Assembly: GCA_051388875.1 (NCBI GenBank)
Contig: JBMFFR010000002.1
Coordinates: 283,940 to 347,939 of the forward strand
Direction: 5' to 3'
Origin: Candidatus Brocadiia bacterium JP1
GTDB taxonomy: Bacteria; Planctomycetota; Brocadiia; Brocadiales; Bathyanammoxibiaceae
Length of the DNA stretch: 64,000 nt
Part shown: positions 1 through 64,000 of the stretch, one piece after another
Position numbering within the stretch: the stretch's first letter is position 1
How the letters are laid out: each line of letters starts with the position of its first letter
Notes under the pieces: generated by a model
What the model was told of the DNA's origin: nothing
Seen by the model: only the letters and a program-made list of their open reading frames with translations
Databases searched by the model: none
Program-made: the position numbers and the translations under genes

Positions 1-2
1 AA

Positions 3-881
3 ATCCTCTTTAAGGAGGGAGACCCGGTAGAGGAGGGTCAACTCCTTATTGTGCTGAATAGTGAAAGATACAGGTTAAGGGTGGAAGAGAACCGCGCAAA
101 GTTAAGACGGGCAGAGGCTTCTTTAGAACTGGCCCAGAAAACCTTAGAGAGAAAGCGCCAACTATACCGGGAGGGGGTGGTTCCATTACAAGAATACGAC
201 GATGCCTTGAATGTGGTTGACCTTGCCAAGGCAAATATGGAGACGGACCAGGCCAGTCTTGCCCTTGCAGAAAAAGACCTGAAGGATACCAGCATATTTG
301 CCCCTTTCTCGGGTCTTATAGGCAAAAGGTTTGTAGAGGTGGGAGAGTACGTTAAAGAAGGGGACAAACTCTTCAATATTGTAAAGATAGACCCCATTCG
401 TGTGGAATTTTATGTGCCTGAAAGGTATATGCCATTGGTGGAGTTAGGGCGGGTGCTTAGTGTAACCGTTGAGGCCTATCCAAAAGAAGAATTTCTGGGT
501 GAAATTTATTTCGTAAATCCCAAGATTAAGCCAGAGACACGCCGCTTCCAGTGCCAGGCGAGGATAAATAACTTTGAATCCAAATTAAAGCCCGGCTTCT
601 TTGCTACCTGCAGAATAGTTCTCTCAAGAAACCCTGACGCCATTGTAATTCCGCAAGAGGCCATCCTATCTGAAGAAGGCATTAACTATTGCTTTACGGT
701 GGAGGCAGGACGGGCTAAAAAAATTATTGTAAAGCCAGGGATAAAATTGAAGGAAGGCATGATTGAAGTTGTCAATGGAGTAGAAGAGGGTACACCCGTC
801 ATAGTAAGGGGGCAGTATGCGTTAGTGGAGGGAGACAGGGTAGAACCCAGAGTTTTTGAAGTAGCTGGAGAAGGTAAGTAA
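3..881 (+). CDS. RND efflux periplasmic adaptor (membrane fusion protein, AcrA/HlyD family); 5' end cut by the window edge
   Basis: The frame is open from nt 3. It has a coiled-coil hairpin (RLRVEENRAKLRRAEASLELAQKTLERKRQLY ... DLAKANMETDQASLALAEKDL) followed by beta-barrel-type sequence. The stop lies 2 nt before an AcrB-type pump gene. Confidence 0.85.
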   Translation: MLFKEGDPVEEGQLLIVLNSERYRLRVEENRAKLRRAEASLELAQKTLERKRQLYREGVVPLQEYDDALNVVDLAKANMETDQASLALAEKDLKDTSIFAPFSGLIGKRFVEVGEYVKEGDKLFNIVKIDPIRVEFYVPERYMPLVELGRVLSVTVEAYPKEEFLGEIYFVNPKIKPETRRFQCQARINNFESKLKPGFFATCRIVLSRNPDAIVIPQEAILSEEGINYCFTVEAGRAKKIIVKPGIKLKEGMIEVVNGVEEGTPVIVRGQYALVEGDRVEPRVFEVAGEGK

Positions 882-883
882 TT

Positions 884-3800
884 ATGTTTCTTTCAGATGT
901 TTCCATAAGAAGGCCCATATTCACCACAATGATGATGGTCGGGCTAATCATTTTTGGGGTTATAGGGTACGCGCGGCTCGGCATAGACGAGTTCCCAAAT
1001 GTTGATTATCCCTACATAGGGGTGTACACCGTCCTGAGAGGTGCAAGCCCAGAAGTCATAGAGGCGGACGTAACCGATGTGCTGGAGGAGGAAATCAATG
1101 CCATCCAGGGGATTAAGAACCTCATCTCCAGCAGTTCAGAGGGTGTGTCCCTAATAGTTATAGAATTTGAACTGGGAAGGGATGTGGATGCGGCTGCTCA
1201 GGACGTCCGAGAAAAGGTGGCCATGGCCATGGAGAAACTTCCCAAGGATATAGAAAACCCGGTAGTGGAGAAGCAAGACCCTCAGACCAGACCCATGATA
1301 TGGCTGGCAATCACCGGGGATAAGAGCCTGCGGGATCTGAGTGACTACGGGCACTATGACCTGAAGCCCAAATTTGAAATCCTGGAGGGCGTTGGGTCTA
1401 TAGTAGAGGGGGCTTTTAGACAGAAAGCCATGCGGATATGGCTGGATAAAGACCGCTTAGAGGCCTATCAAGTCGCTGTGTCAGAGGTTTTGCGTGCTAT
1501 AAGGGAAAAACATGCAGAGATACCGGGAGGCAAGATAGAAGGGGATGTACTGGAGTTCTCTATAAGGACGGAGGGGGAGCTACAAACGGCCGATGAGTTT
1601 AACAACCTTATTATTGACTATCGTGGCAGTGCCCCTATCAAGCTAATAGATATAGGTTTTGCGGAAGAAGGGATGGAAGACCGCAGAATGGTAGGGAGGT
1701 ACCGTTTTGAACCAGGGATGATTGAGCCAGCCGTGGGGTTAGGCGTCAAGCGCCAGTCTGGTTCCAACACGGTGGCCGTCTCCGATAGGGTAAACGAGGT
1801 CTATGATAGGATAAGGAACTCTCTCAGGGAAGGTATAAAGATGGATGTGGCGGTGGACCGCTCTGTGTACATAAGGGCCTCTATTCGGGACATTCAAATC
1901 TCCCTTATCTCCGCTGTCGTCTTGACCGCAATGAGCGTGATCCTTTTCCTGAGGAGTTGGCTGAGTACCCTATTTATATCCCTTACCCTGCCGACCTCCT
2001 TCATGGGGACCTTTGGGATAATGTATTTCCTGGGCTTTAGCTTGAACAGTATGACCCTACTTGCCCTAAGCCTTGCGGCTGGAGAGGTGGTGGACGATGC
2101 CATAATTGTACTTGAAAACATTTTCCGCCGGAGAGAGGAGGGGGAAGACCTCCTGACCGCCTCCAGGCTGGGCACGAGCCAGGTGGCTTTTGCAGCCCTT
2201 GCTTCTACAATAAGTACTGCCGCCGTCTTTATCCCTATTGCCTTCATGAGTGGCGTAGCAGGGCGATTCTTTTATGAGTTTGGTATTACCGTAGCCTCTG
2301 CTGTATTAATATCCCTATTTGTAGCGCTCACACTCACCCCTATGCTATGCGCACGGTGGCTGAGGCTGCCTGGTAAAAACCCTGTATATAGGGCCTTGGA
2401 GTGGGCCTTCAGGAAGTTAGAGAATGCCTACCGCAAGGTGCTGGTATGGACTCTTCGTTTCAGGTATGTAGTGGTAATTATAGCTGTAGCTAGTTTTGTC
2501 GGTGGCTTTTTCCTGTATTGGAGCTTAGGGAAGGAGCTGGTAACCTCTGCTGATGAAGGTCAATTTATGATAATAGTGAAAACCCCGGTGGGGTCCTCTC
2601 TGGACTACACTAATAGCGCTATCCGTCAGATAGAAAGACTTTTGGACAATCTCCCGGAAACAAGGTCTTACTTCAGTGCGGCGGGGTTTGGGGGTGCATC
2701 GGAGATGGCAAATAGAGGCGTCATCTTTGTACACCTTACCAAATGGTGGAAGAGGGATATATCACAGAGGCAGATAGTTGACTATCTTCGTAAAGAGTTT
2801 ACAAAAATGCCGGGGTTGTTAGCTATCCCTATGGAATTTGGCGAGGCTTTTGGTGCAAGGAGGGGGTCACCTCTGGAGTTCAGCATCTCTGGACCAGACT
2901 TAACTACGCTCGTCTCACTCAATCAGGGGTTTACCACCAGATTAAAGTCCACAAAAGGAATTGTTGACGTGGACTCAGACCTTGAACTGGGGCGCCCTAC
3001 CATAAGGGTCAGTATTAACAGGGAGAAGGCAGCGGACCTGGGAGTGGACGTGGCTACAATCGGAGAGACCATAAGGGTCCTTATGGGTGGATTAGATGTG
3101 GGCAAATTTAAGAGTGAGGGTAAACGTTACGACATTATAGTAAGGCTTACAGAGCCGGAACGAGAAACCCTTCAGGACATACTGAGACTTACGGTTAAAA
3201 ATACCCGGGGAGAAATCATAGGACTAAATGATATTGTGAGTGTTGAAGAGTATAGCGGACTTAACATAATAAATAGGCGGAACCGTCAGCGCGCTGTTAC
3301 CATCTCAGCAAATCTGGAAAGGGATAAGAAATTGAGCGATGCCCTTGCAGATATGTACAGGATTGCTAAAGAAATCCTACCAGAAGATTATTCCATATCA
3401 CTATCAGGAAAGGCAGAGACCTTTGCAGAATCCTACCGTGGCCTTTTGTTCGCCTTTGTTCTTGCCACTATAATTACATACATGGTACTGGCCTCACTCT
3501 TTGATAGCTTTATCCACCCATTTACCATTATGCTTGCAGTACCACTTAGCGTTGTTGGAGGGCTTGGGATGCTAGCAGCCACGCAGAACACCCTGAATGC
3601 CTTCAGCGTCATAGGGCTTATTCTCATTATGGGTATCGTAACGAAAAACTCTATCCTCCTGGTAGACTTTACTAATGCCTTGAGGAAAGAAGGGGTGGAA
3701 AGGAATCGGGCCATTTTACAGGCCGGGCCGATACGATTGAGGCCCATCCTTATGACTGCCGTAACCACAGTTTTTGCCGCTATTCCGATAGCACTCGGCG

Positions 3801-4000
3801 TCGGCTACGGTGGTGAGACCAGAGCCCCCATGGGAATCGTTACGGGTGGTGGTATGGTATCTTCCACCCTTCTCACGCTCCTGGTAGTGCCAGTATTTTA
3901 CACGCTCCTGGATGACTTAGTAATGATAGTTACCCGAAAGGGACGCAAGAAAAGGAAATCTATAACGGGTAAAGCAGGGGTGACAACCTCTAAAGACTAA
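884..4000 (+). CDS. RND multidrug/HAE1-type efflux permease (AcrB/AcrD/AcrF family)
   Basis: The 1038-aa product has N-terminal MFLSDVSIRRPIFTTMMM, two large periplasmic loops and two 6-TM bundles, as expected for AcrB-like pumps. It is directly coupled to the adaptor gene. Confidence 0.92.
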   Translation: MFLSDVSIRRPIFTTMMMVGLIIFGVIGYARLGIDEFPNVDYPYIGVYTVLRGASPEVIEADVTDVLEEEINAIQGIKNLISSSSEGVSLIVIEFELGRDVDAAAQDVREKVAMAMEKLPKDIENPVVEKQDPQTRPMIWLAITGDKSLRDLSDYGHYDLKPKFEILEGVGSIVEGAFRQKAMRIWLDKDRLEAYQVAVSEVLRAIREKHAEIPGGKIEGDVLEFSIRTEGELQTADEFNNLIIDYRGSAPIKLIDIGFAEEGMEDRRMVGRYRFEPGMIEPAVGLGVKRQSGSNTVAVSDRVNEVYDRIRNSLREGIKMDVAVDRSVYIRASIRDIQISLISAVVLTAMSVILFLRSWLSTLFISLTLPTSFMGTFGIMYFLGFSLNSMTLLALSLAAGEVVDDAIIVLENIFRRREEGEDLLTASRLGTSQVAFAALASTISTAAVFIPIAFMSGVAGRFFYEFGITVASAVLISLFVALTLTPMLCARWLRLPGKNPVYRALEWAFRKLENAYRKVLVWTLRFRYVVVIIAVASFVGGFFLYWSLGKELVTSADEGQFMIIVKTPVGSSLDYTNSAIRQIERLLDNLPETRSYFSAAGFGGASEMANRGVIFVHLTKWWKRDISQRQIVDYLRKEFTKMPGLLAIPMEFGEAFGARRGSPLEFSISGPDLTTLVSLNQGFTTRLKSTKGIVDVDSDLELGRPTIRVSINREKAADLGVDVATIGETIRVLMGGLDVGKFKSEGKRYDIIVRLTEPERETLQDILRLTVKNTRGEIIGLNDIVSVEEYSGLNIINRRNRQRAVTISANLERDKKLSDALADMYRIAKEILPEDYSISLSGKAETFAESYRGLLFAFVLATIITYMVLASLFDSFIHPFTIMLAVPLSVVGGLGMLAATQNTLNAFSVIGLILIMGIVTKNSILLVDFTNALRKEGVERNRAILQAGPIRLRPILMTAVTTVFAAIPIALGVGYGGETRAPMGIVTGGGMVSSTLLTLLVVPVFYTLLDDLVMIVTRKGRKKRKSITGKAGVTTSKD

Positions 4001-4001
4001 T

Positions 4002-4796
4002 ATGTCCCTGGCCATCATAATCCTTACAAAAGAAGGTCTTCAAGTAGCCGAGCGGCTAAAAATGGACTTGCCAGAAGGGGACCTTTACGTGGTGGAGGGC
4101 CTCTGGCAGGCCGAATGGGCGGGCTTAAAATCTACCCCTAACGTCTTTTCAGGTATTGGTAAACTGGTTGGAGATATATTTCATAAATATGATGGATTCG
4201 TATTTATTATGGCCCTGGGCTTAGTTATTAGGGCCATTGCACCTTACATAAAGGACAAGTACACAGACCCCGCCGTGGTGGTGGTAGATGACGTCGGGCG
4301 ATTCGTCATTAGTGCCTTATCCGGCCATGAGGGTGGTGCCAATCAACTGGCATCCAGAGTAGCCTCTAGTTTATGTACGGAAGCCGTAATTACAACTGGA
4401 ACTGAGGCCAGAAAAGATATAATAATAGGTTTTGGTTGTAGTGCTACCTCTACAAGTGAAAAAATTAGGCATGCAATAATGGAGGGACTCAAGCTTGCTC
4501 AAATTCCACTAGAAAGGGTTAGGCTCTTGACTACAATAAAAGAGCGGGCCAGTCTACCAGAGGTGCACAAGGCCGCCCTGGAACTGGGAATACCCATAAG
4601 GGTTTTCCCGCGTGAGGAAATAGCAACTTGTATTAAAGAATACTCAAGTTCTGAATTTGTGAAGGAAAAAATTGGTATTGGAGGGGTTTGTGAACCAACA
4701 GCCCTCCTTGCCGGGAGGAAGACCAGATTAATACTCAGAAAACAACACTTCTCAGGAGTAACAGTAGCCATAACACAGGAAAACTTAACGTGGTAG
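4002..4796 (+). CDS. cbiG: Cobalt-precorrin-5A hydrolase CbiG
   Basis: It shows a CbiG N-domain pattern (FIMALGLVIRAIAPYIKDKYTDPAVVVVDDVGRFVISALSGHEGGAN) and a CbiG C-domain pattern (IGFGCS...RLLTTIKERASLPEVHKAALELGIP). The start is 1 nt after the RND stop. Confidence 0.85.
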   Translation: MSLAIIILTKEGLQVAERLKMDLPEGDLYVVEGLWQAEWAGLKSTPNVFSGIGKLVGDIFHKYDGFVFIMALGLVIRAIAPYIKDKYTDPAVVVVDDVGRFVISALSGHEGGANQLASRVASSLCTEAVITTGTEARKDIIIGFGCSATSTSEKIRHAIMEGLKLAQIPLERVRLLTTIKERASLPEVHKAALELGIPIRVFPREEIATCIKEYSSSEFVKEKIGIGGVCEPTALLAGRKTRLILRKQHFSGVTVAITQENLTW

Positions 4797-5512
4797 GTAT
4801 AGGCCCAGGGGCTAAGGAAGATATGACCCTGCGCGCCAGCACAACACTGTTGAGTTCGGATATAATTGTTGGTTATAAAACGTATTTAGAAATAATAAAA
4901 GAGGTGATAAAAGACAAACCCACCATTTTCTCAGGCATGGGGGAGGAGAGGGAGAGATGCCAGGCGGCACTTAATGAAGCCTCACAAGGAAAGGTGACCT
5001 CGTTAGTCTCAAGCGGTGACCCAGGAGTGTATGGTATGGCGGGGCTGATGCTTGAAATATCCAGTTCCACCGGCTCCACCATACCCGTTGAGGTAATCCC
5101 AGGCGTACCTGCCTCTTATGCAGCTGCTGCACTGCTTGGCGCACCACTAGCCCATGACCACGCCATTATCAGCCTGAGCGACCTACTTACACCCTGGGAA
5201 CTAATTGAAAAGAGGCTCAGACTTGCCGCCCAGGGCGATTTCTCTATAGTCTTATATAATCCTAAAAGCTCCCAGAGAACCTGGCAGATTGAAAGGACCA
5301 GGGAAATCTTGTTGGAATACTTCCCACCCACCCTCCCAGTAGGTATCGTAAAGCAGGCAGGAAGGCCGGGCCAAGCCGTTACCGTAACTACCCTCGGTAA
5401 TATGCTTGAATCTTCAATAGAAATAGATATGAATACCATTATAATTACTGGAAATTCTACCACCTTTGTTTACAATGGTCTTATGATTACCAAGCGGGGT
5501 TATAAGTTATGA
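4790..5512 (+). CDS. cbiH: Cobalt-precorrin-3B / precorrin-3B C17-methyltransferase (CbiH/CobJ)
   Basis: It is a tetrapyrrole methylase: VGIGPG..EDMTLRA...SDIIVGYKTY, SSGDPGVYGMAG. The GTG start overlaps the cbiG end. Confidence 0.88.
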   Translation: MVGIGPGAKEDMTLRASTTLLSSDIIVGYKTYLEIIKEVIKDKPTIFSGMGEERERCQAALNEASQGKVTSLVSSGDPGVYGMAGLMLEISSSTGSTIPVEVIPGVPASYAAAALLGAPLAHDHAIISLSDLLTPWELIEKRLRLAAQGDFSIVLYNPKSSQRTWQIERTREILLEYFPPTLPVGIVKQAGRPGQAVTVTTLGNMLESSIEIDMNTIIITGNSTTFVYNGLMITKRGYKL

Positions 5513-6261
5513 TACTGGTGATGTCTGGTACATCCGATGGAAGGGAGTTGGTCAAAGAGCTAAACAAGAGGGGGAAGAAGCTCATTACTACCGTGGCCAC
5601 CTCTTATGGGGCATCTCTATTTGATGATATGGGGCTAGGTGACCTCTGTATTGAAGGTAAACTAGATAAAGAGGGCTTGGTAAAATTAATTGAAGAAAAA
5701 GGTATTAACACAGTAGTAGATGCCACCCATCCGTACGCTAAAGAAGCATCTAAAAACGCCATAGAAGCATGTAAGACCAAGGGGGTTAAATACATACGAT
5801 TTGAGAGGGACTCTACCACTTTACCAAAGTCCCCTTTAATACACCTAGTTGATGACCTGGAAAGTGCCGTAGAACTCTCTGGCTCCCTGGGTAATCGCAT
5901 CTTGGTAACTACCGGGTATAATAGCTTAGTAAGCTTTGTAAGGTTGAAGAACAAAAACGACCTCGTCGTGCGTATTCTGCCAATACCTGAGCACATCCAG
6001 GGCTGTATAAAGTTGGGTATAGACCCATGGAATATACTCGCCTTACAAGGCCCGTTCTCCAAAGAATTTAACCGCGCTACAATAAGAGAATTTAACATTG
6101 ACGTTGTAGTTACCAAGGACGGTGGAGAAGAGGCCAAGACATCGGAAAAAATAGACGCCTGCCTGGAAGAGGGCATACCCATTGTTATCCTCCGAAGGCC
6201 AAGTCTTGATTACCCTAATGTATGCTCTAGCATAGAAGATGTCCTTGAAAAGGTTAACTGA
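5509..6261 (+). CDS. cbiJ: Cobalt-precorrin-6A / precorrin-6x reductase (CbiJ/CobK)
   Basis: It has N-terminal ILVMSGTSDGRELV, DATHPYA and VVTKDGG motifs, and a 4-nt overlap with cbiH. Confidence 0.85.
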   Translation: MILVMSGTSDGRELVKELNKRGKKLITTVATSYGASLFDDMGLGDLCIEGKLDKEGLVKLIEEKGINTVVDATHPYAKEASKNAIEACKTKGVKYIRFERDSTTLPKSPLIHLVDDLESAVELSGSLGNRILVTTGYNSLVSFVRLKNKNDLVVRILPIPEHIQGCIKLGIDPWNILALQGPFSKEFNRATIREFNIDVVVTKDGGEEAKTSEKIDACLEEGIPIVILRRPSLDYPNVCSSIEDVLEKVN

Positions 6262-6395
6262 TTGGGAGGTTCGGTAGTAGGGATTAGGGCTTTGCCAAAC
6301 TTTTGCATCTCTTTTTATACAAACACTTCCAAAGTTTTGGTTTCAAAAGTAGCTAAAGCTTAAAAATTACATAGTTAAACTATTGGGAGACAAAC

Positions 6396-6755
6396 ATGCA
6401 CATTGCACTTGATGCCATTGGGTTGATACTCTCCTCGGTAGCTCTTTATTTTGTGATTGCAGCCAGGGGTGGAAAACTAAAGCTTATCAATCGGAGTATT
6501 TTTTTCCTTTCCCTTGACGTTGGTTGTGACGTGCTTGAGGATTTGTTGCGGTGGTGGAAAGGGATTATGTTCACACCAGAGGGCATCTCCCTGGAAATTC
6601 TTTCCTTGGCATTGACAGCGATGGCCCTTTACTATGTTGCATCAGGTAAATACAAGGAAGAAAAAACCCCCTTCAATGTGGCTAGCTGGTGTATGGCATG
6701 GGTTGTCCTGGGAGAATTCTCTGAATTCATTTTCGGGCTTATAATGGGAGAATAA
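6396..6755 (+). CDS. Small integral membrane protein, unknown function
   Basis: The 119-aa ORF has about 4 hydrophobic segments and GGGAGA 6 nt upstream of the ATG. I recognise no family. Confidence 0.55.
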   Translation: MHIALDAIGLILSSVALYFVIAARGGKLKLINRSIFFLSLDVGCDVLEDLLRWWKGIMFTPEGISLEILSLALTAMALYYVASGKYKEEKTPFNVASWCMAWVVLGEFSEFIFGLIMGE

Positions 6756-7014
6756 GATTTAACAAACTTAGAGAGAGGTTCTGTTGCGAAATAGTGTCCG
6801 GTTTCCAGACAGCCTTCATTGACAAAATCTAAGCCTTTGCTAAAATGTCCTTAGAGTTGAGTTTTAGCGCAAAGTTATTATTTTTCCGTTTGATGACGAA
6901 TCAGTAAAAAAAGCCGCCAATTACTTACTGTTGTTTTGGAGAGTTTAAAATATGCAGAAATTCTTGTTTTTTCTTATCTTTTCAATTTTTACGATATTTT
7001 CGGAAGGAGAAATA

Positions 7015-7659
7015 ATGGCCGAACAGACTAAGTTTAACAAGGCCTTCTTTGAAGAAGTAGAACCCATAAAGCTAGTTGATCCCTTGGCAGTGGTGCTCGG
7101 GGCTATAGATAAGGGAGAACCATTGGTTTATACTTATGGAGATGCCATAAAGATGGCTGGTCATTCTTGCCCTGCCGTCTCAGGGGCCTATAAGCTTACC
7201 CAGGTAGCCCTTAAAGACCTTTACAAAGACAAAACACCTGTAAGGGGCGAAATAAAGATAACCTTCAGGGGAGGGGTGGACTACAAAGTTAATGGCCCAA
7301 TCTCCCAGGTAGTATCCCTGATAACGGGGGCAGCACCAGAAAGCGGCTTTGGTGGACTCGGCGGCGGGAAGTTCAACAGAAAAAACCTCTTAAGTTTTGA
7401 CGAAAAGGATGAGCCTAACCCTGCCTGCGTATGTTCTGTAGTCTTTGAGAGGATGGATACCGGCAAAAAAATAGAAATCACCTACTCCAAGCATATGCTT
7501 GATGCAGACCCCAAAATAGCAGACCTCATGCCCAGGACAGTAAAAGGTATAGCCAGTGACGTAGAACAAAAGGAGTTTGGAAACCTCTGGCATGAACAAA
7601 TAAAGACTATACTCCTCAATCCCCCGGACGGGATGTTTGTTATAAAAGAGGTAAAGTAG
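7015..7659 (+). CDS. Hypothetical protein, possibly FmdE-like
   Basis: The ORF-track start is 6952, but GGAAGGAG sits 6 nt before the ATG at 7015. The AGHSCPAVSGAY segment resembles the GHxCPG core of FmdE-family proteins. This family call is weak. Confidence 0.5.
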   Translation: MAEQTKFNKAFFEEVEPIKLVDPLAVVLGAIDKGEPLVYTYGDAIKMAGHSCPAVSGAYKLTQVALKDLYKDKTPVRGEIKITFRGGVDYKVNGPISQVVSLITGAAPESGFGGLGGGKFNRKNLLSFDEKDEPNPACVCSVVFERMDTGKKIEITYSKHMLDADPKIADLMPRTVKGIASDVEQKEFGNLWHEQIKTILLNPPDGMFVIKEVK

Positions 7660-7816
7660 TAAAGGGTCTTAGAACCCTTTGCATTCCTTCCACTCTGGCA
7701 AGGGTTCTTTTGATTAATCAGGCTCAAATAAGTCCAAAAGACCTAAAGCAAGAAGGATTATCGCCTGGAAGGAATCTGAACCGGTTACAAAAGCCCAACT
7801 TAAAAGATTTTACAAG

Positions 7817-8740
7817 ATGAACTCCTCTACGGCCATTTTTGTCGTAACATTTTGGTTTTTAACGACGGTCATTTGCGAGGCTACTGCTCAGGAGCAAATA
7901 GCCACCTCTCAAGACGACTACCAAAAAGGGATAGAACTTCTGGAACAAGGTAAGGTGGATGAGGCATTACCCTTGCTACAAAAGTTGGTAGAAAAAGAGC
8001 CGAGAAAGGCAGAACACCACCTCAGCCTCGCACAGGCCTACGCCAAAAAGAGACGATTGGACGAGGCGATTAAAGCCTATCAGAAATACTCAGAACTCAA
8101 CCCCACCGACGCCCTGACCTATAACAACATGGGTGTGCTATATAACATTAAAAACATGCCCAGAGAGGCAATAGACTCTTACAAAAAGGCTATAGAGGTT
8201 AACCCCAAGTTCATAGACGCCTATAATAATCTTGCCGTACTATTCCTCAAACACGGGTGGCACACCGAAGCTAGAGAAACCCTTGAGAAAGCTCTAGAGA
8301 TAGACCCCAAAAATCCCCACGTACACTTCCACCTTGGCATCCTACATACTCAGGAGCGGGCAGTTGAGGCAGCCATAAATGAATACATCAATGCTATTGA
8401 GATGGACCCCAAGTACGTAGAGGCATATAACAACCTTGGAATCCTCCTGGAAGGCGAAGGTAACCCGGACGAAGCAGTAAAGTTGTGGAATAAGGCCATT
8501 GAGATAGACCCTAAATTTGTGGATGCTTACCACAATCTGGGCTCATATTACTTTGGTATAAAAAACTATAATGAGGCGATGTCAGTCTGGAAAAAAATGC
8601 AGGAATTAAACCCTGATGACTTATGGGCTTACTACTATCTTGCCGCTACTTACAAACAGCTTAAAATGACCAAAGAGGCTGAAGAGGCCAATGCAAAGTT
8701 TGAGGAGTTGAGAAGAAAGGCAGGGGTAGAACTAGAGTAA
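7817..8740 (+). CDS. Tetratricopeptide (TPR) repeat protein, secreted
   Basis: It has an N-terminal signal-like segment and then about 7 consecutive 34-aa TPR units (A..Y.KA.E.NP....AY.NLG). Confidence 0.85.
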   Translation: MNSSTAIFVVTFWFLTTVICEATAQEQIATSQDDYQKGIELLEQGKVDEALPLLQKLVEKEPRKAEHHLSLAQAYAKKRRLDEAIKAYQKYSELNPTDALTYNNMGVLYNIKNMPREAIDSYKKAIEVNPKFIDAYNNLAVLFLKHGWHTEARETLEKALEIDPKNPHVHFHLGILHTQERAVEAAINEYINAIEMDPKYVEAYNNLGILLEGEGNPDEAVKLWNKAIEIDPKFVDAYHNLGSYYFGIKNYNEAMSVWKKMQELNPDDLWAYYYLAATYKQLKMTKEAEEANAKFEELRRKAGVELE

Positions 8741-8910
8741 GCCAAATCTAAGGAATGCGAACCTGGAGCCATTTTAATCAGATAACCCCCATGGGTAGGC
8801 TTTTGACCTAATTTATAAGTGATGAATAAGAATCAGTAAAAGCTTTACAGACCCGAATTTTTTTCTCCCGCTTCAAAAAGGCAAACAAACCACACTACCC
8901 ATAAAAAACT

Positions 8911-9894
8911 ATGGCCCTAACCGAGCTATTCATGCAGTCCTTTGACAAATTCATGATTTGGTGGAAGCCCCCCAAAAAGAGCCGCATACCCCAAAGGCCC
9001 ACAAGCCAGAACTTTGAATACTACATGGATAGTCAATTCATAAATGCCCCAGAACTTTTTTATGAAAGACCACAAAGAGTGCCCATATTTTCAAACCAGC
9101 TAGCCTCAAAGACCAAACACTATGAGCTTTACAAGTTAGAATGCGAGACCTGCACTTCAAGCGAATATAAAGAAAACAACAAAATTCACCTAGAATACTT
9201 TAAAGTCAAACAGAGTCCAAAGGTTTTACTCACATTACACGGCTGGGGTCTCAGAAAGAGAGAGGTGGAAAAGACCCTCAGCGAACACCTGGCGAAACAA
9301 GGGATTAGCTCAATAGTAATTATCCTCCCCTATCATATGGAAAGGGCACCCCTGGGCACATGGAGCGGGGAGTATTTCCTATCTGGCAACATAAATCGGA
9401 CAATTGAGGCCGTCAGGCAGACCGTTACGGAGATAAGCTATCTAATAAACTTCTTTAAAGAAAAATATGCCCTTATCGGCCTTTACGGCCCGAGTTTAGG
9501 GGGCATCCTTGCCCACATAGCCATGGCCGCCGAAGACAGACTGGACTTCGGCATATCAGTGCTCGCAGGGGGCAACCCCGCCGGCGTTGTCTGGGATGGC
9601 CTCATGACCCAATACGTACGACGTGATATAGAACTGGCTGGACTCAGCCGTCAGGAACTGGAAAAGCTATGGCAGGTAATAGACCCTGCCACCCTACCTT
9701 GTAAACTAAAAAAAGACAGATTGCTTATGATAAACGGAAAATACGACCAGATAATTCCCCCCATCTACTCTCAACAACTATGGGAACACCTAGACCACCC
9801 AGAGATAATATGGTACCCCTGCGCCCATTATAGTATGTATTTTTTTATCCAGAAACTTTTTAGAGATATATCAGACTTTATAAAAGCCCTCTGA
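8911..9894 (+). CDS. Alpha/beta-fold hydrolase
   Basis: It has an HGWG oxyanion-type motif and a nucleophile elbow GPSLGG (GxSxG). Length and order fit an alpha/beta hydrolase. Confidence 0.65.
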   Translation: MALTELFMQSFDKFMIWWKPPKKSRIPQRPTSQNFEYYMDSQFINAPELFYERPQRVPIFSNQLASKTKHYELYKLECETCTSSEYKENNKIHLEYFKVKQSPKVLLTLHGWGLRKREVEKTLSEHLAKQGISSIVIILPYHMERAPLGTWSGEYFLSGNINRTIEAVRQTVTEISYLINFFKEKYALIGLYGPSLGGILAHIAMAAEDRLDFGISVLAGGNPAGVVWDGLMTQYVRRDIELAGLSRQELEKLWQVIDPATLPCKLKKDRLLMINGKYDQIIPPIYSQQLWEHLDHPEIIWYPCAHYSMYFFIQKLFRDISDFIKAL

Positions 9895-10137
9895 GAGATT
9901 AAATACTTTTCCGCTGCCTGAGCAGAAAGCCCCCGGTCTTAAAATTGCCCGCAAAATGCATGGCGTAAGTATCTCTTTCTCTAGCTTCATAGACTCCCCA
10001 AGCCCGTATCTTTGGGGGCATCTTGCACTTTTTAACAGGAATCTTAAGACGCTACCAAACAAAGTTATTCATTACGATTATGGTTCTTTTTACCCTTATA
10101 TACTACCGTGTACTCCTCCCGCCCTCTAGAAACTTTT

Positions 10138-11226
10138 TTACCTAGTTTCAATTGTTAATACAGGCAATCCCTCTTTCGTTCCTGTCTCAGAGATGGTAAA
10201 TAGCAGCACCATCATTGCAAAAGTACGTTTAGACATCAAGTCTTTATCATCAACCCAAAACCAGTGATCACGGTAAGACACGGCCACCAGGGCGTCATCC
10301 GGTGCACTTGTACTGCTGTGGATCCTAAGCAATGGTTTACCGGTCCCTTCTTTTTCGGCCCCTTCGGCAAGCGCCGGCCATGTGCGGCCTTCTTCCATAT
10401 GCTCTTTAGGCACTTCAACGTAGGAGGCCAGCTCAATCAGTATCCTCAGCACAGAGCGGGTCAGCATGGCTATCTCATTGTCAGCGCTTGGCACATTTCC
10501 ATATATTACCTTATATTCCTTTAAATCGGGCTGTACGCCCATAAGCTGACGAATTTCCTTAACGGCTGCCTTTGCCTCGGGGTCAAGTTTTCTTTCACCC
10601 ACGGCTATAAGGGTCACCTCTTTTTTATTCTCCTCTTGTCTGATAATCATCCTGATTCCACCAGCAGCCTGTAAATTACGGAGCAGTTCAGTTAACCGAT
10701 AAAATCCCGGGTGCCCCGCTCGCCACCGCCCCGCAGTGCCTGAGCGGTTGTGAAGGTTGTTGATAGAATCCACGCACAAACTCAATACAAAATCAGCTGC
10801 ATAACCTGCCTGTAGCATGAAAAGGATGGCAGCTGGTGGAATAGGGCTCATCAAGTTCTTCATGAATTGCACGCCTGTTAAGGGTGTGTAGGAGATGGTG
10901 GGTCTATCCCTGTATCTTGCCGCCCCTCCAATATTCAGCAAGCTTTCAAAAGAGGAGCTATCCGAAAGCCCAGAGAGCACCTGTGTCAGGTTTAACAGGC
11001 CTGTGCTCTCCAGGTCATAACCTGTGACTATCTGTCCCACTTCCAGGAATACAGGGAACTCCGCGTAGCGGACCTTTACCAGGTTGAGCAAGAGCTGCCT
11101 ATTCCATGAAGTACCAAGGACTCCCATGAAGTCTGTACGGTCCCGCGGGATAGTTCCTGCTCCAATATTGGTGCAGCCTGCCAACCACAAAACAACCAAT
11201 AGCGTGCAGATTTTAGAGTACCACAC
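10138..11226 (-). CDS. Lipoprotein, unknown function
   Basis: The signal peptide has a lipobox (LVVLWLAGC). I recognise no family. Confidence 0.6.
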   Translation of the reverse strand: MWYSKICTLLVVLWLAGCTNIGAGTIPRDRTDFMGVLGTSWNRQLLLNLVKVRYAEFPVFLEVGQIVTGYDLESTGLLNLTQVLSGLSDSSSFESLLNIGGAARYRDRPTISYTPLTGVQFMKNLMSPIPPAAILFMLQAGYAADFVLSLCVDSINNLHNRSGTAGRWRAGHPGFYRLTELLRNLQAAGGIRMIIRQEENKKEVTLIAVGERKLDPEAKAAVKEIRQLMGVQPDLKEYKVIYGNVPSADNEIAMLTRSVLRILIELASYVEVPKEHMEEGRTWPALAEGAEKEGTGKPLLRIHSSTSAPDDALVAVSYRDHWFWVDDKDLMSKRTFAMMVLLFTISETGTKEGLPVLTIETR

Positions 11227-11461
11227 CTCTCCTCTTACTCTACCATACAGTAGTGTTAGGCCGTAAATTAGGACAGTGTAGTATAATGCCCAACGGATTT
11301 TTTACCAGTGCCATTTGCCGGAATCTGGCCAAAGTTCCGAAATAGCCCCTTTTGCCATGAATCCTTTAGGCGGTTTAGAGCAAAGACACCGAAAATCCCT
11401 ACGTACGTCCAATGTGCCCAACGGAAGTAAGAGTGAGTTATAGTCTCAACTCCTTACACTA

Positions 11462-14400
11462 TTAGCCTATGCCTTCAAACACCTTCATATTGTTGTCTTC
11501 GTTACATTCCGAGAGTTGATTCTTGTAATCTGCTGTTACCTCCAAGGTCACGTCAGGATTATACACCCAGTAAGGTAGGTAGAAGGTAACACTTGTAGAC
11601 GCCCCGGGCGCAAGTGCCGGGGTATTGGCAGTAGCGTTGTATGGCGCGCCGGTTGGCTGCAATGTAGTTGGATCAATTACTCTGGCTATGGTGGGCCCAG
11701 CAGGTGCATCTCCAATATTTTTGATGGTGGCACTAATCACTGAACGCCTGTTTGCTTGATCCCAGACGGGTTTGTCTATATGCTCTACTATCAGATCAGG
11801 GCAACCCGTAGTTCCTGGACGCCGTGGCGACACGTACTCAACGTGTAGTGTTTCTACCTGCCCGGTTGCCCCGGCCGCCGTGTACACTGCAACAACGTCC
11901 AGTTCTACCTTGCTCTTGATAACTACAAATCCTTTCAAAAAATCGGCTCTAGTATCAGTGTGCTCAAAAATGTCCCGGTTATCTATTTCAAATGCCTCAT
12001 CTGGACCGAGTTTGGTCTTAAAGAACTGCGACACAGGACCAGGTTTTTCGCCAGGCAAGGCAATGGCAAACTTTTTCGTTAAGACAATTCCTGTGTCAGT
12101 CGGATTGTGTACATTAATAGCTGTGAAATATTTTCCCGGAGCTACTACCGTACCATCTGATTTTCCGCAAACGAATTTCACTGCATACTGAAACACTACC
12201 GATGACGTAACATCAACGTCTTTTAAGGCTTCCTTAACTGCTTTCTCGGCATTTACCCTCCCTGCACCGGTTTTATCGTCAACCCCAGGGAGATCAATGT
12301 CATCTGCCGTTTCACGTAATATCTTTTTAACTTGAGCAGGCTTCAAATCAGGGTTTGCAGAAAGTATGAGTGCCACAACACCGGCGACTTTTGGTGTTGC
12401 CGAAGAAGTGCCCCCGAAAGTAGGTGTGTAATCTGCGCGATTGGCATCAGATGGATTAAGCAGCGAACCATCGTGATACCCACCCGCTCCCTGTATATCA
12501 GTGGTATAGCTCCAGGGGCTGGGTGCGACGATGTCTGGCCCATCTCCAACATAGCTAGATCCCCAAGCAAATGACCCATCGCTGCTAGCCGCAGCTTTGT
12601 GCTCATCAGTCGGGCTAGAGGCTCCCACGCAAATCACATCAGTTGAGCCGGTGAGATTTCCAGGGAAAGCGACGTCGTATGTCCAGGGGGCGCGATCAGG
12701 GCCGTTACCTGCGGCAAAAAGAACAACCCTGCCTGCATTTAAAGCGTCGTTGATTGCTCCCGCAATATCCGCAGAGGGGGCTCCAACCCAACCCCATGAG
12801 TTGCTCAAGACGTCTGCGTCGTGGGCAACAGCCACATCTATCGCATTTGCAATTTCAGTGTAGTTACCTCCCATATATACGGGTATGATTTTCACACCGG
12901 GGGCAGTGCCTATAACACCGAGGGAATTATTTCTTTTAGCTCCCACATTACCGGCACAGGCTGTGCCATGAGACCCTCGGGGACCGCCTCCAGTTGTTCC
13001 GTCAGGGTCATAACCCGCAACCAGGTTGAGGTCTGGGTGTGTTAAATCCACCCCAGAATCTACAACAGCGACGACCACATCAGGGGAGACAGAAACAAGG
13101 TCCCATGCTTCGGGCACATTCATGTCGTTACTGTCGCCACCAAGTCCAGCAATTTGTCCGGCATTTTTCATCTCGTAAAGCCGTGCGCTGTACGTATCAT
13201 TTCCCAAAGGTTCTGTGTCTACATCCGCCGTGCCGACTATTCTGACCTGGTCAATATAAAGTCCCTCTTGAGTTCTGCTACTGTCACTGCGGAAAACAAA
13301 TCTGACACGTACCCCATCCTGACGCAAGGCTGGCGGAACCCGAACCAGCGCTCGCCGCCAACCACGGTCTGTAGTAGGATCGCTTGTTAAGTCACCAGTA
13401 TAGCAAACTGCCAGGGCACTCATGTACGCTGTAGTATCTGACACGGGGTTGTAAATTCCCACAACACCGCGATCAGGAACAGTACAGGAAGCGGGGGCGG
13501 TAGCCTCATATCTGGCGTAGAACCAGAGCTCTATATACACCTCTTCGTATGAAGCCAGATTCAACGTCGGTGTATCTAGCCAGCTGAAAGAATTGTTTGG
13601 ATAATCACCAGGAGCCGGAACACCCTGAGCACCTCCACCTGTGGCATAGATACTCTGACTGCCTGCATGACTTCTATAGTTGGTCACACTCCAAAAGGCA
13701 TCGGCGTTCGTGTTCCCCATCCTTCCGGTTGACCAGCCAGACGGAATAGCCGTTCCTTCAAAACTCTCATTAACCAAGACTGTCCAGGTGACTGGGGAGT
13801 TTCTCGTTGGCGTCGGGTTTCCACCTCCCTCCCCACCCTGGAATTCTATGGCTGAATTTCCGCCAGGTAGCATGGGAACAAGTGGCTCACGAAGCAGCAC
13901 CACAATGTGGTTGGGCTCTGCAAAATCAATTTCATTCTGTTTAGCTAGAAACTGGCATACCTGGTAGACTCGGCCATTTGATGGGTTGCCTATTCTCAAT
14001 ATATAAGTATTTTTGCGGTGTTCTTTAACCTCAACAATTCCTTGAGTGTCCCGGTAACGATCAAAATAGCTACGCGCTTGTGAAAGAGTCAAAGCCTCCT
14101 TGAATCCCACTATAATCTCGTTATGGGGGATCAACAGCGCCTGGCCCTGTTCAAAAACTGGCTGGATCTCTTCACCGACTGTTGGTGCAAAATGTTCTAA
14201 TTGCTGGCGCAGATCCATTCGCCTTTCAGTCTTACTTGTGGGGGCTTTGACTCTATAAAGACCAAGTTTGCGGTCCTTTAGTTGATCTATGTCACTTAAA
14301 GGGTCTCGCTCTAAACTCTGAGCTCTGGCAAAAGTACTGAAAGTGGCCCCGGTCTCAGTTACTCCTGTTTCACTTGCTACCATTAGTTCTTCACTTGGGG

Positions 14401-14668
14401 TAAGGGGAATGAATTGTCCCGTATAATAGTAGCCATATTTGAAGCTTTCTGGTGTAGTTGGCTCTGGTTGAGGTTGTGCGCTACTATAGCCAACTGGTAA
14501 TATAGCAAAGTAAAACACAATTGCTAGCAAGAGCCATGTGTACCATCGTTTAGTCTTGAATTCTCTTCTTTTTTCAGCGGTGTACGTTTGGTCCTTTATT
14601 CTGAATATTTTCAGGAAAGAGATTTTCATTGTCTTAAAAGTCATACCAGGATTAACGCTATGATTCAT
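11462..14668 (-). CDS. Multidomain secreted subtilisin-like serine protease (peptidase S8)
   Basis: The catalytic triad motifs are VAVVDSGVD (Asp), HGTACAG (His) and GGTSSATPKVAG (Ser). It also has an I9-like propeptide (IIVGFKE...AEPNH), a MAM/lectin-like insert and a C-terminal CARDB-like domain. I start it at 14668 (MNHSV) because AAGGAGG lies about 7 nt upstream. The ORF-track extension to 14896 overlaps transposase-remnant DNA. Confidence 0.9.
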   Translation of the reverse strand: MNHSVNPGMTFKTMKISFLKIFRIKDQTYTAEKRREFKTKRWYTWLLLAIVFYFAILPVGYSSAQPQPEPTTPESFKYGYYYTGQFIPLTPSEELMVASETGVTETGATFSTFARAQSLERDPLSDIDQLKDRKLGLYRVKAPTSKTERRMDLRQQLEHFAPTVGEEIQPVFEQGQALLIPHNEIIVGFKEALTLSQARSYFDRYRDTQGIVEVKEHRKNTYILRIGNPSNGRVYQVCQFLAKQNEIDFAEPNHIVVLLREPLVPMLPGGNSAIEFQGGEGGGNPTPTRNSPVTWTVLVNESFEGTAIPSGWSTGRMGNTNADAFWSVTNYRSHAGSQSIYATGGGAQGVPAPGDYPNNSFSWLDTPTLNLASYEEVYIELWFYARYEATAPASCTVPDRGVVGIYNPVSDTTAYMSALAVCYTGDLTSDPTTDRGWRRALVRVPPALRQDGVRVRFVFRSDSSRTQEGLYIDQVRIVGTADVDTEPLGNDTYSARLYEMKNAGQIAGLGGDSNDMNVPEAWDLVSVSPDVVVAVVDSGVDLTHPDLNLVAGYDPDGTTGGGPRGSHGTACAGNVGAKRNNSLGVIGTAPGVKIIPVYMGGNYTEIANAIDVAVAHDADVLSNSWGWVGAPSADIAGAINDALNAGRVVLFAAGNGPDRAPWTYDVAFPGNLTGSTDVICVGASSPTDEHKAAASSDGSFAWGSSYVGDGPDIVAPSPWSYTTDIQGAGGYHDGSLLNPSDANRADYTPTFGGTSSATPKVAGVVALILSANPDLKPAQVKKILRETADDIDLPGVDDKTGAGRVNAEKAVKEALKDVDVTSSVVFQYAVKFVCGKSDGTVVAPGKYFTAINVHNPTDTGIVLTKKFAIALPGEKPGPVSQFFKTKLGPDEAFEIDNRDIFEHTDTRADFLKGFVVIKSKVELDVVAVYTAAGATGQVETLHVEYVSPRRPGTTGCPDLIVEHIDKPVWDQANRRSVISATIKNIGDAPAGPTIARVIDPTTLQPTGAPYNATANTPALAPGASTSVTFYLPYWVYNPDVTLEVTADYKNQLSECNEDNNMKVFEGIG

Positions 14669-14814
14669 GTTATTGTCCTCCTTTTTGTTATCTCGTCCTG
14701 ATGATTTGAGTATTTTTAAGGCAAATATATCCCCATGTTGCCCTAAAATCCCAGTAGTAAAAGTATACCACCACATACGGCCATTTTCCATGAGACCCCT
14801 GGGTTTCTTAGTGG

Positions 14815-15050
14815 GGAGTGTGCGATGGAAGGACGTCCCCTTGGATGAGTTTATCCGCCAGGGTGCGAGGTACATGTTACAGGTGGCCCTGGTCAACCGG
14901 GAGAGCTATACTAGCTGGCTGTGCTTTCTTGAGGACATGATACATAGGGGTCTAAGAGAATCCCCGCTCACAGTATCTGATGGAAATGCTGGCCTGAGGA
15001 AGGCCGCCAGAGAGGTCTTTCCCAATGCCTATAGACAGTTTGAAGGATAC
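14815..15050 (+). pseudogene. IS256/Mutator-family transposase remnant (internally deleted and truncated)
   Basis: The translation DEFIRQGARYMLQVAL joins directly to SWLCFLEDMIHRGLRESPLTVSDGNAGLRKAAREVFPNAYRQ. These match the N-terminal and mid-region signatures of IS256-type transposases. The ~180 aa normally between them and the C-terminal half are missing. Confidence 0.7.
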
Positions 15051-15075
15051 ATCCTGCTGCACCATTTATCATTTG

Positions 15076-15300
15076 TGGTGCGTTTCACGCACCCTAGATT
15101 GTTACAGCATTAAATTATGGAGTCCATTGATCGTGTCAATGGGCATCTTTCTCTAAATCAATTTCCAGCCACACGGTGGCCGGACTCCACAACCTATTTT
15201 GTAGGGACAGGGTTTTAACCCTATCCGCTCTATTGGACAGACCAAAAGGGCTGTCCCTACATGCTTCTCCCCTCTAGAAAGAGGGGACTAAGGGGTGTGT
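15076..15300. repeat. Cluster of dispersed hairpin repeats (families B, C, A)
   Basis: GTGGTGCGTTTCACGCACCCTAG lies at 15076-15098. GTAGGGACAG...CTGTCCCTAC lies at 15201-15260. CCCCTCTAGAAAGAGGGG..AAGGGGTGTGT lies at 15270-15300. All three recur elsewhere in the window (20650, 22816, 22940; 47732-47836; 47657-47690). Confidence 0.8.
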
Positions 15301-15444
15301 ACTTTAGATAAACAGTGCGTTGCATATACCCTGTGACACTCTTATCCTTGAGTGAAGCGAAGAAACAGGACGGTTTTATATAACAGTTGTGACTGTCGGA
15401 TTGGATTTAAACTAAGGCAGAGGATATTTTTTAGCACAAAACTA

Positions 15445-16050
15445 TTATGGATTAAGAATTTCTCCAGTGCGGAGATCGTAACACCCAAACGATGATTCTC
15501 CAGGTACTTCAGCGATGCAGTCTACAGGGATTATTATTTTTGTGGTCGCACTTTCATGAGCAATATCCGAGTACTTTCCTCTATAAGATAACTTTTGCGT
15601 CCTGGGGTCGTAAAATACACCCTCTACCAAAAACTCTTTATTATTGTCAAGTACCGCAAGTCCCTTTGAACCCGGTAAAAGAATTTGCACCAAATCTTCT
15701 CTAATTATTCCAATCTCCTCCCCGCTTGTTATACCAAGTTCTTTTGGGGGTTTTTTAGATTCTTCTATTAGCTCTTCTAAGGCTTGAATAGTCTCTACGT
15801 TGGCGCTCACACCAGCATCAAGAGAACAAACCTCTTTTGCTTTCTCAAAAGCGGCTTTTAACACATAAGGATCCATTAATTTACTTGTCAGCCTAAGACT
15901 GCCGTATGTTTGATCATAAATTGAGACAAATTTTGTATCCTTTGCTATTGATATTGAGTCACGAGGTGCTCTATGTTTATCAATTCCAAAACTTATGTCT
16001 CTCCTTTCAATGGACAATAGCCCATTTATTTTCGGATAGGAAAGCGTCAA
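15445..16050 (-). CDS. Hypothetical protein; possibly a 5'-truncated gene remnant
   Basis: The 201-aa ORF has only a TTG start and no SD. The segment VSIYDQTYGSLRLTSKL loosely resembles the post-zinc-finger part of DUF1998 helicase-associated domains. It sits beside transposase and repeat debris. Confidence 0.35.
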   Translation of the reverse strand: MTLSYPKINGLLSIERRDISFGIDKHRAPRDSISIAKDTKFVSIYDQTYGSLRLTSKLMDPYVLKAAFEKAKEVCSLDAGVSANVETIQALEELIEESKKPPKELGITSGEEIGIIREDLVQILLPGSKGLAVLDNNKEFLVEGVFYDPRTQKLSYRGKYSDIAHESATTKIIIPVDCIAEVPGESSFGCYDLRTGEILNP

Positions 16051-16180
16051 GGTTCATTTTTGCCTCCTTTTTCCAGTTCTTGCTGAAATAAGGATTGAAT
16101 CTTCTTAACTACTATTTGGGAATTGGCATAATTTGAAACTACACCCTACATTCTTTATCCTCAAGAGGTGAAGCGCCAGC

Positions 16181-17731
16181 TTATCCATCTCCCTTAACTT
16201 TATCAGTAGCATTAATAAACCTGTACGGATGTTTTGTATCTTCAAATATATACACGTCGTCGCTTAGGGGTTCGTAGTTTGTGCCGAAGTATAGATTAAG
16301 AATTAACCGGAAAGTGTTTACCGGGGTGATAGAGGGGTACATACCGGTTTTGTCAACATCGGGCAGATAATACGTGTTAAGGATTTCCATATGTGATTTA
16401 AGCGCTTCTTTGCTTAAAGCCCTCCAATCTACCTCATGCCCTTCCTTTCCCTTAAATTCTTCATGCAAATAAGGACCCTCATCCGATTGTAAGATGATAA
16501 TCGGTGGGCGTTCTGAGTTGGATAAAATCCTGTCAATCACCCGCATCATCTTTTTGTTAGCAAAGATTAACTGATTCAAGTAAAGCTCTTTGGCGTGTTT
16601 ACTTTCTTGTTCCTGTTTTGTTATCGCCTCCCCATTTGGGCCAAAAACAAACGGCTCATGGGGGGTGAGCAGGTGGGCAAACACAAACTTGGGCCCCTTA
16701 ACGCCGGGCATCTCCATCAACTTCTCAAACTGATACAAGACCTCTTCTCTATATCTTTTACACTGGAACTCATAATAGGGAATGTACTCTGTCTTGGTTA
16801 AGATGGGATAAATTACCGTGCTTTGCAGTAAGACTAACAGAAATTGGTTGGAACTTGCCGAGTTAAAATTAATATTTGCGCATCTATTTGTCCTTGTCGG
16901 CTTCCACCAGGAGCCTATGTTGATAAATTTGTACCCTTTAGATTTCAGAAAACGCACCACCTCGTTATCCTCCACGATCTCATAAACAACCATCTTGTCG
17001 GAGGCGTCATTTCCTACTAAGTCTGTCAAGTAAGTGAGGTGTTTCATGTTGAGGGAAGAGGCCAATGCCAGAAAAGTCTGTGGATAGTTAGTTTGGCTCT
17101 GCCGGGCAACGTAAAAGTGTTTGCTTGTTAGATACTCAGCAAATTCATCATTATCAAAATTAAAGAGCTCTTTGAGTGTGCCAAAGCTTGCATATCTATC
17201 AAGAATTATATAGTAGATGTCTGGGAAGGAGTTACTGGCTGGATTAGCCTCTGCGGTTTGTGCAATTCTGTCGCTTTTCTTGGCACGCAATTCTCGTTTA
17301 AGTTCATAAATACCAATATTAACCAGATTAATCACAACTAAAAAAGATGCCACAAGATTCAACACTGTTGTTAGATTATAGAGCGCTCGCTTTGACTTTA
17401 TGGAGAGGTAAAGGCAGGTAAAGAGGACGCTCCACCCAAGCAGGAGGGCTATGTGATGGCCCAGAGAAAGGGTCTTCAGGTTATAGAAATGTCCGTAAGA
17501 GAAAAACCACAATAAAAAAAGTGTAGCACCAAGCCCCGCTTTCACATCATCTTTTGTTAGGAAAGTTAACACAGACCACAAATAGAGGGTGAATAGTAGC
17601 GTAACACCCGCTGGCACAATAACTTCGTCCAATGATACCAGTTCTACGTTATGCGAAAACAGAAAAACAGTGAAGAATATACTAAATAGAAAGGGATGAA
17701 TAACGGTTAATTTCTTTGCATTTTCATTCAT
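16181..17731 (-). CDS. Membrane-anchored sulfatase-like (alkaline-phosphatase superfamily) hydrolase/transferase
   Basis: About 5 N-terminal TM helices are followed by a soluble domain (IYYIILDRY..., LTPHEPFVF, IILQSDEGP). The architecture resembles the LTA-synthase / phosphoethanolamine-transferase type. Confidence 0.6.
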   Translation of the reverse strand: MNENAKKLTVIHPFLFSIFFTVFLFSHNVELVSLDEVIVPAGVTLLFTLYLWSVLTFLTKDDVKAGLGATLFLLWFFSYGHFYNLKTLSLGHHIALLLGWSVLFTCLYLSIKSKRALYNLTTVLNLVASFLVVINLVNIGIYELKRELRAKKSDRIAQTAEANPASNSFPDIYYIILDRYASFGTLKELFNFDNDEFAEYLTSKHFYVARQSQTNYPQTFLALASSLNMKHLTYLTDLVGNDASDKMVVYEIVEDNEVVRFLKSKGYKFINIGSWWKPTRTNRCANINFNSASSNQFLLVLLQSTVIYPILTKTEYIPYYEFQCKRYREEVLYQFEKLMEMPGVKGPKFVFAHLLTPHEPFVFGPNGEAITKQEQESKHAKELYLNQLIFANKKMMRVIDRILSNSERPPIIILQSDEGPYLHEEFKGKEGHEVDWRALSKEALKSHMEILNTYYLPDVDKTGMYPSITPVNTFRLILNLYFGTNYEPLSDDVYIFEDTKHPYRFINATDKVKGDG

Positions 17732-17738
17732 TTTTCAA

Positions 17739-19112
17739 TCATTTTTTCCACATGCAATATAGGATTCTCTCAGAATCCATGAGTTTTGTAGAGGTTTGTA
17801 TCTCAAAATTCCTGCCAAAATGAGTCTCAAAAACTTGTTGCGTATAATCAGGGAAGATGTCCTCTCTGGTGGATAATAGCCGCTGAACCTGCGAGTCACT
17901 CTTTGGAACAAATTCTATAATAAGTGAGTTAGAAATATTGCTAAAGAAGGAGGCTATCCTGTCCATCGGCAGATTGTTGGATATGGCCAGATGATGGATT
18001 AAGCCCAGGGCAAGGGCCGTATCTGCTGGGCCACGCTCCCATAGGGACATCCTTTCCTGATTCTCCCAGCCAATAGGGGGGCTGGGGTTTGTCAGGTCTA
18101 GCAGGAGAGGGAGGATGTTAGTTTCCTTCTTCTCTAGGCACTCCAGATAGTTTTTCTCAACCGTTGCAGGGTCCATGTCAAAGGATAGCGTGGGTATCCC
18201 TTTATTACTGGCGATACGGCTAAATATGCCTGTATTTGCCCCTAAATCCCATACGTTCCTTGGTTTAAGCCTGCTTATAAATTCCTCCACAAGCTGTTTT
18301 TTATGTTGAAAGGCAGCAAGTGAGTAGTTACTCACTTCATAATAGTTAATCCACTCGGTGCCGCGAGGCTCCCACTTCAGCCTCAGGATGGTTGACTCCA
18401 GGCTATCAATGAGGGCTAGTAAACCAGTACGGGACACTTTATGTTTGGGTATAGTGGTAGGCTTCCCTGCGAAACACTTCTGGCTCTTAGCATGAAGATG
18501 GATATGAGAAATCATAGAAAAACGTAGAAAGGTGCTTATTGGGAGGAGCGCACTTGCTAAATCCAGTGGAATGCCATCTATGTGAATCCGCAGTAATTGA
18601 TTCAGTCGTACGTCTGTATAACTCATAAGCGCCAGGGGTGCTACGAAATGCTGACAAAACTGCCTGTAGGCTACCCAAGGCGTTCCCTCGCGGTATTTTT
18701 CAAACGAAAGTGTATCAATAAGTACTGGCCTTCCACGCAAAAATTGTATGTTATAAGCGCTGCCATCCTTCAAGGTCATCCCCGAGTTGAGGGCTATCTT
18801 CTGAATTTTAAGGAGCGTTAGGGCTGCATCTTTAAGCTGGCTGAAACACCACTCGTATGGGTACGACACGAAAGGGATTAATTCAGGCTTGAGTATCTTA
18901 TATGCATTAGCAGGGATAGAGTCGTTTGCCGTAACTTCCTCGTGAGAGACCAGCAGTCCAGAGTCAACGAGGGTTTTATAGAGGCCAGAGTTAATCAGGA
19001 GGGTGTAATTATCTTTGTAAGCTTGGTTTACATGGCGGTAAATTAAGCCATCTTCAGAGAATAAAAACCCACTCGGGTCTCTAAACGATCCTGGGATTTT
19101 CTCCTTGAGCAA
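17739..19112 (-). CDS. Class I SAM-dependent methyltransferase with an N-terminal domain of unknown function
   Basis: The SAM motif I is VWDLGANTGIFS, followed by an acidic loop (SFDMD). Confidence 0.7.
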   Translation of the reverse strand: MLKEKIPGSFRDPSGFLFSEDGLIYRHVNQAYKDNYTLLINSGLYKTLVDSGLLVSHEEVTANDSIPANAYKILKPELIPFVSYPYEWCFSQLKDAALTLLKIQKIALNSGMTLKDGSAYNIQFLRGRPVLIDTLSFEKYREGTPWVAYRQFCQHFVAPLALMSYTDVRLNQLLRIHIDGIPLDLASALLPISTFLRFSMISHIHLHAKSQKCFAGKPTTIPKHKVSRTGLLALIDSLESTILRLKWEPRGTEWINYYEVSNYSLAAFQHKKQLVEEFISRLKPRNVWDLGANTGIFSRIASNKGIPTLSFDMDPATVEKNYLECLEKKETNILPLLLDLTNPSPPIGWENQERMSLWERGPADTALALGLIHHLAISNNLPMDRIASFFSNISNSLIIEFVPKSDSQVQRLLSTREDIFPDYTQQVFETHFGRNFEIQTSTKLMDSERILYCMWKK

Positions 19113-19114
19113 GA

Positions 19115-19330
19115 TTATTTTCCTCTGGAGAAGAAGTTCCTAAAGAGGTCCTTAATGTTGCCCCAGAAGACCTTGACTGCGTAAAGTGACCCTAGCAGGG
19201 CGGCCATGAGGATCTGAAATATATAACTGCCTGTACCTGGGTCTATATAGGCGTGGGCATCTTTTGGAAAGACAAAATACGTTGCTACCATCAAAATCAT
19301 AAACCCTTGTAAATACTTAAGATGCTTCAT
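19115..19330 (-). CDS. Small membrane peptide (71 aa)
   Basis: It has a signal/TM segment, a YIDPGTGSYIFQ motif and a second TM. It is the first gene of an apparent three-gene operon (19330 to 16181) with 2-7 nt gaps. Confidence 0.5.
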   Translation of the reverse strand: MKHLKYLQGFMILMVATYFVFPKDAHAYIDPGTGSYIFQILMAALLGSLYAVKVFWGNIKDLFRNFFSRGK

Positions 19331-19761
19331 GGTGACCCTCCGCTAATGGGACCTTTAAGGCGGTCTAATAAATAGGCCAATAATGCATTAAACACCAATA
19401 TTAACCCATTATAAGTAAATAAATTTATCTATGTGTGTAAATTATACCATAGTATTTAAAAAAGTCAATTCTTTTGGATATTCTTTGTGTGGTTTTATCG
19501 GAGGGATATTTACTTCTTTGCTTAAATAAACCGTATAATTATTTCCAGAGTTTTCCCGATAAGGTCTCTTTGTCTCAAACTTGATTACAGGAAATTTGAG
19601 CCTTGACCCTGTGGGCATATTAGGCTTTACTTTTTAGGCACTTTTGAATAATATTTGATTCTGAAATTAGAGAAGAGGTTCTAAAGGTAGCCGGGAAAAG
19701 GCATGTTTGTGCCTAACTGCATTGCCAGAAATAGCACAAGTTTAAAATAAAGGATACAAAA

Positions 19762-20457
19762 ATGAAAACTATTAAGATAGGAGAGATTATTTTTGGTGTG
19801 ATGATGTGTTTAATGGTGGTTACGGGCTGTGCTACTACGCAAGATAAAATGACTCATGTGGGCTTTTTGTCGGATTACTCAGGCTTTGAGCGGGGTCCGG
19901 CCGGGGGCGCCAACTGGCGCTATATTAACAAAAATGTAGATTTTAAGAAGTACAACAAGATTTTGATGGAGCATGTGGCGTTCTATTTCGCTGACCAGTC
20001 AAAATACAAGGGCATCCACCCCGATGAGCTGAACAAACTGGCAGACGAATTCCATAAGTATATGGTGGAGGCTGTTGGTGATGCGTATCCCTTCGTGGAT
20101 GAACCTGGTCCGGATGTAATACGGATTCGCGTAGCCATCACGGATTTGGTAGCGAACAAGCCGGTAATGGGGTCCGTCACGGCTATCACGCCGATGGGTG
20201 CTGTTATGGGTGCCGTGAAGGAAGGGGTAACAGGGGTAAACACCTTTGTGGGCCAAGCGGCTATTGAGGCGGAGTTGCTAGATTCGCAGACCAATGAACG
20301 ACTTGCTGCCGTAATAGACAGGAGGGTGGGTAAGAAGTATGAGCAATACTTTGAAGGTATGCAGAAGTGGGGGCACGTGGAAGAGGCATTTAAATGGTGG
20401 GCCAGACGCCTCCGCGATTGGTTAGACGAAGCCCACAGTGGCAAAAGCCCATTGTAA
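19762..20457 (+). CDS. Lipoprotein, DUF3313-like
   Basis: It has a lipobox (MVVTGC), and FLSDYSGF plus the overall length recall DUF3313 lipoproteins. This is from memory only. Confidence 0.5.
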   Translation: MKTIKIGEIIFGVMMCLMVVTGCATTQDKMTHVGFLSDYSGFERGPAGGANWRYINKNVDFKKYNKILMEHVAFYFADQSKYKGIHPDELNKLADEFHKYMVEAVGDAYPFVDEPGPDVIRIRVAITDLVANKPVMGSVTAITPMGAVMGAVKEGVTGVNTFVGQAAIEAELLDSQTNERLAAVIDRRVGKKYEQYFEGMQKWGHVEEAFKWWARRLRDWLDEAHSGKSPL

Positions 20458-20649
20458 ATAATACTAGACCTCGGAAAAAGTTAAAAAGTTTCCCTTTAGG
20501 GTAGGGGGGGATGACTTACCAATTTACTTAAGTCCACCTGGTCATGCCAGAGGCGGATTCACCACGGAGAACCTTGAGAGAAAAATTGTGCGTTCAGGGT
20601 GTAAGCCTGACCTGTCTCTATGGATGATGGTGCAGGAAATCAATAGTAA

Positions 20650-20677
20650 GTGGTGCGTTTCACGCACCCTACAAAAC
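20650..20677. repeat. Family B hairpin repeat (GGTGCGTTTCACGCACCCTAC)
   Basis: It is near-identical to 15076-15098 and 22940-22966, and it interrupts an integrase 3' remnant. Confidence 0.8.
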
Positions 20678-20731
20678 TGTCAGGTCTTAGCCAGGGATAC
20701 CAGGGACTTTTATGAGAGGGTGTCATTTTAG
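20678..20731 (+). pseudogene. Tyrosine recombinase (integrase) extreme 3' remnant
   Basis: It translates to CQVLARDTRDFYERVSF*. This is homologous to the end of the longer remnant at 22687-22812. Confidence 0.5.
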
Positions 20732-20755
20732 AGGAATAATATGACCAGCTGGTGG

Positions 20756-21829
20756 TCAGGGAGTGAAGCTTTTCATGAGTTCTTCTAATTCCTCTTGTGT
20801 TATTCCAGTACTTTCTAATTCTTTAGAAATTTCCTCTTTGGTGAGAAAGGGTAATAAGCCTTTCTTCATCCTATGAGTGCCTATAATCAAGAAAGCAATT
20901 AATTTCGTGCGGTGTTCCGGATGTTCGTTGTAGAAATCATTTAAGTAATTTGCAATTTCCAATATAGTCATACCCTCAAGGTTTTCCAATGCTTTACGAG
21001 GTTCTCCTGGTAGGAAGGCGTACATCTGTGTTGCATCTATAAATCCTCGGACATACCATAGCAGACTTGGCAAATGTAAATCTGCTATACCAATTTTTGC
21101 ACCTAATTGTTGAAGTTCAGTAAGGGATTCTCCACTAACAAAACCAACCATGTGTTGTGAAGATATTTTGAAAGGTGCGAGTGGGCCAGAGTGTATTAAA
21201 GAGTGCATAAATTCAAGGGTAGATAGTTCTTCAGGGGTTTCTGTAACACTGAAAGAATCTAAAAATTCCCAAACCGTCTTTGATGATGATAATTTTTTTA
21301 GAATAACTACCTGCACACTATAGTGTCTGTTTTTAACTATATAAACTCTTGCTATCGTTACAAAAACAAAAGGGCCTTTGGAAACCTCGACTACTAGCTC
21401 CCTCCCCGGATAATTACCAAGTGATATAGGTTTTTCACTTATGAGTTTGCCTCGAACGTTCGCAACCATACCATCACGTGCACCATCTAACAACTCGCTG
21501 ACATCGACAGCTTGAATTGCAACATAAGGATAGTCACTATATGATACTGCGAACCAACTATTTTCTTTTTCTGATAAGAAAAAATGTATATTGAGTGGGC
21601 CTATAGCACTATCTACAGTCTCGACTTCCTCTTTTGGATTACTAGGAAATAGAGCAGAAAATCTTCCCTCTGATGAGGTAAATTGTTTCCAAGTTTCGTC
21701 TTTACTTATTTTTCCCGACAAGGTCACTGATGGTTTTTTGCTAAGGTTTTCAGCAAAAGCATAACCCCACCACGGGAAGGCGAGAAAAAGGGCTAGAAAG
21801 ATGCTAATGAAAAAAGCTTTCTTTTTCAT
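20756..21829 (-). CDS. Secreted hypothetical protein
   Basis: The 357-aa product has a signal peptide ([26 protein letters not shown]) and a 4-nt overlap with the upstream DnaJ-domain gene. Confidence 0.6.
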
Positions 21830-22446
21830 GATAGTTTTTCCTTAATCAATGCGTTAACGAGACCTACCATTGCTCCTATAAACGCTGCTATTAAAATACC
21901 CGTAATAAATGTAAAAGAGAACCCACTAAATTCCTTTAACCACGTCAACACCCCTGCTCCTATAATGAATACTAAACCTGTTGTGCCATATACTATTATT
22001 TTTTTCTTCTTAGAAAAGCGTGGGGGCACTTCACCTACGGTGGGAGACTGACTTTGCTCTGATTCCTTTCGGCCACCCGAACTAAAGCCTTGGTTTTGAT
22101 TGTAGAACTTGTTCTCCCAGCTCCGCTCAGTAGCATCAGATTCTTCTTCTGTACTTGCGTCCCTTGCTCGATATTCAGTCGATTCTTGGGCCTCTTTCTC
22201 CCAGAGTAGCTTAAGATAGGCATCGTACTGCCTTCGTTTCTCTGGGTCGCTTAAAGCCTGATAAGCTTCATTAATCAACTTCAACTTTTCCTGCGCCTCT
22301 TGCCTTAGTCGGTAGAGGTGAGAGGGTATCCTGTCGGGATGGTATTCTTTAGCCAAACGCCGATAGGCTGCGGAGATTTCTTTCTGGCTCGCTGTTTCGT
22401 CAACTTCTAAGATTTTATAATAATGAGGATTATCAAAGATACGCAT
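21826..22446 (-). CDS. J-domain (DnaJ-like) membrane protein
   Basis: It has an N-terminal J domain ([31 protein letters not shown]), an acidic linker and two C-terminal TM helices. Confidence 0.8.
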
Positions 22447-22686
22447 TACTATTTAGGTATAGAATACAAGGCTTACCTACCTCTTCTTTATTTTCAATCA
22501 TTGGTTGGCGGTTTGCACACTTTGCATGGAATGTAACCTGAATGTTGTGCCTCCTTTGCAGATTTAAAGGTGAGGAGACTAAATTTTAAGTACCCCATAG
22601 GTAACCCTCTCCAAGACACCTACAAGCGACATAGTAGTAGCCTTTTAGATTTGACTTGTTAAGGGAATTTGAAGTAGGAATGCTTT

Positions 22687-22812
22687 AATGAGACTGCCCC
22701 TCTCCCAGTACTTAAGAAGTGGCTAGGGCATTCCAGTATATCCAGGACTATGATTTACTGCCAGGTGCTGGCAAAGGATGCCAGGGGGTTTTATGAGGCC
22801 ACAAACTTTTAA
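22687..22812 (+). pseudogene. Tyrosine recombinase (phage integrase family) C-terminal remnant
   Basis: It translates to NETAPLPVLKKWLGHSSISRTMIYCQVLAKDARGFYEATNF*. LGHSSIS.T..Y is the box II / catalytic Tyr signature. There is a stop immediately upstream and no N-terminal part. Confidence 0.7.
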
Positions 22813-23480
22813 GCAGTAGGGTGCGTCAGGACGCACCGGTTATCAATCGCGGTGTGTGTTGCACGCATCTTACAAAGCTATAGAAAAAGGTAAGCCTCCC
22901 TCACCTTAATCCTCTCCCAGGTGGGGAGAGGAAGATAAATGGTGCGTTGCTCGCACCCTACAAAACTTCCGAGTAGATAAGAGATTGCTTCTCCGCCTCA
23001 GGCGGATTTGGACAGGCACGGAGGCCTGCCCCTACTTTCGGACAGGCATCCGCCTCAGGCGGACACTACATGACTTCGGCAACAGCCTCATACATTTCAA
23101 ATTTCAAATTTTGATATGGAGTTCAGCTTGCCTTAGGCGGATCGCTGGGAATTTCTTGGAGTCTGGTACTCCTCAGGCAGATGTCTCTACTATAAATTCC
23201 CATTGACATGGTTAATGGACTCCAAAAGATTTTGCCCTCCCCCTTGAGGGGGAGGGGAGGGAGGGGGTGGGTTGTGGAATTCGGAATTCAGAATGAAAGA
23301 TGATAAATGGCTGGTTCAATCCGCAAGATTGAACCAGATGGGGTGGGAGAAAGAAAATCCCCCTCGCCTCAATCCTCTCCCCGATGGGGAGAGGAAGAAG
23401 GTGGGGTGTTGCGGCGTGGCGTCTCTTTAATGGAGAGAGGAAATAGAGAGATAAATCACAAAACTACCCGTGAGGTAGTA
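22813..23480. repeat. Non-coding region made almost entirely of dispersed hairpin repeats
   Basis: Family B lies at 22816-22837 (inverted) and 22940-22966. Family A (CCTCTCCC-N4-GGGGAGAGG) lies at about 22908-22935 and 23371-23398. The palindrome TCCGCCTCAGGCGGA lies at 22992-23006 and 23049-23063. CCCTCCCCCTTGAGGGGGAGGG lies at 23236-23258. Confidence 0.8.
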
Positions 23481-23488
23481 ATATCAAC

Positions 23489-24448
23489 TCATCTCTTTTT
23501 CAACTGGTCTATCACCACTGCCACAAGAATCACCAATCCCTTTACCACCCACTGATAGAAGGTGGGGACGCCTTTGAGGAGGAGTCCGTTTTCAAGCACC
23601 CCCATAAAGAGGGCGCCAAAGACCGTGCCTATCACAGAGCCCCGTCCCCCCATGAGGCTTGTGCCGCCAAGGACTACGGCGGCAATGGCGATGAGTTCGT
23701 ACATAAAACCTAATTTGGGGTCGCCCGAGCCTAAGCGGCTGGCCAGGATAATACCACATATCCCTGAAAACATCCCGCTTATTACATAGACCCAGAACTT
23801 CACTGCCTTGACGTTTATGCCTGAGAGGCGGGCCGCCTCCTCGTTACCACCAACTGCATAGACATACCGTCCGAATACTGTGTAGCGGGTTATTACGAAA
23901 AGGGAGGCCGAAAGGATGGCCATGATGAAGACGGGTACTGGAATAGTACCTACGGTGCCGGTACCGATTAATTTAAACGCTGCTGGGAGGTGGCCTATGG
24001 GCCTGGCATCGCAGTAGATATTGGCAGCACCTCTGGCCATTGTCATCATGGCCAGGGTGGCAATGAAGGGGGGAATCCTGAAGGCAATGACCATAGCACC
24101 GTTAAATGCCCCAAGGGTAGAACCTACGCCTAAAGCCACTAACCAGGCAATAGGTATAATTCCCCACGATAACAACTCTAAACGTTTTGCTACATCTGCA
24201 CATATCACGGCGCTTATTGCCACTAAAGAGCCAACTGAGAGGTCTATCCCACCGGTGATGATAACCACTGTCATCCCTACTGCCAGGATTATATATACGG
24301 AGTTCTGGTTGAGTATATTGGTAAAATTCTCCAGTGTGGCAAAGCCCCTGGCATCTAGTGCAAAGTATATGGACATCACTGCCAGGGCGATGACAATGAC
24401 ATAATCCAGTACTACCTCTTTTATCCTGGCGCCCCTTGTCTTTTTCAT
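23489..24448 (-). CDS. ABC transporter permease, sugar (RbsC/AraH, BPD_transp_2) type; no partner genes nearby
   Basis: The 319-aa polytopic protein has GGIDLSVGS and typical RbsC-like conservation. Confidence 0.8.
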   Translation of the reverse strand: MKKTRGARIKEVVLDYVIVIALAVMSIYFALDARGFATLENFTNILNQNSVYIILAVGMTVVIITGGIDLSVGSLVAISAVICADVAKRLELLSWGIIPIAWLVALGVGSTLGAFNGAMVIAFRIPPFIATLAMMTMARGAANIYCDARPIGHLPAAFKLIGTGTVGTIPVPVFIMAILSASLFVITRYTVFGRYVYAVGGNEEAARLSGINVKAVKFWVYVISGMFSGICGIILASRLGSGDPKLGFMYELIAIAAVVLGGTSLMGGRGSVIGTVFGALFMGVLENGLLLKGVPTFYQWVVKGLVILVAVVIDQLKKR

Positions 24449-24654
24449 ATTGCTACCTTTATCATTCTGGGAGTAAAGTTAGACTCCAAAAGCCAAGCTA
24501 GAGGCTATCACACCCAAGGTTGCCGCATTATCTTCAGTATAAAGAGTGTTAGGACCTCAACTCCCCAAAAGGGCACATATTTTACCAGTGTTAGGATTTA
24601 TTTTCATTGGCGATAGTGCTGAACTCTTTTTGCCTGAAGATCCGTTACATTACT

Positions 24655-24682
24655 TTGACTATGCGGAAGGGTAAAATATAAT
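24655..24682 (+). promoter_or_regulatory. Sigma70-like promoter for the MATE gene
   Basis: TTGACT (24655-24660), a 16-nt spacer and TATAAT (24677-24682). The ATG at 24694 is only about 5 nt from the predicted start site, so the mRNA would be near-leaderless. Confidence 0.4.
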
Positions 24683-24693
24683 GCCACTTTATT

Positions 24694-26073
24694 ATGTCAA
24701 GCCAGCAACAGACTCATCGTGAGGGAGCTCTCCTGGAGCTTACAGAGAAGAACTTAAACAGGAACATCTTGCGCCTGGCCCTGCCTGCCGCTACCGAGAA
24801 CGTCCTCCATATGACTGTTTTTATCGTGGATATTATCATGGTGGGTCGGCTGGGCACAGAGGCGATAGCCTCCGTTGGGCTTGCTGGGGCACTAAATTTT
24901 GTACTGACCATAGTCTTCGCCTCTCTGGCGGCAGGGACACTAAGCCTGGTGGCAAGGCATATAGGGGCGAGGGAAAGGGATGTGGCAGATAAGGTTGCTG
25001 CCCAGTCTCTACTACTTTCTACGACAGTGGGGGTTACAGTAGCCCCGCTTTTATCCCACTATTCCGACGGCATCTTCTACCTGTTGAGCGCAGAGCCCGG
25101 GATAATTAAGCTCAGCACCCTTTATTTCACCACGGTAATAGCCTTTTTGCCCTGTCGTCTGATAATCCTCACCAGCAGCGCGGCCCTGAGGGGTTCGGGT
25201 GATACACGGACCCCTATGTTTATAACCCTGGTTATGAACCTTACCAACGTGCTCTTTAACTGGTTGTTAATATTCGGGATATGGATATTTCCCAGGATGG
25301 AGGTGGCTGGGGCAGCATGGGGTACTGTTATTGCCTACATAGTAGGTGCGACCCTGAGCCTTACCATACTGCTAAGGGGAAGGGCCTTTGTTACTCTGCA
25401 TTTGAGAAACGCACTTGGTTTTGATGTGCAACTGATAAGGAGGCTCCTTAAGATATCCCTCCCTGCTACCCTTGATGCCTTCCTTACACAAATAGGCTAT
25501 CTTGTTTTTATAAAGATAGTTACCATGCTGGGTACGGAATCGCTGGCCGCTCATCAAATTGCCGTAAGGATAGAATCCATTTCCTTCATGCCTGGTTACG
25601 CCCTTGGGGTCTCCACTGCTACTTTAGTGGGACAAAGCCTGGGGGCACAAAAGGAAGAGCTTGCACGCTTGAGCATGAGGAGGAATTGCATATTTGCCCT
25701 GGCCCTTATGTGTACTTTCGGTGTGATATTTTTAATCCTTCCCAGGGAGCTAGCCATGGTGTTTAGCCCGGAAGAGGGGGTACTTCACCTAAGTAGTCTC
25801 TGCGTAATGATTTCTGCCATAGAACAACCCGCCCTGGCTATTTATATGGTCTACGCGGGGGGACTCAGGGGGGCGGGGGATACCTTAAGTCCTATGCTAA
25901 TAACTATCGTTGGCACGATATTTTTTCATCTGCCTATGTCTTATCTTCTTGGGATAACTCTCGGCTGGGGACTGGCGGGCATATGGTTTGGGGCGGCGGT
26001 GGACTGGATAGGACGCTCCATCGCGGTGTATATCCTCTTCCGTAAGGGGAGGTGGCGAAGACTCAAGGTTTAG
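24694..26073 (+). CDS. MATE family efflux transporter
   Basis: The 459-aa, 12-TM protein has the typical N-terminus (ILRLALPAATENVLHMTVFIVDIIMVGRLG) and internal duplication. Confidence 0.88.
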   Translation: MSSQQQTHREGALLELTEKNLNRNILRLALPAATENVLHMTVFIVDIIMVGRLGTEAIASVGLAGALNFVLTIVFASLAAGTLSLVARHIGARERDVADKVAAQSLLLSTTVGVTVAPLLSHYSDGIFYLLSAEPGIIKLSTLYFTTVIAFLPCRLIILTSSAALRGSGDTRTPMFITLVMNLTNVLFNWLLIFGIWIFPRMEVAGAAWGTVIAYIVGATLSLTILLRGRAFVTLHLRNALGFDVQLIRRLLKISLPATLDAFLTQIGYLVFIKIVTMLGTESLAAHQIAVRIESISFMPGYALGVSTATLVGQSLGAQKEELARLSMRRNCIFALALMCTFGVIFLILPRELAMVFSPEEGVLHLSSLCVMISAIEQPALAIYMVYAGGLRGAGDTLSPMLITIVGTIFFHLPMSYLLGITLGWGLAGIWFGAAVDWIGRSIAVYILFRKGRWRRLKV

Positions 26074-26312
26074 CCTCTAGGATTTTTTCCCTTACTGGCT
26101 TGATTAAAGAGTCCCCGACATAGCACCCTAAAACAAGGTGAGAAAAATGGTAAGTTTTGCCCCCTTCTCCCCTGACGAGGGGAGAATTCTTATGAGCATC
26201 CTTTAAGCGTTTTAGTATACTGATTTTCAAAACTTGCAAGTTTTAAAATAATTGATTTTTGGGTATAATTTTTTTGCTACAAAGAGACACAATTTCAGGT
26301 ATGGAAGGGAAG

Positions 26313-28799
26313 ATGATGGAGGAGAGTGCTTACAAGTTTTGGGAGATTGAGCCTAAGTGGCAGGAGTATTGGAACCGCCACGGGCTTTTTAAGATAAAGG
26401 GGACCCCACTTAAAGAGAAGTTTTACTGCCTCGTGATGTTCCCCTACCCTTCTGGGACCCTTCACGTGGGCCATGCAAGGAATTATATCCTTGGGGATGT
26501 GGTGGTGCGGTACAAACTCATGAAGGGCTACGACGTTCTTACCCCGATGGGGTGGGATGCCTTTGGCCTACCGGCAGAAAATGCAGCTATAAAAGAAGGG
26601 CGTCATCCGGCCGAACTTACTTATAGAAATATTGCGGCTATGAAATTGCAACTCCTCCACTGGGGAACGGGTTACGATTGGGACAGAGAGGTGGCTGCCT
26701 GCGACCCTGAGTATTATAAATGGACTCAATGGATATTCCTCAGGCTTTATGAAAAGGGGCTGGCCTACAAGAAGAAGGCGGCAGTAAACTGGTGTCCTTC
26801 TTGTTCCACTGTTCTTGCCAATGAACAGGTGGTGGATGGCCTCTGTGAGCGGTGTGACACCCCTGTTAAGCAAAAAGACTTGGAACAATGGTTCTTTAAG
26901 ATTACGGATTATGCCCAGAGACTCCTGGACGACCTTGAACTCCTGGAGGGATGGCCTGAGAGGGTAAAGGTCATGCAGAGGAACTGGATTGGTAAGAGTG
27001 AGGGGGCCAGAATTGATTTCAAGTTGGAATCCCTTGGCATTACCCTTAGCTGCTTTACCACAAGGCCGGACACCCTTTTCGGCGTTACCTTTATGGTGCT
27101 TGCCCCGGAGCATCCTGTTATAGAACTCCTTCTTAAGGATAATCCCAGAAGGGAGGAAATCCTTGCCTTTGCAGAAAAAGCTAGGAATGAGAGTCTTGTC
27201 CAGCGCTCCGCCGTAGGTGCACTAAAGGAGGGGATATTTACAGGTTTTTACGTCATAAATCCGGTAAATAACGAGCGTGTACCCCTATGGATAGCCAACT
27301 ATGCCCTGATGGAATATGGGACTGGGGCAGTGATGGCTGTACCTGCCCACGACCAGAGGGATTTTGAGTTTGCCCGGACTTACAATCTTCCCATAAAGGT
27401 GGTCATACAGCCTGAGGGCGATACCTTAGAGCCTGGTGCAATGAAGGAGGCATACGCAGGGGACGGTGTACAGGTAAACTCCGGGCCCTTCAGTGGTTTG
27501 CCCAATAGGGAGGCTATCGGAAAAATTGCTAAGTATTTGGAAAATAAGGAGTTAGGACGACACGCTATAAATTATCGCCTGAGAGATTGGCTCATATCCC
27601 GTCAGAGGTACTGGGGGGCACCCATCCCGATTTTATACTGTGACAACTGCGGGATAGTCCCCGTACCTGAAAAAGATTTGCCCGTGCTTTTACCTCCCAT
27701 AGAAAAGCTGAAACCCTCCAGCCAGAGCCCACTGACAGAAGTAAAAGAATTTGTAAATACACACTGTCCGAAGTGTCAGGGGAAGGCCCGCAGGGAAGTA
27801 GATACAATGGATACCTTTGTGGACTCAGGGTGGTATTATCTCAGGTATCTATCCCCAAAGGATTCTTCTAAGCCCTTTGATAGTGAGCTTGTGAACCGCT
27901 GGCTGCCAGTGGACCAGTACATCGGTGGGGTGGAGCACGCCATACTGCACCTTCTCTATTCCAGGTTCATTATTAAGGTGCTTTACGATATGGGCTATGT
28001 GGCATTCCAGGAGCCTTTCAAGAATCTTTTTACTCAGGGGATGATTATTAAGGACGGCGCCAAGATGTCAAAATCCAAGGGCAACGTGGTGAGCCCGGAG
28101 GATATTATAAAAAAGTACGGTGCTGATACCTTGAGACTCTATATCCTCTTTATAGGCCCGCCTGAAAAGGATGCCGAGTGGAGTGACAGGGCAGTAGTCG
28201 GCAGTTTCCGGTTCCTTAGTCGCCTATGGCATAAGGTTACTAAGGAGGCAGAAAGGGTTAGAGACCTGTCAAAGACAAAGATTGAACCTGCTCAACTTTC
28301 TGGAGAGGCTAAAGACCTCTTTAGAGCAACCCATCTTACTATAAAGAAAGTGTCCGAGGATATTGAGACCTCCTGGCACTTTAACACCGCCATTGCAGCC
28401 ATTATGGAGCTATTTAACAGGGTGGAGGATTTCAAGGCTGAGGATGCCCCATCTTCGCAAGTCCTCCGCCACTCTTTGGAATCCATTGCGTTACTCCTTG
28501 CCCCCTTTGCACCCCATATATGCGAAGAACTCTGGCAATCCCTGGGTAACAAACCCAGCCTCTTTGAACAGCCCCGTCCCACTTACGACCCAGAGGCTAT
28601 CAAAGTGGAGGAAATGGAGCTGCCTATACAGGTAAACGGAAAGCTCAGAGGACGGATAATCATCCCGGTTGAATTAAGTGAAGAGGAGATTAAGGCAAGG
28701 GCACTGGAGGATGAGAAGGTAAAGAAGTTCTTGGATGGCAAGAAGGTGGTGAATATAATTCTAGTACCCAGAAAGCTGTTGAATATTGTGGTGAGGTAA
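26313..28799 (+). CDS. leuS: Leucyl-tRNA synthetase
   Basis: It has the HIGH motif (PYPSGTLHVGHARNY), the KMSKS motif (GAKMSKSKGN), a CP1 editing domain and a zinc-binding CxxC pair. The ORF-track start is a TTG at 26259 that lies inside a TATAAT. ATG codons at 26301 and 26313 are the likely starts. Confidence 0.95.
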   Translation: MMEESAYKFWEIEPKWQEYWNRHGLFKIKGTPLKEKFYCLVMFPYPSGTLHVGHARNYILGDVVVRYKLMKGYDVLTPMGWDAFGLPAENAAIKEGRHPAELTYRNIAAMKLQLLHWGTGYDWDREVAACDPEYYKWTQWIFLRLYEKGLAYKKKAAVNWCPSCSTVLANEQVVDGLCERCDTPVKQKDLEQWFFKITDYAQRLLDDLELLEGWPERVKVMQRNWIGKSEGARIDFKLESLGITLSCFTTRPDTLFGVTFMVLAPEHPVIELLLKDNPRREEILAFAEKARNESLVQRSAVGALKEGIFTGFYVINPVNNERVPLWIANYALMEYGTGAVMAVPAHDQRDFEFARTYNLPIKVVIQPEGDTLEPGAMKEAYAGDGVQVNSGPFSGLPNREAIGKIAKYLENKELGRHAINYRLRDWLISRQRYWGAPIPILYCDNCGIVPVPEKDLPVLLPPIEKLKPSSQSPLTEVKEFVNTHCPKCQGKARREVDTMDTFVDSGWYYLRYLSPKDSSKPFDSELVNRWLPVDQYIGGVEHAILHLLYSRFIIKVLYDMGYVAFQEPFKNLFTQGMIIKDGAKMSKSKGNVVSPEDIIKKYGADTLRLYILFIGPPEKDAEWSDRAVVGSFRFLSRLWHKVTKEAERVRDLSKTKIEPAQLSGEAKDLFRATHLTIKKVSEDIETSWHFNTAIAAIMELFNRVEDFKAEDAPSSQVLRHSLESIALLLAPFAPHICEELWQSLGNKPSLFEQPRPTYDPEAIKVEEMELPIQVNGKLRGRIIIPVELSEEEIKARALEDEKVKKFLDGKKVVNIILVPRKLLNIVVR
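28699..28799 (+). repeat. Copy 1 (functional) of the leuS 3'-terminal segment that is triplicated downstream
   Basis: It encodes ALEDEKVKKFLDGKKVVNIILVPRKLLNIVVR*. The 23-nt core AAGAAGGTGGTGAATATAATTCT is identical in all three copies. Confidence 0.9.
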
Positions 28800-28829
28800 G
28801 AGTTACTGAAGATAAAGGAGGTTAGGATT

Positions 28830-29039
28830 ATGACTGTCAAAGGAGCTATTGCAGAGGTATTCTGGACGGCCTTTCGTGCCTTGCCGAAGAAGGAGAGAGA
28901 GGCCGTCTTAGAAAAATTTTTAAAAAATAGGGAATTTATGGAAGACCTGATTGATATAGCAACCATAAAACAGCGAAAGAAGGAACCCTCACGCCCCCTG
29001 GAGGAATACCTTGCAGAAAGAAGAAAAAAGAGGACTTAA
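28830..29039 (+). CDS. Putative antitoxin of a RelE/ParE-type TA pair
   Basis: The 69-aa ORF has GGAGG upstream and a 1-nt overlap (TAATG) with the toxin gene. I did not recognise the family. Confidence 0.6.
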   Translation: MTVKGAIAEVFWTAFRALPKKEREAVLEKFLKNREFMEDLIDIATIKQRKKEPSRPLEEYLAERRKKRT

Positions 29040-29290
29040 TGTCTTATGTCGTTTTCTTGAAAAGGTCTGCCGAAAAAGATTTAAATCGCCTTCCTGTGAA
29101 GACGCATGATAGAATTGTAGAGCACCTTATCTCTTTAAAAGAAGACCCTCGTCCCCACGGCGTAAAAAAGCTCCGAGGCAGAGAGGGATATAGAATAAGG
29201 GTTGGGGATTACAGAATACTTTACATTGTCCACGATGAGGAAAAAAAGGTTGAAGTATTTTCCGTTGCCCATCGTAAAGAGGTCTATTAA
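29039..29290 (+). CDS. Type II toxin, RelE/ParE family
   Basis: The 83-aa product has KKLRGREGYRIRVGDYRILYIVHDEEKKVEVFSVAHRKEVY, the classic RelE/ParE C-terminal pattern. Confidence 0.85.
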   Translation: MSYVVFLKRSAEKDLNRLPVKTHDRIVEHLISLKEDPRPHGVKKLRGREGYRIRVGDYRILYIVHDEEKKVEVFSVAHRKEVY

Positions 29291-29392
29291 GAGGCACTAG
29301 AGGACGAAAATGTAAATAAATTCTTGGATGGTAAGAAGGTGGTGAATATAATTCTGGTGCCGAGGAAATTATTAAATATTGTGGTAAAGTGA
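29291..29392 (+). repeat. Copy 2 of the leuS 3' end (orphan)
   Basis: It encodes EALEDENVNKFLDGKKVVNIILVPRKLLNIVVK* in an intact frame and begins immediately after the relE stop. Differences from copy 1 are mostly synonymous. Confidence 0.9.
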
Positions 29393-29429
29393 ATTTAGAG
29401 GGAAATTTGGAACCCGAACCTGTAATATT

Positions 29430-29750
29430 ATGAGGAAGCCTTCAAAAGAGAAAATTATTGATATCCTAAGGAGGGAGTTGCCGTATTTAAGGGAGAGATA
29501 TGGGGTAGAGAAAATTGCTGTCTTCGGTTCTTTTGCAAAGGGATTACAACGTAAAGGAAGCGATGTGGACATCCTTGTGGAACTCAAAAAACCATTGGGG
29601 CTTGATTTTGTAGACCTTGCATACTATCTGGAGGAAGTGCTGAATAAGAAAGTAGATGTAGCAACCTTTGATTGTTTTAAGAATAGTTTCAAAAATCCAA
29701 GGTATAGACCCATTGCTGAGGATATTGAACGTAGCCTAATCTATGTCTAA
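29430..29750 (+). CDS. Nucleotidyltransferase-domain antitoxin (MNT/MntA type)
   Basis: It has GSFAKG...GSDVDILV, the minimal nucleotidyltransferase signature. It overlaps the HEPN gene by 8 nt. Confidence 0.85.
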   Translation: MRKPSKEKIIDILRRELPYLRERYGVEKIAVFGSFAKGLQRKGSDVDILVELKKPLGLDFVDLAYYLEEVLNKKVDVATFDCFKNSFKNPRYRPIAEDIERSLIYV

Positions 29751-30084
29751 AAGAAGGGATATTGATTACCTTGGGGATATTAAAGAGGCGATAGAATTAA
29801 TAATCACATACACGCAAGGATTAGGGTTTGACGAGTTTATTCAGGACAGAAAAACACAGGATGCTGTTATCCGCAATCTTGAGATTATAGGAGAGGCCAC
29901 CAAGAACACATCTGTTCACCTGAGGAAGAAATATCCACAAATCCCTTGGAAGGAATTTGCTGGCCTGAGAGACAAGGTTATCCACCATTACTTTGGAATC
30001 AAACATGACGTAATATGGCAAGTTAAAGAAGAGCTAGCAAAGATTATCCCCAAAATAAGAGAAATTATAGATAAAGAAGTCTAA
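29743..30084 (+). CDS. HEPN-domain toxin (DUF86/HepT type)
   Basis: It has the R-x4-H motif (RDKVIHHY), DUF86-like sequence and pairing with the MNT gene. Confidence 0.85.
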   Translation: MSKRRDIDYLGDIKEAIELIITYTQGLGFDEFIQDRKTQDAVIRNLEIIGEATKNTSVHLRKKYPQIPWKEFAGLRDKVIHHYFGIKHDVIWQVKEELAKIIPKIREIIDKEV

Positions 30085-30104
30085 ATTCCATGAATAGTCA
30101 TACA

Positions 30105-30194
30105 GATAAACGTATAAGTAAGTTTCTGGATGGCAAGAAGGTGGTGAATATAATTCTGGTGCCGAGGAAGCTGGTGAATATTGTGGTGAAATAA
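30105..30194 (+). repeat. Copy 3 of the leuS 3' end (orphan)
   Basis: It encodes DKRISKFLDGKKVVNIILVPRKLVNIVVK* with the frame intact. Confidence 0.9.
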
Positions 30195-30199
30195 GAAGC

Positions 30200-31183
30200 C
30201 TAAATTTCATTCAAGAGAAGGTTTTCGCCTTTTTCATCTACCACGTATTTTATTAACCTAACGGTTTTTTCTTCAATTGATCTTCTCCGAGCTACGTATT
30301 CACGGACTTTTTGGTCAAAATCAAATCCTACGAGAATGCTCTGTACCATCTCAGTATCCCCGTTTGCAAGCTTCCTGATTAACCAATCTTCATACCTAAC
30401 AATCTGGTTAAGGTCATCCTCTATAACTGTATCCGTTTTCAACTCTATACAAGTGAACTTATGCAATATATCTACTGAGTCGATAGATGTAACATGCGTG
30501 AGGAAGATATCCATTACTTTATTAAAGGAAGTAGGAACATAATTTATGTAGTCTCTGTACTCACCAATCACTTCTTTTAGTTTGTTTTGCTTGAACTGGC
30601 TCATAAACCATGCGTTAAGATAACCTTCGTAAATCAGGCGTCCCTTCTTGTCAGATTCAAGTTTGATTGCTAAAGGCTTTTCTATGTTTGGTGTATATGG
30701 CTTGCTCGGAGGTTGAACCGGCAAAAATATAGGATTATTGCGCAACAACAGTCTTATCAATTCCTTTCCTTCTTCTGTCGTTATGGGATTGTGATTCTTT
30801 TTCCTAAATGCATTCAAGTCAAAGGTCCATATCTTACCTTTATCTTTTAAATCCAAAATGTCGCTAAGCGCGATAGGCTTTGAAAATTTTCTTATTATGG
30901 GTTCAACACAGATTCTTATGGGATACAGTTGTTCTTTATCTTCAAAAATAAGGGTAGTGTCATAAAAAGGGCCGCTATTAACTTTCCACAAACCATACAG
31001 GCCCTCTCCAGAGACATAGAAGAATACGAAATCTCCTGGTTTGATCCCAGTAAAACTGCCAATAATATCGGCGTTAATCTGGGGTGATTTACTAGAACCT
31101 ACTGATTCGGTACCACCATATACCCCTCTCTGGATATTAAACTCAAAGTTTTCCTTCTTTGTCAGGAAGATATGATAGCCCAT
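30200..31183 (-). CDS. EVE/PUA-like domain fused to a PD-(D/E)xK nuclease-like domain; putative modification-dependent restriction enzyme
   Basis: The N-terminus (GDFVFFYVSGEGLYGLWKV ... PIALSDILDL) looks like an EVE domain. The C-terminus has D (MDIFLTHV) ... CIELK (ExK), as expected for a restriction-endonuclease fold. Confidence 0.5.
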   Translation of the reverse strand: MGYHIFLTKKENFEFNIQRGVYGGTESVGSSKSPQINADIIGSFTGIKPGDFVFFYVSGEGLYGLWKVNSGPFYDTTLIFEDKEQLYPIRICVEPIIRKFSKPIALSDILDLKDKGKIWTFDLNAFRKKNHNPITTEEGKELIRLLLRNNPIFLPVQPPSKPYTPNIEKPLAIKLESDKKGRLIYEGYLNAWFMSQFKQNKLKEVIGEYRDYINYVPTSFNKVMDIFLTHVTSIDSVDILHKFTCIELKTDTVIEDDLNQIVRYEDWLIRKLANGDTEMVQSILVGFDFDQKVREYVARRRSIEEKTVRLIKYVVDEKGENLLLNEI

Positions 31184-31295
31184 GTCCTTGCCTTTTAGTT
31201 TTAATCAAATAATTGATTATTGCACTCTTGTCAAATATAATCTTGGAGGTCTTTGTTTTTCAAAATTTAAAAAATATCAAATGGAGGTTATCCAG

Positions 31296-31496
31296 ATGAG
31301 CGAGGAAGACATCTTTAAGCCAGAAAAAGCCCAGTTCAAAGAGCTAGAGAAAGTCTTTCTCATAAGGATGTTTGTTTGCCCTAAGTGTGAAAGGCTATTT
31401 GAGTTTGAAGAGGCAGTCTCAGATGGTGACTTTGTACAGTGTTATAAATGTGATTCAATTTATCAGATAATTGACCCTACCACCAAGATATTATAA
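31296..31496 (+). CDS. Small zinc-ribbon protein (66 aa)
   Basis: It has CPKC...x19...CYKC. GGAGGT lies 7 nt before the ATG at 31296. The ORF-track start at 31182 overlaps the divergent gene and is unlikely. Confidence 0.5.
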   Translation: MSEEDIFKPEKAQFKELEKVFLIRMFVCPKCERLFEFEEAVSDGDFVQCYKCDSIYQIIDPTTKIL

Positions 31497-31517
31497 GGTA
31501 ATAGAACAAGGTGAATT

Positions 31518-31775
31518 ATGTTAAAAGGAAAGATTACAAAAAAACAAATTGAGCAAGAATGGCAAAGATTAAATTTTGAGATTTTTGAAAATAAGCCTAA
31601 AACTGATAAACCGTATCCCTCCGACGTAGTTAAAAGGAGAGAACTGCTGCTTTTTGCTCAGGTACACCTAGCTGAAATTTCATGGGCTAAAAGGTGTAAG
31701 GATCGGGAAACCGAGGCATTGCATACAGAAGTGTATAATTTAGTATTGCAGAATTATTACAGTTGGTGCAAATAG
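31518..31775 (+). CDS. Hypothetical protein (85 aa)
   Basis: This is an ORF with an upstream purine-rich tract, tightly spaced before holA. I recognise no family. Confidence 0.4.
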   Translation: MLKGKITKKQIEQEWQRLNFEIFENKPKTDKPYPSDVVKRRELLLFAQVHLAEISWAKRCKDRETEALHTEVYNLVLQNYYSWCK

Positions 31776-31779
31776 AAAA

Positions 31780-32778
31780 ATGGACTTTCTTCACTTTAAA
31801 AACCATTTCCTTAGTGAAAAACTTTTACCTCTCTATCTTATCCATGGGGAGGAGGAGTTTTTTGTAAGGGAGGCCATTTCGTCCATCAAGTCCCGTGTTC
31901 TGGAAGGGGATACCAGCGGGCTGACGGAGATAGAGGGTGAAGAAATCTCTTTGTCTGCAATATTAGAGGAAGTGCGCACCCCTCGCCTCTTCGGCAAAGG
32001 GGGTAGAAAATTAGTAATAGTACAGAAGGCCGATAAACTGTTTAAAGAAGGTGGGCAGGTGTGGGAAAGGTTGATTTCTTCACCAGTGGTGGATAGCGTT
32101 TTGGTGCTTGTGCTTAAGGGGGCGGAGATAAAGGGGGCGCTGTGTGATAAGATAAAGAGGAAGGGTGGGGTCATCAATTGTAAGGGATTGGCTGATAAGG
32201 ACTTAGTACCGTGGATAGTTGCCCGGGTAAAGCATTACGGTAAGCAAATCACCATAGATGCACTGCATATTTTACATGAGAACGCGGGTAATAATTTATT
32301 ATTGCTGGATAATCATATAGAAAAGCTTTGCCTTTATATAGGTAATCGTAATAAAATAAATAAAAGCGATGTAGAGGAGTTAGTGAGTCATGATAGGCAG
32401 CAGAAGGTCTTTGAGTTTACTGCTGCAATTGCTAAGAAAGAGGTAACTTCTGCCCTGAAGATGATTCACCAGTTGATGTCATTTATGAGGTCCGGGGAGG
32501 AGGCACTGAAGGTTATTCCTCCTCTGGCCTGGCAGATGAAGAGGCTTTTACAGGCCAAGCGGCTGTTGGCCAGTGGCAATAGAAAAGAGGCATTGTTCAA
32601 CGAGTTAAAGGTGCCTTACCGTTTCCAGAAAGAGCTCGTGAGACAGACACACCTATTTTCTGAAACGGAATTAGAAAGGGATTATCAACTCCTGCTAGAG
32701 GCTGATATACATAGTAAGACTGACAATATAGATACCAGGCTCCTTTTAGAGACGCTGGTTTTTAGACTGTGTAAATAA
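31780..32778 (+). CDS. holA: DNA polymerase III delta subunit
   Basis: The 332-aa product has the N-terminus [17 protein letters not shown] and a general HolA pattern. The leuS...holA neighbourhood is a common conserved synteny. Confidence 0.8.
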
Positions 32779-32794
32779 TTGGGGAGGGTACGAG

Positions 32795-33469
32795 ATGAAA
32801 TTTTTTGTAGATACAGCGGACGTAAAAGAAATTAGAGAGGCCCACAGTGTGGGCATACTTGATGGCGTAACCACTAATCCTTCGTTAATATCTAAGACGG
32901 GTAGGCCCTGGCGGGAATGTGTGGAGGAAATTTGTTCAATAGTGGAGGGCCCGGTGAGTGTTGAGGCAGTAGGGTTTAAGGCTGATGAGATTATCCCGGA
33001 GGCAAGGGAACTCTCTAAAATTGCAGAGAACGTTGTGGTGAAAGTACCTATTATCAAAGAGGGTCTTAAGGCGGTAAGGGTACTCTCCTCTGAAGGTGTT
33101 AAGGTGAATATGACCCTGTGTTTTTCCCCTAACCAGGCGTTGCTGGCCGCCAAGGCAGGGGCCACTTACGTTAGCCCCTTTGTGGGGAGGCTGGATGATG
33201 TAGGGCAATCGGGCATGAGCCTGATTGAGGAAATCCGCACTATTTATGATAACTACGGCTATAAGACCCAAATTATTGTTGCCAGCATCCGGCATCCTAT
33301 GCACGTGAGGGATGCTGCCTTAATGGGGGCTGACATTGCCACCATTCCTTTTGAAGTCTTTGAAAAGCTTGTGCAACACCCGCTTACTGACGTTGGCATT
33401 AAGCGCTTCCTTGCTGACTGGGAAAAGGTACCGAGAAAGGAGAAGGCAGCGGTCTTTGCCAGGGCATAA
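32795..33469 (+). CDS. tal: Transaldolase / fructose-6-phosphate aldolase (short subfamily 3B)
   Basis: It has [16 protein letters not shown]...GVTTNPSLI, the Schiff-base Lys region (VVKVP) and [13 protein letters not shown]. Confidence 0.9.
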
Positions 33470-33579
33470 AGAGGTTATCGGTGTCGGCTTTGACGCATAC
33501 AGCAGATGGTCGGGACGGCTAGCGATACATGAAGAGGTTAAGTGGGGCGGCTTAGAGGTATGAAGAAGATAACTGAACT

Positions 33580-33614
33580 GGGGCGGCCAAAGGCCGCCCC
33601 CAATATTTTATTTT
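33580..33614 (+). terminator. Rho-independent terminator between convergent tal and HD genes
   Basis: It is a perfect hairpin, GGGGCGGCC-AAA-GGCCGCCCC (33580-33600), followed by CAATATTTTATTTT. Confidence 0.8.
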
Positions 33615-34294
33615 AGACCGTTTTCCTGTATTACCTGTACTTCAAAGATGCAGTTCAGGAGTTTTGCAGCCCGACGGCAGGCTACCATACGCGCAGTGAA
33701 TATCTCAAAGTATTCCACTAAATCGGAGATATCTTTATCTATATCAAGCGCAAGGCTTATTATTCTTTTTTGAGTATCCAGGTTAAGCTCAGCCCTTCTT
33801 ACCGCATAATTAACCCGGTCGTGTATATCAAGTTTTATCCCCTTTTTGGCACGCACACGGGAGCGGTGGACGTCTGATTTATCAGCTATTATTAAGGCTG
33901 CACCCACTTTATTTACTGGCTCACATGTGTCTTCATCATGATTTCCCAGAGCTCCCATTATCTCAAGGATATCTTCCAGTGGCATACCCAGTTCCCTAAG
34001 GAAATCATGGGCCAGATAAGCACCCATTGCCGCATGAAAAGTTCTGTTAACTATGTTTCCTATATCGTGGATATACCCCGCGATAGACGCTAGCTCGCAA
34101 AGCCGCTCCTCGTAACCAAGTTCTCTCAGGATTCTACCTGCATTGTAAGCTACATAGTTGGCGTGTCTTCTGCCATGCTCTGTATAGCCAATGTTTCCTA
34201 GAAATTCATCCGTTTTGTCTATATACGTTATCACGTCCGTATGGTCTTTCACCATTTGTAGTGTAACTACTGGTTTAGCAGTCTCTAACTTCAC
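33608..34294 (-). CDS. HD-domain metal-dependent phosphohydrolase
   Basis: It has H...HD motifs (GRRHANYV ... GYIHDIGN ... HD). Confidence 0.75.
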   Translation of the reverse strand: MKLETAKPVVTLQMVKDHTDVITYIDKTDEFLGNIGYTEHGRRHANYVAYNAGRILRELGYEERLCELASIAGYIHDIGNIVNRTFHAAMGAYLAHDFLRELGMPLEDILEIMGALGNHDEDTCEPVNKVGAALIIADKSDVHRSRVRAKKGIKLDIHDRVNYAVRRAELNLDTQKRIISLALDIDKDISDLVEYFEIFTARMVACRRAAKLLNCIFEVQVIQENGLK

Positions 34295-34433
34295 AAATAA
34301 CTCCTTTTATCTTAGTAGTAAGTCCTTTATTATTATTGCGTCAATTCCTGTTCTTATTCTAAATAACCAACGTAAGAGTCAGTCTCCTCAGAAACTAGCG
34401 TGTCCTTTAATTTTTCGCACACTTCTACTACGC

Positions 34434-35900
34434 TTATACCCATTCCAGCTTCCTTCTCCACCGGGTTCCTTCTGGTTTGTCTTCAAGGATTATGCCAAGC
34501 CTGTCAAGCTGGCTGCGGACCTCGTCGGCCAATTGCCACTGTTTGGCCTGTCGGAGTCTGTTACGGGTCTCTACCAGGACTTGCACCAAAGCCTCCTCCC
34601 CCTCATCCTTGCCTTTGGCTGCACCGAGATGTTCTACAATTATACCAAGAACGTCCTCGCCAAAAGTACGGTAAAAATTGTCTATTTCTGATAAGACCTG
34701 GCGACTTATTTCCTGACCAGAGCTAAGGATGAGGTTAACCTCTCTTGAGAACTGAAATAGCGCTGCGAGTGCCTCTGCTGTGTTAAAGTCATCATCCAGG
34801 GCTTCAAGAAAGTTTTTCTTATGGGCTTGAATTTTTTCTAGAATGGCTTCCTCTGGGGCTGATTCTTTGGCGTATCTTAATTGCTCTCTAACTGCTTTTG
34901 CAGGTATGAGGAGGTGTTCAAGTCCGTTAGCCGCTGCTTGCAGTGCCTCTTCAGTATAATCTAGTGGACTCCTATAGTGGGAATTCAGTATGAAGAATCT
35001 AATCACCATGGGGGGATACTTTTCAAATGCCTGTTTCAGGGTAACAAAGTTCCCCAGGGACTTTCCCATCTTTTGTCCACCCACTGTAACCATATTATTA
35101 TGCATCCAGTACCTTACGAATGGTTTCTCGTTGGCGGACTCACTCTGGGCGATCTCACACTCGTGATGGGGAAAGACATTTTCAAGGCCCCCACCGTGTA
35201 TATCAAACGTCTCTCCAAGGTAGCGCATGGACATTGCGGAGCACTCCAGATGCCAGCCAGGGAACCCTTCGCCCCAGGGACTTTTCCACCTCAGGATGTG
35301 TCCGGGTAGGGCCTTTTTCCATAACGCAAAATCAAGGGGATATTGCTTCTCAGGGTTGGGTTCTATCCTGACAGAGGATTGTAATTCGTCCAGCTTGCGC
35401 CCTGAGAGTTTTCCATATCCCTCAAACCTTCTAACGTAAAAGTACACTGAGCCGCTGATTTCGTATGCGTAGCCCTTCTCAAGGAGCTTTTCTACGAGTT
35501 CAACCTGTTCGGGTACATGCCCCGTAGCCCTGGGGGATATATCGGCCCTCAGGTTATTCAGGGCGTCCATGTCATCAAAGTAGCTCTTCATGTATTTTTC
35601 AACCAGCTCCATAGGCTCAAGCCTTTCCAGGCGTGCCCTTTGCAGGATTTTGTCCTCCCCGGCATCGGCGTTATCTGTAAGGTGCCCTACGTCCGTTATG
35701 TTTTGTACGTAACGTACCTTGTAGCCTAAGTGACGGAGATAACGAATCACTACGTCAAAACTCACGTAACTCTTGGCATGACCGAGATGTGGGTGGTCGT
35801 ATACGGTAGGGCCACACACGTATATACCCACCATTCCTGCGTGCAGGGGCTGAAATTCTTCTCTTTTTCTGGTTAGTGTATTATATATCTTAAGGCTCAT
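34434..35900 (-). CDS. cysS: Cysteinyl-tRNA synthetase
   Basis: It has the HIGH motif (HLGHA), the KMSKS variant (KMGKSLGN) and the N-terminus MSLKIYNTLTRKREEF. Confidence 0.95.
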   Translation of the reverse strand: MSLKIYNTLTRKREEFQPLHAGMVGIYVCGPTVYDHPHLGHAKSYVSFDVVIRYLRHLGYKVRYVQNITDVGHLTDNADAGEDKILQRARLERLEPMELVEKYMKSYFDDMDALNNLRADISPRATGHVPEQVELVEKLLEKGYAYEISGSVYFYVRRFEGYGKLSGRKLDELQSSVRIEPNPEKQYPLDFALWKKALPGHILRWKSPWGEGFPGWHLECSAMSMRYLGETFDIHGGGLENVFPHHECEIAQSESANEKPFVRYWMHNNMVTVGGQKMGKSLGNFVTLKQAFEKYPPMVIRFFILNSHYRSPLDYTEEALQAAANGLEHLLIPAKAVREQLRYAKESAPEEAILEKIQAHKKNFLEALDDDFNTAEALAALFQFSREVNLILSSGQEISRQVLSEIDNFYRTFGEDVLGIIVEHLGAAKGKDEGEEALVQVLVETRNRLRQAKQWQLADEVRSQLDRLGIILEDKPEGTRWRRKLEWV

Positions 35901-36176
35901 GGTTTAGTGTCTTGGCAATATTCCTCTCAGCATTGCATACGCTCTCCGTGTCCATCTAATACACTTTACATATTTTACACCATATTAAAATCTGGTGTAG
36001 TTGTATTTTTATCCGGTTTTGCCCCATCTTACTGGATAGGAAAAAGGTACTATGACAATTCAAAAGCATACCACCAGGTAGGCCATTAGGCAAGGGATTT
36101 TTGAGACCCATGTTGACGTATCGCCCAAAAGGGGTATAATTTTTGTATTCATTTTTATTTATAGGAGGTAAAGCAA

Positions 36177-36650
36177 ATGACGTCCCTAAAAAAGGTCTTT
36201 TTCCTGTTTGGTTTGTGTATCGTTACTATGGCTATGGCTAAGCTAACATTGGGCACCTATAGTCGTACCATTCTTATGACCGGGGAAGCACCGCCGATAC
36301 CAGTACCTGAGGAGAAATACAGCCCCAAAATGGTTACATTAAAGGTAGAAGAAAGGGTTACTTATGAGGTGTCAGTTCCTGAGGAAAAACTCCAGCAAGG
36401 GGAAGTAAAGCCACAAGACCTTGATCTGATAGAGGTGCAGGATAAGGAGAGCGTGAACTTCCATCAGATAGATTGCTTTTATTATCGTCCGGTAACCCAG
36501 AGACAGACACGTACCACAGATGCGCTTGTCTGTACCCGTTCCAGAGAGGGCACGGAGTATTGGTTCACCAACAAGACCCGTTTTGTGGAATGGGAGCCCT
36601 GGTCTGAATGGGTAGCTATTCCCAAGAAAGGGCTGGTTAAAAAGGAATAG
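36177..36650 (+). CDS. Hypothetical membrane-anchored/secreted protein
   Basis: The 157-aa product has an N-terminal hydrophobic anchor and AGGAGG upstream. Confidence 0.5.
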   Translation: MTSLKKVFFLFGLCIVTMAMAKLTLGTYSRTILMTGEAPPIPVPEEKYSPKMVTLKVEERVTYEVSVPEEKLQQGEVKPQDLDLIEVQDKESVNFHQIDCFYYRPVTQRQTRTTDALVCTRSREGTEYWFTNKTRFVEWEPWSEWVAIPKKGLVKKE

Positions 36651-36875
36651 CAGTACACCCTAACAATGAGGGTGTATAAATTTGTCAAAAGAAGAAAATA
36701 CTCCTCTTCCAAAGAGATCCCGAAGGTGGCCCTGGCTAGAATAGTTACTGCTGATACCAGAGTTTATACTAGCCCTTCTGCCCTTCTTCTGGGGAGCAGA
36801 TTACCCGGAAGGCCGTTAATCTTTTTAGACAGTTAATGATTTAAAATCCTAGACCGGTCTTTCATTAAGCTTTCA

Positions 36876-38135
36876 TTAAGACTGGACTCCCATCCGAGAT
36901 GGCCGTGTTTTACTTTGTCTGCTAATCGGGTCTTTGATGGCCGAGTAATAATTTTTTAATAACATATACTGGTCAAAAAACCCTCTCGCCGAAGTACCCA
37001 GCGGGTGTTTAAAGTAGATGGCAAGCTGGGGCTGTATGCCATGCTCACCCCTACGAAGGGCAAATTCCAATAGCCTGACCAAATCCAGAATCAATGGGGC
37101 AGCCAGTATGGAATCCCTTCCTAACCAGTTTATTTTCATACTCATAGGCATACCGAGCCATCCAGAGAAATCTATACTCTCCCACGCCTCTTTGTTATCA
37201 CCCCTGGGGGCATAGTAATGGATGTCCACAATATGGGGGAAATGGTTATAGCCCAGTATAGGCTCCAGTACCCCTAATTTATCCTCCATCTTGGTCTGCC
37301 TGTGTTCCGGGAGTGCAAGTACCCTGCCATCGTTGTTTCCAAGTATGTTGGTGCTGTACCATCCATCCAGATGCAGATTCCTTATTTTAAACATCTGGGC
37401 TATTACAGTCTTGATAAGGGTCTGGCCGGTGTTACCGTCTCTACCTGCCAGAGGAACCCTCTTTTCTTCGGCCAGTTGCAAGAGGGCGGGCACCTTTAAA
37501 GTTACATTTGGCGTAAAATCCGCAAAGGGACAACCAGTTTCTATCGCAGCAAAGGCATATAACATGGCTGAGCTTATGGATTGGTCATTCTCCCTTAGCG
37601 CCTTCTTAAAACTGTCAATGTCTTTATGGAGTTCCTTTGTTTTAATATGTTTTAAAGGGGAACCCAGAAACACCATCACAGCCTTATCCAGATTATTGTT
37701 TTTCTTGAAAGAGAGTATATCTTGTTTAATGGCAGAAAGCCCTTCCTCCAGCGAAGAGGCTGTGCGGACGTTGTTACCCTTTCTAGCCGAATCTACATCG
37801 TGTGTGGTTACGGTGGCCCTCCAGGGGTGTATTGCTTCTAGTTCGGACCGCAAGCCCTCTACAAGCCATGGCTCCAACACCTTATTGGTGAGGGCAGCCC
37901 TGTAAGCATCCTGTCCATTGACGTCCCAACCGCCGAAGATGAATTGGTCTAGTTGGGAGAGGTTTAGGTGCGAGAAAGACTCAGTCTCAGTTAACATTCC
38001 AAAAAAATTGCTGCTCAGCCCCTTCTTTAGGGCTAGGGAGCCGGCTACCGTTGTGTTTGCCGTGGCCCCATTGAGTCCCACCAACAAAACGCCTATCTTT
38101 TCCTTCTTCATTACCTCATGATTACTCATTATCAT
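36876..38135 (-). CDS. ino1: myo-Inositol-1-phosphate (inositol-3-phosphate) synthase
   Basis: It has an N-terminal Rossmann segment (IGVLLVGLNGATA). The C-terminal half matches the MIPS pattern (GRDGNTGQTLIKT...NILGNNDG...DIHYYAPRGDNKEAWE...RDSILAAPLILDLVRL). I place the start at 38135, where AAGGAGG lies 8 nt upstream. Confidence 0.75.
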   Translation of the reverse strand: MIMSNHEVMKKEKIGVLLVGLNGATANTTVAGSLALKKGLSSNFFGMLTETESFSHLNLSQLDQFIFGGWDVNGQDAYRAALTNKVLEPWLVEGLRSELEAIHPWRATVTTHDVDSARKGNNVRTASSLEEGLSAIKQDILSFKKNNNLDKAVMVFLGSPLKHIKTKELHKDIDSFKKALRENDQSISSAMLYAFAAIETGCPFADFTPNVTLKVPALLQLAEEKRVPLAGRDGNTGQTLIKTVIAQMFKIRNLHLDGWYSTNILGNNDGRVLALPEHRQTKMEDKLGVLEPILGYNHFPHIVDIHYYAPRGDNKEAWESIDFSGWLGMPMSMKINWLGRDSILAAPLILDLVRLLEFALRRGEHGIQPQLAIYFKHPLGTSARGFFDQYMLLKNYYSAIKDPISRQSKTRPSRMGVQS

Positions 38136-38239
38136 TAAATTAACCTCCTTGTGATTGCTGAATTTAATCCTACAATACCTCTGAAAATTTTGCATAATGT
38201 CCTTCTAAACTGCTAAAGGCGGTGAAGAATCTCTGCTGT

Positions 38240-38374
38240 ACCATCAGATTCTTCGCTTCGCTCAGAATGACAATTTTTCTTAACACCCTGTCGTCTCCCA
38301 ACGCCACAGTACCATCAGATTCTCCGCTTCCCCTTCCCCTTTGGCTCAGGGCTTCGGCTCGCTCAGAATGACAA
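38240..38374. repeat. Two copies of the family D dispersed repeat (..GATTCTTCGCTTC...GCTCAGAATGACAA)
   Basis: The copies lie at 38240-38273 and 38311-38374, with a third at 49943-49989. The 86-aa ORF 38170-38430 is composed of these repeats. Confidence 0.8.
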
Positions 38375-38438
38375 TAGGTGTTAGAACCACTTTGGCAGGG
38401 GTCTCCTGCAAAAACAAATTCACCTTTCACTTCTTAGT

Positions 38439-41042
38439 TTACTCCAGGCTATTCAACTGATGTAACTTCCTTGCCTCCTCCTGTATCCTTGTGAGCCTTC
38501 CCATAGTATGAGAGGTCCCCCACCACCAGCTTATATCCTGTTGTGCGTGGGCGGTGCCTTTGTACCCCTGTAAGTGATTCCAGAACCACATCTCCGTATA
38601 CTCCCTCTCTATGGGGCTGGGGTTACCATCAGCCTGGGTAAAAACACCGTACACCCCCAGGACGGGGCCTATAATCGGCAGGTGTCCGCTAGTTTCCCTG
38701 AATTGTTCGTAGAGTTGCGGTCCAAGTTTTTCCGGTCCTAACCTCTCTACCATCAAGTCCCAGAGTGGGTACGGGGGCCTTTCTTCCGGGGTGGGCTTAA
38801 CCACGTTATTGGCAAAAACTTCTTCCAGGAGGAGTTGCGCCCGGTCTACCCTCTGCCATGAGGCGAACATATATTGGTCGGTAGCATCAAACCACATACT
38901 TGAGAAGCGGTTACTATGGCACCTGGTGCATAGCTCCAGCCATAATTGCTTGCGCTTATTGTTTTCTGGGGAATAAATCTCCAGCTTCTTATCCATGGGT
39001 GGAATCTTAACCCCGTATGGGAAATCCTTAATCCTGGATTTAAATTCTACCTCTACCGGTGGGATAACCCCCATGCGCCATATACCCTTCGTTTCTACAT
39101 TCATCTCCCAGCGATTATCTCCTACATACATATGACAGTATTGACAGGTGGGGGAGAGATAATCCTTCCCAGGAACCACTTCAGAGAGTTTCTTTTCCCA
39201 ATCCCATTTCTCCCCGGTAGTATGGTAGAGTATGCCCCATTTGGACATCTCATAACTCTCCCAATCAGGGTGGTCGGGACCCATATGGCAGCCTGCACAT
39301 GCCTCTGGACGGCGGGCCTGCTCGGAGGAAAAGAGGTGGCGGGCATGGCAATCATCGCAGGAGGACATGTTCTGGTGGCACTGGTCGCACCCAACCATGG
39401 CGTGCCCTTCGCCCCTCCGGTAGTTTTCAACATACCAGGGGGTGGACACACTCCCCTCCCAGCTCTGGGTATGATTGGGCTTCCCGTAGTCCCTGCCTCT
39501 GGCGAACTCCTTGGCCTCCTTAGAATGGCAGATACCACAACTATTATCGGCAGTGGGCATGTACAGGTGCTCGTGGTCATGCCCGTGGCAGTAGGAGCAG
39601 TAGACACCGTCCGTGGTGCCAGGTGTCCACGAGTCTAGTTTCTTCCCTATAAGTTCTTCTATTTCCATGGTTTCCTGTGCCTGTTCAGGATTCCTTTTGG
39701 TGTTGGCGTGAGCGGATATTTTCCATTCTTCCACAAGCCCGGGGGTAGCCTCCTCGTGACACTCTATGCACTGCTCGTGGTCATACTTTTTTGAAAGCTC
39801 CTCGTAACGCTGACTGTCGGGTGGCGTATAATGTCTCGTCGGATTGAAATAGGTATAAAAGGGTATAGGTTTATAGGCATCGCCCCAGGGGCCATCGCCC
39901 TGTTTAAGACCAACAAATTTCTCGTACATCTTTTTAAGTGTGGCATCTGGATAGATTAGGGAAGTTGGTGGAACCCCGAGCGTAGGGGGAGATGTCTCAG
40001 AGGAGGAGGCCTGAGAGACCTTTTGACCATCTTGTTTCCCCGTTATTGACGAGGAAGGTGGAGATGCAGGCACTTCCTTTACTTGCTGTGCGGGTTGCGG
40101 TCCTGTTTGTGCTACCAATTTTTCCGCCTCTTCCACCATGAAGATTCCAAACATCCCGTTCATCATGTGTTCGTGGAAGTGGCAGTGAAATATCCAGTTA
40201 CCCGGCCCGACGTCCTTCCCAGCAATGAAGTCCAAGACGTAGGAGGTGAAGGGTACCAGTCCGATGTTATCAATGAGCTGTCCGCTGGCCCTATCTACCC
40301 AGCGGTGGCCATGGGTGTGAAAGGTGTGCACTTCCTCGGCGGAGTTTATTAGATGAAACCTCACTTTCTCTCCCACTCTCGCACGCCAGACAAGTCCTGG
40401 AAAGGCCGCACTATCTCCGTTCATAAACTCTTTGTCTCCGGACTTGTCGTTAAAGGTCTCGTACTCCTTTCCCTCTACAACGAAGGTGTGCATGAAGACC
40501 ACAAATTCTTTGTCCGGAGGGGTAGGATCTCCCTCCTTGGGTTCCACAATCAGGGCGCCCCATAACCCCCTGTAGAGGCCCTCTTGCCCGCCCCTTTCAA
40601 AGGCATGGGTATGGTAAAACCAGGTGCCGGGTGTGCCAGTGGTGTCCCATTCAAAGACCCTTGTGCCCCCTGGTTCAACTATACTCGTTGGATTGCCAGC
40701 AATATGGGCGCCGTCATTGGCTATATCATACTTTACCCCATGGGGATGGACAGAGGCGGGCACGGTGAGCTTGTTGGTGAAATTAATCCTGAGCTTTGTC
40801 CCTTCTCTAACCTTTAGGGTGGGGCCAGGTACGGTGGGCCTTTGCCCTTTGAGGCAGTAACCCCAGGCATCAAAGAATACCCCTGGCCTGAGCTCAAGGC
40901 TTACGGGCCTTGCCTCCATCTCCACTTCAACCACCCCATCCCTGCCGACAAGACAGGGGATTTCAGCGTGGGCGTCATTAAGTAAGACGGTGGAAAATGC
41001 TATTAATGCTAGCAGTAAATAAACTCTTAAGAGCCGGGGCAT
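38439..41042 (-). CDS. Exported fusion protein: two-domain multicopper oxidase + octahaem cytochrome c (HAO/ONR-like)
   Basis: The signal peptide is MPRLLRVYLLLALIAFSTVLLNDAHA. The MCO ligand motifs are HPHG, WFYHTH, HTFHTHGH and HCHFHEHMMNGM (an exact HCH-x3-H-x4-M). A P/S/Q-rich linker of about 50 aa follows. Then come eight CxxCH motifs (CIECH, CSYCH, CGICH, CDQCH, CDDCH, CAGCH, CQYCH, CTRCH). Confidence 0.9.
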   Translation of the reverse strand: MPRLLRVYLLLALIAFSTVLLNDAHAEIPCLVGRDGVVEVEMEARPVSLELRPGVFFDAWGYCLKGQRPTVPGPTLKVREGTKLRINFTNKLTVPASVHPHGVKYDIANDGAHIAGNPTSIVEPGGTRVFEWDTTGTPGTWFYHTHAFERGGQEGLYRGLWGALIVEPKEGDPTPPDKEFVVFMHTFVVEGKEYETFNDKSGDKEFMNGDSAAFPGLVWRARVGEKVRFHLINSAEEVHTFHTHGHRWVDRASGQLIDNIGLVPFTSYVLDFIAGKDVGPGNWIFHCHFHEHMMNGMFGIFMVEEAEKLVAQTGPQPAQQVKEVPASPPSSSITGKQDGQKVSQASSSETSPPTLGVPPTSLIYPDATLKKMYEKFVGLKQGDGPWGDAYKPIPFYTYFNPTRHYTPPDSQRYEELSKKYDHEQCIECHEEATPGLVEEWKISAHANTKRNPEQAQETMEIEELIGKKLDSWTPGTTDGVYCSYCHGHDHEHLYMPTADNSCGICHSKEAKEFARGRDYGKPNHTQSWEGSVSTPWYVENYRRGEGHAMVGCDQCHQNMSSCDDCHARHLFSSEQARRPEACAGCHMGPDHPDWESYEMSKWGILYHTTGEKWDWEKKLSEVVPGKDYLSPTCQYCHMYVGDNRWEMNVETKGIWRMGVIPPVEVEFKSRIKDFPYGVKIPPMDKKLEIYSPENNKRKQLWLELCTRCHSNRFSSMWFDATDQYMFASWQRVDRAQLLLEEVFANNVVKPTPEERPPYPLWDLMVERLGPEKLGPQLYEQFRETSGHLPIIGPVLGVYGVFTQADGNPSPIEREYTEMWFWNHLQGYKGTAHAQQDISWWWGTSHTMGRLTRIQEEARKLHQLNSLE

Positions 41043-41045
41043 GTT

Positions 41046-42014
41046 CTATTCAACGGTGCAAATGGCCTGTGGGCATTTGATTCTAAGTACCGAGCTACCG
41101 ACCACCCTGAAGCGGTGGTTCAGGTTCTCGGGTCCCCAGTACTCTACATGGAAATTAGCACCAACGGCCAGGTCAAGGTTATGTCTGCCCATTGATACAA
41201 CGAGCGCCACATCTTTTTTGAAAAGGTAACTCTGGAATACCCCTCCCTTTACTAGCTCCTTTATTCCATCTATTTCTAATCTCCCCGTCCGCTCGTAAAC
41301 CTTGTGGAGCAGGGCATAGAGCTTTGGGCTGACCACAAGCGCAAATGGCCCATAAAAACCCTGGCTGGTAAGTTTTTCGGTAGCGGCCACTACATCCTGA
41401 AAACCGTTGCCAATCGTGTTCCAATCACTTAGTTTTACGGTGTTTCTGCCTTCCACATTCAAAAGCCCAGCCATGCCCATATCTGGTAAGCCGTTAAATA
41501 TGAGGTCATCTTCCCTGCTGGCGGAGGCAATGGCAGCCCCAATCGCAGTGCTTATATCCAGGGGTGTTTCGCACTTCTTGCTGGACTCAATATCGCGGTA
41601 GTATAGCCAGAAATCCTTATAGATAAGGGGTATGTGGGTAATATCCCTTTTCAAGGTGTGTATTGAAGCGTTGCCTTCGCCAAGCATGTCAATGCTTGCC
41701 TTGCTGGGCACTGCGTAGGTGTCTAGCGGCACACACTGTACACCAGTCCCCAACGGGCCGTAGACCTCAATAAACTTCCTGCCGACAAGGTGTCTCTCTA
41801 CTGTCTCATGGACTGCGCGCTGTACCTTTTCCCAATCTTCATGTCCAAGACAGACCTCAGAGGTAATTTTGGCGCACCCAGACCCGCCACTCTCAAAAGA
41901 GACGGCGGCTTCCTGTCCATTTGCAAAAGAAACCGAAGTCCCTTGAAAGGAGTAAGACAATGCTACTAGAATGAAAAGCACTGTTAGGGTTTGGGGTTTT
42001 GTTAAGGGCATCAT
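41046..42014 (-). CDS. Family 1 encapsulin (linocin M18-like, HK97-fold) shell protein with an N-terminal Sec-type signal peptide
   Basis: Residues ~55-322 follow the encapsulin pattern over their whole length (EDWEKVQRAVHETVERHLVGRKFIEVYGPLG; REDDLIFNG; GPFALVVSP; ALVVSMGRHNLDLAVGANFHVEY; RIKCPQAICTVE). Residues 1-~33 are MMPLTKPQ, then TLTVLFILVALSYSF, then ..SFA. AGGAGG lies 7 nt upstream. No in-frame ATG/GTG/TTG lies between this start and the shell core. Confidence 0.85.
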   Translation of the reverse strand: MMPLTKPQTLTVLFILVALSYSFQGTSVSFANGQEAAVSFESGGSGCAKITSEVCLGHEDWEKVQRAVHETVERHLVGRKFIEVYGPLGTGVQCVPLDTYAVPSKASIDMLGEGNASIHTLKRDITHIPLIYKDFWLYYRDIESSKKCETPLDISTAIGAAIASASREDDLIFNGLPDMGMAGLLNVEGRNTVKLSDWNTIGNGFQDVVAATEKLTSQGFYGPFALVVSPKLYALLHKVYERTGRLEIDGIKELVKGGVFQSYLFKKDVALVVSMGRHNLDLAVGANFHVEYWGPENLNHRFRVVGSSVLRIKCPQAICTVE

Positions 42015-42299
42015 GGCCTCTCCTCCTGTTTATTTAAATAATAATTTTCTGTATTATTGTTTACTAAAGAATTAAACCATAACGCGTAGTAAAAGTCCAA
42101 CAAAAGGGGCTTACAGGGTTTAAATATTTTCTCTGGTGGCTGTGGGAGTCTATTCTTATGCAAGGGCGATCGGGACACCTAGTCTTTAGGGATTTCTTTC
42201 CATTAAAGAAGGCTTGTCCCACGGGAAACCCGGTGGAGGACCCAGACTCAGGCAAAAGTAGAAAGTATATTTCAAAATTCATAATTGCAATTGAGACTC

Positions 42300-42327
42300 A
42301 TTATAAATGAAACCGCGATTTTGTCAA
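42300..42327 (-). promoter_or_regulatory. Sigma70-like promoter of the encapsulin operon
   Basis: On the minus strand: TTGACA (42327-42322), a 16-nt spacer and TATAAT (42305-42300). This implies a leader of about 280 nt. Confidence 0.4.
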
Positions 42328-42450
42328 CCAAATTTTTCAACACTAGTTGAAACTAGCGTTCAAAACATAGATATTGTCAGGCTTGCCCCGGTAGCATCCG
42401 CTACAATAGAATGATTACCAAGAACTGCTCTAAGACAAATAAGTAGCGAG

Positions 42451-43041
42451 ATGAATAATAAAGAAGAGATAAGACAATCTGTATGGAAGCATCTGGAAGA
42501 CGGTGGCATCGCTGACTTCCCCCGCCCATGCTTCGGCAGGATACCTAATTTCATTGGCTCTGAGAGGGCTACCGAAAGACTACTGACACTGGAGGAATTT
42601 AAGGCCGCAAGGTGTGTGTTCTCTGCACCTGACTATGTCCTTAAAAGGGCTAGAGACCTGGTCTTGGCACAGGGTAAGACCCTGGCCTTTGCCACACCCC
42701 ATATGAAGGCCCTTTTGGAGATTGGGCCCACCAGCAAAGGGGTCTCAGCCACCATAAGGAACATGGCTAAATTGGGTAAGCCCATTAAGACCCTTGTAGA
42801 GTTAGTGCTCCAGGGCAGCGTAGCAGTGGATAGAAAGGGCAACAGGATTGGTAAAGGCAAGGGCTATGGAGATAAAGAGATAGCATGGTTAAAAAGCCAC
42901 CACCTGCTTGCCCCAAATGCCCCGATAGTAACCCTCGTCCACTCCTCCCAGGTATTAGAAGACTTCTCCGCCCTTGTTGAAAAAGGCGATGTGCCCGTGG
43001 ACTATATACTGACAGAAAAAGAGATTATACGGTGTAGATAA
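42451..43041 (+). CDS. 5-formyltetrahydrofolate cyclo-ligase family protein
   Basis: The 196-aa product has a C-terminal GNRIGKGKGYGDKE motif (G.G.GyyD-type) typical of PF01812-like proteins. Confidence 0.7.
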   Translation: MNNKEEIRQSVWKHLEDGGIADFPRPCFGRIPNFIGSERATERLLTLEEFKAARCVFSAPDYVLKRARDLVLAQGKTLAFATPHMKALLEIGPTSKGVSATIRNMAKLGKPIKTLVELVLQGSVAVDRKGNRIGKGKGYGDKEIAWLKSHHLLAPNAPIVTLVHSSQVLEDFSALVEKGDVPVDYILTEKEIIRCR

Positions 43042-43072
43042 CCCCTGTGAAGGTATGCCCCCCAAAATAAAC

Positions 43073-44008
43073 TTACCTGTCTTGCTTTCCTGTATTGGAA
43101 AGGGCCTTGCGGAGGAAGCCTCCCGATAGGAGTAGCATCTCCCTGGCCGCTTTATAATCAAGTTTTTTCAGGTGCATGAGGAGGGCAGTCTTAGCCTCGC
43201 CATTTGCCTTCTTTAAGAGGGTCATTGATTCTTTTCTGGTAAGGCCGGTTACCTTCATGACAATCCTTTCAGCCCTATCCAGGAGTTTGTTGTTAGTGGC
43301 ACGAAGGTCCACCATGAGATTTCCATACACCCTCCCCATCTTTATCATAGCCCCGGTGGTAATGGTGTTAAGCACCAATTTGGTTGCTGTGCCGGCCTTC
43401 ATGCGGGTGGAGCCTGTAACCACCTCTGGGCCGGTGATTGGCCTAATAATAACATCTACCGGGATTTTAGGCGTTACATTGGGTACACAGGTCAGAAAAA
43501 CGGTCTTTGCACCAAGCCGTTGAGCCTCTCTCAGGGCAGATTGCACAAAGGGAGTTGTACCCCCTGCGGCAATGCCAATTATTACGTCCTTTGAACTCAC
43601 TTTAGCAGTCTTTACGACCCTTGCACCTTCAAGGCGTCTATCCTCTGCACCCTCTATAGAACGGAAGACTGCCTTTTTACCCCCAGCGATAAGCCCTCTC
43701 ACCAGGCTAGCCGGCGTACCAAAAGTAGGTGGCATCTCTGAGGCATCCAGGATACCCAGCCTCCCACTTGTGCCAGCCCCTACGTAAAAGAGTCTCCCCC
43801 CCTTTCTAAAGGATTCAACAACTATATCTATTGTATGGGCTATCTCCTTTCTTTGGCTGGCTACGGCAAGTGGAACAGTCCTGTCCTCGCGGTTAATTAT
43901 ACCTACAATCTCAAGGGTACTCTTCGTATCTATATCCGATGTACTAGGATTTGATTTTTCAGTAAGGATTGCTGAGCGGTCGTAAGAGGTTGGACTTTTT
44001 CGGGGCAT
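43073..44008 (-). CDS. murQ: N-acetylmuramic acid 6-phosphate etherase
   Basis: It has a SIS domain with GAGTSGRLGILDASEMPPTFG and a conserved MurQ C-terminus. Confidence 0.9.
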   Translation of the reverse strand: MPRKSPTSYDRSAILTEKSNPSTSDIDTKSTLEIVGIINREDRTVPLAVASQRKEIAHTIDIVVESFRKGGRLFYVGAGTSGRLGILDASEMPPTFGTPASLVRGLIAGGKKAVFRSIEGAEDRRLEGARVVKTAKVSSKDVIIGIAAGGTTPFVQSALREAQRLGAKTVFLTCVPNVTPKIPVDVIIRPITGPEVVTGSTRMKAGTATKLVLNTITTGAMIKMGRVYGNLMVDLRATNNKLLDRAERIVMKVTGLTRKESMTLLKKANGEAKTALLMHLKKLDYKAAREMLLLSGGFLRKALSNTGKQDR

Positions 44009-44042
44009 ACTGTTTCTAATTTCCTTTTCCGCTACCCATTTT

Positions 44043-45311
44043 TTACTGTATATTTATTAGATTCCCCCAGTTTTTGCCAGGGGCTATCTTTCCCAGTATA
44101 ACCCTATCCCTTGCCCCTGTGGCTCTGGGTACATTGGAAGAACGTCCGACTAGCGCCTCATAGGCAAGTACGGCAAAGCTCATAGGCTCTTTGGCCTGAG
44201 TAGGGATACCCAACTCCTCTATGCTGCTGATAGTAACCGAAGGCAGGTACTCTCTCAAAAGGTTTATAAGTGTGTGGTTTTTTGTCCCGCCGCCGTACAA
44301 GATAATTTCGTGTATCATGTGATGAGGCATTATAAATCTTTTATAACCCTCTGCAATGCTTTTTGCTGTGAAGGCAGTTGCCGTTGTAAGTAGAGAGAGT
44401 GCACTTCCTGGGCCGGCCTTTTTTAGTAGGTTATCCGCAAAGTGGTGTCCAAACTCTTCCCTGCCTGTACTTTTAGGTGGAGGTTTCTGAAGGAAGGGAT
44501 GGTCCATAAGCGCCGATAAAAGGGCCTGGTCTACTTGACCGCTTTGGGCGAGGGCTCCCCCCTCATCAAAAGATTGTTTGCCGTTGGTAATGTGATACAC
44601 CAGGCGGTCAATCACCATATTACCCGGCCCTGTGTCAAAGGCAATTATATCGTCCAGCCCTCCTGAAGGGGGGAGAAAGGTTACATTAGCAATACCGCCG
44701 ATATTTTGCAAGGCAATGCCCTTTACGGGGTCCTGGAATAGCAAATAATCTACGTAAGGCACAAGTGGTGCACCGCTCCCCCCGGCCGCCACATCCGCCA
44801 TGCGGAAATCCGCCACCGTAGTTACCCCGGTCTCATAGGCGATTACAGAAGGCTCTCCTAGTTGGAGAGTGGTGGAAAGGTTGATGCCGCCGCGATTAGG
44901 ACTATTGCCCATGGGCCTGGGCTTGGGGCAGTGAAAGAAGGTATGCCCATGCGAGCCTATAAGGTCTATATTGTGTAAGGGTGTGGATGCCTTCTTAGCT
45001 ATACTTTTTGCAGCCTCCGCCAATCGGTAGCCAAGCTGGACGTTTATCCAGGCCAGCCTCTCCGTAGCCGCCACATCCGCCTTGGTCGGATGAACGATTT
45101 CTAGTATCTCTTCACGAAAGAAAGGCTCGTAAGGATTGTTCTCATGGGTAAGGACTTCTACACGAAGCCTACGAGGCTCATGTCTGGCAGTTGCTGAGAT
45201 AAGAGGAGTGATTTCTACAAGGCAGGCTGAAATTCCATCGGTAGAGGTACCCGACATAAGGCCAATGACTTTAAAACTTCGCTCGGGTAGTACTGAGGCT
45301 TTCAAAGGCAT
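44043..45311 (-). CDS. anmK: Anhydro-N-acetylmuramic acid kinase
   Basis: It has the GLMSGTSTDGI N-terminal ATPase motif and the DTGPGN motif. The start is ambiguous: ATG at 45311 or GTG at 45344. Confidence 0.88.
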   Translation of the reverse strand: MPLKASVLPERSFKVIGLMSGTSTDGISACLVEITPLISATARHEPRRLRVEVLTHENNPYEPFFREEILEIVHPTKADVAATERLAWINVQLGYRLAEAAKSIAKKASTPLHNIDLIGSHGHTFFHCPKPRPMGNSPNRGGINLSTTLQLGEPSVIAYETGVTTVADFRMADVAAGGSGAPLVPYVDYLLFQDPVKGIALQNIGGIANVTFLPPSGGLDDIIAFDTGPGNMVIDRLVYHITNGKQSFDEGGALAQSGQVDQALLSALMDHPFLQKPPPKSTGREEFGHHFADNLLKKAGPGSALSLLTTATAFTAKSIAEGYKRFIMPHHMIHEIILYGGGTKNHTLINLLREYLPSVTISSIEELGIPTQAKEPMSFAVLAYEALVGRSSNVPRATGARDRVILGKIAPGKNWGNLINIQ

Positions 45312-45465
45312 AGGATTTACAGTACAAGTGAGACGCCTGGGCACCTACGGAACTGGTAACCCACCGGATTTACTCAATCGCAAAACTTTTTAAAGTCAAT
45401 CCCACTTTTGACCCTTTTTTAGGTGGAGCCAAAAGAGCTCTCTTCTAAAGAATAAAAACACTAGC

Positions 45466-45492
45466 CCACGGGCGGAGTTGAACCGCCAACCC
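45466..45492 (-). other. tRNA 3' fragment (T-arm + acceptor strand only)
   Basis: The minus strand reads GGCGG-TTCAACT-CCGCC followed by CGTGGGC. This is a canonical T-arm followed by a 7-nt acceptor strand. I could not fold an anticodon arm, a D-arm or a matching 5' acceptor strand. Confidence 0.3.
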
Positions 45493-46056
45493 CGGCATTA
45501 CGAAAGCATTCTGACTAAGGTAGCAGTATTTCAGTTCTTTTTCAAATAGTTTATTTTATTAGTACTTACAGAGTACATGTTTGTTTTTATTTTCAGCATT
45601 TTACAGCCTTTTTTAGAGTTTTATTCTACAATCCTTCTACAGTGGAAAAACATAGGTGTTTCACCCTTACCCCCTGGGTGAGTAGAGGGGGGGTAGACGG
45701 GTTAAAAATAGCCAAGCTAGAGGTACATTTTTATCCCTGGAAAGCGATATTATTTTCTGGTGCAAGCTAAGGGCCAGGATAGGGGATTTTATATTAATAC
45801 CCTAACAACCACCCTTAAAAAGACCGATATTGCGGTACAGGGAAAGTGCAGGAATCCCCTCTGTACTAATCAGTTCATCCCTCAAAGGGTAGAGCAGAGG
45901 TGTGCTTTAAGGATATTTTAGGCTGACCTGTTCCCTTCCCTGTCGTAGTGCCTTGTCCACAACACTGTCCCGTTAGAGGCATTATACGCCCTCACTGTGA
46001 AGGCATAGCCACCTGCGGTGGTTCCGGTATAACCAGACGCAAAGACCCTTGTCCCG

Positions 46057-47307
46057 TCAGGGCTTATAAAAAGCGTGGCAGGTCATGCATGACCCGGTGC
46101 CGGCAACATACGCACGCACTGTGAAGGCATTGCCACCTGCGGTAGTTTTGGTATAACCAGCCGCAAAGACCCTGCTCCCATCAGGGCTTACCGCCACTGC
46201 CATTGCTCCATCATGAAGGTTTCCTTCCCTGTCGTAGTGCTGTGTCCACAACACTGCCCCGTTAGAGGCATCATATGCACGCACTGTGAAGGCATTGCCA
46301 CCTGCGGTGGTTTGGGTATAACCAGCCGCAAAGACCCTGCTCCCATCAGGGCTTACTGCCACTGCCTTTGCCTCATCCCCCAGGGACCCTTGCCTGTCGT
46401 AGTGCTGTGTCCACAACACTGCCCCGTTAGAGGCACCATACGCCCTCACTGTGAAGGCATCGCCACCTGCGGTGGTTTGGGTATAACCAGCCGCAAAGAC
46501 CCTGCTCCCATCAGGGCTTACTGCCACTGCTTCTGCCACATCATTCTTATTTCCTTCCCTGTCGTAGTGCCTTCCCCATAACAGTGTCCCGTTAGAGGCA
46601 CCATACGCCCTCACTGTGAAGGCATCGCCACCTGCGGTGGTTTGGGTAAAACCAGCCGCAAAGACCCTGCTCCCATCAGGGCTTACTGCCACTGCCATTG
46701 CTCTATCATAAAGGGTTCCTTCCCTGTTGTAGTGCTGTGTCCACAACACTGTCCCGTTAGAGGCATTATATGCACGCACTGTGAAGGCACCACCTCCTTC
46801 GGCAGTTTGGGTCTGACCTACGGCAAAGACCCTGGTGCCGTCAGGGCTTACTGCCACTGCATGCGCATAATCATCCATGTTTCCTTCCCTGTTGTAGTGC
46901 TGTGTCCACAACACTGCCCCGTTAGAGGCATTATATGCACGCACTGTGAAGGCATCGCCACCTGCGCTGGTTTCGGTACTACCAGCCGCAAAGACCTTTG
47001 TCCCATCAGGGCTTACTGCCACTGCATACGCATAATCATACTTGTTTCCTTCCCTGTCGTAGTGCCTTGTCCACAACACCGTCCCGCTAGAGGCATTATA
47101 CGCCCTCACTGTGAAGGCACCACCTCCTTCGGCAGTTTGGGTCTGACCTACGGCAAAGACCCTGGTGCCGTCAGGGCTTACTGCCACTGCATGCGCATAA
47201 TCATTCTTGTTTCCATCCCTGTCATAGAAGTCTTCCCACCCGAAGACAGGGAGGACGGGAAAGTAGAGGAATAAGATTACCGAGATAATTAGTCTGTCCC
47301 ACTTCAT
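46057..47307 (-). CDS. Secreted beta-propeller repeat protein (SBBP-like), 7 tandem 55-aa repeats
   Basis: A signal/anchor sequence is followed by 7 units of A.AVAVSPDG.RVFA.G.T.T..GG.AFTVRAY.AS.G..LW..HY.REG. The 165-bp DNA repeats are highly similar. Confidence 0.8.
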   Translation of the reverse strand: MKWDRLIISVILFLYFPVLPVFGWEDFYDRDGNKNDYAHAVAVSPDGTRVFAVGQTQTAEGGGAFTVRAYNASSGTVLWTRHYDREGNKYDYAYAVAVSPDGTKVFAAGSTETSAGGDAFTVRAYNASNGAVLWTQHYNREGNMDDYAHAVAVSPDGTRVFAVGQTQTAEGGGAFTVRAYNASNGTVLWTQHYNREGTLYDRAMAVAVSPDGSRVFAAGFTQTTAGGDAFTVRAYGASNGTLLWGRHYDREGNKNDVAEAVAVSPDGSRVFAAGYTQTTAGGDAFTVRAYGASNGAVLWTQHYDRQGSLGDEAKAVAVSPDGSRVFAAGYTQTTAGGNAFTVRAYDASNGAVLWTQHYDREGNLHDGAMAVAVSPDGSRVFAAGYTKTTAGGNAFTVRAYVAGTGSCMTCHAFYKP

Positions 47308-47649
47308 GCTTCGCCCTCCTTACAGGTAATAGCCTGTGTTTCAAAGGATTTGTCGGTCGTCTCTGTCACAGCCAACCTTGAAGGACCTATGAGGTATTCT
47401 GGAAAAACCAACACATAAAACTACAAAGAATATTTTAAAAGTCAAACTTTTTTTGTGAATTTTGGATGGAGGGTTCTAAAAGACGTTTATTTCGGCAGGA
47501 CGGGATACCCGCCGCCACGCTCTTGAGGGGGATGGTAAGGTAGGGGTGACTCGCCTGCTCCAACTGTAGTTAATTTTTTCCCTCCCCACACCGCCCCTAC
47601 CCCTTCCTCTCCCCACCCGGGTAGAGGACTAAGGTGTGGGGGGCCTTCC

Positions 47650-47836
47650 TTTTCCCCCCTCTAAAAAGAGTAGATAAAGGGGTGTGTATTTTTATAGCGA
47701 AAGAGAATGTAGTCTATTAAGAATGTAGAATGTAGGGACAAATCCCCAGAGCCTGCCCTGATCCGCCTGAGGCGGAGAAGGGTCTGTCCATTGAGAACAT
47801 AGGAAATTCTGGACAGGTCTAAAGAGCTGTCCCTAC
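47650..47836. repeat. Family A and family C dispersed repeats
   Basis: CCCCTCTAAAAAGAG..AAAGGGGTGTGTA lies at 47657-47690. GTAGGGACA...TCCGCCTGAGGCGGA...CTGTCCCTAC lies at 47732-47836. These match 15201-15300. Confidence 0.75.
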
Positions 47837-47849
47837 ATTGCTTTGAACC

Positions 47850-48398
47850 TTAGGGTACAGGGCAGAGCCCTGCAACACTCAAAGACAGGCTTTTGGGATT
47901 TCCCTCTTTATCCAGCTTTTCTTCAAACACCCATTCAGCGCAGAGGCACTGGCCATCCTTGATATATACACACGTCTTAACGGGGTTAGAGACGCAGTCC
48001 TTAAGGTCTGCATACTTCAAGCTGAGGCGGAGCGCTCCCTTCTCGCAATCCACCTTGAGTGAATACCCGGGTATTTCCCATTTAGGTGACTTGGCTGAGA
48101 ATTTAGTCCCACTCTTGTTAGCCTTCAGACTGCCCCCGGGGATGACGATTACGTCACAGCCGTCAATCTGCACAACTATCTCCACTGGATTCCCCTTCAG
48201 TGCGTTACAGAAGGCCGTGTTTATGCACATCCTCAGAGAGGCTTTATCTTTGGGCTCAGTCGTGTTGTACTTGAATTTTATAGAGGATTTCCCTTCTGAG
48301 TAATTTGTCATGCAATTGGGTGCACCACAACAGTCATGGTCATTACAGTCCACCTGTCCATCCAGGTCATCGTCTATTCCGTTGTTGCAGTCCTCCAT
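47850..48398 (-). CDS. Cys-rich C-terminal portion of a split surface protein (see 48587-49747)
   Basis: CNNGIDDDLDGQVDCNDHDC is a C-x-D-G-x-DDD-type metal-binding-like motif. The frame is open upstream to 48638 and there encodes ..SDYSGLWVLKLRPDG, which completes the last repeat of the upstream ORF. Confidence 0.6.
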   Translation of the reverse strand: MEDCNNGIDDDLDGQVDCNDHDCCGAPNCMTNYSEGKSSIKFKYNTTEPKDKASLRMCINTAFCNALKGNPVEIVVQIDGCDVIVIPGGSLKANKSGTKFSAKSPKWEIPGYSLKVDCEKGALRLSLKYADLKDCVSNPVKTCVYIKDGQCLCAEWVFEEKLDKEGNPKSLSLSVAGLCPVP

Positions 48399-48586
48399 AC
48401 GACAGAGGAAGTATGGTAAAGCACCGGTATCCTGAACTGTTACCGCTGTGTCTTGCGGGACGGCATTGGTATCACTTACACTGGCACTGGTGTCCTGAAC
48501 GGTGGCATTAGTGTTTGGCCCGAGAAAGTTGGTATCCCTTGTAAAGGCATCACAGGAGGGGTTTATGTACCCATCTGGCCTTAGCT

Positions 48587-49747
48587 TTAATACCCATAAA
48601 CCAGAATAATCGGAACCCCCCCTGTCACTATGTACCCGCTATCACTAGTCTGCTGGATGGAACTAGCTAGCCCACTGCCCTCAGAACCACCGTAGCTCTT
48701 CTGCCACTGGACGTTACCACCAGAATCAAGCTTCAATACCCAGAAGTTAGCAGAATATATATTGAAGAAGGCGGTATACCCTGCCACTATGTAGCCCCCA
48801 TCAGTGGTCTGCTGGATGGAATGGGCATACTCATTACTAGTAGGACCCCCGTAGGCCTTCTGCCACTCTACGTTACCATCAGAGTCAAGCTTCAATACCC
48901 AGAAATCAGCTGGTCCACCGACACCGAAGGACTTGGACCCTGCCACTATGTAGCCCCCATCAGCGGTCTGCTGGATGGAATGGGCATTATCATAACTAGG
49001 ACCCCCGTAGGTCTTCTGCCACTGGACATTACCGTCTGAGTCCAGCTTCAATACCCACATATCATTATACCCATCACCGAAGGAGCCGGTACCCCCTGCC
49101 ACTACGTAGCCCCCATCAGTGGTCTGCTGGATGGAATTGGCAGACTCACCGCCAGAACCCCCGTATGCCTTCTGCCACTCCACGTTACCACCTGAATCAA
49201 GCTTCAATACCCAGAAGGCCCTCCCTCCAGCACCGAAGGAGGTGGTAGACCCTGCCAATATGTAGCCCCCATCACTGGTCTGCTGGATGGAACCGGCATA
49301 CTCGTGTCCAGAACCCCCGTAGGCCTTCTGCCACTCTACGTTGCCATCAGAGTCAAGCTTCAAAACCCAGAAATCATAAAACCCTGCACCGAAAGACCAG
49401 GTATACCCAGCCACTATGTACCCGCCATCCCTGGTCTGCTGGATGGACTCGGCAAATTCATAACCAGAACCCCCGTAGGTCTTCTGCCATTCCAGATTGC
49501 CACCTGAGTCAAGCTTCAATACCCAGATATCCCAAGCCCCGCTGCCGAAGGAGTAGGTATAACCTGCCACTATGTAGCCCCCGTCCGTGGTCTGCTGGAT
49601 GGAACTGGCATTAGCATAGCCAGAAACCCCGTAGGTGGCGGCCCACTGGGCATAAGAGGGAGGGGCAATAATCGTGCAAAGCAATAGGGAAAACAGCAGT
49701 AAGATTGAGACCTTGCTAGAGGTGGTTTTCATGTCCTTTGCCTCCAC
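48587..49747 (-). CDS. Secreted beta-propeller-type repeat protein, 7 tandem ~51-aa repeats; N-terminal portion of a gene split at a G7 tract
   Basis: A signal peptide is followed by 7 units of YGGSG.E.A.SIQQT.DGGYIVAG.T.SFG....DFWVLKLD..GNV.WQK. The seventh unit is cut by a frameshift at the homopolymer 48616-48622. Confidence 0.75.
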   Translation of the reverse strand: MEAKDMKTTSSKVSILLLFSLLLCTIIAPPSYAQWAATYGVSGYANASSIQQTTDGGYIVAGYTYSFGSGAWDIWVLKLDSGGNLEWQKTYGGSGYEFAESIQQTRDGGYIVAGYTWSFGAGFYDFWVLKLDSDGNVEWQKAYGGSGHEYAGSIQQTSDGGYILAGSTTSFGAGGRAFWVLKLDSGGNVEWQKAYGGSGGESANSIQQTTDGGYVVAGGTGSFGDGYNDMWVLKLDSDGNVQWQKTYGGPSYDNAHSIQQTADGGYIVAGSKSFGVGGPADFWVLKLDSDGNVEWQKAYGGPTSNEYAHSIQQTTDGGYIVAGYTAFFNIYSANFWVLKLDSGGNVQWQKSYGGSEGSGLASSIQQTSDSGYIVTGGVPIILVYGY

Positions 49748-49942
49748 AAAAGCCGTCCCCGTAAGACAGCTGGTGCGTGGTACAACCCTGCTAAACTAAA
49801 ACCATCCCCGTAAAAAAACTTGCAGATTTGCCCAATTCTCCTATTCCTGAAGGAAAAAGTCAATGGAAAAACCTTCTTGTGCGCCTGAAGTGTAATTTAT
49901 CTAAAGGTAATTACATGAGACAATCTATCTTGCCTCAAAATA

Positions 49943-49989
49943 CAGGATTCTTCGCTTCCCCTGCGCCTTTGGCTCACTGAGAATGACAA
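49943..49989. repeat. Family D dispersed repeat, third copy
   Basis: CAGGATTCTTCGCTTCCCCTGCGCCTTTGGCTCACTGAGAATGACAA matches 38311-38374. Confidence 0.8.
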
Positions 49990-50216
49990 ACAATGCCACA
50001 AATACTTTTGTAGAAGGCCCTTAAGAAATCATGGGCAGGGCTCATTCTTCCCTCTAAATCCCCCACTCCTCTCCTGATAGTGAGAGGATTGAGAGGCAGT
50101 ACACTAAGCTGGCTTATAGGTTAGGTGTAAGTGTGCTGGAGATAACGAAGACGGTCAAGGATGGTATTATAGACGTCTAGCTATTCTAAATGTGTATTTA
50201 TCTCAGAATCCGACGC

Positions 50217-50423
50217 TTATTCCTCTAAGTAGTCCTTAAGATTAAAGCCGGCATCCTTTAATATCTTCAGGAATAGTCCTTTTGGCAAATCCCCTGGGTG
50301 AATAGGTACAACTGTACGAAAACCAGCCCTTTTATTCTCTAAAACAAGATGTGAGCCTTTCTGCCTTTTCTTTATAAACCCTTTCCTCTTTAAGAATTTT
50401 ACTACCTCTTTTGCAGTAGGCAT
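50217..50423 (-). CDS. hicA: Type II toxin HicA (mRNA interferase)
   Basis: The 68-aa product has KEVVKFLKRKGF...QKGSHLVL, the HicA signature. It overlaps hicB by 1 nt. Confidence 0.88.
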   Translation of the reverse strand: MPTAKEVVKFLKRKGFIKKRQKGSHLVLENKRAGFRTVVPIHPGDLPKGLFLKILKDAGFNLKDYLEE

Positions 50424-50659
50424 TAATCCTCTACTGCAATTTCAATGGAATCAAGGCCCACCACCTTTGCAGTTGATTCAGGGACAGGCTCTCCCTCAGC
50501 TAGTATATCTTCAATATAAAGGGTTAGAGCTTGTGTAATATCTCTTTTTGCCTGAGAGGGCGTATTACCCAGGCCATAAACTCCGGGAAGGTCAGGAATG
50601 TAAGCCCAGTATTTTTTGCCTTCTTTTACTAATACTATCTGGTAAGAGTATGCGTGCAT
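50423..50659 (-). CDS. hicB: Type II antitoxin HicB (N-terminal domain type)
   Basis: The 78-aa product has YWAYIPDLPGVYGLGNTPSQAKRDITQAL, a HicB-like fold pattern. Confidence 0.85.
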   Translation of the reverse strand: MHAYSYQIVLVKEGKKYWAYIPDLPGVYGLGNTPSQAKRDITQALTLYIEDILAEGEPVPESTAKVVGLDSIEIAVED

Positions 50660-50803
50660 ACATATGTCCTTTTTGTAAGGTTAATACTATGCTTACCAGT
50701 TTTCAAACCTATTTTCAAGCTCTTTGCCTTCAATTCCAGGGCTACGAGTACAACGAGTTACTGAAATCGTCTAGGGGTGGAGGCTTAACCATGTAAGCAG
50801 GTC

Positions 50804-52051
50804 TCAGTATTCTACCCTCTTTACCCCGCTTGGATGCCAGGCAGGGGATATGACGCCTGGGCCTGTGGCAGGCTCCAGTAACATCCCCCTGGTAACAGTA
50901 AACTCCCCGTATCTGTCGTTAATGGAATCTATGGCATGGGTAAGTTCTCTTTTTCTCTGGTCTTTCTCAAATAGGGGCAGTTGCTCTACCTTGACTAGAT
51001 TACTCATGCTTACCCCTACCATCCTCACTGCTTGCTTTAACCTGAAAGACCTCAGTATGAACATCGCAACGTGGCATATCTCAAGTCCATCGTTCAAATA
51101 CTCCCTTATGGTTTTCTGCTTTGAGACGGTAAAGAAGTCTGAGTATCGTACGGTAAGGGTAACCGTCCTGCCCCGGTAGTGTCCATGTCTGAGTCTCCTT
51201 GCCACCATTTCAGAGAGTAGAAGGATGTAACGTTCAAGGGTCTCATGGTCGTAAATGTCTCTCTCTAAGGTCATGCTGTGGCCAACGGATTTGGCGTCTG
51301 GTTCTTGGCCTAGTGGTATTACAGGGCTATCATCAAGTCCCTGGGCCATAAGGTGAAGTCTCTCTCCTATTACGCCGAATCTATCCTTCAGGTCTCTTGG
51401 TGGAGTCCTTGCCAATTCTCCGCATGTCCTTATACCCATCTCTAAGAGGTGTTTTTCTAACTGTGCTCCTACACCTACCAGGTCTCCTACTGGTAGGTCT
51501 TCAAGGATAGCCTCTGCCTTCTGGTGGTCTTGTATTACCACAAGGCCATCGGGCTTTTGCATATCGCTTGCCAGCTTCGCCAGGAGCTTATTAGGGGCAA
51601 TGCCTATGGAGCAAGTGAGGCCAAAGAGTGCCTTAATCTGACGCTTTATCTCAGAGGCCATTAGCTTCGCTTCGCTCACTACACGGTTTATAGACCCGTG
51701 AAAGAGGTGGGCTGTGCCTGTTACGTCCAGGAAGGCTTCGTCCACTGAGTAAACTTCTACTAGTGGCGTGTACTGCTTATAGAGTTCAACAAGGCGGGTG
51801 CAGGTGTCAATATAGCGTGAGTTGTGGGCCTGGACAAATATAATCTCTGGACATAGCCTCTTTGCCTCTCCCCTGGTCATGCCTGTCTTTACTCCGTAGG
51901 CCCTGGCCTCGTAGGAGGCGGTGGTAATGATAGTCCTCTTTTGAGAGCCTGTAACGGCTATGGGTTTGCCCCTGAGCCTTGGATTTACCTGTTGCTCCAC
52001 AGAGGCGAAGAAGGCGTTCATGTCTATGTGCATAATCACTCTGTAAGGCAT
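50804..52051 (-). CDS. dinB: Y-family DNA polymerase IV
   Basis: It has IMHIDMNAFFASVEQ, SVDEAFLDVTG and the palm/fingers/little-finger order. Confidence 0.9.
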   Translation of the reverse strand: MPYRVIMHIDMNAFFASVEQQVNPRLRGKPIAVTGSQKRTIITTASYEARAYGVKTGMTRGEAKRLCPEIIFVQAHNSRYIDTCTRLVELYKQYTPLVEVYSVDEAFLDVTGTAHLFHGSINRVVSEAKLMASEIKRQIKALFGLTCSIGIAPNKLLAKLASDMQKPDGLVVIQDHQKAEAILEDLPVGDLVGVGAQLEKHLLEMGIRTCGELARTPPRDLKDRFGVIGERLHLMAQGLDDSPVIPLGQEPDAKSVGHSMTLERDIYDHETLERYILLLSEMVARRLRHGHYRGRTVTLTVRYSDFFTVSKQKTIREYLNDGLEICHVAMFILRSFRLKQAVRMVGVSMSNLVKVEQLPLFEKDQRKRELTHAIDSINDRYGEFTVTRGMLLEPATGPGVISPAWHPSGVKRVEY

Positions 52052-52053
52052 GA

Positions 52054-52305
52054 CTAACCCTCTATCTCCACCTGGGCAAGCTCCCAGACGCAGGATTCTG
52101 TATTGTAGCGTAGCTCATATAGGTTAGCCCCATCTGTAACAGAGAAATGGTATATTACAGCCCTACCCTGACGGCTAGTCCATGTGTAGGTTATGGACTG
52201 TATGCGGTGCTGTTTACCCTGCCACTTGAACCATACGGGCTTAATCTTCCTGCCATTTCCAAAGACTACACCCACCTTAACGGGCTCATTGATAGGGGTA
52301 ATCAT
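52054..52305 (-). CDS. Hypothetical 83-aa protein embedded between lexA and dinB
   Basis: There is a 4-nt gap after the lexA stop and a 2-nt gap before the dinB start. I recognise no family. Confidence 0.6.
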   Translation of the reverse strand: MITPINEPVKVGVVFGNGRKIKPVWFKWQGKQHRIQSITYTWTSRQGRAVIYHFSVTDGANLYELRYNTESCVWELAQVEIEG

Positions 52306-52309
52306 AATA

Positions 52310-52951
52310 CTACCCTCCTCTAAAGGGCTTTAAACTCCCCTCTATACGCCTGAGAACTGCTACCACTTTGCCTACTATGGAGACGTCAGACTGTCCTGCC
52401 TTAATCACCACAGGCTTATACTCAGGATTGGCAGGCTCAAGCCTTATCTCTCTGCCCTTTCTATAGAACCTCTTTACAGTGGCCTCACCATCCATGAGGG
52501 CTGCCACTATATCCCCATTTTCGGCAGTGGGCCTGGGTTTTACCACCACATAGTCTCCGTCCTTTATATGTGCCTCAATCATGCTGTCCCCTTCCACCTT
52601 TAAGAGGAAGTTATCGTCCCCGGAGGTGAAAGACCTATCCACTAAAACGTATCCCTGGACGTCCTCTATGGCTGGTTGTGGTGCACCTGCCTTGATGTGG
52701 CCTACCAGTGGAAGGGTAACTGACTGCCGTGACTTAAGAGAATCACAGAACTCAATGGCCCTGGCCTTGCCTGTCCTTTTTATGTAGCCTTTTTGCTCAA
52801 GGGCAGAGAGGCAGTTCTGTACGGCACTGTGGCTGGCTAGCCCAAGTCCGTCTTTTAGCTCTCTTATACTGGGCGGGTAGCCTTTCTCCCGGATATACTC
52901 CTTCAAGAAAGAAAAGACTCTTGATTGGACCTGGGTTAGGGATTCTCTCAT
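52310..52951 (-). CDS. lexA: LexA repressor (wHTH + S24 peptidase)
   Basis: It has GYPPSIRELKDGLGLASHSAVQNCLSALEQKGYIKR (wHTH), the cleavage region VGHIKAGAP, VEGDSM (Ser) and VGKV (Lys). The ATG at 52951 (MRESLTQ) gives the canonical N-terminus. Alternative starts are at 52969 and 52987. Confidence 0.9.
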   Translation of the reverse strand: MRESLTQVQSRVFSFLKEYIREKGYPPSIRELKDGLGLASHSAVQNCLSALEQKGYIKRTGKARAIEFCDSLKSRQSVTLPLVGHIKAGAPQPAIEDVQGYVLVDRSFTSGDDNFLLKVEGDSMIEAHIKDGDYVVVKPRPTAENGDIVAALMDGEATVKRFYRKGREIRLEPANPEYKPVVIKAGQSDVSIVGKVVAVLRRIEGSLKPFRGG

Positions 52952-52953
52952 AC

Positions 52954-52980
52954 GGTACAAATGTACCATATTATATAAGA
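52954..52980 (-). promoter_or_regulatory. Candidate LexA operator (GGTAC-N4-GTACC) overlapping the lexA promoter
   Basis: The minus strand reads TATAAT-ATG-GGTACATTTGTACC-GT-ATG. The inverted repeat lies at 52954-52967, immediately downstream of a consensus -10 and 2 nt upstream of the preferred start codon. Confidence 0.5.
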
Positions 52981-53596
52981 TTGTCAAGCGGTATTCTACG
53001 AGATAAAGTTTAGCAAGACGTGAGGTGGATTTTCATACCTCTGGCTATCATTTGATAACAGTGACATCATCAATGCCTGTTCACTGGGTGTTGGACGTGA
53101 ATTCACAGGCAGTTTACCCTAAACTCCAACTCCCAATATCGGCAGAAGTTCTTCGGTGGTTTGAGGAGGAGGATAGGCAGTCGGGAGTTTTATCTTGAAG
53201 ACGGTAACCAAATTAACCAATCAGGACAGGACGCTAAAAATAAAGTTAACCCACCCGCCTCAGGCGGGCTACCAGACCACAATAAAACTCTTCAAGATAA
53301 GACTCCTTTCCTACTACCTTACATTCCCACGGGAATTTCAGCCCCTTACACGCACAGCCATTTGAGGTATTCAGTGATAATATCTCGGAGAAAAACGAAG
53401 CAATAATGATCGGTCATACTAGATGGGTAGATGTAGATATAAACCAAAACGTAGTTCTGTCCACCCTAAACATCCTAAGAGTGTGGAAAATATCAGGTAT
53501 TTCTTCTTAGCTTTCAGAGAACAAAAACTTGCCCCTTGGGGAAAACCTTGCACACAGTCCTGTCTCCTGTTATAAATTATTCTTTAAGGCTATTGC

Positions 53597-56500
53597 ATGA
53601 AAAACATGGCTAATACCCCTCCTATCCGCGAAGGTCAGATACTTGAGGGAAGTCTTTTCCCTGAGCCCATGAGGGTAGAGACTGTTCGCCCAAATGGTCC
53701 GGATTCATGGGAAGTCGGCCTCGTCGGTTTAGAGACAGAACGCTTCCGAAAGGTTCCCCTTACGCTTGACCAGATAAAAACCCTCGTAATTCAGGAAATA
53801 AGCCAATCTTACAAAGGTGATGGAGATACTCTCAGGCTTGGTCTCCAGGCATATATGCTTGGAATTGCCTACGAGTTTGACCCCTACTTTGGACTTTCTA
53901 TATCTCGCGTAGACCCCCTGCCCCATCAGCTTGAGGCCGTCTATGACTACCTTCTTAAACTTGCAAGAATTCGTTTCCTGCTTGCAGATGACGCAGGTGC
54001 AGGCAAGACCATTATGGCCGGTCTAGTACTCCGTGAACTTAAACTCCGTGGCCTGGCCGAACGTATCCTGGTTGTTTGCCCCGCCAATCTAACCTTCCAG
54101 TGGCAACGTGAGTTAAAAGAAAAGTTTGATGAAAAATTCATCGTCCTTAAAGGTGATGACATACGAGACCAGTACGGTATCAACCAGTGGATGGAACAAA
54201 AACAAATTATAACCTCTCTGGACCTGGCAAAGAGGGACAAGATTCTACCCGGCCTTGGCCAATGTCATTGGCATTTAGTTGTTGTGGATGAGGCCCACAG
54301 GATGTCCTGGACGCCCCCCTCCCGGAAGACAGAACGCTACGCCCTGGGTGAACTCTTAAGAGAATCCTCAGACCATTTTTTACTCTTAACGGCCACACCC
54401 CACAAAGGAGACCCTGCAAATTTCAGCCTTTTCCTGCAATTATTAGACAAGGATGCTTATGCTAACGTACGCTCCATTCAAGAGGCAATGAACCGTCGTT
54501 ATGCCCCCTTTTACCTCAGACGCACAAAGGAGGCAATGGTATATTTCCCTGAGCGGCAGCCAGACGGTACCTGGGCGGCAACAAAAATATTCAAAAAACG
54601 TATCCCCCGCACAATTAATTTTTCAATAGATGACGCAGAGTTTAATTTATACAGGGATGTTACACGCTTCGTAAAACAGCAAAGTACGAAGGCCGCCGCA
54701 ATGGGGGACGACCCGCAAGCAAGGGCGGTAGGGTTCCTGATGTCCCTCTTTCAGCGCCGCCTTGCCTCCAGCACGTATGCATTGAGACATTCATTAGAAA
54801 ACCGTGCTGATCGCCTCGAAAATAGCTTACGTCAGGCCCGAGAGTTGGCCCAAGTGGCACCGCCCGAACTGCCCACCCCGGAAGAACTGGAAGAAATGGA
54901 AGAGGCAGAACGGGAACGGCTGGAAGAATTCATTGAAGCCGTTACAATTACCAGAGACCCACAACAGATACAGGAAGAAATTGAGACCCTCAATGAACTG
55001 GCAAAGCAGGCCAAAGAGGTAGAAAACTCATGTGTTGAGGAGAAACTCAGCCGACTCAAGCAACTTCTACAAGAAGAAGGCTTTTTTGACCACCCAAATA
55101 AGAGGCTACTGATTTTCACTGAATACAGAGATACACTCAGCTACTTAATAAAAAACCTTAAAGACTGGGGATTCAGAGTGGGATACATCCACGGCGGAAT
55201 GAAACCCGGTTCCCGTGATGAGCCAGGCTCTCGTATCTATTCAGAGCAACAGTTCAAAGATGGTGCATTTCAGGTGCTGGTGGCGACCGATGCGGCGGGG
55301 GAGGGTATTAACCTGCAGTGTTGCCATGTCCTTTTCAATTATGACATCCCATGGAACCCAAATAGATTAGAACAAAGGATGGGACGTATCCACCGCTACG
55401 GGCAAAACAAGGACTGCCTGATATTTAACTTCGTTGCCGCAAATACCATTGAGGGAAAAGTGTTACAAAAACTCCTTGAAAGACTTCAGGAGATACGGGA
55501 CGCCCTGGACGACGATTCGGTCTTTAACGTAGTCGGAGAAATCCTACCCGCCGTCCAAATGGAAACGGTACTACGTGACTACTACGCAGGTAAACTAGGA
55601 GATGCAGACCTTGAGGACCGTATTCTGCGTAATGTAAAAGAGGAAAGGTTCAGGGCAATTTGTCAAAACGCCCTTGAAGGTCTGGCTGCTAAGAAGTTAA
55701 ATCTTGAAATGCTAGTGGAACGCCGTGCAAAGGCACAGGAACGACGTGTAGTCCCAGAGACAATCGCCCGCTTCATGCGAGAATCTGCCCCCCTGGTTCC
55801 TTTCACACTGAAGCCTGTCCCATCCCTGCCCCACACCTTTGACCCTTCACCTACACCACAAATCCTCCGGCGCTACGAAAAAAGTCCAAACTGGAAGCTC
55901 CCAGCCCTTGCAACCAGATACCCGAGGCTTTCTGCTGACAGAGAAACCGCAGAAAACAACAACCTTGAATGGGTAACGCCCGGCCACGAACTCTTTGAGG
56001 CCCTGAGACAACATGCCCATGCAACTGCCCAGGAAGCCTTCACGCAGGGGGCTTGTTTTTATTCTCTGGAACATACCAAACCCTCCAAGCTTGATTTCTA
56101 CAAGGCACGCGTGGTGGATGGACTCGGGCATATTATCCATGAACAACTCTTCGCCATAGAGGTCTCTGAAGATGATGAGCCAAAACTCCGAGAACCTGGG
56201 TTCCTGGGGAACCTTCAACCTGCCAGAGCACCAGAGGTTTTACCTCAGGTTGTTAGTCTACCAGAACCCCGCTCCTGGTTACATGAACAGGCCCTGCAAC
56301 CCTTCCTTGAACAGGCCAGGAAGGAACGCCTGGAGGAAGTGGAGCGTATCAGCAGGCACATTGAACTCTCCCTTACTGAACTCATAGCCCGTGAGGATGC
56401 CCTTATCGGTAGATTTGCAGAGGAGGCCGAAAGAGGGGTGGAAGGTGCGGCAGGCCGTCTGAAGCAGGCAGAAGACCGCCAGGCAGAGTTACTGGATAGA

Positions 56501-57040
56501 CGAGAACGCAGGAGACAGGAACTGGAACGTCAGAAGGCACTCTCACTACAGGCCGTAGAAAGAATCACAAGCGTCCTCATCCTGCCCCACCCTGAACGTG
56601 ATAAGCCAGAGGTACGCCGCCTGAAACCAGACGCAGAGGTTGAGGCAATAGCCATGCAAGTTGCTATTGAATGCGAGAGGTCGCAAGGCCGTGCAGTAGC
56701 AGATGTCCACGAGAAAAACCTGGGATACGACCTCACCAGCCTTGATACAAGAAGCGGTAAACTCCGCCTTATTGAGGTAAAGGGAATTGGTGAGGCCACA
56801 GGAACAGTCCTGCTTACACCCAACGAGAAACGCGTGGCTGAAGACCGCAGGGACTGCTACTGGCTATACGTGGTAACCCACTGCAATACTACACCGAAGC
56901 TACAGGAACCCATCAAAGACCCTGCAAGGCTTAGCTGGCATGAGGTTAAAAAGATAGACCATTACTACATGTCAGTTGATGCATTGACACAGCCAATGGA
57001 GGTGCGGGAAGACTCACCGCCATACGAAGGCAAAACATGA
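53597..57040 (+). CDS. SNF2-family helicase with a C-terminal DUF3883 (PD-(D/E)xK nuclease-like) domain
   Basis: The helicase motifs are LLADDAGAGKT (I), VVVDEAHRM (II), LLLTATPH (III) and QRMGRIHRYGQ (VI). A long coiled-coil region follows. The C-terminus NLGYDL...LRLIEVKG...YWLYVV is typical of DUF3883. Confidence 0.88.
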   Translation: MKNMANTPPIREGQILEGSLFPEPMRVETVRPNGPDSWEVGLVGLETERFRKVPLTLDQIKTLVIQEISQSYKGDGDTLRLGLQAYMLGIAYEFDPYFGLSISRVDPLPHQLEAVYDYLLKLARIRFLLADDAGAGKTIMAGLVLRELKLRGLAERILVVCPANLTFQWQRELKEKFDEKFIVLKGDDIRDQYGINQWMEQKQIITSLDLAKRDKILPGLGQCHWHLVVVDEAHRMSWTPPSRKTERYALGELLRESSDHFLLLTATPHKGDPANFSLFLQLLDKDAYANVRSIQEAMNRRYAPFYLRRTKEAMVYFPERQPDGTWAATKIFKKRIPRTINFSIDDAEFNLYRDVTRFVKQQSTKAAAMGDDPQARAVGFLMSLFQRRLASSTYALRHSLENRADRLENSLRQARELAQVAPPELPTPEELEEMEEAERERLEEFIEAVTITRDPQQIQEEIETLNELAKQAKEVENSCVEEKLSRLKQLLQEEGFFDHPNKRLLIFTEYRDTLSYLIKNLKDWGFRVGYIHGGMKPGSRDEPGSRIYSEQQFKDGAFQVLVATDAAGEGINLQCCHVLFNYDIPWNPNRLEQRMGRIHRYGQNKDCLIFNFVAANTIEGKVLQKLLERLQEIRDALDDDSVFNVVGEILPAVQMETVLRDYYAGKLGDADLEDRILRNVKEERFRAICQNALEGLAAKKLNLEMLVERRAKAQERRVVPETIARFMRESAPLVPFTLKPVPSLPHTFDPSPTPQILRRYEKSPNWKLPALATRYPRLSADRETAENNNLEWVTPGHELFEALRQHAHATAQEAFTQGACFYSLEHTKPSKLDFYKARVVDGLGHIIHEQLFAIEVSEDDEPKLREPGFLGNLQPARAPEVLPQVVSLPEPRSWLHEQALQPFLEQARKERLEEVERISRHIELSLTELIAREDALIGRFAEEAERGVEGAAGRLKQAEDRQAELLDRRERRRQELERQKALSLQAVERITSVLILPHPERDKPEVRRLKPDAEVEAIAMQVAIECERSQGRAVADVHEKNLGYDLTSLDTRSGKLRLIEVKGIGEATGTVLLTPNEKRVAEDRRDCYWLYVVTHCNTTPKLQEPIKDPARLSWHEVKKIDHYYMSVDALTQPMEVREDSPPYEGKT

Positions 57041-58959
57041 TACCCAAAGAATGCAAACGCCTGGCGGAGGTGGATTTCCCGATTGCGGTGGTGAGCAAAC
57101 ATTCGGCACGGGAGAAGTCTATCCGCCATGGACATCCATCTACACTCCATTTGTGGTGGGCAAGGAGACCCCTCGCCGCCTGCAGGGCCATTCTCCTGGG
57201 ACTACTACTGCCCGACCCCGTAGACCCCCATTGCCCTGAGGATTTCAAGACAAAGGCAAGGGAGTTGCTCTCACAGATAGGAGGCACTGGCACCACAGAC
57301 TATGATTTACAGCGGGCACTACTGAAATTCATTGGTGACTTCGCCAACTGGGACAATTCGTCTCATGCAACATATTTAAAGGTATCAAGAGGGCTGGTGA
57401 AGGCCGCTCATGGTGAAGAACCGCCACTGGTGGTTGACCCCTTCGCCGGGGGAGGCTCCGTACCCCTTGAGGCCCTGAGGTTAGGTTGCGAAGCCTTTGC
57501 AAGCGACATTAATCCTGTGGCCTGTCTAATCCTGAAGGTAATGCTGGAGGATATTCCACGTCATGGCCCAAAACTGGCAGAGGAACTCAGGCGTGTGGGT
57601 GCAGAGATCAAAAGAGAGGCAGAAAAGGAACTCGCAGAGTTTTATCCAAGAGACCCTGATGGTTCAACCCCGATAGCCTATTTATGGGCAAGGACGGTCA
57701 GGTGCGAGTCGCCTAATTGCGGTGCAGAAATTCCACTGGTTAGGTCTTTCTGGCTGTGTAAAAAGGCCAATAGGAAGAGGGCATTACGCCCCGTTGTCTC
57801 CCCCCTCACCCCAAACCCTCTCCCTGCGGGAGAGGGAAGGGTGATGGAAATCCCTTCTGTTGACTTTGAGATATTTGAGCCAGAATCTGATAAGGACGTA
57901 CCCAATGGTACAGTAAACCGTGCAAAGGCTACCTGCCTCTGCTGTAGTACCGTCCTTCCACCAGACCGTGTCCGTGCCCAGTTAAGGGAACAAAGGGGAG
58001 GGGCAGATGTGGTCTTTGAACCCTCCCCCTCCGGGGGAGGGAAGGGTGAGGGAGAACCCCCCCTCCCCAAACGCATCAGCGGTGCAAGGCTCCTGGCCGT
58101 GGTTACTCTAAGACCCGGTGAACAGGGCAGACACTACCGCCTGCCTACCGAACAAGATTACCTGGCAGTCTGGAAGGCACAACGCAAGCTCAGGGAAATC
58201 CTGGACGAGTGGGAGCGGGAAGGCAGAAAGGGCCTCTGCCCCGTACCAGATGAGTCAAGCCCGGAAGGTGGAGGGTCCGGTGCTGGGCGAGCTTTCTCTG
58301 TTCGCAAGTACGGCATGAATACCTTTGGGGATCTCTTCATGGCGAGGCAGAAGGTGGGGATGGTGATATTGATAAAGTACACAAAAAAACAGATAAATTC
58401 AGAAGTCACACCTATTCTTGGTCTATTGCTTGGGAAGTCGGCTGATGGTAATAATTCGCTTTCACGTTGGATGGCAGGTTACGAAAATCCGGTAAACCTG
58501 TTTTCTCGTCAAGCGATGCCTATTGTCTGGGATTTTTGTGAATCTACTCCAACTAGTGAAGCTCGTGGAGTCTTTTTAGCCGGCATTTATAGTGCTCAAG
58601 AAGTTATTGATACAAATCATTTCATTGATTCCGGTCAGGTTCAAAAAGTAAATGCTTCTCAAATACTGTTACCTAATGATGCTTGCAATGTTTGGTTTAC
58701 CGATCCACCTTACTACGATGCTATACCTTATTCAGATTTATCTGACTTCTTCTTTGTATGGTTAAAACGAGCTTTGCCAGGTCATCCTCTCCTATGTGAT
58801 CCATTCGATTTGACAAACCCTTTAACGCCCAAGGTGCAAGAAATTGTTCAGGATGAGACTAACAGTTTGATGGGAGGCCAAAAGACAGACAGTTCTTTGA
58901 AGACAGGATGGCCTGTGCCTTTGCTGAAGGACGGAGGATATTACGAGATGATGGGGTAG
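57037..58959 (+). CDS. DUF1156-domain DNA methyltransferase, N-terminal ~2/3 (gene interrupted by a frameshift)
   Basis: DUF1156 N-terminus: DFPIAVVSKHSAREKSIRHGHPSTLHLWWARRPLAACRA. SAM motif I: VVDPFAGGGS. Zn-ribbon cysteines: CESPNC...CLCC. Catalytic motif IV: FTDPPYYDAIPYSDLSDFF. It overlaps the helicase stop by 4 nt. Confidence 0.85.
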   Translation: MIPKECKRLAEVDFPIAVVSKHSAREKSIRHGHPSTLHLWWARRPLAACRAILLGLLLPDPVDPHCPEDFKTKARELLSQIGGTGTTDYDLQRALLKFIGDFANWDNSSHATYLKVSRGLVKAAHGEEPPLVVDPFAGGGSVPLEALRLGCEAFASDINPVACLILKVMLEDIPRHGPKLAEELRRVGAEIKREAEKELAEFYPRDPDGSTPIAYLWARTVRCESPNCGAEIPLVRSFWLCKKANRKRALRPVVSPLTPNPLPAGEGRVMEIPSVDFEIFEPESDKDVPNGTVNRAKATCLCCSTVLPPDRVRAQLREQRGGADVVFEPSPSGGGKGEGEPPLPKRISGARLLAVVTLRPGEQGRHYRLPTEQDYLAVWKAQRKLREILDEWEREGRKGLCPVPDESSPEGGGSGAGRAFSVRKYGMNTFGDLFMARQKVGMVILIKYTKKQINSEVTPILGLLLGKSADGNNSLSRWMAGYENPVNLFSRQAMPIVWDFCESTPTSEARGVFLAGIYSAQEVIDTNHFIDSGQVQKVNASQILLPNDACNVWFTDPPYYDAIPYSDLSDFFFVWLKRALPGHPLLCDPFDLTNPLTPKVQEIVQDETNSLMGGQKTDSSLKTGWPVPLLKDGGYYEMMG

Positions 58960-60131
58960 GTTGTGTGGTATTTGCCCACAAGACCACTGAAGGCTGGGAG
59001 GCCCTTCTAACTGGCATGATTCGGGGTGGCTGGACAATTACTGGTTCCTGGCCCATTCTTACCGAGATGGGAAGTCGCCTCCGTGCCCGTGAATCCGCGG
59101 CCCTTGCTACCAGCGTCCACCTTATCTGCCGCCCGAGGCCTGACAATGCCCCGGTGGGCGATTGGGGAGAGAAACTTCATGAACTTCCCAATCGCATAGG
59201 GGATTGGATGGAGAGGCTCTCTGGTGAGGGCATAAGGGGTGCCGATTTGGTCTTCGCCTGTATTGGCCCTGCGCTGGAATTATTCAGCAAATATTCTAAA
59301 GTAGAAACTGCGGAAGGGCGTACGGTGGAACTGCCCGAATTCCTTGAGAAGGTGTGGGAGGTGGTGGGGCGAACTGCCCTTGGTCAAATACTTGGCACTG
59401 CAGAGGCACGGGCACGCAATAGCGCCGCCGGCGCCCTTGAAGAGGACGCACGCCTCACCGCCCTATTCCTCTGGACACTTCAGTCCACAGAGGTAGGACA
59501 GGCAGGATGCCTGTCACCAAATAACAGCGAGATTGACGAAGGGGAAGAGGCTGAAGAGGAACCAGATGAGGAAGAGGCCCAAAAAAGTAAGGGGAAGAAG
59601 GGCCAGAGCTTGATATTTGATGTGGTACGACGTTTCGCCCAACCCCTTGGTATTCATCTTCAGATATGGGAGGGCCGAATAATTGAGACAGAGAAGGGTA
59701 TTGTGCGTCTGCTATCTGTGAAAGAGAGGGCCAGGCAATTGTTTGGAGAAGACGGGGCCTCTGCCATTGCAGACCAGATAGAACACAGTACGCCGGATCC
59801 CCTACAACAGCTACTCTCCTTTGCTAAAAAAGGGGTTGATGACGTTCCAAGAATCCTGGGCAAGGGCAAGGCCAGGGGTAGAAAGACCGGGACAGGTCTA
59901 GAAAAGGACTTGCAAACAAGGCAAGAAGCTACTACCTTAGACAGGGTGCATGCGGCAATGTTATTACAGGCGAGCGGACGGGCAAACGCACTGAAGGCAC
60001 TCTTAAAGGCAGAGCAACAACGAGGCCCTGATTTTCTAAGGCTCGCCAACGCCCTCTCTGCCCTGTATCCAAAAGATAGTGAGGAAAAACGCCTATTGGA
60101 TGCTATGCTACTGGCCGTGCCTCGTACATGA
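58908..60131 (+). CDS. DUF1156-type methyltransferase, C-terminal ~1/3 (continuation in the -1 frame)
   Basis: This frame is open from 58863 and encodes ..GRPKDRQFFEDRMACAFAEGRRILRDDGVGCVVFAHKTTEGWEALLTGMIRGGWTITGSWPILTE. That is the region that normally follows the DPPY motif in these enzymes. Confidence 0.8.
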   Translation: MACAFAEGRRILRDDGVGCVVFAHKTTEGWEALLTGMIRGGWTITGSWPILTEMGSRLRARESAALATSVHLICRPRPDNAPVGDWGEKLHELPNRIGDWMERLSGEGIRGADLVFACIGPALELFSKYSKVETAEGRTVELPEFLEKVWEVVGRTALGQILGTAEARARNSAAGALEEDARLTALFLWTLQSTEVGQAGCLSPNNSEIDEGEEAEEEPDEEEAQKSKGKKGQSLIFDVVRRFAQPLGIHLQIWEGRIIETEKGIVRLLSVKERARQLFGEDGASAIADQIEHSTPDPLQQLLSFAKKGVDDVPRILGKGKARGRKTGTGLEKDLQTRQEATTLDRVHAAMLLQASGRANALKALLKAEQQRGPDFLRLANALSALYPKDSEEKRLLDAMLLAVPRT

Positions 60132-60192
60132 TTTCATACTAGTAAAGATTTAATGACACACGGAACCAGTTAAGGGAGAAAAAGGGGAAAGC

Positions 60193-60474
60193 GTGCTTAA
60201 GCGAATCTTGGACCAAATGAAGGATAAGATTCGCAGGCGATTGTATGTCATGACGCTTCATGCTGAAGAAGAAATGAATGAAGATGGTTTGACGATTTAC
60301 GATGTTGAAAGTAGTATTCTCACCGGGGAGATACTTGAACGCCAGAAGGACAGAGTGACTTCAGAATGGAAATACCGAATTAGCGGGCATGCCGTTTCAG
60401 GTGGTAAGGTTGAGGTGATTGTGAAGTTAAGTCCAACTGGCAAGTTGGTCATTATTACTGTTTATATCCCATAA
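60193..60474 (+). CDS. DUF4258-family putative toxin
   Basis: The 93-aa product has LHAEEEMNEDGLTIYDVESSILTGEILE, matching the DUF4258 pattern (H..eRM..r.I....v..vl..G). Confidence 0.7.
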   Translation: MLKRILDQMKDKIRRRLYVMTLHAEEEMNEDGLTIYDVESSILTGEILERQKDRVTSEWKYRISGHAVSGGKVEVIVKLSPTGKLVIITVYIP

Positions 60475-60491
60475 AAACTGGAGGGGATCAG

Positions 60492-60719
60492 ATGTTATGT
60501 GACATTTGCGGGCAAGAAAGCGTACGTATCCGCCGGGTGGCCAGGACATACGGAAAGGGTAGGCATATACTAGTAATAGAAAACGTTCCGATAGTGAGTT
60601 GTCCGCACTGTGGGGAAAGCTACCTAACAGCAGAGACGCTTCAGGCAATAGAGCGCATTAAACTTCATCGGAGGAGCCTGGCGGTGGAACGGCCTGTGGA
60701 AGTAGTTAGCTTCGTATAG
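60492..60719 (+). CDS. YgiT-type zinc-finger protein (MqsA-N-like putative antitoxin)
   Basis: The 75-aa product has CDICG...x24...CPHCGESYL, the YgiT-type pattern. It is paired with the DUF4258 gene. Confidence 0.7.
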   Translation: MLCDICGQESVRIRRVARTYGKGRHILVIENVPIVSCPHCGESYLTAETLQAIERIKLHRRSLAVERPVEVVSFV

Positions 60720-60786
60720 AAATGCAAAATGAATCCTGACACACCTGCCTGTCAGTGGAATATAACTTAATAAGAGGTAAATAGAT

Positions 60787-63543
60787 ATGGAACCCTGGTA
60801 TAAGGTCGTAACCCCCAGAAAAGAGGTACGAGAGGGAAGGTCATTTAACCCCGATGAGTTTGCCATTGCCTTAGAACAGGTGGTGGCTGGTACTGCCCCA
60901 GAAGACTATAGTAACCCTTCTAAGTTCTTCTCCCGCACCTGCTTCACACGTGCCCTCCGTGAACATACCGGGATGGTGCTCCGCCGCCTATCAGGAAGGA
61001 CAGAGAATGCTGCGCCCGTCTTAATGCTTATCACGCAGTTTGGAGGTGGTAAGACTCACACGTTAACCGCCCTCTACCACATGGTGCAAAATGGAAATGA
61101 ATTGCAGAAGGAAGAGGGTATAAAGAATCTCCTTAAAGAGGCAGGGCTTTCTAGCCTACCGCAGGCAAAGGTCGCCGTCTTTGTGGGAAATGCCTGGGAC
61201 CCACAGGAAGGTCGTGAGACACCATGGGTTGATGTAGCACGACAGCTTGCCGGCGATGCTGGGGTAGCCGTCCTGGGTAAGGCCTCCAGAGAGGTACCCC
61301 CCGGCACTGAAACACTGGGTAATCTCTTTCAGGCTGCGGGTGGCAGGGCCTTAATCTTGTTTGATGAGGTACTAAACTTCTTTAACCGCCACCGCAGTAT
61401 GGCAGAGGGCTTCTACGCCTTTGTGCAGAATCTCACTGTGGCCATGACTGGAAGTAGTCATTGCTCGGCGGTGGTAAGTTTACCCAGAAGTCAGGTTGAG
61501 ATGACGGACTGGGACTTTCAATGGCAGGAGAAGATTACGAAGGTCATAAGGCGGGTGGCCAAGGACCTTATCGTTGCCGATGAGGCAGAAATAAGTGAAG
61601 TGCTCAGAAAACGACTGTTTGAAGACATCGGAAACGAACGGGTAAGGAAGAATGTATCAAGGACCTATGCGGACTGGTGCTTTGAGCGTAGGGCCCAACT
61701 ACCACCTGAGTGGACTGCCGTGGACACTGCCACTACAGAGGCTAAGGCTAAAGAGTTCTTGAGGTCTCAATTTGAGGCCTGTTATCCGTTCCATCCTGCA
61801 ACCCTTTCTGTATTTAGGCGTAAATGGGCCGCCCTGGCTCAGTATCAGCAGACCCGTGGCACTTTAGCCATGCTTGCCCAATGGATTTCCAGGGCGTCTC
61901 AAAAGGGTTCTCGTACAGCCCGCAAAGAACCACTGATTACCATTGGCTCGGCCCCCATGGATGTCCCCGAATTCAGGGCTACCGTTCTGGGACAGTTGGG
62001 TGAGACCCGTCTCGTTCATGCCATAGATGCCGATATAACTGGCACCCAGAGCCATGCAAGGGCATTAGACATAGATACAAAAGGGGCCTTGCGTGACATA
62101 CACTGGCGCGTGGCTGTGGCCATACTCTTTGAATCCTCCGGCGGTCAGGCCGATAAGGTTGCCCATCTACCAGAGCTACGTTTTGCCCTTGGTGAACCAG
62201 AAATAGAGACGACCTCCATTGACAACGCCGCCATTGAACTTGAAAGGAAGGGGTTCTATCTGCGTAAAGTAGGGCCGGATGGCTTTCGTTTCGGTTACAA
62301 ACCCACACTCAAAAAGGTCGTAAATGATAGGCGTGCCTCCCTTGACCCGGAGGAGATAAAAAGAGAGACCAGTGTCATTGTGAGAAAGGAGTTTGGTAAG
62401 GGCACAAGTGTACCTCTGGTCTTCTTTCCCGAAGATGGCACAACCATGCAGGACACCCCGAAACTCACTATAGTAATAATGCACCCCGAAGCCGAATGGG
62501 AAGGAGAGGGGACTACGCGTGTCCGCATAGCCGAATGGACGAGGCAAAGAGGTAAATCCCCTCGCCTTTACCCTGGCTCTCTTATCTGGTGCATCAGGCG
62601 ACCGGGGCGTGACCTCTTTGAGAAGGTAGAGATTTTACTAGCCTGGAAACGTGTGGAAAGGGAACTTAAAGAAGGTATCCTGGGGGGAGAGTTTGAGCGT
62701 TCCGAACGTGCTGAGGTGGAGTCAAAAGTGAGTGATGCGGGTGAGGCAGTAGTGGACGAGGTGTGGGCGAGCTTTCGTTTCGTTGCATTATACGATAGCA
62801 AAGAACCAGACGGTTTAAGGGAAATTAACCTGGGGGCAGGACACGCAAGTAGTGCAGAGACCCTTTGTGGACGCATTATAACTGCCCTCAAGTCTAACCA
62901 ACTATTAAACGAATCCGTTGGTGCAGGCTACATTGAACGCAACTGGCCCCCTGCACTGAAGGAATCCGGTGCCTGGCCCCTTTCAAGCCTCAGGCAGAGT
63001 TTTCTTAATGGGGCACTCACACGGCTCTTGGACCCGGATTCAGTATTGTGTGGGAAGATTATGGGCTTTTTAAGTCATGGGGAGTTTGGACTGGCCTCGG
63101 GAAAGAAACCTGAAGAAGGCTACAACAGGGTGTGGTTCAGTGAGTTAATCTCTCCAGATGATATTCTCTTTGAAGCAGATGTCTATTTACTCACAAAGGA
63201 GAAGGCAAAAAAATTAAAGGCACCATCCGAACCCATTGGGCCAGTGCCAGCCCAACCAGAAAAAGAAGAAAAGCCTCAACAAGCCATTCCAAAAGCCGAA
63301 ACTCCAGTAGAAGAGACAGCTGGCAAGAAAATTGTTTACATAAGGGGCAATATCCCACCAGAATTGTGGAATCGCCTGGGCACAAAGCTTATCCCAAAAC
63401 TAAGGGCAAGTACCAGCGTACAATATGGTATAAACTTCGTCGTGGAACTAGACCTCAAATCAGCCTTAATGCTTAAAGCAGAAATTGACCAGGTTTTGAA
63501 AGACCTCAATTTGTCAGATAGCGTTCATGCAGAAATTAAGTAA
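60787..63543 (+). CDS. DUF499-family ATPase
   Basis: It has the N-terminus MEPWYKVVTPRKEVREGRSFNPDEFAIALEQVV, Walker A TQFGGGKTHTL and Walker B ALILFDEVLNF. Length is 918 aa. Confidence 0.85.
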   Translation: MEPWYKVVTPRKEVREGRSFNPDEFAIALEQVVAGTAPEDYSNPSKFFSRTCFTRALREHTGMVLRRLSGRTENAAPVLMLITQFGGGKTHTLTALYHMVQNGNELQKEEGIKNLLKEAGLSSLPQAKVAVFVGNAWDPQEGRETPWVDVARQLAGDAGVAVLGKASREVPPGTETLGNLFQAAGGRALILFDEVLNFFNRHRSMAEGFYAFVQNLTVAMTGSSHCSAVVSLPRSQVEMTDWDFQWQEKITKVIRRVAKDLIVADEAEISEVLRKRLFEDIGNERVRKNVSRTYADWCFERRAQLPPEWTAVDTATTEAKAKEFLRSQFEACYPFHPATLSVFRRKWAALAQYQQTRGTLAMLAQWISRASQKGSRTARKEPLITIGSAPMDVPEFRATVLGQLGETRLVHAIDADITGTQSHARALDIDTKGALRDIHWRVAVAILFESSGGQADKVAHLPELRFALGEPEIETTSIDNAAIELERKGFYLRKVGPDGFRFGYKPTLKKVVNDRRASLDPEEIKRETSVIVRKEFGKGTSVPLVFFPEDGTTMQDTPKLTIVIMHPEAEWEGEGTTRVRIAEWTRQRGKSPRLYPGSLIWCIRRPGRDLFEKVEILLAWKRVERELKEGILGGEFERSERAEVESKVSDAGEAVVDEVWASFRFVALYDSKEPDGLREINLGAGHASSAETLCGRIITALKSNQLLNESVGAGYIERNWPPALKESGAWPLSSLRQSFLNGALTRLLDPDSVLCGKIMGFLSHGEFGLASGKKPEEGYNRVWFSELISPDDILFEADVYLLTKEKAKKLKAPSEPIGPVPAQPEKEEKPQQAIPKAETPVEETAGKKIVYIRGNIPPELWNRLGTKLIPKLRASTSVQYGINFVVELDLKSALMLKAEIDQVLKDLNLSDSVHAEIK

Positions 63544-64000
63544 GGGCAAGTACAATTATTTATGTAAAAATATAGAGGCATAAGAACCTCCTGAATTATG
63601 TTAGGCCACAGCCTTCATGGGGTAGAGTTTCTCTTTCGGTGGTTGAGATGACTCAATATTCTGAGGGTTATCTTTATTCCATACCACCTTTTTAAGGCGA
63701 TTATTAACGTGGCAATGCAAAGAAGAAAATAACAGGGTAATCACGGTATGATTATGAAATATCGCAAAACTGTGTTTTATCCCGCTATCTGTTTTACAAA
63801 AGGCACTCCTTTGTTAAGCCTGAGCCGCCCACTAGCACTGTCAGCCCCTTCTTATGCCTCTCTATGAGTGGATTGAATTTTACTCTGTAATTGCCGTGTT
63901 GACAAGGGTTGTCTCTTGACAATTCTTCTCTGTAGTTGTAACCTATTGAATTAATTGGAGATAACAGGTGTTTACCAGGACCCAAAAAGAAGGAATTTAC

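Follow-up and report, generated by a model that had tools for sequence, protein, structure and literature searches.

A haem-free, signal-peptide encapsulin gene beside a copper/octahaem enzyme gene in a member of the Brocadiales: a further example of a published system

This locus raises the question whether an encapsulin gene with its own signal peptide, followed closely by the gene of an exported copper/haem enzyme, encodes a compartment outside the cytoplasm, and whether such a pair is new. An earlier note on the same DNA had answered yes to the first part as a possibility and had treated the exported haem-free form as a novelty. We followed up both points by computational analysis of the whole 64,000-nt stretch, hereafter the window.

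Layout of the locus and its host

Both genes lie on the minus strand. The shell ORF (41046-42014, 322 aa) is followed after 3 nt by the cargo ORF (38439-41042, 867 aa), and direct reading confirmed this layout, the gap and the strong Shine-Dalgarno sequence described in the earlier note. The locus is a real two-gene unit, composed of a signal-peptide encapsulin gene and the gene of an exported copper/octahaem enzyme. Since the genes are co-directional and only 3 nt apart, they are probably co-transcribed and translationally coupled. The features are as follows.

42300..42327, minus strand: promoter-like TTGACA-16 nt-TATAAT, ~285 nt upstream of the shell ATG; a consensus match only (12/12 to sigma-70)
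42022..42027, minus strand: Shine-Dalgarno AGGAGG, 7 nt before the shell ATG at 42014, by direct sequence reading
41922..42014, minus strand: predicted Sec-type signal peptide, shell residues 1-31; n-region MMPLTKPQ, h-region TLTVLFILVALSYSF, predicted cleavage SFA/NG
41850..41921, minus strand: Gly/Ser/Ala linker, then canonical N-arm (Cys47, Cys55), shell residues 32-55; no CxxCH, at the position of the dihaem domain in cEnc relatives
41046..41849, minus strand: HK97-fold family-1 encapsulin core, shell residues 56-322 and stop, from profiles, EncA identity, AF2 and Foldseek
40965..41042, minus strand: predicted Sec-type signal peptide, cargo residues 1-26; MPRLLRVYLLLALIAFSTVLLNDAHA then EIP, predicted cleavage AHA/EI
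40113..40940, minus strand: two-domain multicopper oxidase (MCO) of small-laccase type, cargo residues ~35-310, by Pfam Cu-oxidase_3 and Cu-oxidase_2
39987..40112, minus strand: Pro/Ser/Gln-rich interdomain linker, cargo residues 311-352, of varying length among homologues
38445..39986, minus strand: octahaem HAO-family module, cargo residues 353-866; nearest solved relative 6H5L (a K. stuttgartiensis HAO homologue)
36876..38195, minus strand: myo-inositol-1-phosphate synthase (MIPS), by Pfam, on the cargo strand and 243 nt downstream of the cargo

The implied 5' UTR of the shell gene gave no Rfam match and no unusual fold. MIPS also adjoins the system in loci L005, L007, L017, L019, L020 and L031. 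The best named matches of the LeuRS encoded in the window were Planctomycetota and Brocadiales (66-82% identity), and those of LeuRS, shell and cargo together were Planctomycetota, Brocadiales or Hypogeohydataceae. Judged by these matches, the host is a member of the Brocadiales (class Brocadiia, Planctomycetota). Hydrazine-synthase genes and other cytochrome c genes were absent from the 64-kb window, a fragment too small to judge an anammoxosome.

The shell protein and its signal peptide

Profile searches upheld the assignment of the shell to the family-1 encapsulins, with matches to Pfam Linocin_M18 (PF04454; 6e-62, 209.5 bits, cutoff 24.3) and NCBIfam encap_f1 (NF041155; 242.9 bits, cutoff 100) and a profile-matched core at residues 56-320. 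The nearest solved shell is M. xanthus EncA (PDB 4PT2, 7S20, 8VJO), with 46-47% identity over 268 residues (E 5e-77). An AF2 model from only 28 sequences was unusable (pLDDT 37); 95 sequences were used instead and gave a mean pLDDT of 86, with most of the core above 90. Foldseek placed EncA chains 8VJO (cargo-loaded) and 7S20 (T=3) at the top, with target-normalised TM of 0.92-0.94 and rmsd of 1.3-1.7 Å. Profiles and model together identify the shell as a family-1 encapsulin with a predicted HK97 fold, as the earlier note had anticipated. Unlike the window shell, EncA is cytoplasmic, has no signal peptide and takes ferritin-like cargo via C-terminal targeting peptides.

No CxxCH occurs in the shell (cysteines at 47, 55, 94, 148, 314 and 319), again as noted before. 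The cEnc subtype was rejected on this ground and because the alignment has a gap where cEnc carries its dihaem cytochrome c domain. By its sequence, the shell is of the haem-free type that Tracey 2019 described. The N-terminal extension had been put at ~55 aa; its division into signal peptide and linker was borne out and its length was not. Shell residue 55 pairs with EncA residue 11, so the real surplus over EncA is ~45 aa, made up of the 31-aa signal peptide and a ~14-aa Gly/Ser/Ala linker. Residues ~48-55 form an ordinary encapsulin N-arm, and residues 23-47 were modelled with pLDDT <50.

Signal peptides were called by an in-house heuristic together with conservation across the family, and the cleavage sites are predicted. 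In shell and cargo alike, the N-terminus is positively charged at its start and leads through a hydrophobic core (Kyte-Doolittle 2.5-3.2) to a small-x-small cleavage site, and neither has a twin arginine, which supports the Sec signals proposed for the two proteins. The xYA/EIP junction is conserved across 20 cargo homologues. Among full-length shells of the clade, haem-bearing or haem-free, 48/50 carry a signal peptide; none of 65 other family-1 encapsulins checked has one, nor do any of the 145 cluster representatives outside the clade that ranked in the best 150 of 1.84 billion. The shell signal peptide is, as these predictions indicate, a trait of the whole clade, independent of the fused cytochrome.

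Two other accounts of this N-terminus have to be weighed. If it were a start-codon artefact, the shell would be an ordinary cytoplasmic encapsulin, and the database entries of some relatives do begin at the shell core (e.g. P0012 and P0018, 275-281 aa). In the window, however, in-frame ATG/GTG/TTG occur upstream of codon 88 at codons 2, 12 and 19 alone, which fall within the hydrophobic segment; the span from 20 to 87 holds none, in line with the claim that no alternative start precedes the shell core. Together with the strong Shine-Dalgarno sequence at ATG1, the in-frame stop 6 codons upstream and the conservation of the segment at protein level across the clade, this makes an artefact extremely improbable. 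An uncleaved signal anchor would leave the shell membrane-tethered, with no free closed shells. The shell does have a single hydrophobic stretch whose cleavage was predicted by heuristic, but its hydrophobic core is short (~15 residues), and at a fixed distance after it the 50 clade shells conserve small residues at the predicted cleavage site (A/G at -1 in 49/50, V/A/S/I at -3 in 47/50). Moreover, when the segment was left out on expression, the shells of K. stuttgartiensis and S. rubra formed free particles; these are the only relatives for which icosahedral self-assembly has been shown by experiment. An anchor seems very unlikely to us. We retain a cleaved signal peptide, most simply explained by a need for the shell to leave the cytoplasm along with its haem-c cargo. 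The locus is still best read as encoding an extracytoplasmic or organelle-lumen compartment, and assembly outside the cytoplasm is a reasonable idea that has already been published.

The copper/octahaem enzyme

In the ligand columns of the alignment, the cargo has the full set of 12 T1 and trinuclear-site copper ligands (H99xH101, H144xH146, H239xxH242xH244, H286-C287-H288xxxH292xxxxM297), that is, all four copper-ligand motifs of a two-domain MCO (small laccase, type B). Eight CxxCH follow at 425, 482, 502, 552, 562, 582, 633 and 705, so that the four-copper MCO and eight haem sites reported previously are complete. The copper module matched two-domain laccases in the PDB with E ~1e-36. The Streptomyces two-domain small laccases (3TAS, 3CG8; E ~1e-35 to 1e-36) share its two cupredoxin domains and four-motif ligand set, but they are free-standing O2-using oxidases, whereas the window module belongs to an anaerobe and forms one protein with a multihaem reductase. 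A NirK identity, as implied by the label 'NIR', was rejected, with TIGR02376 at 71.5 bits against a cutoff of 296.3 and laccases as the nearest structures. The B. pituitae preprint (bioRxiv 10.64898/2026.07.28.741245) likewise reports low homology of the orthologous copper domain to copper nitrite reductases.

The HAO module matched 6H5L with E 1e-151 over ~510 residues. Trp841 of the cargo aligns with the cross-linking Tyr467 of N. europaea HAO, in an alignment that is weak there on its own; the surrounding segment is that of 6H5L apart from Ile837 (Val in 6H5L), and both proteins have eight haems and ...AQQD(I/V)SWWWG... in place of the cross-link tyrosine. These residues assign the module to the reductive, cross-link-free HAO branch. 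We provisionally equate 6H5L with the published structure of Kustc0458, a nitrite-reducing HAOr. The B. pituitae preprint (10.64898/2026.07.28.741245) names 6H5L only as K. stuttgartiensis HAO, and Ferousi et al. 2021 (PMC8042395), in whose text the accession was not found, describe a Kustc0458 structure without the cross-link and nitrite reductase activity of this HAO. Kustc0458 is stand-alone with a separate dihaem partner, Kustc0457, and unlike the window cargo has no copper-domain fusion and no encapsulin link.

A canonical targeting peptide or GSL-type motif was not found in the cargo C-terminus (...ARKLHQLNSLE), as previously stated; in the alignment with 6H5L this end falls on the last helix of the HAO fold. 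The cargo of published anammox encapsulin systems also lacks a C-terminal targeting peptide.

Relatives, destination and proposed working

The pairing of Enc and NIR-HAO is the published anammox encapsulin system (Giessen & Silver, bioRxiv 085266). Comparison of neighbourhoods, as the earlier note had suggested, showed the pairing kept in 21 genome loci (L001-L004, L006-L021, L031) from Brocadia, Jettenia, Kuenenia, Loosdrechtia, Scalindua and groundwater lineages. Adjacency was strict in every Brocadiales family sampled, with inverted order in Scalindua, and the homologue search found the MCO-HAO fusion only in the Enc-bearing Brocadiales group. Haem-free shells were basal in a rough tree of the clade, and in two genomes a haem-free shell gene stands in tandem with a dihaem one.

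RIFCSPHIGHO2_02_FULL_50_42 (a Planctomycetes bacterium, Ca. Avalokitesvara rifleensis lineage) likewise has a haem-free family-1 shell with an 867-aa NiR/HAO directly downstream (Tracey et al. 2019, PMC6934571), MIPS next door and a signal peptide on the shell (P0027; L007). Shell and cargo are each only 66-67% identical to those of the window, its shell is longer (336-339 aa, with a longer linker, vs 322 aa), and its MIPS lies upstream of the shell rather than downstream of the cargo. Among the passages of Tracey et al. 2019 retrieved by text search, none takes up a signal peptide on the haem-free shells. In K. stuttgartiensis (kuste2479 is the NIR-HAO gene; bioRxiv 085266) pair and order are as in the window, with signal peptides on both proteins, no cargo targeting peptide and an HAO without the cross-link tyrosine. 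Its cEnc differs by a ~50-aa dihaem cytochrome c domain between signal peptide and linker, and the Kuenenia copper domain by degenerate trinuclear-site ligands (HSY, HCQ), all of which are intact in the window cargo. BpMHAO of Ca. Brocadia pituitae is the cargo orthologue (67% identity, tblastn to the B. pituitae locus L016), with identical copper-ligand motifs offset by one residue, a signal peptide and Trp for Tyr at the cross-link position; it has 840 aa vs 867, the interdomain linker being longer in the window. A cEnc gene lies directly upstream of it in the genome, and the term 'encapsulin' is absent from the main text of the preprint (bioRxiv 10.64898/2026.07.28.741245).

Two statements of the earlier note failed against the literature, namely that no such system had been characterised biochemically and that the exported haem-free form was new. 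K. stuttgartiensis cEnc and Enc have been expressed and imaged, with haem binding shown and the NIR domain co-purified (bioRxiv 085266), and the S. rubra shell has been imaged. For the B. pituitae orthologue, assays of the MCO and HAO domains have shown T1/T2/T3 copper and hydroxylamine reductase activity, and the Tyr-to-Trp replacement was reported as well (10.64898/2026.07.28.741245). Haem-free shells, the 867-aa NiR/HAO and adjacent MIPS were described by Tracey et al. 2019 (PMC6934571). Signal peptides and anammoxosome assembly have been proposed since 2017-2021, and the idea of Sec export with subsequent assembly within the anammoxosome appears in Andreas & Giessen 2021, a 2024 review and Tracey et al. 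2026. The architecture is largely characterised in description, while experiments stop short of the haem-free form. The locus is a further example of an already published system; new here, from sequence comparison, are the clade-wide signal peptide, the basal position of haem-free forms and the tandem genes.

We consider it likely that the locus encodes an anammox-type encapsulin system of the haem-free shell form, in a Brocadiales member, and propose the following working. The probably coupled genes would yield two products with Sec-type signal peptides and signal-peptidase-I sites conserved at sequence level, and both would be exported in unfolded form; the membrane crossed would be that of the anammoxosome if K. 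stuttgartiensis is a guide. Once across, each cargo chain would be fitted with eight c-type haems and four coppers, and the chains probably trimerise, as those of small laccases and of HAOs both do. The mature ~32-kDa shell protein would form an icosahedral HK97-fold shell, probably of T=3 class, with its short N-terminal tails pointing inward. Cargo capture, if any, might run through contacts between copper domain and shell interior, as co-purification in K. stuttgartiensis hints. As a cross-link-free reductive HAO, the cargo would likely have hydroxylamine, nitrite or NO as its substrate. Against this picture stand the lack of an obvious path for electrons through a haem-free shell to a reductase inside, and the finding that the K. 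stuttgartiensis shell by itself conferred no protection against NO in E. coli.

The genes might also be functionally linked while MCO-HAO is not the cargo, the shell being empty, iron-mineralising or filled with another protein and the enzyme free in the compartment. Consistent with this are the missing targeting peptide, the iron-rich ~25-nm anammoxosome particles proposed as encapsulins, with ferritin-like proteins suggested as possible cargo, and the closest solved shells, which are iron-storage encapsulins (M. xanthus EncA, Q. thermotolerans). Encapsulated full-length cargo has never been demonstrated: full-length NIR-HAO was insoluble in E. coli, and co-purification was confined to its copper domain and was poorer when the cytochrome domain was missing (bioRxiv 085266). 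However, that co-purification did occur with and without the cytochrome domain, the 3-nt spacing suggests coupled expression, and adjacency holds in all sampled Brocadiales families even where the order is inverted, which makes a shell without MCO-HAO as its cargo rather unlikely. Similarly improbable is a destination in the periplasm or cell exterior instead of the anammoxosome lumen. Sec signals alone do not separate the two membranes, as the B. pituitae authors state (10.64898/2026.07.28.741245), export to the outside was raised by Tracey 2019 (PMC6934571), and the 64-kb window has no anammox marker gene; against this, encapsulin was detected in the K. stuttgartiensis anammoxosome proteome, and the anammoxosome is where the HAO paralogues of anammox bacteria are usually placed (10.64898/2026.07.28.741245).

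The anammox-type system with its MCO-HAO cargo remains our preferred reading, and a bolder extension of it is decidedly unlikely in our judgement. The haem-free signal-peptide shell would then be the ancestral form of the only known extracytoplasmic encapsulin lineage. Since a shell of this kind could not relay electrons through haems of its own, the MCO-HAO would need to run its whole redox cycle unaided: the T1 copper might, for example, oxidise Fe(II) or a different small reductant, the haem chain would carry the electrons on for the reduction of hydroxylamine, nitrite or NO, and Fe(III) would be left behind as a deposit within the shell. If true, Fe(III) deposition would fit the iron-storage nature of the nearest solved shells and would explain the iron-rich particles seen in anammoxosomes.

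The operon and its encapsulin shell

The locus comprises an encapsulin shell gene and a gene for a multicopper oxidase-HAO (MCO-HAO, or NIR-HAO) fusion, here called the cargo.

Features of the operon
41046-42014, minus strand: shell ORF, 322 aa, co-directional with the cargo ORF
38439-41042, minus strand: cargo ORF, 867 aa, three bases from the shell ORF
42300-42327, minus strand: promoter-like site TTGACA-16-TATAAT (sigma-70 type), a perfect consensus match about 285 nt 5' of the shell ATG

Both ORFs, their 3-nt spacing and the encapsulin profile matches bear out the two-gene arrangement described in an earlier note on this DNA. The shell scored 242.9 bits against the NCBIfam family-1 model encap_f1 (cutoff 100) and matched Pfam Linocin_M18 at 6e-62 from residue 56 onward; M. 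xanthus EncA aligned with it at 46-47% identity over 268 residues (E = 5e-77). An AlphaFold2 model from 28 close relatives (pLDDT 37) was discarded, and a 95-sequence alignment was used instead, giving a mean pLDDT of 86 with a confident core (223 residues at 90 or above). This model fitted the EncA structures 8VJO (cargo-loaded) and 7S20 (T=3) with target-normalised TM scores of 0.92-0.94 and rmsd of 1.3-1.7 Å, consistent with the HK97 fold expected by the earlier note, and fitted T=1 conformers more poorly (4.6-7 Å). This preference among conformers hints at a T=3 class for the modelled shell, in agreement with the 33-nm particles of K. stuttgartiensis (Giessen & Silver, bioRxiv 085266). CxxCH motifs are absent from the shell, as had been noticed before. 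Predicted masses of the mature shell and cargo are 31.9 and 95.9 kDa, cofactors excluded. The position of the sigma-70-like site implies a long leader, in which a regulatory RNA was rejected after an Rfam search without a match and an unremarkable fold z-score of -0.37.

An AGGAGG motif lies 7 nt 5' of the shell ATG, and the reading frame is closed by a stop six codons upstream. Other in-frame starts ahead of the shell core had been thought absent; up to codon 88 they do exist at codons 2, 12 and 19, but all fall within the hydrophobic stretch and none beyond it. These features together indicate that the N-terminal extension is not a start-codon artefact. Within the segment are a single lysine, a hydrophobic core 15 residues long (Kyte-Doolittle 3.2 over 10 residues) and a predicted SFA/NG cleavage site, but no twin arginine. 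Compared with EncA, the extra length is ~45 residues rather than the ~55 first estimated, made up of a 31-residue signal peptide and a Gly/Ser/Ala linker of ~14 residues. Both cysteines once assigned to a two-Cys linker are present, but they belong to residues ~48-55, which align with the ordinary encapsulin N-arm of EncA.

Signal peptides were scored by a heuristic test that requires a positive n-region, a core hydrophobicity of 2.0 or more and a small-x-small site. Of 50 full-length members of the Brocadiales/anammox encapsulin clade, 48 passed; of 65 other family-1 encapsulins, none did. Around the predicted cut in the clade, A or G occupies position -1 in 49/50, and V, A, S or I occupies position -3 in 47/50. 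An exhaustive HMMER search over 1.84 billion cluster representatives returned 686 matches, and N-termini were scored in the best 150 of these 686. Among the 148 new representatives in that set, the only signal-peptide N-terminus was on a fragment of the same clade; the remaining two, P0025 and P0044, were clade members scored positive before. The haem-free signal-peptide form was thus not found in other phyla, where the earlier note had suggested looking: neither the 65 homologues nor the 145 non-clade representatives among the best 150 of 686 included a signal-peptide encapsulin outside Brocadiales. At the search depth reached, encapsulins with a predicted signal peptide look restricted to the Brocadiales/anammox lineage. 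Both the heuristic test and the conservation across the clade support the signal peptide proposed earlier for the shell, and the predicted peptide characterises the entire clade, its haem-free members as well. It has been rationalised as allowing the fused cytochrome to mature (Andreas & Giessen 2021); since haem-free members also carry it, it cannot serve only that maturation, and the eight c-type haems of the cargo would be a sufficient reason for exporting the shell as well. Long histidine-rich N-terminal extensions without a signal peptide were seen in three distant family-1 encapsulins (P0296, P0307 and P0375), where they could be metal-binding luminal tails.

The cargo protein and its copper site

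The cargo begins with a predicted Sec-type signal peptide (...AHA/EIP), contains a complete set of laccase-type ligands (H99xH101, H144xH146, H239xxH242xH244 and H286-C287-H288xxxH292xxxxM297) and carries eight CxxCH motifs, so that the ligand motifs and the motif count agree with the exported four-copper, eight-haem protein first proposed. Its copper part matched two-domain small laccases (E ~1e-36), and the protein scored 71.5 bits against the NirK model, below the cutoff of 296; the 'NIR' label is therefore a misnomer. Residues 353-866 matched the K. stuttgartiensis HAO homologue PDB 6H5L (E = 1e-151). Trp841 stands at the position of Tyr467, the haem-cross-linking residue of N. europaea HAO, and the segment around it equals that of 6H5L except for Ile/Val at residue 837. 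We assume that 6H5L shows the nitrite-reducing Kustc0458 complex, and the dihaem partner of this closest HAO is then presumably Kustc0457. The identification is our own, because 6H5L is given only as K. stuttgartiensis HAO in the B. pituitae preprint (bioRxiv 10.64898/2026.07.28.741245) and the accession is absent from the text of Ferousi et al. (PMC8042395). HAOs free of the cross-link act as reductases, and the substrates reduced by Kustc0458 are nitrite (to NO), NO and hydroxylamine (PMC8042395). In the B. pituitae cargo orthologue, studied as separated domains, T1, T2 and T3 copper were found, with weak laccase and ferroxidase activity, and the HAO domain had hydroxylamine reductase activity (bioRxiv 10.64898/2026.07.28.741245).

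The fusion was found in the Brocadiales/anammox group only, with 60-77% identity across full-length matches. Its copper site is intact in the window and in Brocadia; in Kuenenia it has degenerated in part, and in Scalindua the T1 cysteine has been lost. Degenerate sites were seen in P0141, a K. stuttgartiensis-type cargo with a haem-carrying shell, whose N-terminus matches the kuste2479 signal peptide published by Giessen & Silver (bioRxiv 085266), and in the K. hertensis cargo, which has a haem-free shell; the Scalindua shell is also haem-free. The idea that shell haems go with an intact copper site was rejected, because intact and degenerate sites both occur with haem-free shells.

Related loci and the two shell types

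Among 5.8 billion clustered proteins, a search found ~55 close shell homologues, and all named ones came from Brocadiales/anammox genomes (Brocadia, Kuenenia, Loosdrechtia, Scalindua, Ca. Avalokitesvara and Ca. Hypogeohydataceae). By length there are two groups: shells of 320-342 aa lack CxxCH, and those of 377-388 aa have two. In the alignment a common signal peptide is followed by either a short variable linker or a dihaem domain plus linker, and then by the conserved core; the linker of the window shell is the shortest seen so far. A neighbourhood scan with one genome for each GTDB species yielded 31 loci, and in 21 of them (Brocadia, Jettenia, Kuenenia, Loosdrechtia, Scalindua and groundwater MAGs) an MCO-HAO gene adjoins that of the shell, in reversed order in Scalindua; the comparison with anammox loci urged in the earlier note thus recovered the same pair. 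[quoted passage not shown] The nearest relative of both proteins is L001, a locus in a New Zealand groundwater MAG (70% identity for the shell and 77-78% for the cargo). The window LeuRS shows at most 85% identity to any database entry, its best named matches being Planctomycetota at 82%, Brocadiales at 69-72%, and Brocadia, Scalindua and Jettenia at ~65%, which points to an undescribed Brocadiales lineage as host. The 64-kb window contains no anammox marker genes.

In a neighbour-joining tree of the shell core, rooted on non-Brocadiales encapsulins and built without support values, haem-free Scalindua, Avalokitesvara and K. hertensis-like shells branch first; dihaem shells occur only in the Brocadia/Jettenia/Kuenenia crown, where both types are interleaved. 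This order would make the haem-free state ancestral, although with unsupported nodes it is only a pointer. In two loci, a haem-free shell gene with a signal peptide stands in tandem with a gene for a shell that has a dihaem cytochrome c domain (cEnc).

Tandem shell genes
L003, 6865-7839 and 8638-9777: NIR-HAO gene directly after
L005, 6539-7540 and 7820 to contig end: contig ends inside cEnc

The NIR-HAO gene of the L005 MAG lies on a separate contig (L030). L003, the sole locus with both genes complete, has ~68% identity between its haem-free and dihaem shells. Mixed two-component shells are conceivable in these lineages, and no description of the tandem arrangement was found in the literature cited here. 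In Ca. Brocadia carolinensis (L015, 3475-4605) the frame upstream of the shell gene is open and encodes two CxxCH motifs of a dihaem domain, with no ATG; the published 'no cytochrome domain' status is therefore probably a truncated gene call or a frameshift. In Ca. Scalindua rubra (L018, 694-1713) the upstream frame is also open, but it has neither an ATG nor a signal peptide. The cEnc dihaem domain had no detectable similarity to PDB chains of the Kustc0457 kind, so a relationship to them is not supported.

Other features in the window
36177-36650, plus strand: 157-aa ORF, N-terminal hydrophobic segment, no family match
38238-38390: direct-repeat element in the 243-nt cargo-MIPS spacer, two imperfect copies (37 nt at 78% and 22 nt at 95% identity)
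46057-47307, minus strand: 416-aa beta-propeller repeat ORF, one CxxCH
53597-63543, plus strand: Hma-type (helicase/methylase/ATPase) anti-phage defence cluster, HmaA 9e-171, HmaC 4e-90

The 157-aa ORF is 74% identical to an ORF adjoining the cargo gene in L001 (3870-4334); no homologue was found in the other scanned loci, and it was rejected as a system component because it is kept beside the cargo only there. An 86-aa ORF between cargo and MIPS (38170-38430) has no family match, reads through the direct repeat and is probably spurious. HmaB spans two overlapping ORFs (57037-58959 and 58908-60131), suggesting a frameshift. A further beta-propeller repeat unit just past the stop of its ORF (45924-46067, minus strand) may likewise reflect a frameshift or a truncated gene.

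Proposed export and encapsulation, and earlier work

Evidence at sequence level establishes the predicted fold and the sites for cofactor binding, a predicted signal peptide on each protein, two tightly coupled genes and a pairing that is conserved among relatives. On this basis, shell and cargo would both be exported by Sec, haem and copper would be inserted into the cargo on the far side of the membrane, the cargo would trimerise, and the shell would assemble in a T=3-like form with its N-termini facing inward, capturing the cargo without a targeting peptide. By our own estimate from known shell sizes, a T=3 shell should have room for a cargo trimer of ~300 kDa. Encapsulation itself is the weakest step, a full-length cargo inside the shell being putative, and a main rival reading takes the enzyme for a neighbour and not for an encapsulated cargo. 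As the earlier note had remarked, the cargo C-terminus bears no encapsulin targeting motif; it aligns with the terminal helix of the HAO fold. Particles were obtained from K. stuttgartiensis cEnc and also from an Enc lacking the cytochrome; c-type haem was bound by cEnc, and the copper domain co-purified with either shell, though to a lesser degree when the cytochrome was missing (bioRxiv 085266). The electron supply is a further weak point, because a haem-free shell would provide an enclosed cargo with no relay. A separate cytochrome c encoded near the operon in place of the shell haems was rejected, since the 64-kb window holds no other multi-CxxCH ORF or cytochrome c gene.

The other main rival concerns the destination, which could be the periplasm rather than the anammoxosome. 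A Sec-like signal peptide, unfolded translocation into the anammoxosome and assembly there have been proposed (Andreas & Giessen 2021; 2024 review), and Tracey et al. 2026 present the same export model, citing an anammoxosome proteome and iron-rich ~25-nm particles. The extracytoplasmic shell suggested in the earlier note is thus sound in substance and already in the literature. Giessen & Silver (bioRxiv 085266) described the cEnc and NIR-HAO operon in four anammox genomes and gave the signal peptides of both K. stuttgartiensis proteins in their Methods. The earlier note described such loci correctly in outline, but its statement that none had been characterised was wrong (bioRxiv 085266, 10.64898/2026.07.28.741245). 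Tracey 2019 (PMC6934571) reported shells that lack a cytochrome domain from Scalindua, from B. caroliniensis and from a planctomycete of the Rifle aquifer; this planctomycete has an 867-aa NiR/HAO and an adjoining myo-inositol-1-phosphate synthase, which is the architecture of the window. The haem-free form and the export idea are therefore both already known (PMC6934571; Andreas & Giessen 2021; 2024 review). What is added here is the clade-wide signal peptide, the basal haem-free forms, the tandem shells, the B. carolinensis frame and the variation of the copper site.

The window thus opens no new question; it is a new locus within a known kind of system, a further haem-free example from an undescribed Brocadiales lineage with the shortest linker seen so far and a fully intact copper site. 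No encapsulins other than those of anammox bacteria are thought to be exported and to assemble within another compartment, and this locus together with the family survey shows that shell export is independent of a fused cytochrome. The haem-free pair is thus a simpler construct for studying MCO-HAO encapsulation, loading without a targeting peptide and the electron route.

Follow-up and report, generated by a model that had tools for sequence, protein, structure and literature searches.

A divergent orthologue of the encapsulin-linked multicopper oxidase-HAO fusion of anammox bacteria

The window (the whole 64-kb stretch of DNA analysed here) carries on its minus strand a single open reading frame of 867 aa plus stop, in which a Sec signal peptide is followed by a two-cupredoxin multicopper oxidase (MCO) module, a 56-aa linker and a 505-aa module of the HAO family. 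The ATG of this fusion gene lies 3 nt past the stop codon of an encapsulin gene, and the two are therefore taken to form an operon. Read along the minus strand, the predicted two-gene operon opens with a promoter-like site, followed by the encapsulin gene and then the fusion gene. The putative promoter consists of TTGACA and TATAAT separated by a 16-nt spacer, agreeing with the consensus at 12 of 12 positions, and an AGGAGG ribosome-binding site, likewise a consensus match, stands ahead of the encapsulin ATG at 42014. A preliminary description of the fusion was silent on the encapsulin gene 3 nt upstream and on the prior literature of the fusion. An Rfam scan of the 64 kb gave no match. The features are as follows.

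42300..42327, minus strand: promoter-like site upstream of the encapsulin gene (putative, by consensus match alone)
41046..42014, minus strand: family-1 encapsulin shell gene, 322 aa (Pfam, NCBIfam and PDB match)
38439..41042, minus strand: MCO-HAO fusion gene, 867 aa plus stop (open reading frame list and motif scan)
40965..41042, minus strand: putative Sec-type signal peptide, fusion residues 1-26 (MPRLLRVYLLLALIAFSTVLLNDAHA), read from sequence
40125..40964, minus strand: SLAC-like (type B) two-domain MCO module, residues 27-306 (Pfam, PDB sequence and fold searches)
40740..40748, minus strand: HPHG motif; H99-P-H101, T2 and T3 copper ligands (motif scan, Ssl1 alignment)
40605..40622, minus strand: WFYHTH motif, starting at residue 141; WFYH144-T-H146, two T3 ligands (motif scan, Ssl1 alignment)
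40305..40328, minus strand: HTFHTHGH motif; H239-TF-H242-T-H244-G-H246, T1, T2 and T3 ligands (motif scan, Ssl1 alignment)
40152..40187, minus strand: HCHFHEHMMNGM at residue 286; H286-C287-H288-x3-H292-x4-M297, in order a T3 ligand, the T1 Cys, a T3 ligand, the T1 His and the axial Met
39957..40124, minus strand: 56-aa P/S/Q-rich interdomain linker, residues 307-362 (composition, orthologue comparison)
38442..39956, minus strand: HAO-family octahaem module of the kustc0458/HAOr type, residues 363-867, 505 aa (motifs, PDB matches)
39756-39770, 39585-39599, 39525-39539 and 39375-39389, minus strand: CxxCH motifs 1-4
39345-39359, 39285-39299, 39132-39146 and 38916-38930, minus strand: CxxCH motifs 5-8
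39270..39275, minus strand: D590-H591, aligned with Asp267-His268, the distal pair at the catalytic haem of N. europaea HAO (NeHAO)
38520..38528, minus strand: W839-W840-W841, where oxidative HAOs have the haem-cross-linking Tyr (alignment)

All of the motifs named in the preliminary description were found again in the 867-aa frame by motif scan. They are, by homology, parts of strongly supported domains and not chance strings: the E value is about 1e-38 for SLAC-type structures and 1e-151 for the HAO-like 6h5l.

The claim of four MCO copper blocks within two cupredoxin domains holds up well. Pfam finds Cu-oxidase_3 at residues 70-170 (6.7e-24) and Cu-oxidase_2 at 208-306 (1.5e-18), exactly two cupredoxin domains, with which the AF2 fold agrees, and a residue-level alignment to a SLAC-type enzyme, the small laccase Ssl1 (4m3h), puts the four blocks in register and the ligands complete. 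If roles are assigned by SLAC numbering and by the preprint on the orthologue BpMHAO, then the T1 set is H239, C287, H292 and M297, all in the second cupredoxin domain, the T2 set is H99 and H242, and the T3 set is H101, H144, H146, H244, H286 and H288. All 12 laccase-type ligands are thereby accounted for: the T1 set plus eight trinuclear-cluster His, the HCH triad included. In a PDB sequence search the best matches to the module, at E ~1e-36 to 1e-38 and across the entire domain, are without exception two-domain laccases. [quoted passage not shown]

The haem module had been described as a HAO-like domain of ~490 aa with exactly eight CxxCH motifs, and this too is borne out, at 505 aa. The motifs begin at residues 425, 482, 502, 552, 562, 582, 633 and 705, using 16 of the 19 Cys of the fusion protein; Pfam gives a match to Multi-haem_cyto (4.5e-43); and 6h5l (kustc0458) matches across the full module at 1e-151, followed by NeHAO, kustc1061 and HDH at 1e-30 to 1e-44. 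The score against the hydrazine dehydrogenase equivalog is 135 bits, the cutoff being 900. Both D590-H591 and S-W-W are invariant in 20 orthologues. The cross-linking Tyr of HAO, which the preliminary description had raised as a point to check, is absent: a Trp occupies the position, as in kustc0458, and the alignment shows no Tyr there, either in S838-W-W-W841 or in any of the 20 orthologues. In oxidative (P460-type) HAOs such as NeHAO, kustc1061 and HDH, this Tyr is supplied by the adjacent subunit and is joined to haem 4. The exact equivalent of Tyr467 is ambiguous between W839 and W841, since Y467 of NeHAO falls on W841 in a weak HMMER alignment (3.3 bits) and the structure-based equivalent in BpMHAO, W782 (mature) or W807 (precursor), corresponds to W839. 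The AF2 model is unreliable over the haem module (pLDDT <50), and no haem geometry or inter-domain distance is drawn from it. The solved relative kustc0458, or HAOr, reduces nitrite, NO and NH2OH, and oxidation of NH2OH or N2H4 is impossible for it (PMC8042395). The haem module considered here is probably a reductase, because it is ~60% identical to HAOr and has Trp in place of the cross-link Tyr.

Between the two modules lies a linker that the preliminary description put at ~50 aa and P/S/Q-rich, close to the 56 aa measured. Of its residues (307-362), 70% are P, S, Q, T, A or G, and its AF2 pLDDT is <30. Its length varies from 20 to 73 aa across orthologues, with only a final PPTL...GSF-like stretch kept. 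The idea that this stretch serves as an internal targeting peptide lacks support and was dropped, since free-standing kustc0458 has an N-terminal arm that aligns to it.

The shell gene is identified by Pfam Linocin_M18 (6.2e-62) and NCBIfam encap_f1 (242.9 bits, where the cutoff is 100), and its best PDB match is M. xanthus EncA (4pt2, 4.6e-77). N-terminal comparison gives the encapsulin a signal-peptide-like segment and a short extension, so far as can be read from sequence, and the fusion product also begins with a segment of this kind; fusion orthologues have been described with signal peptides (10.1101/085266; 10.64898/2026.07.28.741245). The encapsulin of the window contains no CxxCH, whereas loci of the Brocadia/Jettenia type carry two, and it therefore lacks the dihaem cytochrome domain of their 'cEnc'. 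A PDB search for homology between that dihaem domain and kustc0457 produced only marginal, generic multihaem matches (E at least 0.008). A canonical C-terminal targeting peptide was not found on the fusion protein, and a scan of the C-termini of all open reading frames in the window turned up only a coincidental GSLK in LexA.

In all 20 of the 20 related loci whose flank is usable, that of B. pituitae among them, an encapsulin gene adjoins the fusion gene. The biochemical paper on B. pituitae never mentions a shell, though encapsulin adjoins the locus. The NIR domain of the Kuenenia protein co-purifies with shells in E. coli, the only domain so demonstrated (10.1101/085266).

The fusion is, as judged by sequence, an orthologue of Kuenenia kuste2479 ('NIR-HAO') and of Ca. 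Brocadia pituitae BpMHAO (bpit_14680). Both the MCO-HAO fusion and its assignment to the laccase type are already published; what is new here is one divergent orthologue. Its closest relative, at 76% the highest identity among the sequences found, is in nzgw511, an anammox MAG bearing hzs/hzo (PMC8862662). The LeuRS encoded in the window is 69-72% identical to 'Ca. Brocadiales' sequences, which places the host, approximately, near Brocadiales. The host is taken to be a Brocadiales-related bacterium of groundwater type. The family is limited to Brocadia, Jettenia, Kuenenia, Loosdrechtia, Scalindua and groundwater Planctomycetota MAGs, and at 50% identity its members fall into one cluster among 1.84 billion representatives. 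Of the best 150 of 5713 matches, 8 were checked for another, more distant family of MCO-HAO fusions and showed none; the long candidates checked were MCO-only or haem-only.

Comparison within the family separates the two modules. All 12 copper ligands are retained in the lineage of the window, in nzgw511, in Brocadia, in Jettenia and in the Rifle clade, but they have decayed in the orthologues of Kuenenia, Loosdrechtia and Scalindua; the eight haem motifs are invariant. Among complete-ligand orthologues the mean pairwise identity is 78% in the MCO module and 76% in the HAO module, while among those with decayed ligands the corresponding values are 57% and 78%. On this comparison Cu/O2 chemistry is not the conserved core of the fusion, because the copper ligands decay and the haem module does not. 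Where all 12 ligands are kept, as in the protein of the window, four coppers are probably still bound.

A July 2026 preprint on BpMHAO has already assigned the protein to the type-B laccases and noted that the cross-link Tyr is missing, and it gives EPR, activities and a trimer model (10.64898/2026.07.28.741245). T1, T2 and T3 were all seen by EPR; the copper domain has weak laccase and O2-dependent ferroxidase activity, the haem domain has hydroxylamine reductase activity, and an AlphaFold3 trimer puts the nearest copper and haem 33 Å apart (10.64898/2026.07.28.741245). The activities come from truncated domains with artificial donors, those of the haem domain in cell extracts only, and the preprint is not peer-reviewed (10.64898/2026.07.28.741245).

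I propose, with good confidence, that the locus encodes an encapsulin-associated MCO-HAO fusion of the anammox lineage in which a reductive haem core bears a tethered copper accessory and is linked to a shell. By analogy with Kuenenia, shell and fusion proteins would both be exported to the anammoxosome. The fusion would trimerise through both modules and be packaged in, or attached to, the encapsulin shell. The conserved catalytic core would be a cross-link-free haem-4 site, acting reductively on hydroxylamine, nitrite or NO, as kustc0458/HAOr and the haem domain of BpMHAO have been shown to act. The copper module would be a tethered accessory, not a rigidly wired O2-reducing partner. In complete-ligand lineages traces of O2 may serve it as an electron dump, or it may oxidise Fe(II); in decayed-ligand lineages it would persist as a scaffold that possibly helps in shell loading or trimerisation.

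Persistence of the 12 ligands in the lineage of the window, Brocadia, Jettenia and the Rifle clade nonetheless argues that copper chemistry is under selection there, and 'accessory' may therefore understate the role of the copper module. It is conceivable, if unlikely, that in these lineages the laccase-like and reductive octahaem modules work as a redox couple confined in the encapsulin lumen, for example in handling O2 or Fe(II). In such a couple the flexible linker would let the T1 copper meet a peripheral haem of a neighbouring trimer in the crowded shell, and one version makes of it a device protecting or supplying the anammoxosome. If this were true, Kuenenia and Scalindua, where copper sites were repeatedly lost, would mark a functional split within one cargo family.

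Unlikely, too, is an O2-scavenging terminal oxidase, in which the haem module serves mainly as an electron-collecting wire and the copper module removes stray O2, protecting the anaerobic organelle. Its electrons would come from soluble cytochromes c or, in loci that have cEnc, from its dihaem domain. The lineage of the window and several others have a complete copper set, the copper domain of BpMHAO consumes O2 (10.64898/2026.07.28.741245), Tracey 2019 raised the idea of maintaining anaerobiosis (PMC6934571), and dysoxic aquifers are the source of the closest relative, nzgw511 (PMC8862662). This reading meets the difficulty of distance and linker that also faces the next model; the orthologues of Kuenenia and Scalindua have no functional trinuclear cluster or T1 site; the encapsulin of the window has no cytochrome domain; and the activities of BpMHAO are low, with a 2:1 Fe:O2 stoichiometry that suggests H2O2, not water, as the product (10.64898/2026.07.28.741245).

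The model of the preliminary description, in which the octahaem site takes electrons from hydroxylamine, hydrazine or a metal and sends them along the haem chain to T1, then to the trinuclear cluster and finally to O2, is improbable. It can draw on the presence of all 12 laccase-type ligands and eight haem motifs. Two-domain MCOs and the HAO family are both trimers, and flow from haem to copper to O2 is thermodynamically downhill. T1 and T2 of BpMHAO are already reduced at +136 mV (10.64898/2026.07.28.741245), and among the complete-copper lineages are groundwater anammox MAGs whose sites are low in oxygen and dysoxic (PMC8862662). However, the haem half is probably of the reductive kind, and a haem-to-copper 'substrate:oxygen oxidase' is therefore unlikely: the cross-link Tyr is absent, the closest solved homologue, HAOr, cannot oxidise NH2OH or N2H4 (PMC8042395), and the haem domain of BpMHAO oxidises hydroxylamine no better than control (10.64898/2026.07.28.741245). 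Nor is rigid wiring supported, given the 33 Å gap between copper and haem in the BpMHAO trimer (10.64898/2026.07.28.741245), a linker that is flexible and variable in length, and several orthologous lineages without copper sites.

Quite improbable is a role in iron handling, with the copper module a ferroxidase and Fe(II) mineralised inside an EncA-like shell. It would account for the ~25-nm iron-rich particles of anammoxosomes, the oxidant being O2 or the haem module acting on N-oxides. The shell is most similar to iron-storage encapsulins, of the M. xanthus EncA and Q. thermotolerans type, the copper domain of BpMHAO, given O2, can oxidise as many as 40 Fe(II) per protein (10.64898/2026.07.28.741245), and iron-storage roles have been proposed for anammox encapsulins (PMC8346489, PMC6934571). 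But that activity requires O2 and was judged non-physiological by the authors of the preprint (10.64898/2026.07.28.741245), the haems would have to receive electrons uphill from a high-potential T1, which is unfavourable, the copper ligands are lost in Kuenenia, the very organism in which iron-rich particles were observed, and the operon holds no ferritin-like gene.

The historical annotation of the N-terminal module as a NirK-type copper nitrite reductase making NO from nitrite ('NIR-HAO'), which goes back to NIR or nirK labels from databases as used in 10.1101/085266 and PMC4913261 and can point to a weak, partial match to the NirK equivalog TIGR02376, mostly over domain 1, is effectively refuted, as the preliminary description had held in calling the module laccase-type: that match scores 71.5 bits against a cutoff of 296.3, the T1 ligands lie in domain 2, an HCH triad and eight cluster His are present, the closest sequence and fold matches are all SLAC-type with NirK not found among the top 60 PDB sequence matches or the top 50 fold matches, and the copper domain of BpMHAO has no nitrite reductase activity (10.64898/2026.07.28.741245).

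Two constraints on function emerge: the haem module is invariant while copper ligands are gone from at least three types, those of Kuenenia, Loosdrechtia and Scalindua, and linkage to encapsulin is found in every informative locus, B. pituitae too. The comparison also joins two literatures that name one protein differently, as 'NIR-HAO cargo' and as 'MHAO'. Anammox bacteria, which have ~ten HAO paralogues as well as encapsulins, remove a large share of fixed nitrogen from oceans and wastewater. To the fusion family the locus adds a divergent orthologue (at most 76% identity) in which the copper site is fully intact and the linker long, and whose shell carries no cytochrome domain.

Compared with known systems, the MCO module is ~30-33% identical over the whole domain to the SLAC-type laccases of Streptomyces (3CG8, 4M3H, 3TAS) and agrees with them in the register of its four copper motifs, in having T1 in domain 2 and in the HCH triad. 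Unlike them, it is joined to a 505-aa haem module and occurs in an anaerobe lineage, and its orthologue BpMHAO has only weak laccase activity and atypical spectra (10.64898/2026.07.28.741245). With the trimeric NirK family it has in common two cupredoxin domains and distant homology, but NirK has T1 in domain 1, a single catalytic T2 copper, and HC rather than HCH. The haem module is ~60% identical to HAOr (6H5L) across about 500 aa, and both have eight haem motifs, an Asp-His pair and, in place of the Tyr, SWWWG; HAOr, however, is free-standing, in an α6β6 complex with dihaem kustc0457, whereas here the module follows a copper module and is linked to encapsulin. HAOr also reduces nitrite, which the haem domain of BpMHAO in extracts does not, though it reduces hydroxylamine.

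Like other family-1 systems (M. xanthus EncA with ferritin-like cargo; DyP encapsulins), the locus places a family-1 shell and its presumed cargo in the same operon. It differs in that the cargo is an 867-aa Cu/haem enzyme, that it lacks a canonical C-terminal targeting peptide, and that shell and cargo alike have signal-peptide-like N-termini. The cytochrome-less shell is found also in the systems of a Rifle MAG and B. caroliniensis (PMC6934571). The nearest comparison is with kuste2479 and BpMHAO, which have the same architecture of signal peptide, two-cupredoxin MCO, linker and octahaem module without cross-link Tyr, and the same adjacency to encapsulin. Full-length identity to family members is 60-76% (66% to the B. 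pituitae locus), and the linker, at 56 aa, compares with about 20 aa in most Brocadia and Jettenia orthologues. Kuenenia orthologues have lost two of the trinuclear-cluster His; the fusion described here keeps them, with a complete copper ligand set as in BpMHAO.

The fusion gene is best explained as a new orthologue of a known family of encapsulin-linked cargo proteins, in which a multicopper oxidase (MCO) module is joined to an octahaem module of the HAO family. Two genes are at issue:

38439-41042, minus strand: fusion gene, a single uninterrupted reading frame of 867 aa
41046-42014, minus strand: family-1 encapsulin shell gene, upstream neighbour of the fusion gene (Linocin_M18, 6e-62)

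What the preliminary description had read directly from the fusion sequence is confirmed. A motif script recovered every motif listed: the four copper-ligand blocks (HPHG at residue 99, WFYHTH at 141, HTFHTHGH at 239 and HCHFHEHMMNGM at 286) and exactly eight CxxCH motifs (residues 425, 482, 502, 552, 562, 582, 633 and 705), which take up 16 of the 19 cysteines. The P/S/Q-rich linker between the modules covers 56 aa (residues 307-362), 70% of them P, S, Q, T, A or G. Pfam finds Cu-oxidase_3, Cu-oxidase_2 and Multi-haem_cyto, and the N-terminus (MPRLLRVYLLLALIAFSTVLLNDAHA) resembles a Sec signal peptide.

The encapsulin stop codon lies 3 nt from the ATG of the fusion gene, and 5' of the encapsulin gene are a putative promoter, TTGACA-16-TATAAT, matching the consensus perfectly, and an AGGAGG site. 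The shell protein scores 243 bits against encap_f1 (cutoff 100), with M. xanthus EncA its best PDB match (4.6e-77). No dihaem cytochrome extension was found on it; among the loci compared, the extension typical of cytochrome-fused encapsulin (cEnc) is restricted to Brocadia/Jettenia-type shells. Scanning GTDB, with each species represented by a single genome, gave 22 related loci, from Brocadia, Jettenia, Kuenenia, Loosdrechtia, Scalindua and groundwater Planctomycetota MAGs. Encapsulin adjoins the fusion gene in all 20 that have the relevant flank, upstream in freshwater types and downstream in Scalindua types, where myo-inositol-1-phosphate synthase stands upstream. When 1.84 billion cluster representatives were searched exhaustively with HMMER, one cluster of full-length fusions emerged, and no second, remoter MCO-HAO family was seen among the 8 candidates checked of the best 150 matches. 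We prefer membership of this cargo family to three less likely readings: that the fusion protein scavenges O2, that the encapsulin handles iron, and that the fusion is an oxidase, as first proposed.

One locus, in an uncultured Brocadiaceae (L007; CAZPUD010000103.1), has two encapsulin genes upstream of the fusion gene (2971-3945 and 4744-5883, ~800 nt between), one with a dihaem cytochrome domain and one without. The pair could be a snapshot of cEnc origin, or a two-component shell. In the window, as in Scalindua-type loci, the operon directly adjoins myo-inositol-1-phosphate synthase (36876-38195, minus strand), a neighbour noted for the Rifle and SCAELEC01 MAGs (Tracey 2019, PMC6934571); the arrangement may be inherited from an ancestor or reflect a functional connection. 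In the 243-nt gap between synthase and fusion genes a ~40-nt repeat, TTGTCATTCTGAGCGA[A/G][G/C]CGAAG ... GAATCTGATGGTAC, occurs twice (38251-38273 and 38352-38374, minus strand). A third, degenerate copy lies at 49967-49989; chance alone would give no match. The element could be a small intergenic repeat of the dispersed kind, and ORF 38170-38430 is its spurious product. A 157-aa ORF (36177-36650, plus strand) has a hydrophobic N-terminal segment and no Pfam match. It is 74% conserved in the closest relative, nzgw511 (L001), where it adjoins the fusion gene in the opposite orientation; no counterpart was detected in the other related loci.

The haem module matches kustc0458 (HAOr, an octahaem protein of Kuenenia, PDB 6H5L) over its full length at ~60% identity (E 1e-151). 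N. europaea HAO (NeHAO), kustc1061 and hydrazine dehydrogenase are the next PDB matches, and the label HAO-like thus holds. D590-H591 align over the distal Asp-His pair of NeHAO. The HAO cross-linking tyrosine, for which a check had been suggested, is absent. In a weak local alignment, NeHAO Tyr467 (GGWTYTEG) falls over S838-W-W-W841. The Brocadia pituitae orthologue, BpMHAO, has Trp in place of Tyr, and its structure-based counterpart is W782 of the mature protein (10.64898/2026.07.28.741245), or W807 of the precursor, equivalent to W839 here. The same SWWWG occupies this position in kustc0458, and none of the 20 orthologues compared has Tyr in the S-W-W-W segment. HAOr reduces nitrite, NO and hydroxylamine, and oxidation of hydroxylamine or hydrazine is impossible for it (Ferousi et al., PMC8042395). 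This chemistry, with the missing tyrosine, makes it most likely that the haem site of the fusion protein is reductive.

The preliminary description had envisaged a substrate oxidised at the haem, with electrons passed to O2 via copper. Its domain typing stands, SLAC-type (small two-domain laccase) for copper and HAO-family for haem, but a substrate:O2 oxidase wired in this way is unlikely. A reductive, HAOr-like haem site undercuts oxidation on the haem side, and linkers that run from 20 to 73 aa across the orthologues argue against a fixed geometry between the modules.

The copper module is laccase-type and not NirK-type, as had been supposed. Its top matches among all PDB sequences are exclusively two-domain small laccases of Streptomyces and Amycolatopsis (E ~1e-36 to 1e-38, nearly the whole domain covered). 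MnxG, 3GDC and ceruloplasmin follow with far weaker E-values, and NirK was not found among the PDB sequence matches listed. The suggested alignment with SLAC-type MCOs places all four copper blocks in register, residue by residue, with Ssl1. The T1 ligands (H239, C287, H292, M297) all lie within the second cupredoxin domain and the cluster histidines are complete (8 of 8: H99, H101, H144, H146, H242, H244, H286, H288), which together give the type-B pattern. In an AF2 model of the fusion protein the copper module alone is confident (pLDDT 70-90), and the 50 PDB structures that Foldseek ranks highest for it are SLAC-type laccases without exception (TM 0.72-0.76). NirK-type nitrite reduction by this module is effectively excluded, given a score of 71.5 bits where the NCBI NirK equivalog requires 296.3, T1 in domain 2, and best sequence and fold matches to SLAC-type enzymes.

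We propose that the haem module would serve as a reductive catalytic core, to which the laccase-like module, fully liganded in the window protein, would be tethered. All eight haem motifs and the S-W-W segment stay unchanged throughout the 20 full-length orthologues; the copper ligands vary. A full set of ligands is kept by the window protein, nzgw511, the Rifle clade and most sequences of the Brocadia/Jettenia type. Kuenenia types have M, L or Y for H146 and Q for H288, Loosdrechtia has H288N and H292R, and Scalindua types (L012, L013, L018) have lost the "HC" of HCH, T1 Cys included, and many further histidines and ligands. Within the decayed group, copper modules average 57% pairwise identity and haem modules 78%; the corresponding means in the complete group are 78% and 76%. 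Judged by these losses and the lower identity, copper chemistry is dispensable in several lineages, with the fold retained. A scaffold, loading or trimerisation role fits the decayed lineages, and an accessory redox role fits the complete ones, the window's included.

The window's LeuRS shares 77-85% identity with Planctomycetota MAG proteins, 69-72% with "Ca. Brocadiales bacterium" and 64-66% with Brocadia, Jettenia and Scalindua. nzgw511 is an anammox MAG bearing hzs and hzo, with peak abundance in low-oxygen groundwater (PMC8862662). We only infer anammox capability for the window's host, since the window outside the operon holds housekeeping and defence genes only. An Hma-type defence cluster (53597-63543, plus strand) comprises HmaA (SNF2 helicase, 9e-171), HmaB (DUF1156 adenine methylase) and HmaC (DUF499 AAA+ ATPase, 4e-90). 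HmaB is apparently spread over two ORFs that overlap (57037-58959 and 58908-60131), pointing to a frameshift or split gene. A LexA repressor gene (52310-52987) adjoins a Y-family (IMS/DinB-like) polymerase gene (50804-52051), both on the minus strand, an SOS mutagenesis-type pair. ORF 29743-30084 (plus strand) encodes a HepT-like ribonuclease toxin (Pfam, 4e-27).

The MCO-HAO fusion is already described in the literature. Giessen and Silver (10.1101/085266) described the operon of cEnc and NIR-HAO (an older name for the family; kuste2479 in Kuenenia), noted the missing Tyr and, on purifying shells, obtained the NIR domain together with them. Tracey et al. (PMC6934571) added cytochrome-less shells to the system, the copper part being a "NiR-like two-domain laccase" by CDD. 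A July 2026 preprint on BpMHAO (10.64898/2026.07.28.741245) already answers most of the checks first suggested. It assigns a type-B 2dMCO, with T1, T2 and T3 seen by EPR and weak activity, both on ABTS and as an O2-dependent ferroxidase; the copper domain has no nitrite reductase activity, the haem domain has hydroxylamine reductase activity, and in an AF3 trimer the nearest copper to haem is 33 Å. The B. pituitae locus has encapsulin directly upstream, unmentioned in the preprint, which also says that Scalindua lacks the fusion, although the three Scalindua-type loci do have it. Novelty is low as to the kind of protein and moderate as to the functional question. In a neighbour-joining tree of the fusion, the window protein pairs with nzgw511, and the Rifle clade joins next. 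The Rifle aquifer MAG (PMC6934571) has the same layout as the window, an 867-aa fusion beside inositol-phosphate synthase and a cytochrome-less shell, yet the two fusion proteins share only 66% identity.

Follow-up and report, generated by a model that had tools for sequence, protein, structure and literature searches.

An Hma (helicase–methylase–ATPase) locus with a frameshifted methylase gene and an embedded putative toxin–antitoxin pair

Introduction

Three large genes that follow one another on the + strand, close to the end of a 64,000-nucleotide stretch of DNA (the window), pose two questions: which defence system do they encode, and is that system likely to work in this genome? An earlier note, made from the letters alone, read them as an SNF2 helicase ending in a DUF3883 nuclease-like domain, a DUF1156 Zn-ribbon methylase with DPFAGGGS and DPPY motifs and a DUF499 P-loop ATPase, and assigned the trio to the Hma type. 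Such systems have been credited in the literature to Anantharaman 2013, Bell 2020 and Payne 2021; the name Hma was given by Payne 2021, and Hma was re-classified as a Type-1 DUF499-centred BREX-related (BR) system by Rakesh & Krishnan (NAR 2026). Here we establish the identity and architecture of all parts of the locus, locate a frameshift in its methylase gene and describe the cargo slot between its second and third genes.

Results

Identity and layout of the locus

The locus is an Hma (helicase–methylase–ATPase) system and an ordinary example of the kind already described. As such it is a Type-1 DUF499-centred BREX-related system, a predicted restriction–modification (R-M)-like operon acting against phages and plasmids. 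Its features, in order, are as follows.

53597 to 57040, + strand: hmaA, intact, 1147 aa; Swi2/Snf2 helicase with a C-terminal NOV_C (formerly DUF3883, PF13020) PD-(D/E)XK nuclease domain
57037 to 58959, + strand: hmaB 5' fragment, 640-aa ORF; DUF1156, motif I, insert with a 4-Cys zinc ribbon, motif IV
58863 to 58869, + strand: hmaB frameshift site, CAGTTTG; single -1 frameshift, most simply TTTT to TTT at 58866-58868
58908 to 60131, + strand: hmaB 3' fragment, 407-aa ORF from an internal ATG; rest of the catalytic fold (VVFAHK, GGWTITGSWP) and C-terminal region
60193 to 60474, + strand: putative DUF4258 toxin gene, 93 aa
60492 to 60719, + strand: putative antitoxin gene, 75 aa; YgiT/MqsA N-terminal zinc finger only, no HTH domain
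60787 to 63543, + strand: hmaC, intact, 918 aa; canonical DUF499 AAA+ (putatively ORC/Cdc6-BrxC-like) ATPase without an N-terminal HEPN domain

PADLOC Hma models were the best match for HmaA, for both HmaB fragments and for HmaC, and the Pfam domains agree, DUF1156, DUF499 and NOV_C all being recovered. The two computational checks that the earlier note had proposed thus uphold its description of the genes and its assignment of the trio, with the exceptions in hmaB described below. The order A-B-C is common to 60+ loci from many phyla, in which the trio has been retained as a unit with identities of 57-82%. [quoted passage not shown] Payne et al. 2024 kept hma pseudogenes out of their curated set, and hmaB here is frameshifted. 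A Pfam scan that covered the upstream neighbours and every locus ORF of 60 aa or more detected no PglZ, DUF3780, HKD or iSTAND domain.

HmaA and HmaC

HmaA matches PADLOC model PDLC00659 with E 9.1e-171 (aa 65-1094 on profile positions 63-1131 of 1176), the best of 63 matches. Pfam places SNF2-rel_dom, Helicase_C and NOV_C (E 1e-20, aa 1015-1103) on the protein and finds no match in aa 1-100 or 650-1010; Rakesh & Krishnan 2026 also ascribe to Type-1 helicases a TUDOR domain at the N-terminus and an inactive REase in the interior. The helicase motifs are GAGKT (aa 134-138), DEAH (231-234) and QRMGRIHRYGQ (593-603), and the nuclease motifs GYD (1043-1045), EVK (1060-1062) and E1077. By motif, D1044, E1060, K1062 and E1077 match the residues mutated in Halomonas HmaA; the NOV_C domain and these residues predict the active C-terminal PD-(D/E)XK endonuclease that characterizes Type-1 BR helicases. 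The closest solved relative of HmaA by sequence is RapA (E 3e-39); sequence searches of solved structures returned no PDB relative for HmaB, HmaC or the DUF4258 protein.

HmaC matches PDLC00662 with E 4.1e-90 (aa 1-840 on profile positions 3-843 of 941) and Pfam DUF499 with E 4e-16. Its Walker A (GGGKT, aa 86-90) and Walker B (D193-E194) residues are invariant in 52 homologues. An AF2 model of HmaC, with a pTM of 0.39 and residues 260-500 poorly predicted, has as its top PDB matches BrxC (9zll_D, prob 0.97, E 7e-3) and ORC/Cdc6 proteins, all of them weak (E 7e-3 to 2e-2). At the same pTM of 0.39, aa 847-917 of the model form a beta-alpha-beta-alpha-beta element compatible with an RRM-like fold; the ATPases of Type-1 BR systems are described as ending in an RRM-like domain, behind an ORC/Cdc6-type AAA+ core related to BrxC. 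As judged from these motifs, the catalytic residues of both HmaA and HmaC are intact.

A frameshift splits hmaB

The hmaA and hmaB genes overlap by 4 nt (ATGA), as had been noted. The 5' ORF of hmaB carries DUF1156 (Pfam E 6e-24, aa 14-74) and MethyltransfD12, together with motif I (DPFAGGGS, aa 134-141) and motif IV (DPPYY, aa 556-560). An insert of about 415 aa between these motifs (aa 141-556), here called the target recognition domain (TRD), houses a zinc ribbon (C223/C228 ... C300/C303, Cx4C...Cx2C) that is conserved in homologues. The sequence thus predicts the methylase expected of a Type-1 BR system: an N6-methylase that begins with DUF1156 and has a TRD with a single zinc finger nested within it. 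The domain, the motifs and the 4-Cys ribbon of the earlier description all stand, but the ribbon belongs to the insert and not to the DUF1156 domain, and the methylase is not encoded by a single gene. That description mentioned a 'repaired methylase', which only hinted at a break and passed over its effect on activity; the break can now be placed.

Homology to the HmaB models PDLC00661/00660 is complete, but it is spread across two reading frames (E 1e-81 for the 5' ORF; E 1e-22 for the 3' ORF, profile positions 673-798). In the 5' ORF, homology to intact HmaB proteins stops at about aa 610 and the final 30 codons are out of frame, and in the frame of the 3' ORF it starts at 58869, ahead of the ATG at 58908. 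Six intact HmaB homologues, aligned by tblastn, switch from frame 1 to frame 3 at 58863-58869, an interval bounded upstream by a frame-3 stop (TAA, 58860-58862); the conserved DGRPKD starts at 58869. Addition of one residue at the break yields a seamless alignment with intact homologues, and all six that were examined are single ORFs through this point. Intact homologues share 60-69% identity with the 3' fragment over their C-terminal parts. The frameshift lies in the catalytic domain, after motif IV and before the next strand, and unless it is a sequencing error the system is probably inactive in this genome. Since the roughly 9 kb that encode the hma proteins show no other lesion, any inactivation would be very recent.

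A putative toxin–antitoxin pair in the hmaB–hmaC slot

The gap of 655 bp between hmaB and hmaC holds two small genes (60193-60719), a putative toxin–antitoxin (TA) pair that the first reading of the window had missed. The upstream gene has a GTG start preceded by a purine-rich stretch, and its product belongs to DUF4258 (Pfam E 1.3e-14; 1381 homologues, mostly 93 aa), a family placed in the BECR-fold, RelE/ParE or colicin-like superfamily (PMC11980606; bioRxiv 2026.08.28.747851). After an intergenic gap of 18 nt follows the putative antitoxin gene, whose product scores above the cut-off for NCBIfam TIGR03831 YgiT_finger (E 4e-15) and below it for the MqsA family (E 1.5e-5). It covers positions 1-55 of 131 of Pfam MqsA_antitoxin, and a sequence search of solved structures reached MqsA only at E 0.2. 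DUF4258-MqsA fusions have been reported (PMC11980606). Adjacent small genes for a DUF4258 protein and a YgiT/MqsA zinc finger are as predicted for a type II TA module; no PADLOC model matched the pair.

A DUF4258 homologue followed by a 75-aa gene also occurs in loci L073, L074 and L077, and the 75-aa gene of L073, the one compared, is clearly homologous to the gene here. Because the two-gene unit is also found outside hma loci, the pair would be an autonomous unit, a putative TA module. A tblastn search of 69 related hma loci did not detect the pair, so that among these loci it does not recur as Hma cargo.

The slot itself is commonly occupied. It measures at least 300 bp in 51 of 57 relatives, as does the hmaA–hmaB slot in 32 of 38, and the cargo found in relatives includes TA, AAA_21, TIR, PD-(D/E)XK, Schlafen, DUF3644, GmrSD and OLD domains. 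These counts agree with the published embedding rates of 62.7% and 66.5%, genes between hma genes being a published hallmark of the family.

Neighbourhood of the locus

Upstream, on the - strand, lie hicA, hicB, a Y-family polymerase gene and lexA, as the hicBA and SOS (lexA-dinB) neighbourhood of the earlier note would have it. We rejected SOS control of the hma genes, which their position next to lexA is not enough to suggest: the palindrome GGTACAAATGTACC is perfect only at the lexA promoter, and nothing similar occurs in the 610-bp spacer between lexA and hmaA. An 81-aa ORF at 53161-53406 has no family match, no Rfam family was found in 49500-64000, and promoter and terminator scans gave no excess over shuffled sequences. 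Elsewhere, the window encodes an encapsulin together with an NIR-HAO cargo, and this pair points to a host that is probably an anammox planctomycete.

Discussion

A proposed mechanism and the state of the system

We infer the order of biochemical events in this system by analogy with MANTIS, its Type-2 sister, and with BREX, and its inactivity here from the frameshift. HmaC, the AAA+ protein, would bind the N6-adenine methylase HmaB and load it onto short asymmetric DNA motifs, which the HmaB insert between motifs I and IV, with its zinc ribbon, would read as the TRD. Host DNA would be marked as self by methylation. On an unmodified site of incoming DNA, HmaB-HmaC would license HmaA, a predicted Snf2 translocase whose C-terminal PD-(D/E)XK domain would nick or cut the DNA. 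In this genome, where hmaB is frameshifted but its two partner genes are intact, both modification and restriction directed by sequence would most likely be off, and we propose that the cell tolerates the broken hmaB because HmaA is unlicensed without HmaB. The DUF4258/YgiT cassette appears to have landed in a known hma cargo slot, where it may serve as a stabilizing or back-up abortive module. Taken as a whole, this account (a Type-1 Hma system, licensing of HmaA by HmaC-HmaB, the system off here and a TA cassette in the slot) seems to us rather more probable than its failure, by a modest measure. Points against it are the additional co-factor (MtsB) and the different nuclease (HKD/PLD) of MANTIS, the weakness of the HmaC match to BrxC, the T4 results for Halomonas HmaA and HmaB described below and the chance that the frameshift is an assembly error.

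A comparison with the closest relative, L070, bears on the role assigned to HmaB. HmaA and HmaC are 82% and 80% identical to their L070 counterparts and HmaB is 56% identical, falling to only 22-32% over HmaB residues about 250-550. This pattern suggests that the specificity region of HmaB has been swapped or diversified relative to L070. That the region between motifs I and IV diverges while HmaA and HmaC remain about 80% identical supports HmaB as the specificity subunit.

The R-M- or BREX-like reading with a helicase-nuclease effector, which the earlier note had offered, agrees with the published view (PMC12839542). Its remark that the mechanism is uncharacterized no longer fully holds, given anti-T4 data for HmaA (PMC11232893) and the biochemical and structural dissection of MANTIS, where loading of the methylase falls to the DUF499 ATPase, methylation leaves DNA hemimethylated and restriction depends on MtsABC (bioRxiv 10.64898/2026.09.23.753747).

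Alternative explanations

The strongest competitor, which we consider unlikely while giving it real weight, is that a T was dropped from a short T run during sequencing or assembly, the frameshift being an error, and that the organism carries a working three-gene Hma system. The single frame break, the lack of further stops and the conservation of both HmaB fragments (59-69% identity), which resembles that of intact homologues, would all fit, as would related MAG loci, especially the long-read loci L051 and L063, in which multiple frame breaks in all three genes resemble assembly errors. The run is a T3 only, however, and not an error-prone long homopolymer, and the other large genes checked in the 64-kb window are single ORFs (an RND pump of 1038 aa, leuS of 846 aa, cysS, hmaA and hmaC). 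Disruptions confined to hmaB, with A and/or C intact, also occur in L019 and L029, which speaks against an error, the frequency of hmaB pseudogenes among relatives being confounded by error-prone long-read MAGs.

Alternatively, HmaA may be a stand-alone, methylation-independent effector of a non-canonical abortive or dormancy type, with HmaB and HmaC as dispensable modulators, so that the locus still defends. In E. coli, HmaA by itself protected about 100-fold against T4 without being toxic, an effect that needed helicase motif VI as well as the NOV_C nickase (PMC11232893); in the Halomonas work, HmaB overexpression did not let T4 escape, phage grown on HmaB-expressing cells being restricted all the same. 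On these two results methylation-directed licensing is unproven for Type-1 systems. Moreover, hmaB is missing from 14.7% of hmaA loci and hmaC from 19.3%, and the hmaA gene here has all its catalytic motifs. Against this stand the circumstances of the HmaA-alone result (plasmid expression, a heterologous host and a single phage with modified DNA), the retention of the A-B-C trio as a unit at 57-82% identity in many phyla, the divergence of the HmaB insert in the manner of a specificity determinant, and the sister system MANTIS, where restriction needs both methylase and ATPase. On balance we find a stand-alone HmaA improbable.

Equally doubtful is a decaying operon in which the embedded DUF4258/YgiT pair acts as an addiction module that retains a dead locus. 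Toxicity and neutralization are putative in the DUF4258 TA family, for which Table 1 of PMC11980606 lists no known target or activity, and this weighs against the idea. A broken hmaB, a closest relative with a compact operon, an intact hmaB and no TA pair, and a pair that behaves as an autonomous mobile unit and turns up in unrelated contexts would all be expected of such a relic; hmaA and hmaC, however, are free of decay, and a single lesion in about 9 kb points to a very recent event. Finally, it is extremely improbable that methylase expression is regulated by a switch at the break, either programmed or phase-variable, through ribosomal -1 frameshifting or through slipped-strand mispairing: phase-variable methylases occur in other R-M systems and the change from frame 0 to -1 does sit at a T run, but the break has no X XXY YYZ heptamer, AGT TTG would be unable to re-pair in the P site, a T3 run falls far short of the length that slipped-strand or transcriptional slippage needs, and six of six intact homologues examined read through in one ORF.

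Significance

Little here is new in kind, since the Hma/Type-1 BR family, its habit of embedding cargo and part of its mechanism have been published, and a copy with a broken methylase is not the one to choose first for work on the Type-1 mechanism. Its value is modest and lies elsewhere. With L070 the locus forms a natural allele pair, about 80% identical in helicase and ATPase and sharply different in the motif I-IV region of the methylase. As a candidate natural hmaB-null it could help to show whether HmaA depends on licensing. The DUF4258/YgiT pair adds one more cargo type to the guilt-by-embedding catalogue. We hold out only a slim chance for the joint proposition that this viable genome is a natural knock-out of hmaB alone, in which case, given a real frameshift, HmaA would not be autonomously self-toxic and would have to be licensed by the methylase, as in MANTIS or BREX, and that the pair is an uncatalogued, Hma-embedded, RNase-based back-up; if so, the pair, for which PADLOC has no model, would be a defence candidate that acts when the primary system fails.

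Comparison with known systems

The Type I, III and ISP R-M systems share the logic proposed here, a methylase that confers specificity and an ATP-driven translocase-nuclease acting on unmodified DNA. They are built from other protein families; the present locus has an additional putative ORC/Cdc6-type AAA+ loader and no HsdS or Res/Mod homologues. Among DISARM proteins, DrmD resembles the helicase core of HmaA (PADLOC E 1e-120; NCBIfam 353 bits against a cut-off of 610) and lacks the NOV_C nuclease. We rejected membership of DISARM, as this sub-cut-off similarity of the Snf2 core is the only resemblance and there is no DrmA (DUF1998 helicase), DrmB, DrmC or DrmMI/II.

Type-3 BREX (BrxC, BrxXI(PglXI) and BrxHII with PglZ, BrxA and BrxF) is closer. 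HmaA matches the PADLOC BrxHI|BrxHII models (E 1e-100 to 5e-108), BrxC is the best, though weak, match of the HmaC model, and the architecture of the Type-3 methylase is reported to be near-identical to that of the Hma methylase. Here, however, the nuclease is fused to the helicase and there is no PglZ, BrxA or BrxB/F; BREX membership requires PglZ, which none of the locus ORFs or their neighbours encodes.

The closest counterparts are the Hma systems of PADLOC (Payne et al. 2021, 2024) and HmaABC of Halomonas meridiana (Liu et al. 2024), with the same three proteins, order and domains and, as here, embedded genes between the hma genes. The present host, by comparison with Halomonas, is probably an anammox planctomycete; its frameshifted hmaB departs from curated Hma sets, which exclude pseudogenes, and its cargo, a DUF4258/YgiT pair without a PADLOC match, from the common Septu, ABC-ATPase and GmrSD cassettes.

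MANTIS (Gao_RL; Type-2 BR; Shaw et al., bioRxiv 2026) differs in having a fourth gene, MtsB, which this locus lacks. MtsB is given as DUF3870 in the preprint, and the Type-2-specific component as DUF3780 in PMC12839542. The nuclease of the MANTIS helicase is an N-terminal HKD/PLD domain, where that of HmaA is a C-terminal PD-(D/E)XK (NOV_C) domain, and HmaC scores 98 bits against NCBIfam DUF499_antiphage, whose cut-off is 1200. Nonetheless, its DUF499 AAA+ ATPase is homologous to HmaC, its N6-adenine methylase belongs to the same nested-TRD family and its effector is likewise an Snf2-type helicase-nuclease, and MANTIS is the best available mechanistic template for the system described here.

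Identity of the locus

Searches with Pfam and PADLOC confirm what the earlier note had read as three large co-directional genes for SNF2/NOV_C, DUF1156 and DUF499 proteins (NOV_C is PF13020, formerly named DUF3883). Positions 53597-63543 hold three large plus-strand ORFs, plus smaller ORFs:

53597-57040, plus strand: hmaA, 1147 aa; Pfam SNF2-rel_dom, Helicase_C and NOV_C; best PADLOC model HmaA, E 9e-171
57037-58959, plus strand: hmaB 5' ORF, 640 aa; DUF1156 and D12-class methylase motif region
58908-60131, plus strand: hmaB 3' ORF, 407 aa; PADLOC HmaB match, without a Pfam match
In the hmaB-hmaC gap: gene for a DUF4258 protein, 93 aa; E 1.3e-14
18 nt past the DUF4258 gene: gene for a YgiT-type zinc-finger protein, 75 aa; TIGR03831, E 4e-15
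60787-63543, plus strand: hmaC, 918 aa; DUF499; PADLOC HmaC, E 4e-90

The PADLOC HmaB profile is covered at positions 5-187 by the 640-aa ORF and at 673-798 by the 407-aa ORF. The 4-nt helicase-methylase overlap is ATGA, and the methylase motifs previously noticed are present as DPFAGGGS and DPPYY. HmaA contains GAGKT, DEAH, QRMGRIHRYGQ and the nuclease D/EVK/E set; HmaC contains GGGKT and DE, with Walker residues invariant among 52 homologues. By sequence, the closest solved relative of HmaA is RapA, likewise named nearest relative of BrxHII in a 2026 analysis (PMC12839542). An AF2 model of HmaC (mean pLDDT 67, pTM 0.39) gives BrxC and ORC/Cdc6 as top PDB matches, at weak significance.

This helicase-methylase-ATPase trio was noted in 2013 (PMC3710099) and again in 2020 (PMC7641849), named Hma by PADLOC in 2021 (PMC8565338) and reclassified in a 2026 analysis as the Type-1 'DUF499-centred BREX-related' (Type-1 BR) system (PMC12839542). 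The present locus has every feature of the PADLOC Hma definition save freedom from pseudogenes, the exception being hmaB, and carries those Type-1 BR markers that were tested in HmaA and HmaB; HmaC has DUF499 and the Walker motifs, on a putative BrxC-related ORC/Cdc6-type core. Type-2 (DUF3780, HKD) and Type-3 (PglZ, iSTAND) markers are absent from the locus. The earlier identification was thus correct and its reading broadly right, but it lagged behind the literature in calling the mechanism uncharacterised, since that mechanism is partly published; it also left unspelled the break in hmaB and the two genes between hmaB and hmaC.

A putative embedded toxin-antitoxin pair

The two genes occupy a 655-bp gap. 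DUF4258 proteins are described as BECR-fold RelE/ParE or colicin-like RNase toxins of putative activity, and DUF4258-MqsA fusions are reported (PMC11980606; bioRxiv 2026.08.28.747851). The 75-aa protein is equivalent to MqsA reduced to its N-terminal, toxin-binding domain, with the HTH domain missing. PADLOC models match neither protein. The same pair, at 80% nucleotide identity, lies beside a TPR gene at another locus (L073), and at two more (L074, L077) DUF4258 homologues are followed by a 75-aa gene and adjoin hicAB or housekeeping genes. Because the pair recurs outside hma, sequence comparison points to an autonomous cassette.

A frameshift in the methylase gene

Six intact HmaB homologues (1000-1020 aa) align to frame 1 as far as about 58869-58908 and to frame 3 from about 58863-58875. 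A frame-3 stop (TAA, 58860-58862) on one side and the conserved DGRPKD, which begins at 58869, on the other confine the lesion to CAGTTTG (58863-58869), most simply explained as TTTT shortened by one T. Adding one residue yields a 1031-aa HmaB whose alignment is free of further breaks. The frameshift falls within the catalytic fold: motif IV (DPPYY) precedes it, and GVGCVVFAHK is the first conserved segment after it.

As hmaA and hmaC are intact and only hmaB is frameshifted, the system is most simply read as having lost its activity recently, the broken hmaB being tolerated because HmaA would not be licensed without HmaB. One rival holds that HmaA defends alone: Halomonas HmaA by itself lowers T4 about 100-fold in E. 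coli and is not toxic, an effect dependent on motif VI and the NOV_C nickase (PMC11232893), and overexpressed Halomonas HmaB gives no T4 escape (Liu et al. 2024). Another takes the locus for a relic retained through toxin-antitoxin addiction. An assembly error is possible, but we do not favour it and think it rather improbable, as the other large genes checked in the window are intact. A programmed or phase-variable frameshift is unlikely, because the site is neither a slippery heptamer nor a long homopolymer.

Surroundings within the window

The hicBA and lexA-dinB neighbourhood described before is indeed found upstream of hmaA, with hicB and hicA, also on the minus strand, directly downstream of the following genes:

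50804-52987, minus strand: lexA, an 83-aa ORF (52054-52305) and a Y-family polymerase gene (IMS domains)

These three genes, of which the 83-aa ORF matches no family, look like a compact cassette for SOS mutagenesis. The perfect palindrome GGTACAAATGTACC (GTAC-N4-GTAC; 52954-52967) overlaps a sigma-70-like minus-strand promoter just upstream of lexA. From this placement it is probably a LexA operator, and lexA then likely starts further downstream than the listed TTG (52987). Within hicA lies a second GTACAACTGTAC (50306-50317). No lexA-type palindrome precedes hmaA, so SOS control of hma is not indicated. The 610-bp lexA-hmaA spacer (52988-53596) contains no recognisable gene; it carries a strong terminator-like minus-strand hairpin (53271-53247; 11 bp stem, then a T run). 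Searches around the locus gave no tRNA, no Rfam family and no obvious island border; the window ends 457 bp past hmaC.

Elsewhere, region 38439-42014 encodes a family-1 encapsulin shell protein (41046-42014, minus strand; NF041155, E 3.5e-72) followed by an 867-aa fusion (38439-41042, minus strand) of a cupredoxin/Cu-nitrite-reductase-like N-terminus and a hydrazine-dehydrogenase/HAO-like multihaem C-terminus, presumably the anammox 'NIR-HAO cargo' encapsulin pair. These two genes point to a Brocadiales host, probably an anammox planctomycete. A low-GC patch at 29000-32000 (0.37, against about 0.47 elsewhere) includes a 327-aa ORF (30200-31183, minus strand) whose product has an EVE domain, of the kind that binds modified bases (E 4.6e-6). 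It may be a modification-sensing element in its own right, acquired by horizontal transfer. The distance to hma is 22 kb, and we claim no link.

Relatives and embedded genes

HmaC homologues number in the thousands. The best 120 are 65-80% identical, most of them 65-69% over full length, and span Nitrospirota, Planctomycetota, Chloroflexota, Bacillota, Acidobacteriota, Lentisphaerota, Thermotogota and others; such conservation across very distant phyla implies frequent recent horizontal transfer, strong constraint or both. More distant DUF499 homologues (28-35% identity) occur on 143 plasmids in a plasmid collection, notably from cyanobacteria, Thermus, Rhodococcus and haloarchaea, some annotated as Swt1-family HEPN fusions.

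The A-B-C order is kept in 66 genome loci and in Nitrospira tepida. Junctions are mostly loose, with at least 300 bp between hmaB and hmaC in 51 of 57 loci and between hmaA and hmaB in 32 of 38. Embedded ORFs carry DUF433/DUF5615, HEPN/nucleotidyltransferase, PIN, AAA_21/AAA_15 (with DUF4276), TIR, PD-(D/E)XK, Schlafen AlbA_2, DUF3644, GmrSD, OLD-TOPRIM, Fic and other domains. The junction statistics only replicate the published embedding of other defence genes: a dedicated study gives 62.7% for 1,485 systems and reports activity for seven of the nine cassettes it tested (Payne et al. 2024), and the Halomonas report gives 66.5%.

Insertions of kilobase size interrupt hma genes in some relatives: hmaC is split across 6.2 kb in L058 (7319-13539), and hmaB is stretched by >1 kb in L027 and L063. 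The hmaB-hmaC slots of L030 and L034 hold 6-7 kb of cargo, up to eight ORFs. Nitrospira tepida (L002, OX365700.1; 9379-9974, 14730-16828) has a DUF433/DUF5615 toxin-antitoxin pair in this slot and a DUF3644 gene (HEC-08-like HEPN) between hmaA and hmaB; just downstream, an IS (rve) element is accompanied by more small toxin-antitoxin-like genes in a row, including a weak DUF4258 match and DUF6883/DUF4926.

The closest relative, L070, is a compact operon without cargo and with an intact 1002-aa HmaB. Identity to it is 82% for HmaA, 80% for HmaC and 56% for HmaB, falling to 22-32% over HmaB residues ~250-550, the pattern expected if this were a target-specificity region that has been exchanged or diversified.

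Proposed mechanism and relation to known systems

In MANTIS, the Type-2 sister system, the methylase is loaded by the DUF499 ATPase together with MtsB, six-bp asymmetric sites become hemimethylated, and restriction by the helicase-nuclease requires MtsABC and prefers inverted sites (bioRxiv 10.64898/2026.09.23.753747). By homology and analogy, HmaC with ATP would load HmaB onto its motif, and N6-adenine methylation by HmaB would mark self DNA. On unmodified DNA, HmaB-HmaC would license HmaA to translocate, then nick or cut. The present data support this only through the architecture, the intact motifs and the divergence of the HmaB region between motifs I and IV.

BrxC, BrxXI and BrxHII of Type-3 BREX are homologous to Hma/Type-1 BR components (PMC12839542), but the hma locus is not BREX, because it lacks PglZ. 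Nor is it DISARM, because HmaA resembles DrmD in the Snf2 core only, under the NCBIfam cut-off. The locus is a further member of the already known Hma/Type-1 BR family, with a broken methylase and unremarkable toxin-antitoxin cargo.
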